Shown one piece after another: positions 1 through 15,784 of a stretch of 15,784 nt of DNA. Below the pieces are notes generated by a model. The model saw nothing but the letters and a program-made list of their open reading frames with translations, made no database searches and had not been told where the DNA came from. Made by a program: the position numbers and the translations under genes. Source of the stretch: Candidatus Thalassarchaeaceae archaeon (GTDB lineage: Archaea; Thermoplasmatota; Poseidoniia; Poseidoniales; Thalassarchaeaceae). Location: positions 1 to 15,784 of the forward strand of contig JASLKH010000029.1 of the NCBI GenBank assembly GCA_030747675.1, written 5' to 3'. Position 1 is the first letter of the stretch. Every line of letters starts with the position of its first letter.

Positions 1-5
1 GGCGA

Positions 6-1835
6 TTAATCTTCAACTTCATCGGTTTTTCTGCCATTTTCAATTAATCGAGACGATTTGGATTCACTTGGAAATGAATCCAGGCCAATCTGACCTCTTG
101 GGCGGAGTTGTTCAGCAATTTTCTTTTTGTTGGGACTATTGATTGGTGCGTTTTCCCCTTCTTGTTCAATTACTACTGTGGAGGGAACCTTATCACTTAA
201 TTCGGGGGCCAATCTGATATTTTCTTGTTCTAAGAAATCAGCAGCTTTGTCGCCATTATCTAGCATGAATGAGTCTAGATGTGCTCCTTCTGTCCGAATG
301 GGGCTTCCCCCTCTTTTCCTGCGGACTTGCTGGATTGAACGATGCATAATTTCTTCACGTCTCTTTGCGGAAGCCCGAGCACCTTCATCGCGAGTTTCTC
401 TGGCAATTAAAACGTAAACAGTCCCTTCTCTTTGTCTCCCAGTTCTTCCTCTTCGCTGAATTGTCCTAATCTCACTACCAACTGGCTCGTAAAATATGAC
501 TAAATCAGCATTTGGAACATCTAATCCTTCTTCCCCTACCGAGGTTGCGACTAAGATATTCGCTTTCCCAGCCCTGAATGCATTCAGCCCCTCTAGTTGC
601 TCCTTTTGACTCATACCAGCAGAGCCATCTCTATTGGCTTGCCCAACGAATCTCTGAGGAATAGCCAATTCAATATCTCCAAGAACCCTCTCAATTTCAT
701 CCACAGTATCTCTAAAATTAGCAAAAATGATAATTCTACTATCTGGACTTTCCTTGAGTTGTTTTCTGACCATTCTTCTAACCATTGTTACTTTACTATG
801 GCATTCTTCCATCGAATTAATTGAATCTCTTAATTGTTTAATTCTAGGGTCTTTAACGAATTCTTTAGCTGACGTTTTGATGTCTTCTTTCTTTTCATCA
901 AGGCGATCCAGTGCTTCTCTTGTGGCAGCAACACCTTGGCACAATATGTAAGATATAATATGATTTAATCGCATAGCAATAGCATTCTCTACTGCTGCTC
1001 TATAGGCAATTGACTCTTGTCTTCCGATGGCAATTGATATCCGATTCCGGGCTTCTTGTAATCCTCCTGCTGTGATGTGACCTTGTCGGGAATAGTAGCC
1101 TTGTCGTCTCAACCGATCCACAATTCGTTCTATCCAAACTTCCAACGGTTTTGCTAAATCTCGCAGTACTTGGGGGACTTCTACCACTACATCGTTGATG
1201 TCTAATCCAGATGCATAGGGTTCCAGTAATGCATCACCAGGTGGTCGAGCATGAATATTTGCAATTTTCAATCTATTACAAACTTCCATTATATCTGATT
1301 CAATATGTCCAGGGCTAGCAGTTGCTGCCAATATTATCCCCTCTGGATTTTGTTCTGAGAATAAATCTCCGACTTGAGCCATAGCATGGTTTCCAGTTGC
1401 TCTATGGGCTTCATCAATAATCAGCAAGGCGATATCATTCAGATTTGTTAACCCATTTTGGACATCGTTACGTACAATTTGTGGCGTTGCAACAATAATT
1501 TTCGCTGAACTCCAGATTTTTTCTCGTTTCTTTGGGGAAGTTGATCCTGTAAGACAAACGATGGAATCGGGCCCACTATCTAATTTCAGGAACCGACGTA
1601 AATCAGCAAGATGTTGATTCACAAGTCCATTTGTAGGTGCAACCATAATCGCCCTTCCTCCCTTAATTTTTAGTCGCTCGGCTAATACCATGACTTCAAT
1701 CGGTGTTTTACCCATGCCTGTTGGTAACACCAAAAGCGTTGAACCGCTAAGGCAATGGTCGACTGCTGATAACTGATATGCTCGCGCTTCAAGAGTATTT
1801 GATACGAGCATATCATGGCAGATTTTGTTCGACAT
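6..1835 (-). CDS. hef: Hef/FANCM/Mph1-family SF2 DEAH-box helicase, 609 aa, helicase-only (no ERCC4 nuclease domain in this ORF)
   Basis: N-terminal EARAYQ (Q-motif region), Walker A LPTGMGKT, DEAHRA, motif III ATASPG, ATSVGEEGLDVP and motif VI QRRGRTGR. SD-like GGAG 8 nt before the ATG at 1835; TAA stop at 8..6. Confidence 0.9.
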   Translation of the reverse strand: MSNKICHDMLVSNTLEARAYQLSAVDHCLSGSTLLVLPTGMGKTPIEVMVLAERLKIKGGRAIMVAPTNGLVNQHLADLRRFLKLDSGPDSIVCLTGSTSPKKREKIWSSAKIIVATPQIVRNDVQNGLTNLNDIALLIIDEAHRATGNHAMAQVGDLFSEQNPEGIILAATASPGHIESDIMEVCNRLKIANIHARPPGDALLEPYASGLDINDVVVEVPQVLRDLAKPLEVWIERIVDRLRRQGYYSRQGHITAGGLQEARNRISIAIGRQESIAYRAAVENAIAMRLNHIISYILCQGVAATREALDRLDEKKEDIKTSAKEFVKDPRIKQLRDSINSMEECHSKVTMVRRMVRKQLKESPDSRIIIFANFRDTVDEIERVLGDIELAIPQRFVGQANRDGSAGMSQKEQLEGLNAFRAGKANILVATSVGEEGLDVPNADLVIFYEPVGSEIRTIQRRGRTGRQREGTVYVLIARETRDEGARASAKRREEIMHRSIQQVRRKRGGSPIRTEGAHLDSFMLDNGDKAADFLEQENIRLAPELSDKVPSTVVIEQEGENAPINSPNKKKIAEQLRPRGQIGLDSFPSESKSSRLIENGRKTDEVED

Positions 1836-1880
1836 GTTCTTGACTCCTGCACTCCAAGGTTCTTAGCCAAATCGCTGTAT

Positions 1881-1888
1881 GATATATT
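1881..1888 (-). promoter_or_regulatory. Candidate TATA box for hef
   Basis: Minus strand reads purine-rich CAGAGG followed by AATATATC, about 50 nt upstream of the hef ATG. This would give a ~25-nt UTR containing the GGAG SD. Motif match only. Confidence 0.3.
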
Positions 1889-1900
1889 CCTCTGCATTGC

Positions 1901-1918
1901 AAAACCCCCCGTAGGGGG
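1901..1918 (-). terminator. GC hairpin with C(UACG)G tetraloop followed by U4 (terminator-like, or a 5'-terminal stem-loop)
   Basis: Minus strand reads CCCCC-UACG-GGGGG-UUUU: 5-bp stem, UNCG-class loop. Function is not determinable from sequence. Confidence 0.35.
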
Positions 1919-1939
1919 CCTCGGGCATCAACCGAGCCG

Positions 1940-1949
1940 TTCATATATG
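1940..1949 (+). promoter_or_regulatory. Candidate TATA box for the r-protein operon, overlapping the perfect palindrome CATATATG
   Basis: TTCATATA is one mismatch from TTTATATA and is the best AT-rich box upstream of the structured region. It predicts a TSS near 1970-1975. Confidence 0.4.
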
Positions 1950-1969
1950 GAAGGTAGGTCGGAGGCTCG

Positions 1970-2135
1970 CTCTACACTGGGCATCCAGACACCATCGGGC
2001 AATGTAATTGCATCCCACAAAGCCAAAAATTCCACTTGTGAATTTTGGTCCGGTGTCACGGTTGCCCCTGAAGTGATGAGCCGGCGTACTGCCGCTTCGG
2101 CGGCCTCTACACCGAAAACACATGGAGGACCCAAA
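1970..2135 (+). promoter_or_regulatory. Candidate structured 5' leader (ribosomal-protein leader) of rpl3
   Basis: Serial hairpins CTGG-GCAT-CCAG (1977-1988), GCAAT-GTA-ATTGC (1999-2011) and CCAAAAATTC...GAATTTTGG (2023-2048). Stem CGGTGT/ACACCG (2051-2056/2109-2114) encloses GCCGC-TTCG-GCGGC (2091-2104). SD GGAGGA at 2124-2129. Confidence 0.5.
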
Positions 2136-3152
2136 ATGGGAGACAGACACCGCCCGAAGAAAGGCAGCATGGGCTTCGGCCCTCGAAAGAGAGCAGCACG
2201 GCCGTACGGCCGTGTGAAATCCTGGCCTAATAATGAAGCAGATGAAGTACGAGTTCAGGGATTCGCTGGATGGAAGGCTGGAATGACACATATTTTGATG
2301 CGTGATCTCAATCCTGGCAGCCCTAGTGCAGGTGCTGAAGTGCGAAAAGCAGTCACAGTTGTTGAGGTTCCACCGATGCTTGTTTTAGCAGTTCGTGGTT
2401 ACAAAATGACACCTTACGGTAAGCAAACTGCTGGAGAAGCTTGGGCTGATGCAGAAAAGTTGTCTGACAGCCTCCCCGATTTACCTCGTCGAATCCCTGA
2501 GAGAAAGGAGCATGATTCCGCAGCACATTTGGAAAAGCTGAAAGAATCCAATTTAGTTGAAGTTCGCGTGATAGTTGCTACACAACCAGATAAGATATCT
2601 GCAGTGGGTAGCAAGACACCCGGAATTATGGAAATTGGTTTGACTGGTGGCGATACATCTGCTAAACTGGAATGGGCGGCAGAAAAGTTAGGTGAAGAAC
2701 TAGGAATTGACGATGTATTCACTCCAGGTTCAGATATTGACGTCATTGGAGTGACTAAAGGATATGGTAACCAAGGTGTGGTTCGTCGATTTGGAGTTAA
2801 GTTACTCTCGCACAAGAACTCAAAGCGCCGACGTCAAATTGGTAACATGGGTGATTTTGGTACAGGATACGTTCGAAAGACAATCCGACAAGCCGGACAG
2901 ACAGGATATCACCAGCGCACAGAATATAACAAGCGAATTTTGAGAATCTCAAATGAGGATGATGACCAAATAACACCTGCAGGAGGATTTCTCCATTATG
3001 GTGAATTAAACAATCAATATCTTATGATCCAAGGTAGTTTACCAGGTCCAGCCAAGCGTCTAATTAGATTCCGTGATGCTGCAAGACCTCGCAGTGAACA
3101 ACCATCGGTTGACATAACATACGTAAGTACGGCATCTAAGCAAGGAGTGTGA
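2136..3152 (+). CDS. rpl3: 50S ribosomal protein uL3, 338 aa
   Basis: Start moved from the track's 1815 to ATG 2136 (MGDRHRPKKGSMGFGPRKRA), which has SD GGAGGA. Motifs GFAGWKAGMTH, GVTKGYGNQGVVRRFG, GQTGYHQRTEYNKR, GGFLHYG. Confidence 0.97.
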   Translation: MGDRHRPKKGSMGFGPRKRAARPYGRVKSWPNNEADEVRVQGFAGWKAGMTHILMRDLNPGSPSAGAEVRKAVTVVEVPPMLVLAVRGYKMTPYGKQTAGEAWADAEKLSDSLPDLPRRIPERKEHDSAAHLEKLKESNLVEVRVIVATQPDKISAVGSKTPGIMEIGLTGGDTSAKLEWAAEKLGEELGIDDVFTPGSDIDVIGVTKGYGNQGVVRRFGVKLLSHKNSKRRRQIGNMGDFGTGYVRKTIRQAGQTGYHQRTEYNKRILRISNEDDDQITPAGGFLHYGELNNQYLMIQGSLPGPAKRLIRFRDAARPRSEQPSVDITYVSTASKQGV

Positions 3153-3156
3153 TTAA

Positions 3157-4020
3157 ATGAAGGTAAAAACATATGATCTCACAAATACAGTCGAGGTTGA
3201 GGAACTTGAGGCTGGTACCATTGTCGATTACAGTATCGAAGCAGAAGATGGTAAATCAGTCAAGCTGCCAGGTGCATTTGAGTCTTCTTTCCGACCTGAT
3301 TTAATCCGACGAGCGGTTCATTCTTCCAGAGCAAATCGCCGCCAACCATATGGGCACAGAGAACATGATGGAAAGCGCGCTCCTCAACCCGGTATGAAAC
3401 ATTCAGTTGAATGGTGGGGCAAGGGACGCGGTGTCAGCCGAATTATGCGTAAATCCGGTGCCCGAACTGGTGCACAAAACCCTCACACACGTGGCGGGCG
3501 TCGAGCACATGGACCGATGGTCGCTAAAGATTGGACTCAGAAACTCAATACAAAGGAAGCGAATGCAGCACGCGATTCAGCAATTGCAGCTACAGCAGAC
3601 GCCAATCGAGTTTCCTCACGAGGTCACCGGTTTGATGAAAATGTCAGATTCCCAATTGTTTTGGGCACATATGTCGAAGATGGTGAAAGTATGGAAATAG
3701 AATCCTTATCTACAGATAAAGCGACGAAGAAATTCGTTGCAATGATGGAAAGCATTGGTGTTGGCGATGATTTGCTTAGAGCAAGAGATGGCAGTAATAT
3801 CCGTGCAGGTAAAGGCAAGATGCGCGGTCGTCGCCGTCGAACCCCCAAGAGTGTTCTTCTGGTCGTCGCTCAGCGTGATGGCTTAGCCAAGGCTGCACGG
3901 AATGTCCCCGGAGTGGATGTTGCAATAGCTAAGGATCTTTGCGCCGAAGATTTGGCGCCTGGCGGTGATGCAGGTCGTCTCACCGTATGGACGAAGTCGG
4001 CCATTGAGGCACTGGAGTGA
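3157..4020 (+). CDS. rpl4: 50S ribosomal protein uL4, 287 aa
   Basis: RPDLIRRAV, RQPYG, WGKGRG, GGRRAH, IRAGKGKMRGRR, LAPGGDAGRLTVWT; canonical position after rpl3. Confidence 0.97.
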   Translation: MKVKTYDLTNTVEVEELEAGTIVDYSIEAEDGKSVKLPGAFESSFRPDLIRRAVHSSRANRRQPYGHREHDGKRAPQPGMKHSVEWWGKGRGVSRIMRKSGARTGAQNPHTRGGRRAHGPMVAKDWTQKLNTKEANAARDSAIAATADANRVSSRGHRFDENVRFPIVLGTYVEDGESMEIESLSTDKATKKFVAMMESIGVGDDLLRARDGSNIRAGKGKMRGRRRRTPKSVLLVVAQRDGLAKAARNVPGVDVAIAKDLCAEDLAPGGDAGRLTVWTKSAIEALE

Positions 4021-4025
4021 TACAA

Positions 4026-4313
4026 ATGGATCCATACAAGGTTATACTGATGCCGTGGATTACGGAAAAATCCCTTGAAGCACGTCGTGTTGCAAATGAA
4101 GACTACGGATATTTCCAGAATAACAACCGATTAGAATTTATTGTTCGACGTGAATCGACAAAGGCAGATATCAAAGCAGCAGTTGAAGATTTGTTAGAAG
4201 TAAGAGTCGCTAAAGTTAACACTCGAATTACGAAAGAAGGGAAGCATGCAAGTGTTAAACTTGCAGAAGGCTTTGATGCAGAGGAAACGGCTCTCAAATT
4301 AGGAGCATTCTGA
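4026..4313 (+). CDS. rpl23: 50S ribosomal protein uL23, 95 aa
   Basis: PWITEKS, NRLEFIV, KADIKAAVE, VAKVNT. ATG 4026 preferred over GTG 4017 because SD GGAGTGA (4014-4020) lies 5 nt upstream. Confidence 0.95.
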   Translation: MDPYKVILMPWITEKSLEARRVANEDYGYFQNNNRLEFIVRRESTKADIKAAVEDLLEVRVAKVNTRITKEGKHASVKLAEGFDAEETALKLGAF

Positions 4314-4327
4314 TGGAGGTGTGATGT

Positions 4328-5047
4328 ATGGGTAAGCGAATTCGTGCACAACGTCGTGGTTCTTCTCCGAAGAATCGCGTTAACTCTCACCGATTCCCTG
4401 GTGCAAACCGTCTTCCTCGGGTAGATGACGATGTAGCAGAGGTAACTGATATGATTCATAGTCCAGTACATACTGGCCCATTGGCAGCAATAAAATTCGA
4501 TGACGGAACAACAGGACATGTTGCAGCTACAGAAGGAATGGCTGTAGGACAAAAGATTGCATTTGGAAATAATGTTAGCCTACGCCCCGGGAATGTGACA
4601 ATATTGTCTCAAATCCCTGAAGGAACCCCCATTAGCAATGTCGAGGCCCGACCTGGAGATGGCGGTAAATTTGCCCGTTCCGGTGGAAATAACGCCATGC
4701 TTGAAACCCGGATGGGCGACATAGTTCGAGTTCGTCTCCCAAGCGGTAGTCTGAAAGATCTTCCATCACATTGCCGTGCTACTATCGGTGTCCTTGCAGG
4801 CCATGGCCGAACAGAAAAACCGTTGATGAAGGCAGGTGCAGCCCACTATCGTGCTAAGGCACGTGGTAAACTCTACCCCTCTGTTAGTGGTGTGGCAATG
4901 AATCCAGTTGACCACCCTCACGGTGGTGGAAATCACCAAGCCGTCCACGGTCCAAACAGCGTGAGTCGCAATGCTCCACCTGGACAAAAGGTAGGACATA
5001 TCGCCCCGAGCCGTACTGGACGTGGTCGAGGAAAGAGGAAGGAGTGA
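4328..5047 (+). CDS. rpl2: 50S ribosomal protein uL2, 239 aa
   Basis: MGKRIRAQRRG, GDGGKFARSGG, GVAMNPVDHPHGGG; SD GGAGGTG. Confidence 0.98.
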   Translation: MGKRIRAQRRGSSPKNRVNSHRFPGANRLPRVDDDVAEVTDMIHSPVHTGPLAAIKFDDGTTGHVAATEGMAVGQKIAFGNNVSLRPGNVTILSQIPEGTPISNVEARPGDGGKFARSGGNNAMLETRMGDIVRVRLPSGSLKDLPSHCRATIGVLAGHGRTEKPLMKAGAAHYRAKARGKLYPSVSGVAMNPVDHPHGGGNHQAVHGPNSVSRNAPPGQKVGHIAPSRTGRGRGKRKE

Positions 5048-5053
5048 TTCTGA

Positions 5054-5578
5054 ATGGCACGACGTAAGAAGAAAGTAATACGCACACCAAAGGCGGCTCG
5101 TCGAGCAGCTCGTAAGCGCCGTTCAGGTGTAGCAGAACGCCGGAAGAAGGAATTTACCTATCGCGGTTACTCTGTAGCAGAATTGAAAGACCTCCCGGTA
5201 TTTGCACCAGATGAAGACCCGGATGCACTTAGTGTTGAGAGCATCATGCCCTCTCGGGCTCGAAGAAGTATGTCTCGAGGGTACGAAAGAGGAATTACTA
5301 ACGGTGGTTCTAATTCTGATGAGGAACACTTCATCAATCGCATGCGCGAGGATCCTGATAAAAAGGTGAGAACACACTGCCGTTCATTGTATATTCTTCC
5401 AGAAATGGTTGGACGAACGATTGGTATTCATGATGGACGCCAATTCAAAATGGTTGATATTCTCCCCGAAATGATTGGTCATGCGCTTGGAGAATATGCT
5501 CCAACACGTCGCAGTGTGACGCACACAGGACCTGGTGTCGGTGCTACCAGATCGAGTAAGCACGTAGCATTGAAGTGA
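5054..5578 (+). CDS. rps19: 30S ribosomal protein uS19, 174 aa
   Basis: KEFTYRG, VRTHCR, ILPEMVG, PEMIGHALGEYAPTR, HTGPGVGATRSSK. Confidence 0.96.
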   Translation: MARRKKKVIRTPKAARRAARKRRSGVAERRKKEFTYRGYSVAELKDLPVFAPDEDPDALSVESIMPSRARRSMSRGYERGITNGGSNSDEEHFINRMREDPDKKVRTHCRSLYILPEMVGRTIGIHDGRQFKMVDILPEMIGHALGEYAPTRRSVTHTGPGVGATRSSKHVALK

Positions 5579-5587
5579 GGTGATAAG

Positions 5588-6121
5588 ATGAGTAGAGATC
5601 GTTCTAAACCACAATCTGGATACACCCAGTTATTACAAGGCAGTCGTTTGGCTTCCGCCCGTGCAGTAAATGCTGATGTTCATCACAAACATTGCTATCA
5701 AATCGCCCGCGCGATAAAGGGAATGTATGCTGGTGATGCAGTTGAATATCTTGAGAAGGTCATCAAACAAGAGGTGGCAATTCCATACACTCGCCGTTCC
5801 CGAAGTGGGAAGGGTGGTAACACGATGGCTGGACACAGAAAAGGAAAGATGGGTCCTGGGCGTTATCCAAGAAATGCATCTCGTGAATTCATCAAACTTA
5901 TTGAGAGTGCAATGGACAATGCTCGGCAACATCATGAAGACATCGATGCTGAAGATATGACCATCACTCACTGTGCAGCACATAGAGGGCAAGTCAGCAA
6001 AGGATTCCGCCCTCGCGCGCGCGGACGAGCAACACCGAATAATCACTACCAGGTCAATCTTGAAATATTCATTGAAGATCTAGATGCAGATGATTCTGAA
6101 GACGAAGGGGACGATTACTGA
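5588..6121 (+). CDS. rpl22: 50S ribosomal protein uL22, 177 aa
   Basis: IARAIKGM, GPGRYP, NARQH, PRARGRA; acidic C-terminal tail; canonical position. Confidence 0.96.
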   Translation: MSRDRSKPQSGYTQLLQGSRLASARAVNADVHHKHCYQIARAIKGMYAGDAVEYLEKVIKQEVAIPYTRRSRSGKGGNTMAGHRKGKMGPGRYPRNASREFIKLIESAMDNARQHHEDIDAEDMTITHCAAHRGQVSKGFRPRARGRATPNNHYQVNLEIFIEDLDADDSEDEGDDY

Positions 6122-6130
6122 GGCGATATT

Positions 6131-6868
6131 ATGGGAAATCAACAAAATACAATCCGTAAGTTCATCGATCGAAATGTCGAACGTCAACTTGTTCGTGAAT
6201 ACCTGTTGAAGAATACAACTCGAGCAGGCTTTGGTGGGCTAGATTTCCAACGAACTCCTGAGGGGACCAAGGTTACCCTTCATGCAGAGCGAGTAGGAAT
6301 GGTCATTGGTCGAAAAGGAAAAATCATCAATGGATTACAACGTCATCTTCAGAACGATTTCAATCTCGACAACCCTCGTCTTGAGGTTGCAGAAATAGAA
6401 AACCCTGCTCTAAATGCTCAAGTGATGGCTAGCAAACTTGCTAGTGCACTTGAACGTGGCTGGTATTTCCGCCGAGCAGGGCACAGTACTCTTCTAAACA
6501 TCATGGATGCAGGTGCTAAAGGCTGCCTCGTAACAACAGGTGGGAAGTTGACTGGAAGCCGCAATCGAACTCAAAAATTCCAAGCAGGCCACATCAAGTT
6601 TTGTGGTGACACCGCTCTCCAATTCATGGATATTGGTTTTGCTGTTGCGACTAAGAAATTAGGTACTATTGGTTGCACTGTTGCAATTATGCGACCAGGC
6701 AGTAAATTACCTCATGAAATCCGTATCAAAGACCGACATGAAGTCGGACTTTCTCCTCTTGCTGAAGTGGCAATAGTCACTGAGAAGAGTGATCCTCTCC
6801 CTGAAGAGGTTGTTGAAGAAGCGGCAACTGAAGAGGTTGTTGAAGAAACAGAGGAGGCGAGTGAATGA
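6131..6868 (+). CDS. rps3: 30S ribosomal protein uS3, 245 aa
   Basis: KH domain GMVIGRKG, NPALNAQVMA, LERGWYFRRAG, GKLTGSR. Confidence 0.97.
   Translation: MGNQQNTIRKFIDRNVERQLVREYLLKNTTRAGFGGLDFQRTPEGTKVTLHAERVGMVIGRKGKIINGLQRHLQNDFNLDNPRLEVAEIENPALNAQVMASKLASALERGWYFRRAGHSTLLNIMDAGAKGCLVTTGGKLTGSRNRTQKFQAGHIKFCGDTALQFMDIGFAVATKKLGTIGCTVAIMRPGSKLPHEIRIKDRHEVGLSPLAEVAIVTEKSDPLPEEVVEEAATEEVVEETEEASE
6801..6847 (+). repeat. Exact 20-nt direct repeat CTGAAGAGGTTGTTGAAGAA (period 27) in the uS3 acidic tail
   Basis: Copies at 6801-6820 and 6828-6847, each encoding EEVVEE. Confidence 0.9.
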
Positions 6869-7065
6869 GCCACCTGAAATCTAGAGACATCGACAATATG
6901 TCACAAGAAGCTCGAGAAAACCGTCTTATTGAGTTGCGTGAAGAATTGTTACAATTACGAGCTCAACAAGCCCTTGGTGGTTCAGCATCCAATCAAGGTG
7001 CATACAAAGCCACACGCCGTTCTATCGCACGGCTGCTGACTAAAATGAATGGAAATAAGGAGTGA
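6865..7065 (+). CDS. rpl29: 50S ribosomal protein uL29, 66 aa
   Basis: LKSRDIDNMS, LIELREELLQLR, RRSIARLLT; ATGA overlap with rps3. Confidence 0.93.
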   Translation: MSHLKSRDIDNMSQEARENRLIELREELLQLRAQQALGGSASNQGAYKATRRSIARLLTKMNGNKE

Positions 7066-7072
7066 AAAATGA

Positions 7073-7372
7073 ATGGCGGCGATATGCAATCTTTGTGGTT
7101 TACCCGATGAACTTTGTATATGTCAAGAAATCGCTAAGGAACAACAGAAAGCCGTAATCAGCACAGTAAGAAGGAGGTATGGTAAGATGGTGACAATGAT
7201 TGAAGGTATTGATGATACTGCAATTGATATCAACCAATTGGCCAAGATTCTCAAGGCTTCTTGTGCAAGTGGTGGGACTGTCAAAGGACGAACCATCGAA
7301 CTTCAAGGTGAACACAAGAAACGCGCGGCTATGATTTTACAAAAGAATGGATACGAAGTGGAGGTGCGCTGA
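7073..7372 (+). CDS. sui1: Translation initiation factor aIF1 (SUI1 family), with N-terminal Cys knuckle, 99 aa
   Basis: CNLCGLPDELCIC, RRRYGKMVT, LKASCASGGTVK, IELQGEH; conserved position after rpl29. Confidence 0.95.
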   Translation: MAAICNLCGLPDELCICQEIAKEQQKAVISTVRRRYGKMVTMIEGIDDTAIDINQLAKILKASCASGGTVKGRTIELQGEHKKRAAMILQKNGYEVEVR

Positions 7373-7633
7373 ATGACAGATAGTATTCACATGCCATTCC
7401 TTGCCCGTACACTGCACGTATGTGATTCAACAGATCGAACTTTATTGGGTCTTTCAGGAACTGTGGTTAACGAAAGCCGTCACATGATTGCCCTTGACGT
7501 GGGGGGCCAGACAAAGAATCTGGCAAAGAACGTTATCAAATTCACCCTCGATGATGAGGATGATCAAATTGAGGGCGCTATGGTGTGTCAGCGCCCCGAA
7601 GACCGAATCCACCGAAATTATAGGAGGAACTGA
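7373..7633 (+). CDS. rnp1: Ribonuclease P protein component 1 (Rpp29/Pop4), 86 aa
   Basis: GLSGTVVNESR, K...F, and C-terminal RPEDR pattern; canonical position between sui1 and rps17. Confidence 0.85.
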   Translation: MTDSIHMPFLARTLHVCDSTDRTLLGLSGTVVNESRHMIALDVGGQTKNLAKNVIKFTLDDEDDQIEGAMVCQRPEDRIHRNYRRN

Positions 7634-7634
7634 A

Positions 7635-7967
7635 ATGCGTGACATTGGAGTAGATATAAGTGAGCCTAAAGGCGAATGGGATGGTGATGAAAACTGTCCA
7701 TTCTACGGAAGTTTGAGACTAAGAGGACAAATTATCGAAGGCACAATTGCACGTGTAGGTATGACCAAGTCAATTGTTGTAGAACGTGAGCACATACGGT
7801 ACATGAAAAAGTTCGAACGTTATGAAAAACGCACACGCAGATATGCTGCTCATCTCCCAACATGCATTGGTGAAGTCAATGTTGGAGACTACGTGCGAAT
7901 TATGGAATGTCGACCAATTTCCAAGACTGTAAATTTCTGCGTTATTGAAACGGAGGCGAGTGAATGA
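7635..7967 (+). CDS. rps17: 30S ribosomal protein uS17, 110 aa
   Basis: Start reassigned to ATG 7635 (MRDIG; SD GGAGG at 7623-7627). CPFYGSLRLRG, KKFERYEKR, IMECRPISKT. Confidence 0.96.
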   Translation: MRDIGVDISEPKGEWDGDENCPFYGSLRLRGQIIEGTIARVGMTKSIVVEREHIRYMKKFERYEKRTRRYAAHLPTCIGEVNVGDYVRIMECRPISKTVNFCVIETEASE

Positions 7968-8362
7968 AGGGAATTTCCTCAAGAGTTACTCGTGGTTTGC
8001 CCACCCAGGCTCGAATGAATTGTGTTGACAATACTGGAGCGAAAGTGGTTCAATTAATTTCAGTTCTAAACACAGGTGGTGTAGCACGTCGATATCCAGC
8101 AGGTGGTGTTGGTGATTTAATCAGGGTGACTGTGAAGAAAGGAACACCTGAAACCCGCCGACAAATTTTCCACGCTGTAATTGTACGTCAAAGGCGTCCA
8201 TTCCGTCGACCTGATGGAACTTGGGTGCAGTTTGAGGACAATGCATGTGTTATTGTAAACGAGCGCGGTGAAGTTCGCGGTTCGGATATCAAAGGGCCAG
8301 TCAGCCGTGAAGCAGCTGAACGTTGGCCTAGAATTGCTGCAACAGCAAAGCAAATTGTATGA
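7964..8362 (+). CDS. rpl14: 50S ribosomal protein uL14, 132 aa
   Basis: NCVDNTGAK, FEDNACVIV, IKGPVSREAAERWPRIA. Confidence 0.98.
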   Translation: MKGISSRVTRGLPTQARMNCVDNTGAKVVQLISVLNTGGVARRYPAGGVGDLIRVTVKKGTPETRRQIFHAVIVRQRRPFRRPDGTWVQFEDNACVIVNERGEVRGSDIKGPVSREAAERWPRIAATAKQIV

Positions 8363-8372
8363 GGTGAAAAAT

Positions 8373-8795
8373 ATGGTCAGTAAATCCCCTAATAAGCAGA
8401 GAAAGTCTGCAGCAAAAGCTCCTCTTCATCAAAGAAGAAAGCGTATACGTGCACGTTGTTTAGATCCGAATTATGCAAGTGTTCGATCAGTTACGATTCG
8501 TGTTGGCGATGAAGTTGAAGTCCGTCGTGGCGACTTCGGGCATCCAAATTCACTGAAAGGCGAGAAAGGTAAGCGACATGGAGAGGCCCGCGGTAAGTCT
8601 GGAGCTCGTGCAAGAGTTGCTGGTGTAGATACCACAAGTGGGCGTATTTATGTCGAAGGAATTACACACTCAAAGGCTGATGGAAAGGAGGAAGGAATCC
8701 CAATCCATCCTTCAAATGTAGCAGTAGTGAAAATTGATGATAGCGACCCTATACGATTGAAGGATCTTCAATCAAGAAACGGAGGCGATGAATAA
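8373..8795 (+). CDS. rpl24: 50S ribosomal protein uL24, 140 aa
   Basis: Start reassigned to ATG 8373 (SD GAGGTGA at 8361-8367). PNKQRK, APLHQRRK, IRVGDEVEVRRGD, IPIHPSNV. Confidence 0.95.
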   Translation: MVSKSPNKQRKSAAKAPLHQRRKRIRARCLDPNYASVRSVTIRVGDEVEVRRGDFGHPNSLKGEKGKRHGEARGKSGARARVAGVDTTSGRIYVEGITHSKADGKEEGIPIHPSNVAVVKIDDSDPIRLKDLQSRNGGDE

Positions 8796-9493
8796 TGAGT
8801 TCTAGTCATATGAAGAGATTGGCAATGCCACGTAGTTGGCCTTTGACGAGAAAAACAAATGTTTGGATTTCACGTCCAAGACCTAGTGGACACCCGATTG
8901 AAAATTGCATGGCGATAGGCGTGATTCTCCGAGACATTCTTGGTGTCGCAAAAAGCATGCGTGAGGCAAAGCGTGCTCTAGCAACCCGACTCATAAAGGT
9001 CGATGGAGCAGTCGTTTCTGACTTGCGTCGTGGAGTGGGTATCATGGATGTTCTAACTGTCGGAGATATTCACTATCGGTGTATCCTTGACAAAAATGGA
9101 AAGTTGCGATATAATGTAATTCCTTCCAAAGAATCAGGAGTTAAAATTTGTAGAGTTGATGGTAAGACCACAGTCAAGGGCGGTGTCACACAACTCAATC
9201 TGCATGATGGCAGAAACATATTGGTTGATGATGCAAACAAGTACAATACCCGAGATTCATTACTACTTGATGTCAATTCACAGAAGATTAAATCACACTT
9301 CAAGTTTGAAGGTGGTGCAAATTGTTACCTCATTGGTGGAAGCCACATTGGGAGTTGCGCCGCTATGAAGGAATACATTGTGAAGCGTTCAAGCAAGGAT
9401 AATGAAGTTATTTTCGAAGATTTTGGAACAATTGAAGATCATGTGTTTATCATTGGAGACTCAAACCTTCCACTGGACGAGGTGAGCGAATGA
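8795..9493 (+). CDS. rps4e: 30S ribosomal protein eS4, 232 aa
   Basis: HMKRLAMPRSW, S4 motif IKVDG...D, QLNLHDGRNIL, IGGSHIG. Confidence 0.96.
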   Translation: MSSSHMKRLAMPRSWPLTRKTNVWISRPRPSGHPIENCMAIGVILRDILGVAKSMREAKRALATRLIKVDGAVVSDLRRGVGIMDVLTVGDIHYRCILDKNGKLRYNVIPSKESGVKICRVDGKTTVKGGVTQLNLHDGRNILVDDANKYNTRDSLLLDVNSQKIKSHFKFEGGANCYLIGGSHIGSCAAMKEYIVKRSSKDNEVIFEDFGTIEDHVFIIGDSNLPLDEVSE

Positions 9494-10017
9494 GTGAAAC
9501 TGTAAATCCAATGCAATTGCCAAGAATTACCAAGGTGACGGTGAACATTGGGGTTGGAGAGGGAGGCAATCGCCTACTTCTTGCCGAGCGAGTTCTGAAG
9601 TTAGTTACAAATCAAGAACCAGTGAGAACACTATCAAAGAAAACAAATCGTGATTTAGGGACACGTGAAGGCGCTCCCATTGGTTGCAAAGTGACTCTAA
9701 GAAATCAAGATCATATCAAACAATTCTTGAAGGATGCGTTTTGGTGCCGTGAAAATACAATCCCTGGTTGGAATTTCGATGTGCAAGGAAACCTTTCTTT
9801 TGGAATACGAGATTATACTGACTTCCCAGAGATGAAGTACGATCCAGAGATTGGAATTTTTGGCATGGACATCAATGTCGTGCTAGAACGACCAGGGCAC
9901 AGAGTAAGTCGCCGGCGTCGTCGAGCACATCGTGTTGGTATGTCGCATAGAGTATCTCGCACTGAGAGTTTGGAATGGTTCCGAGGTCAATTTGGCCTTA
10001 CTGTGGTGGAGGAGTGA
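9490..10017 (+). CDS. rpl5: 50S ribosomal protein uL5, 175 aa
   Basis: [53 protein letters not shown]. Confidence 0.98.
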
Positions 10018-10021
10018 TAGT

Positions 10022-10174
10022 ATGGCACGAGATCATGGAGAGCAAATTGGTAGAACGATTGGATGCCGCCGTTGCGGACGTAAGCGTGGAATGATTCGTC
10101 GTCACGGATTGCGTCTTTGCCGTCAGTGTTTCCGGGATGTAGCCCCCGAAATTGGCTTCAAAAAGTTTAGTTGA
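10022..10174 (+). CDS. rps14: 30S ribosomal protein uS14 (Zn-binding type), 50 aa
   Basis: Start reassigned to ATG 10022 (SD GGAGTGA). CRRCG...LCRQCFR zinc motif, GFKKFS. Confidence 0.95.
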
Positions 10175-10186
10175 GGTGGTGATGAG

Positions 10187-10576
10187 ATGCAATTCGATCC
10201 GTTAAGTGACGCATTCGTGCGTATATTCAATGCAGAACAAGCTGGTAAATATGAAGTCAATTTATCGCCTGCTAGTAAATTACTCGATAACATGCTACGT
10301 ATTATGCAAATGTCTGGATATGTTGGTGAATACGAACGAATTTCCAATGGTCGAGGCGATTCATTCCGCGTTGAATTGGTTGGTGCAATCAATCGTTGTG
10401 GTGTGATTAAGCCAAGGCACAGTGTGAAGCGTGCTGAATTCGATAAGTGGGAATCACGATATCTTCCAGCAAGAGATTTTGGTTTGTTAATTCTAACGAC
10501 AAATCAAGGCCTCATGCATCACTATGAGGCGAAAGAATCGAAGATTGGTGGCCGTTTACTGGCTTATATTTACTGA
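10187..10576 (+). CDS. rps8: 30S ribosomal protein uS8, 129 aa
   Basis: DPLSDAF, PASKL, GAINRCGVIKPR, LILTTNQGLMHH, GGRLLAYIY. Confidence 0.98.
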   Translation: MQFDPLSDAFVRIFNAEQAGKYEVNLSPASKLLDNMLRIMQMSGYVGEYERISNGRGDSFRVELVGAINRCGVIKPRHSVKRAEFDKWESRYLPARDFGLLILTTNQGLMHHYEAKESKIGGRLLAYIY

Positions 10577-10586
10577 GGTGGTTTAG

Positions 10587-11138
10587 ATGGGAAGAGTAGA
10601 TCATATTAAACACGTAATTGAACTTGAAGAAGGCGTTTCAGCGAATATTGCTGATGATGTTGTTACACTATCCAGTGATGGTAAATCAATTTCCAGAGAA
10701 TTCATTCATCGAACTGTTACTGTGATAATGGAAGATGGGAACCCTGTTGTATACTGCGACGTACCTCGCCGAAAAGAAAAGGCAATATGTGGGACCTGGG
10801 CAGCACATTTGCGCAATATGAACAAAGGAATATCTTCAGGGTTCGAATATCGCCTTAAGGCCGTTTATTCACATTTCCCCATGACCCTAAAGGTCGAAGG
10901 ATCAGTTCTTACAATCACTAACTTGTTCGGAGAGCGGGTTCCCCGTCGAGCTGAATTACCATGGACTCCCGCTGAAGTCAATGTCAAGGTTGAGAATAAG
11001 ACAGACGTAGTAGTCAGTGGAGCAGATAGAGAAAAAGTTGGCCAAACCAGTGCAAATATTGAACGCGCATGCCGTATTCGACGCCGAGACCGAAGAGTGT
11101 TCCAAGATGGTGTATACATCGTCTCCAAGGGGGAGTGA
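10587..11138 (+). CDS. rpl6: 50S ribosomal protein uL6, 183 aa
   Basis: YSHFPM, NLFGER, GADREKVGQTSANIE, DRRVFQDGVYIV. Confidence 0.97.
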   Translation: MGRVDHIKHVIELEEGVSANIADDVVTLSSDGKSISREFIHRTVTVIMEDGNPVVYCDVPRRKEKAICGTWAAHLRNMNKGISSGFEYRLKAVYSHFPMTLKVEGSVLTITNLFGERVPRRAELPWTPAEVNVKVENKTDVVVSGADREKVGQTSANIERACRIRRRDRRVFQDGVYIVSKGE

Positions 11139-11142
11139 TTAG

Positions 11143-11781
11143 ATGAGTGAGTATTCAGGTATGACAGTCGCTGAGTTGAAAGAAATTCTCAAGGAGAAGG
11201 GATTACCATTGTCTGGTAAGAAGGCAGATCTAATTTCTCGCCTCGAAGAAGCTGCAGACGAATCTGATGATATTGAAGACGAAGTTGTGGAAGAACTCGA
11301 TGAAGACGATGATTTCGATGATTTCGATGATGAAGATGAAGATTGGGATGATGAGGAATACGTACATACTGCTAAACAAAAGCCAGAATTAGATGATGAA
11401 ACAAAGGCTGCTTTGGATGCGCGCAAGGCGCAGAATAAGGTGCAACCTAAATTCCGTCGGCAAGAATGGTACCGTTACAAGCGTCTATCTCGAACTGGTT
11501 GGAAGAGACCTCGTGGAGATGACTCCAGCCAGCGTAAAAATCGAAAGTATCGAAGCCCGTTAGTTAGAGTAGGTTATGGTAAGATTGCTGCGGTTAGGAA
11601 TTTACATCCATCAGGATTCAAAGAAGTACTTGTTCATCGACCAGAAGATTTGGACGACATCGATCCTGCTGTAGAAGCGGCGCGAATTGGTGGAACTGTT
11701 GGAGGAAGAAAGCGCGTTCATATCCATGAACGAGCAGATGAATTGGGCATCCGTGTCTTGAATCGAAGGAGGGGTCTCTGA
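11143..11781 (+). CDS. rpl32e: 50S ribosomal protein eL32 with N-terminal SAP-like domain and acidic linker, 212 aa
   Basis: C-terminal PKFRRQEW, WKRPRG, VGYG, HPSGFKEVLVH, IGGTVGGRKR, GIRVLN. N-terminal MTVAELKEILKEKGLPLSGKKADLISRL matches the SAP consensus. Confidence 0.95.
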   Translation: MSEYSGMTVAELKEILKEKGLPLSGKKADLISRLEEAADESDDIEDEVVEELDEDDDFDDFDDEDEDWDDEEYVHTAKQKPELDDETKAALDARKAQNKVQPKFRRQEWYRYKRLSRTGWKRPRGDDSSQRKNRKYRSPLVRVGYGKIAAVRNLHPSGFKEVLVHRPEDLDDIDPAVEAARIGGTVGGRKRVHIHERADELGIRVLNRRRGL

Positions 11782-12239
11782 TGCAAATTACGAATCAAAA
11801 GAAAATGGCAGCACAAATTCTGAAGTGCGGTGTAAACCGTGTTTGGGTCGATCCACGTTATGTTGATCAAATTAGCAGTGCAGTTCAGAAGAGTGACATC
11901 CGTGAATTAATTGAAGATGGGATGATTAAGGCACGTGCAGTTACAGGCACTAGCCGTGTTCGTGCTAGAAAATTGGCTGAACAAAGGGCCAAAGGACGTC
12001 GTCGGGGCCACGGTTCACGTAAGGGAACAGCTCGTGCACGATTGCCAAAGAAGGAACGATGGATGCGTACAATCCGTAGCCAACGTCGTACGCTCAAAGG
12101 CATGCGAGATGAAGGTACAATCGATGCAAGTCGCTATCGCTATTACTACCGAAAGGCAAAGGGTGGATCTTACCGCTCAATTGCCCACATGAAATCGAAT
12201 ATGCAGGTAGATGGCGTTGAACTTGGAGGTGATGAATGA
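11781..12239 (+). CDS. rpl19e: 50S ribosomal protein eL19, 152 aa
   Basis: QKKMAAQILKCGVNRVW, GRRRGHGSRKG, WMRTIRSQRR, YRKAKGG. Confidence 0.97.
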   Translation: MQITNQKKMAAQILKCGVNRVWVDPRYVDQISSAVQKSDIRELIEDGMIKARAVTGTSRVRARKLAEQRAKGRRRGHGSRKGTARARLPKKERWMRTIRSQRRTLKGMRDEGTIDASRYRYYYRKAKGGSYRSIAHMKSNMQVDGVELGGDE

Positions 12240-12751
12240 TGGCTCATGGTAGACGTCAACGTCGTCGTTACAAGCGTCGAAGTATCGGTGTTACAGATTA
12301 CCATCGTCGCCTCAAGTTGCTTCGTAATGGAGCTCCTCGTGCAGTTGTCCGTGTCACAAACACCCAGGTCATTTGCCAATTGGTGTCATATTCAGCAGAT
12401 GGTGACATGGTCGTCACCGCAGCAGATGGAAGGGGATTACTTGGCAAGTATGCTTGGCCTAAGGGCACCTCTACAAAATCCGTCCCTGCCGCTTATTGCA
12501 CCGGATACGCCCTTGCAAAGCAGGCGCAAAAAGCAGGTCATGATGAAGCAGTTTTGGATATAGGATTGGCAGCTTCCACACCTGGAAATCGTGTATTTGC
12601 GGCCCTGAAGGGTATGGTTGACGCCGGTCTTGAAGTCCCTCATAGTGACGATATATTCCCAAGTGAAGAGCGTATTAATGGCGCTCACATTAATGACAAG
12701 ATTGCTGGCGCGGTCCAGAAAACAAAGAATGCAATCGAGGAGGCGAATTAA
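12236..12751 (+). CDS. rpl18: 50S ribosomal protein uL18, ~171 aa (start 12236 or 12239)
   Basis: TDYHRRLKLL, VVRVTN, PAAYCTG, AVLDIGL, RVFAALKGMVDAGL. Confidence 0.97.
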   Translation: MMAHGRRQRRRYKRRSIGVTDYHRRLKLLRNGAPRAVVRVTNTQVICQLVSYSADGDMVVTAADGRGLLGKYAWPKGTSTKSVPAAYCTGYALAKQAQKAGHDEAVLDIGLAASTPGNRVFAALKGMVDAGLEVPHSDDIFPSEERINGAHINDKIAGAVQKTKNAIEEAN

Positions 12752-12752
12752 G

Positions 12753-13538
12753 ATGAGTGAAGAAAATAATGTACCACCTTCAGAAGATCAAGAAGTTGCA
12801 CCTGGAATTGCAGCGGCTTGGAAACAGGAAGAAGAATCCTCTGATGCACCACGCCGTCGAGGCCGAGGTGTTGGTCCTGATCCTCAGGAAATGCTCCGAA
12901 AATGGAACCCTAAGACTCGTTTGGGGAGAATGATTCAGAGTGGACAAATCATCTCATACGAAGCCGCAATGGCAACAGGATATCCTATTCGTGAAGTCGA
13001 AATTATTGATGCATTAATTCCAGGACTAGAAGACGACATCATCAATGTAAACATGATTCAGCGCATGACTGACAGTGGTCGGCGTGTTCGATTCAATGTC
13101 ATGGCATGTGTTGGAAATGGAGATGGTTATGTTGGCCTTGCAATTTGTAAGGGTAAGGAAGTTGCAGCAACAATTCGAAAAGCCATTCATATGGCTAAAT
13201 TGAATGTGATCCAAGTCCAACGTGGAAATGGTTCTTGGGAATCTGGCCAAGGGCCAGGAACAAGTGTCCCATTCAAGGTTACAGGTCGAGCCGGTTCAAC
13301 CCGTATCACATTACTACCTGCTCCAACAGGAAAGGGTCTGGTGATTGGAGATACAGGTCGTCAAGTTTTGAAATTGGCTGGTGTGACAGACGTTTGGTCT
13401 AGTTCAAAGGGTCAAACTCGAACCACCATCAATTTCGCACAAGCGACTTTCAATGCACTCAAGCAATTAAATGCACATCGCGTTAGCAACGACCAAGCGA
13501 GTCGTTTGAATATTGTAAAGGGGCGTGTAACTGAATGA
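12753..13538 (+). CDS. rps5: 30S ribosomal protein uS5, 261 aa
   Basis: Start reassigned to ATG 12753 (SD GGAGGCGA at 12739-12746). WNPKTRLG, QRMTDSGRR, VQRGNGSWE, GQTRTTINFA. Confidence 0.96.
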   Translation: MSEENNVPPSEDQEVAPGIAAAWKQEEESSDAPRRRGRGVGPDPQEMLRKWNPKTRLGRMIQSGQIISYEAAMATGYPIREVEIIDALIPGLEDDIINVNMIQRMTDSGRRVRFNVMACVGNGDGYVGLAICKGKEVAATIRKAIHMAKLNVIQVQRGNGSWESGQGPGTSVPFKVTGRAGSTRITLLPAPTGKGLVIGDTGRQVLKLAGVTDVWSSSKGQTRTTINFAQATFNALKQLNAHRVSNDQASRLNIVKGRVTE

Positions 13539-14005
13539 CTTGGCTAGTAATCCGTGCTCGTAGTGACCGAACTGTAGAACGTTCCATCCGCGAGACATTA
13601 TCTCACTTGAATTTGACACGTGTGAATCACGCAGTTTTGATTCCACAGAATGAAACATATGCAGGTATGCTTCAGAAAGTGAAGGATTTTGTTACATGGG
13701 GTGAAGTATCTTCAGATGCAATTGCAAGTATGATTCGAGACCGTGGTCGTTTAGTTGGCAATCATCCAGTAACAGACGGGGATGTCAAAAATTCTACTGC
13801 GTACAAGAATATCGATTCTTTCGCCGCCGCTATCGCTAGTGGCGAAGCGACAACAAAGGATATGGAGACGCTGAAACGCGTTTTCCGACTGCACCCGCCA
13901 CGAGGAAACAAAGGCTGGGGCGGAATCAAGCGACATTTCACTGTCGGTGGAGCGCTTGGATTTAGGGGTGAAGCGATTGAAGAACTCGCTGCCCGCATGA
14001 TGTGA
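13535..14005 (+). CDS. rpl30: 50S ribosomal protein uL30 (long archaeal type), 156 aa
   Basis: LNLTRVNHAV, GMLQKVKDFVTWGE, FRLHPPRG, GALGFRG. Confidence 0.96.
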   Translation: MTWLVIRARSDRTVERSIRETLSHLNLTRVNHAVLIPQNETYAGMLQKVKDFVTWGEVSSDAIASMIRDRGRLVGNHPVTDGDVKNSTAYKNIDSFAAAIASGEATTKDMETLKRVFRLHPPRGNKGWGGIKRHFTVGGALGFRGEAIEELAARMM

Positions 14006-14015
14006 GGTGAAATGT

Positions 14016-14423
14016 ATGGTATCTCGTACGAATAAATTCCGTGGACGCTCACGCTACCATGGACGTGGAAAGAAAGCTGGACGTGGAGCAGGAATGCGTG
14101 GAGGACGTGGTAATGCTGGTTTGAACAAGCATCGAACCATGACTCGAATCAAGTATATGCCGAAGCATTATGGTATGTATGGATTCAACCGTGATCCTAG
14201 TTTGAGGACTGCTTACAATACTTGCAATGTCAGTGAACTTTCAGGATTGATAGATAAAGGCGACAGCGTCGACTTGGCAGAACATGGAATTGAGAAGCTC
14301 TTGGGTTCAGGACAAATTTCCCAAGCCATTCATGTCACAGTCGAACACGCTTCTGCTCGTGCTGTAGAAAAGGTCGAAGCAGCAGGCGGATCAGTCACTT
14401 TAGATGACGGTGAAGAAGAGTAA
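14016..14423 (+). CDS. rpl15: 50S ribosomal protein uL15, 135 aa
   Basis: Start at ATG 14016 (SD GAGGTGA at 14004-14010). RGSRYHG-like RGRSRYHGRG, RGGRGNAG, KLLGSG, AVEKVEAAGG. Confidence 0.95.
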   Translation: MVSRTNKFRGRSRYHGRGKKAGRGAGMRGGRGNAGLNKHRTMTRIKYMPKHYGMYGFNRDPSLRTAYNTCNVSELSGLIDKGDSVDLAEHGIEKLLGSGQISQAIHVTVEHASARAVEKVEAAGGSVTLDDGEEE

Positions 14424-14459
14424 TTTAATCAGATTTAATTGGTAAATGGGTGAATTTAG

Positions 14460-15784
14460 ATGAATCGACGACCGAATGTTCTCGGAATTGCGATTATATC
14501 TGCCATTTATTGGGGTGCTTTGTTTTACTGGCAATGGGATGCTTTGTTTAGCGGTGACGAAGAAGTTGCCAACAATGCTTTGATTGCGGTGGCAACATCA
14601 ATTCCGTATGTAGCATTCGTCATTTGGGGAACATCAACAGATCTTCCTGACAATGTTAAGGATATGAAATATATTGGTCGTGGACTAAAACCTGTTGTCT
14701 GGGTTTCTGTTATGATCGGCCTTGGAATTTGGGGTTGGATTGATCATGAAATGGTTGGTTTCCTCTTGGTTGGTATTGGACTAATGGGGGTCATGGCAGG
14801 TCTTTGTTTGACTTGCTTGCTTTATACAGGCGATGAAAGTAGTCGCCTCTATGCACTAAAGCGCTTAGTCGATGTCTATCCATCTATTACAAAACCAGAA
14901 GGGCACGTCAGATTCAACTCAAAGTTGTGGACAACAACCTTCGTTCTAATCATTTATTTCGCCATGACAAATGTCATGATTTGGGGACTTTCAGAAGCTA
15001 CCATCGATATTTTCAGCAGCTTCAGAGCCATTATGGCTGGCGCCTCAGGTTCAATTATGCACCTTGGAATTGGACCAATTGTTACAGGTTCAATTATCAT
15101 GCAACTGTTCGCTGGTGCCAAAATTATCAAACTTGATTTGGGTGACAGCGATGATAAACAATTGTACCAAGGTATTCAGAAGATCTTGGTTATGATTATG
15201 ATTCCGGTTGAATCAATCCCTCAAGTGTACGGGTTCCTTGATGCAAGTCCCGAGTTAGTAGGTCAATTTGGTCAAGGTTGGGCGAATGCAATCATTGTCA
15301 GTCAATTGTTTATTGGCTCGTTACTCGTGTTCTTATTGGACGAATTAGTTAGCAAGTGGGGCATTGGTTCGGGTATCTCACTTTTCATTGCTGCAGGTGT
15401 CGCACAATCGACATTCGTAGGTACATTATCGCCATTGGCAGTGAGTTCCGGTGCCTATAGCGTGCAAAATCCGCCTGCAGGGACCTTACCCATGATTTTC
15501 TACACTTTACGGACAGCGACGTTCTCAGAGATGGTTTCTGCCAATGGTTTCGAATCAATACTACTGGGCGACGCCGTTCACCCCAATGCAGTGGTAGCTC
15601 TATTCTCAAGCGTAATTGTATTCCTAGTTGTGGCGTATGCTGAAAGTTCCAAATTGGAATTGCCATTGACGCATGGAAAGGTTCGCGGTCATCGCGGCCA
15701 ATATCCAATTAGGTTGGTTTATGCAAGTAACATTCCAGTGATTCTAATGGCTGCTTTATTGGCAAACTTGAACATGTTTACTTT
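14460..15784 (+). CDS. secY: Protein translocase subunit SecY (Sec61 alpha), 3'-partial, with a ~124-aa hydrophobic N-terminal extension
   Basis: Hand-translated with no stop from ATG 14460 (SD GGGTGA at 14448-14453) to the window end. SecY motifs: PSITKPEGHV, MAGASGSIMHLGIGPIVTGSIIMQL, LDELVSKWGIGSGISLFIAAGV, YPIRLVYASNIPVIL. Absent from the ORF track because it has no stop in the window. Confidence 0.95.
   Translation, partial: MNRRPNVLGIAIISAIYWGALFYWQWDALFSGDEEVANNALIAVATSIPYVAFVIWGTSTDLPDNVKDMKYIGRGLKPVVWVSVMIGLGIWGWIDHEMVGFLLVGIGLMGVMAGLCLTCLLYTGDESSRLYALKRLVDVYPSITKPEGHVRFNSKLWTTTFVLIIYFAMTNVMIWGLSEATIDIFSSFRAIMAGASGSIMHLGIGPIVTGSIIMQLFAGAKIIKLDLGDSDDKQLYQGIQKILVMIMIPVESIPQVYGFLDASPELVGQFGQGWANAIIVSQLFIGSLLVFLLDELVSKWGIGSGISLFIAAGVAQSTFVGTLSPLAVSSGAYSVQNPPAGTLPMIFYTLRTATFSEMVSANGFESILLGDAVHPNAVVALFSSVIVFLVVAYAESSKLELPLTHGKVRGHRGQYPIRLVYASNIPVILMAALLANLNMFT

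Follow-up and report, generated by a model that had tools for sequence, protein, structure and literature searches.

The single SecY of a Marine Group II archaeon has fourteen helices, four of them in an N-terminal extension with apparent two-helix relatives elsewhere in Thermoplasmatota

The only SecY of a Marine Group II (Poseidoniales) archaeon has 14 helices, not the 10 expected of SecY/Sec61α – a protein usually treated as a universal 10-helix channel, to which accessory helices are normally contributed by separate subunits. The gene lies at the end of a 15,784-nucleotide stretch of DNA (the window), which comprises positions 1–15,784 of the forward strand of contig JASLKH010000029.1 from Candidatus Thalassarchaeaceae archaeon (assembly GCA_030747675.1); all features described below are on the forward (+) strand. 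On balance, we consider it probable that this protein is a single housekeeping SecY of the Sec61α type, whose four-helix N-terminal bundle descends from a 2-helix hairpin and acts as a peripheral brace beside transmembrane helix 1 (TM1).

Starting from an ATG at 14460, the secY frame stays open for 441 codons until the contig ends at 15782, where the protein is truncated. The start codon directly follows an in-frame stop, TAG at 14457–14459 (stop and start together spanning 14457–14462), and a Shine–Dalgarno-like GGTGA (14449–14453) lies 6 nt upstream of it. The initial annotation, which had reported this open frame with its Shine–Dalgarno motif and the lack of an ATG at the canonical SecY start, was right on both points: Met residues occur at positions 1, 69, 85, 98, 109 and 112, with none between 112 and 169. 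Immediately 5′ of secY is the gene for uL15 (14007–14423 in the list of open reading frames; Ribosomal_L27A family, Pfam PF00828, 58 bits), and secY comes after uL30 and uL15 as in the canonical archaeal ribosomal-protein cluster. SecY is matched once in the window's own genome and once in each relative, where the full-length protein has 639–648 aa. In the upstream regions of Poseidoniales, an in-frame stop is found no more than 15 codons 5′ of the aligned start, and in 57 of 71 distinct regions a GGAGG/GGTGA-type motif stands 5–10 nt 5′ of the corresponding start. The comparison shows that the long start, ATG 14460, is the correct annotation of Poseidoniales SecY.

The canonical SecY core (14844–15782), present here as its N-terminal part to about TM7 and cut by the contig end, is recognised by Pfam, PDB phmmer, NCBIfam and Foldseek. 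In the truncated window protein, Pfam SecY (PF00344) matches aa 198–435 with 136.6 bits (cut-off 32.2) and Plug (TM2a, PF10559) matches aa 164–197 with 42.3 bits; the amphipathic helix occupies aa 129–139, TM1 aa 152–170 and the plug aa 164–197. In a full-length relative of 92% identity, the match to NCBIfam NF006341 (335 bits, cut-off 300) begins at aa 132 and covers profile positions 6–463 of 464, while residue 7 of P. furiosus SecY (3mp7) aligns to aa 130 (PDB phmmer, E=6e-85). SecY homology begins at about aa 129–132, in keeping with the approximately 124 codons originally counted ahead of it. The AF2 model of a full-length relative gives Foldseek TM-scores of 0.82–0.89 (normalised by target) to 7tm3, 1rh5, 1rhz and 8dny, its ten-helix clam-shell fold superposing on the solved channels; the window copy itself ends after about TM7.

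Although SecY is described as beginning with the amphipathic helix and continuing with 10 transmembrane helices, here four helices (aa 7–121) come before the amphipathic helix – a variant architecture that is no ground for leaving the SecY family. From aa ~129 the core resembles canonical SecY/Sec61α (M. jannaschii 1RHZ/1RH5, P. furiosus 3MP7 and mammalian 7TM3) with 30–37% identity and, as for canonical archaeal SecY, the gene has the same operon place after uL15, is present in a single copy and encodes the same amphipathic helix followed by TM1. It differs from the canonical form in its ~125 extra N-terminal residues, in its total of 14 rather than 10 helices, and in an amphipathic helix that is internal, whereas the canonical one forms a free N-terminus. 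SecYs of the window type further have longer external loops 5 and 7 than the solved archaeal ones, a phylum-wide trait.

The ~125 residues that precede the SecY homology contain four hydrophobic helices, which appear as Kyte–Doolittle segments at aa 6–24, 37–58, 76–94 and 99–117 and as AlphaFold helices at aa 7–29, 34–59, 70–94 and 96–121. Helix 1 (aa 7–29, 14478–14546; AF2 pLDDT over 90, and hydropathy) is preceded by a basic N-terminus, M-N-R-R-P, ends in the aromatic motif YWQWD and carries invariant Y17 and W24. Helix 2 (aa 34–59, 14559–14636) and helix 3 (aa 76–94, 14685–14741; W91 invariant), both assigned by AF2 and hydropathy, form the two halves of a Poseidoniales-specific hairpin, helix 2 being missing from the 2-helix forms discussed below. 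Between them runs the predicted cytoplasmic loop 2 (aa 60–75 on to K77, 14637–14684), which is basic (K+R 4 vs D+E 3) and conserved as D-L-P ... I-G-R-x-x-K, with K77 invariant and D61, P63 and G73 nearly so. The glycine-rich helix 4 (aa 96–121, 14745–14822; AF2) reads V-G-F-L-L-V-G-x-x-L-x-G, has G100, V104, G105, L108, G110 and C119 as its invariant residues, and leads into the junction Y-T-G-D-E-S-S (aa 122–128, 14823–14843), whose counterparts in the alignments are S-Y-x-G-E/D-G-S in 2-helix forms and the first residues, M-x-E-E-K-K-S, of unextended SecYs.

Charges (K+R/D+E) amount to 2/0 at the N-terminus, 0/4 in loop 1, 4/3 in loop 2 (K67, K70, R74 and K77) and 0/2 in loop 3. The four hydrophobic stretches, the adherence of the loops to the positive-inside rule and the even helix number that keeps the orientation of SecY – all of them parts of the initial reading – are borne out by hydropathy and AlphaFold, by these counts and by the N-in/C-in topology of the four-helix bundle ahead of the channel, respectively. 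In three families, fourteen alignment columns of the extension do not vary, and the dN/dS of the extension, estimated with saturated synonymous sites, is about 0.09, compared with about 0.026 for the core.

For AF2 modelling of a full-length relative, a 142-sequence alignment took the place of a 32-sequence one: with the 32 close sequences only, pLDDT was 51 and the core unfolded, while with 142 sequences pLDDT reached 83.3 and pTM 0.82, the extension itself having pLDDT 87–97. The extension is confidently predicted to fold as a bundle of four helices that connects to the amphipathic helix at the N-terminus of SecY, and a second, independent model, that of a 642-aa cluster in the ESM Atlas, can be superposed over residues 1–635 with a TM-score of 0.86. 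A wide VIA-align search – with the 32-sequence model as query, its low-confidence core trimmed – gave best N-domain rows of Z 6.6–7.4, to SLC4 transporters and designed bundles, which is a non-specific range; as these are only generic helical-bundle fold matches, they provide no functional lead.

The extension profile is found, once per genome, in the two main Poseidoniales families, f1 (40/40 sampled genomes) and f3 (63/65), always in one frame with SecY (~640–660 aa), so that SecY length in related genomes, proposed at the outset as a check, speaks for a long single frame; no match was found in 43 f4 and 2 f5 genomes. More than 100 genomes preserve this extension together with its start position and frame, so it is not a product of chance. 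As initially supposed, it matches no characterised family: aa 1–124 have no Pfam match, no NCBIfam family matches the extension, and an ESM Atlas feature search with aa 1–125 returned no usable match. Literature searches of freely accessible full texts found no account of membrane helices added to the N-terminus of SecY, whether in MGII, in Thermoplasma or in archaea at large. A separate family model for the N-terminal ~125 aa would be justified.

A clue to the origin of the bundle comes from the SecYs of the sister group MGIII (Poseidoniia), DHVE2/Aciduliprofundum, Thermoplasmatales-type MAGs, Ca. Lutacidiplasma and other Thermoplasmatota, which carry a homologous extension of only two helices, A and B. 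With SecY-core helices as the hhalign background, helix A scores 17.1 against helix 1 (background maximum 11.7) and helix B likewise 17.1 against helix 4 (background maximum 12.4); judged by sequence, helices 1 and 4 are homologous to helices A and B. In both forms the N-terminus is basic, helix A ends in an aromatic W/Y-x-W-x-D/P and helix B ends in S/T-Y-x-G-D/E right before S-K-L-Y-G-L, and the N-in/C-in topology and the junction with SecY are shared as well. An invariant Arg (R6) precedes helix A in all 2-helix forms. The Poseidoniales SecY, in contrast to a form of exactly two helices joined by a short external loop, has four: A and B are separated by an additional pair of helices and a conserved cytoplasmic loop. 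Among the 2-helix lineages, DHVE2 shows long A–B loops. At E<=0.001, the A1 profile finds no MGIII forms.

The ancestral N-terminal hairpin (A–B) of Thermoplasmatota SecY is the probable source of the Poseidoniales bundle: in the ancestor of Poseidoniales, a second hairpin (helices 2–3, with its conserved basic cytoplasmic loop) would have been inserted into the external A–B loop, the topology being kept because two helices were added. In a FastTree phylogeny based on SecY only, the 4-helix SecYs form one clade with support 100, which is adjoined by some unextended long-branch sequences rather than by MGIII, with long-branch attraction flagged. On this tree the extension must have been gained or lost about 6 times, and the tree does not settle the order of gains; the order 10 → 12 → 14 therefore rests on taxonomy and helix homology.

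Instead of an inserted unrelated hairpin, the ancestral one might have been duplicated in tandem (A–B–A′–B′), which we regard as possible, if less than likely. In its favour, the 2-helix profile aligns full-length to both halves of the bundle, with scores of 21.1 (helices 1–2) and 25.0 (helices 3–4) and a background maximum of 13.9; helix 3, with I-G-R before it and W-G-W-x-D at its end, recalls the I-P-R ... W-x-W-K-D of helix A; and MAFFT sets the 2-helix forms on helices 3–4. However, a single strongly matching helix accounts for each half-score, and the individual comparisons that duplication would predict stay within the background: 9.9 for A with helix 3, 11.0 for B with helix 2 and 14.6 for helix 1 with helix 3, against maxima of 11.7, 12.4 and 16.3, respectively.

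On the favoured account – a hairpin inserted into a hairpin – translation from ATG 14460 would produce a four-helix membrane bundle with both its N- and C-terminus inside, then a 7-residue linker, the usual cytoplasmic amphipathic helix and the 10-helix channel, 14 helices in total. This short linker would connect helix 4 with the amphipathic helix, which anchors TM1, and the bundle is therefore expected in a peripheral position along SecY's N-terminal half, probably beside TM1 and the Sec61β/SecE side and outside the pore. There, as an integral part of SecY, it could anchor or brace TM1 and the trimeric complex in the membrane, its conserved cytoplasmic loop possibly being a docking surface; in short, we infer a peripheral module beside TM1, built into SecY, for anchoring or docking. 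Complex prediction for the extension (aa 1–125) against the SecY core (aa 126–641) scored 0.28 and 0.14, below the mark of 0.32, and speaks neither for nor against a contact.

Yeast provides a partial parallel, as Sec61p's N-terminal amphipathic helix anchors TMD1, sits close to Sbh1 and is required for the complex to be stable (PMC6481919). Loosely comparable, too, is TMD3 of fungal Sec63, which contacts Sec61 TMD1, Sbh1 and Sss1: the expected place is the same, next to TM1 and to the amphipathic helix and close to the beta subunit, and an effect on complex stability or TM1 tilt may plausibly be shared. Nonetheless, in the fungal complex separate proteins make the contacts, while the helices described here are SecY's own, and there is no sequence or fold relationship.

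In a separate comparison, SecYs with and without the extension are told apart most clearly by the core columns aa 127, 129 and 132 (amphipathic helix) and T159 (TM1). Confounded by phylogeny as this comparison is, the columns hint at a bundle position beside TM1.

The added hairpin might mainly present basic loop 2 (D-L-P ... I-G-R-x-x-K) to the ribosome, FtsY or another cytoplasmic partner, acting in docking and not as a brace. The invariance of K77, the near-invariance of D61, P63 and G73, and the invariant Arg (R6) ahead of helix A in the 2-helix forms would all fit such a role, yet the positive-inside rule alone predicts positive residues in cytoplasmic loops, and we hold docking as the main function to be unlikely.

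Very unlikely, in our view, is a replacement by covalent attachment, in which the extension would stand in for a lost small subunit – Sec61β/SecG or SecE. The expected place of the bundle near TM1 does overlap the Sec61β region, Sec61β (PF03911) matches in Poseidoniales are weak (18–30 bits, compared with 40–66 elsewhere), and none was found in the window's own genome, which is 78% complete. Against replacement, PF03911 open reading frames of about 73 aa occur in 13/13 f3 and 4/8 f1 genomes, as well as in the 2-helix lineages and across the phylum, and SecE-like ones in all five genomes tested, the window's own included; separate translocon subunits, whose presence had been put forward as a check, thus accompany the extended SecY, in the case of Sec61β in relatives. 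Nor do aa 1–125 of the window protein have any Pfam match at E<=1, and among 17 relatives the extension matches neither Sec61_beta (PF03911) nor SecE (PF00584) nor SecG. Bacterial small subunits offer a likeness of another kind, being lineage-specific peripheral, probably non-catalytic helices added to the conserved translocon core: E. coli SecE has three transmembrane helices, of which one is essential, and SecG has two. The added helices there are on other subunits, however, and unrelated in sequence.

The initial annotation had taken the extension for an unknown separate module fused to SecY and for a candidate new system. Neither view survives: the extension appears instead to be an elaborated version of the 2-helix extension widespread in Thermoplasmatota, with no stand-alone homologue in the libraries searched, and 'new system' overstates what is a lineage-specific variant of a known machine. 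A profile search of 1.84 billion representative proteins found no stand-alone homologue, its 58 matches being short fragments of the fused gene, with the exception of one 552-aa protein. That protein, repetitive and with 9 matching stretches, was taken as spurious and not as a stand-alone homologue. A near-length word search gave 10 matches, all ending at contig ends or after frameshifts; every match over 222 aa carries SecY domains; and no four- or two-helix protein was found as a gene of its own upstream of a 10-helix secY.

Fusion of a separate accessory membrane-protein gene to secY through loss of a stop/start overlap, with a 'scar' left at the junction, is thus highly improbable. What speaks for it is the junction 10-mer AGGCGATGAA (14828–14837), which recurs at the uL24/eS4 gene junction (8783–8792), two copies in the window comparing with 0.04 expected. 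Yet this 10-mer is not conserved, since most relatives have E and not D at the junction, and the junction motif G-E/D-x-S-K/R-L-Y is common to unextended SecY N-termini across the phylum; moreover, the short database matches represent pieces of the fused gene cut off by contig ends or frameshifts, those over 222 aa all bear SecY domains, and the apparent homologues of helices 1 and 4 already sit within SecY in other classes. An untranslated extension – a fortuitous intergenic read-through ahead of a real start at aa ~112–125, where an ATG is lacking at the canonical position but TTG codons occur at aa 117 and 120 – is for practical purposes refuted by protein-level conservation over three families with invariant residues, by the low dN/dS noted above, by the stop and Shine–Dalgarno motif at the head of the extension in most relatives and by its confident AF2 fold. 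The TTG codons at 117 and 120 are candidate internal starts, from which an additional short isoform might arise alongside the long form.

The Poseidoniales rank with the most abundant archaea in ocean surface waters, and the SecYs of many other Thermoplasmatota have 12 helices, those of cultured Aciduliprofundum and Ferroplasma-type organisms probably included. It is rather doubtful, though conceivable, that the additional N-terminal helices of SecY in Thermoplasmatota, two in most lineages and four in Poseidoniales, work as a translocon accessory built into the channel protein, altering gating or client range either by bracing TM1 and the amphipathic helix at the back or side of the channel or through a partner recruited by the loop. 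If this were true, these archaea would possess a structurally distinct 12/14-helix Sec channel, a cis counterpart of separate eukaryotic proteins such as Sec63 or TRAM. The natural series of 10-, 12- and 14-helix channels lends itself to asking how peripheral helices at TM1 affect the stability of the channel, its gating and its recruitment of partners, and its 12-helix form could be studied in cultured organisms.

The final ORF of the window (14460–15782, plus strand), which extends past the contig end, opens at an ATG with an in-frame TAG immediately 5' of it and GGTGA at 14449–14453. The initial annotation had described a frame open from this ATG long before SecY homology sets in, with no ATG at the canonical start, and both points stand: Pfam places the Plug domain at residues 164–197 and SecY at 198–435 but no domain within residues 1–124, and no Met codon occurs from M112 until M169. 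In a full-length relative – a 641-residue SecY, 92% identical to the window protein – residue 130 pairs with residue 7 of P. furiosus SecY, and the archaeal SecY equivalog NF006341 spans residues 132–639. Hydropathy likewise recovers the four hydrophobic stretches proposed earlier (6–24, 37–58, 76–94 and 99–117), and the positive-inside pattern attributed to them is borne out by K+R/D+E counts of 2/0 at the N-terminus, 0/4 in loop 1, 4/3 in loop 2 and 0/2 in loop 3.

SecY is present in a single copy in the window's genome and in every relative, and close homologues are recorded under the source names Candidatus Thalassarchaeum, Thalassarchaeaceae and Poseidoniales (Marine Group II, MGII). Among 41 close relatives, the extension is covered by the match in 33, in one open frame of ~640–650 residues, the remainder being incomplete assemblies. 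A profile of the MGII extension built from 17 sequences matches once per genome in 40 of 40 and 63 of 65 genomes of the two main Poseidoniales families, f1 and f3 respectively, always in a frame of ~640–660 residues except where a contig end cuts it; the extension is also found in both genomes of family f2, and the profile has no match in the other two families in the class, f4 (0/43) and f5 (0/2). An in-frame stop lies at most 15 codons 5' of the aligned start codon, and of 71 distinct upstream regions, 57 carry a GGAGG/GGTGA-type motif 5–10 nt before it. For pairs with unsaturated synonymous sites, dN/dS is ~0.08–0.12 in the extension vs 0.015–0.03 in the core (medians over 36 pairs, 0.09 and 0.026), and 14 extension columns are invariant over three families, including Y17, W24, K77, W91 and C119 and the glycine-rich stretch of helix 4 (G100, V104, G105, L108, G110). 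Because the extension is conserved in one frame, with start signals and low dN/dS, it can be ruled out for practical purposes that there are two separate genes, that the start was wrongly called or that the frame results from misassembly; judged from sequence, the extension is a real, translated portion of SecY.

The suggestion that the extension might correspond to a separate, stand-alone module did not hold. Pfam and NCBIfam contain nothing for the four-helix domain, every homologue longer than 222 residues carries SecY domains, and those of 222 residues or fewer are fragments of the fused gene from contig ends or frameshifts. Searched exhaustively with a profile of the extension, 1.84 billion cluster representatives yielded 58 matches, all such fragments bar one repetitive 552-residue protein, taken as spurious; neither the ESM Atlas feature search nor a structure search gave a specific lead.

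The window is an entire 15.8-kb contig of a metagenome-assembled genome of 1.68 Mb (78% complete). A DEAD-box helicase gene lies on its minus strand, and a standard archaeal ribosomal-protein cluster comes next on the plus strand, with the Pfam-confirmed order uL3, uL4, uL23, uL2, uS19, uL22, uS3, uL29, SUI1, RNase P p29, uS17, uL14, uL24, eS4, uL5, uS8, uL6, eL32, eL19, uL18, uS5, uL30 and uL15. The SUI1 and p29 genes (7073–7633, plus strand), between uL29 and uS17, follow the usual arrangement for archaea. The 212-residue eL32 ORF (11143–11781, plus strand) combines an N-terminal SAP domain (PF02037, 62 bits, residues 4–37) with the L32e domain at residues 102–207, a fusion of domains that is unusual among ribosomal proteins. 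The longest uL3 ORF (1815–3152, plus strand; 445 residues, L3 domain from residue 112), whose start overlaps the divergent helicase ORF, and the longest uS19 ORF (5054–5578, plus strand; 174 residues, S19 domain at 94–157) have ~90–110 residues before the Pfam domain, so that either the proteins are extended at the N-terminus or their starts have been placed too far upstream. Two plus-strand copies of the 10-mer AGGCGATGAA are present, at the uL24/eS4 junction (8783–8792) and the extension/SecY junction (14828–14837), vs 0.04 copies expected; since the junction motif is common to the whole phylum, with E rather than D there in most relatives, the repeat is probably a coincidence.

An AlphaFold2 model from a 142-sequence alignment (mean pLDDT 83.3, pTM 0.82) is most confident in the extension (pLDDT 87–97), with helices at residues 7–29, 34–59, 70–94 and 96–121, followed by a seven-residue linker, an amphipathic helix (129–139) and TM1 (152–170). 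Its core superposes on Sec61/SecY with TM-scores of 0.82–0.89, and an ESM Atlas cluster representative (642 residues; 70 members, Thermoplasmatota) superposes over residues 1–635 (TM 0.86), so that two predictors place the bundle alike. The external TM5/TM6 and TM7/TM8 loops of all sampled Thermoplasmatota cores are longer than in solved archaeal SecYs, and AlphaFold2 predicts small helical or beta elements in them (e.g. residues 324–376 and 447–510 of the relative L002:901-2823:-).

Could the extension replace a lost small subunit? Sec61beta (PF03911) ORFs occur phylum-wide, two-helix lineages (below) included, scoring 40–66 bits in other Thermoplasmatota vs 18–30 bits, many below cut-off, in Poseidoniales and MGIII. 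They were found in 13/13 f3 and 4/8 f1 genomes (the two main Poseidoniales families) at these weak scores (e.g. G034:C23:1040-1138 and G026:C1:48992-49090), and the PF03911 search detected none in the window's incomplete genome. A SecE-like ORF was found in each of five genomes searched; the one in the window's genome (G000:C14:18450-18572) scores 19.7 bits, which is below cut-off. With both kinds of ORF present, the extension is no such stand-in.

The SecY core, ~515 residues, aligns end to end over the whole phylum. SecY frames of MGIII (f4, f5), the sister group within the class, are ~570 residues, with a 55–60-residue N-terminal extension of two hydrophobic helices, A and B, and the same form occurs in many families (f17, f20, f29, f33, f35 and others), with Thermoplasmata/Thermoplasmatales MAGs, DHVE2/Aciduliprofundum and Ca. 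Lutacidiplasma as named carriers; Methanomassiliicoccales, Methanomethylophilaceae, Ca. Sysuiplasma and others have unextended SecYs beginning M-x-E-E-K-K-S-x-L-Y. Two-helix forms share an invariant Arg close to the N-terminus, an aromatic W-x-W-x-D/P at the end of A and S/T-Y-x-G-D/E at the end of B, immediately before S-K-L-Y-G-L. DHVE2/Aciduliprofundum-type SecYs (L076, L077, L085, L087, L128–L133) have an external A–B loop ~14–16 residues longer, with an amphipathic-looking segment, and may be intermediate between 12- and 14-helix forms; as the loop is longer in these and other two-helix lineages, it evidently tolerates insertions.

Helix-by-helix profile–profile comparison used the same profiles against 38 SecY-core windows as background (means 7–8; maxima 11.7 for A, 12.4 for B and 16.3 for helix 1). 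A matches MGII helix 1 (17.1, P 2e-4) and B matches helix 4 (17.1, P 3e-4), both above background, which supports their homology; A vs helix 3 scores 9.9 (P 0.037), B vs helix 2 11.0 (P 0.016) and helix 1 vs helix 3 14.6 (P 0.002). Helices 2–3 are then an addition within the external A–B loop. Duplication of the A–B hairpin is possible: the two-helix profile aligns full-length to both halves of the MGII extension, but each half-score rests on one strongly matching helix. Four-helix SecYs form a single clade (support 100) in a single-gene tree otherwise poorly resolved, with ~six state changes needed and long-branch attraction flagged. The anatomy described here, together with the reading of the MGII extension as an enlarged version of the older two-helix extension, is very probable.

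The cell's sole SecY thus carries a co-linear, conserved, N-in/C-in bundle of four helices. As helix 4 ends only seven residues before the amphipathic helix preceding TM1, the bundle should sit beside TM1, where the N-terminal half of SecY faces the lipid. In yeast the equivalent amphipathic helix holds TMD1 in place, is close to Sbh1 and is required for a stable complex, and Sec63 TMD3 binds the same TMD1/Sbh1/Sss1 region, priming the gate (PMC6481919). Consistent with this position, though confounded by phylogeny, extended and unextended SecYs are best told apart by core columns at residues 127, 129 and 132 of the amphipathic helix and at T159 of TM1, where 93/97 extended SecYs have T and those lacking the extension mostly V. 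The preferred functional reading, more tentative and somewhat against the odds, is that the extension braces or anchors TM1 and the complex from within SecY itself, while loop 2, which is conserved and basic, may serve for docking. Full-text literature searches found no description of such a SecY extension, and extended proteins are already in public databases, labelled just SecY or hypothetical; the extension represents a variant form of a known machine, the SecY channel.
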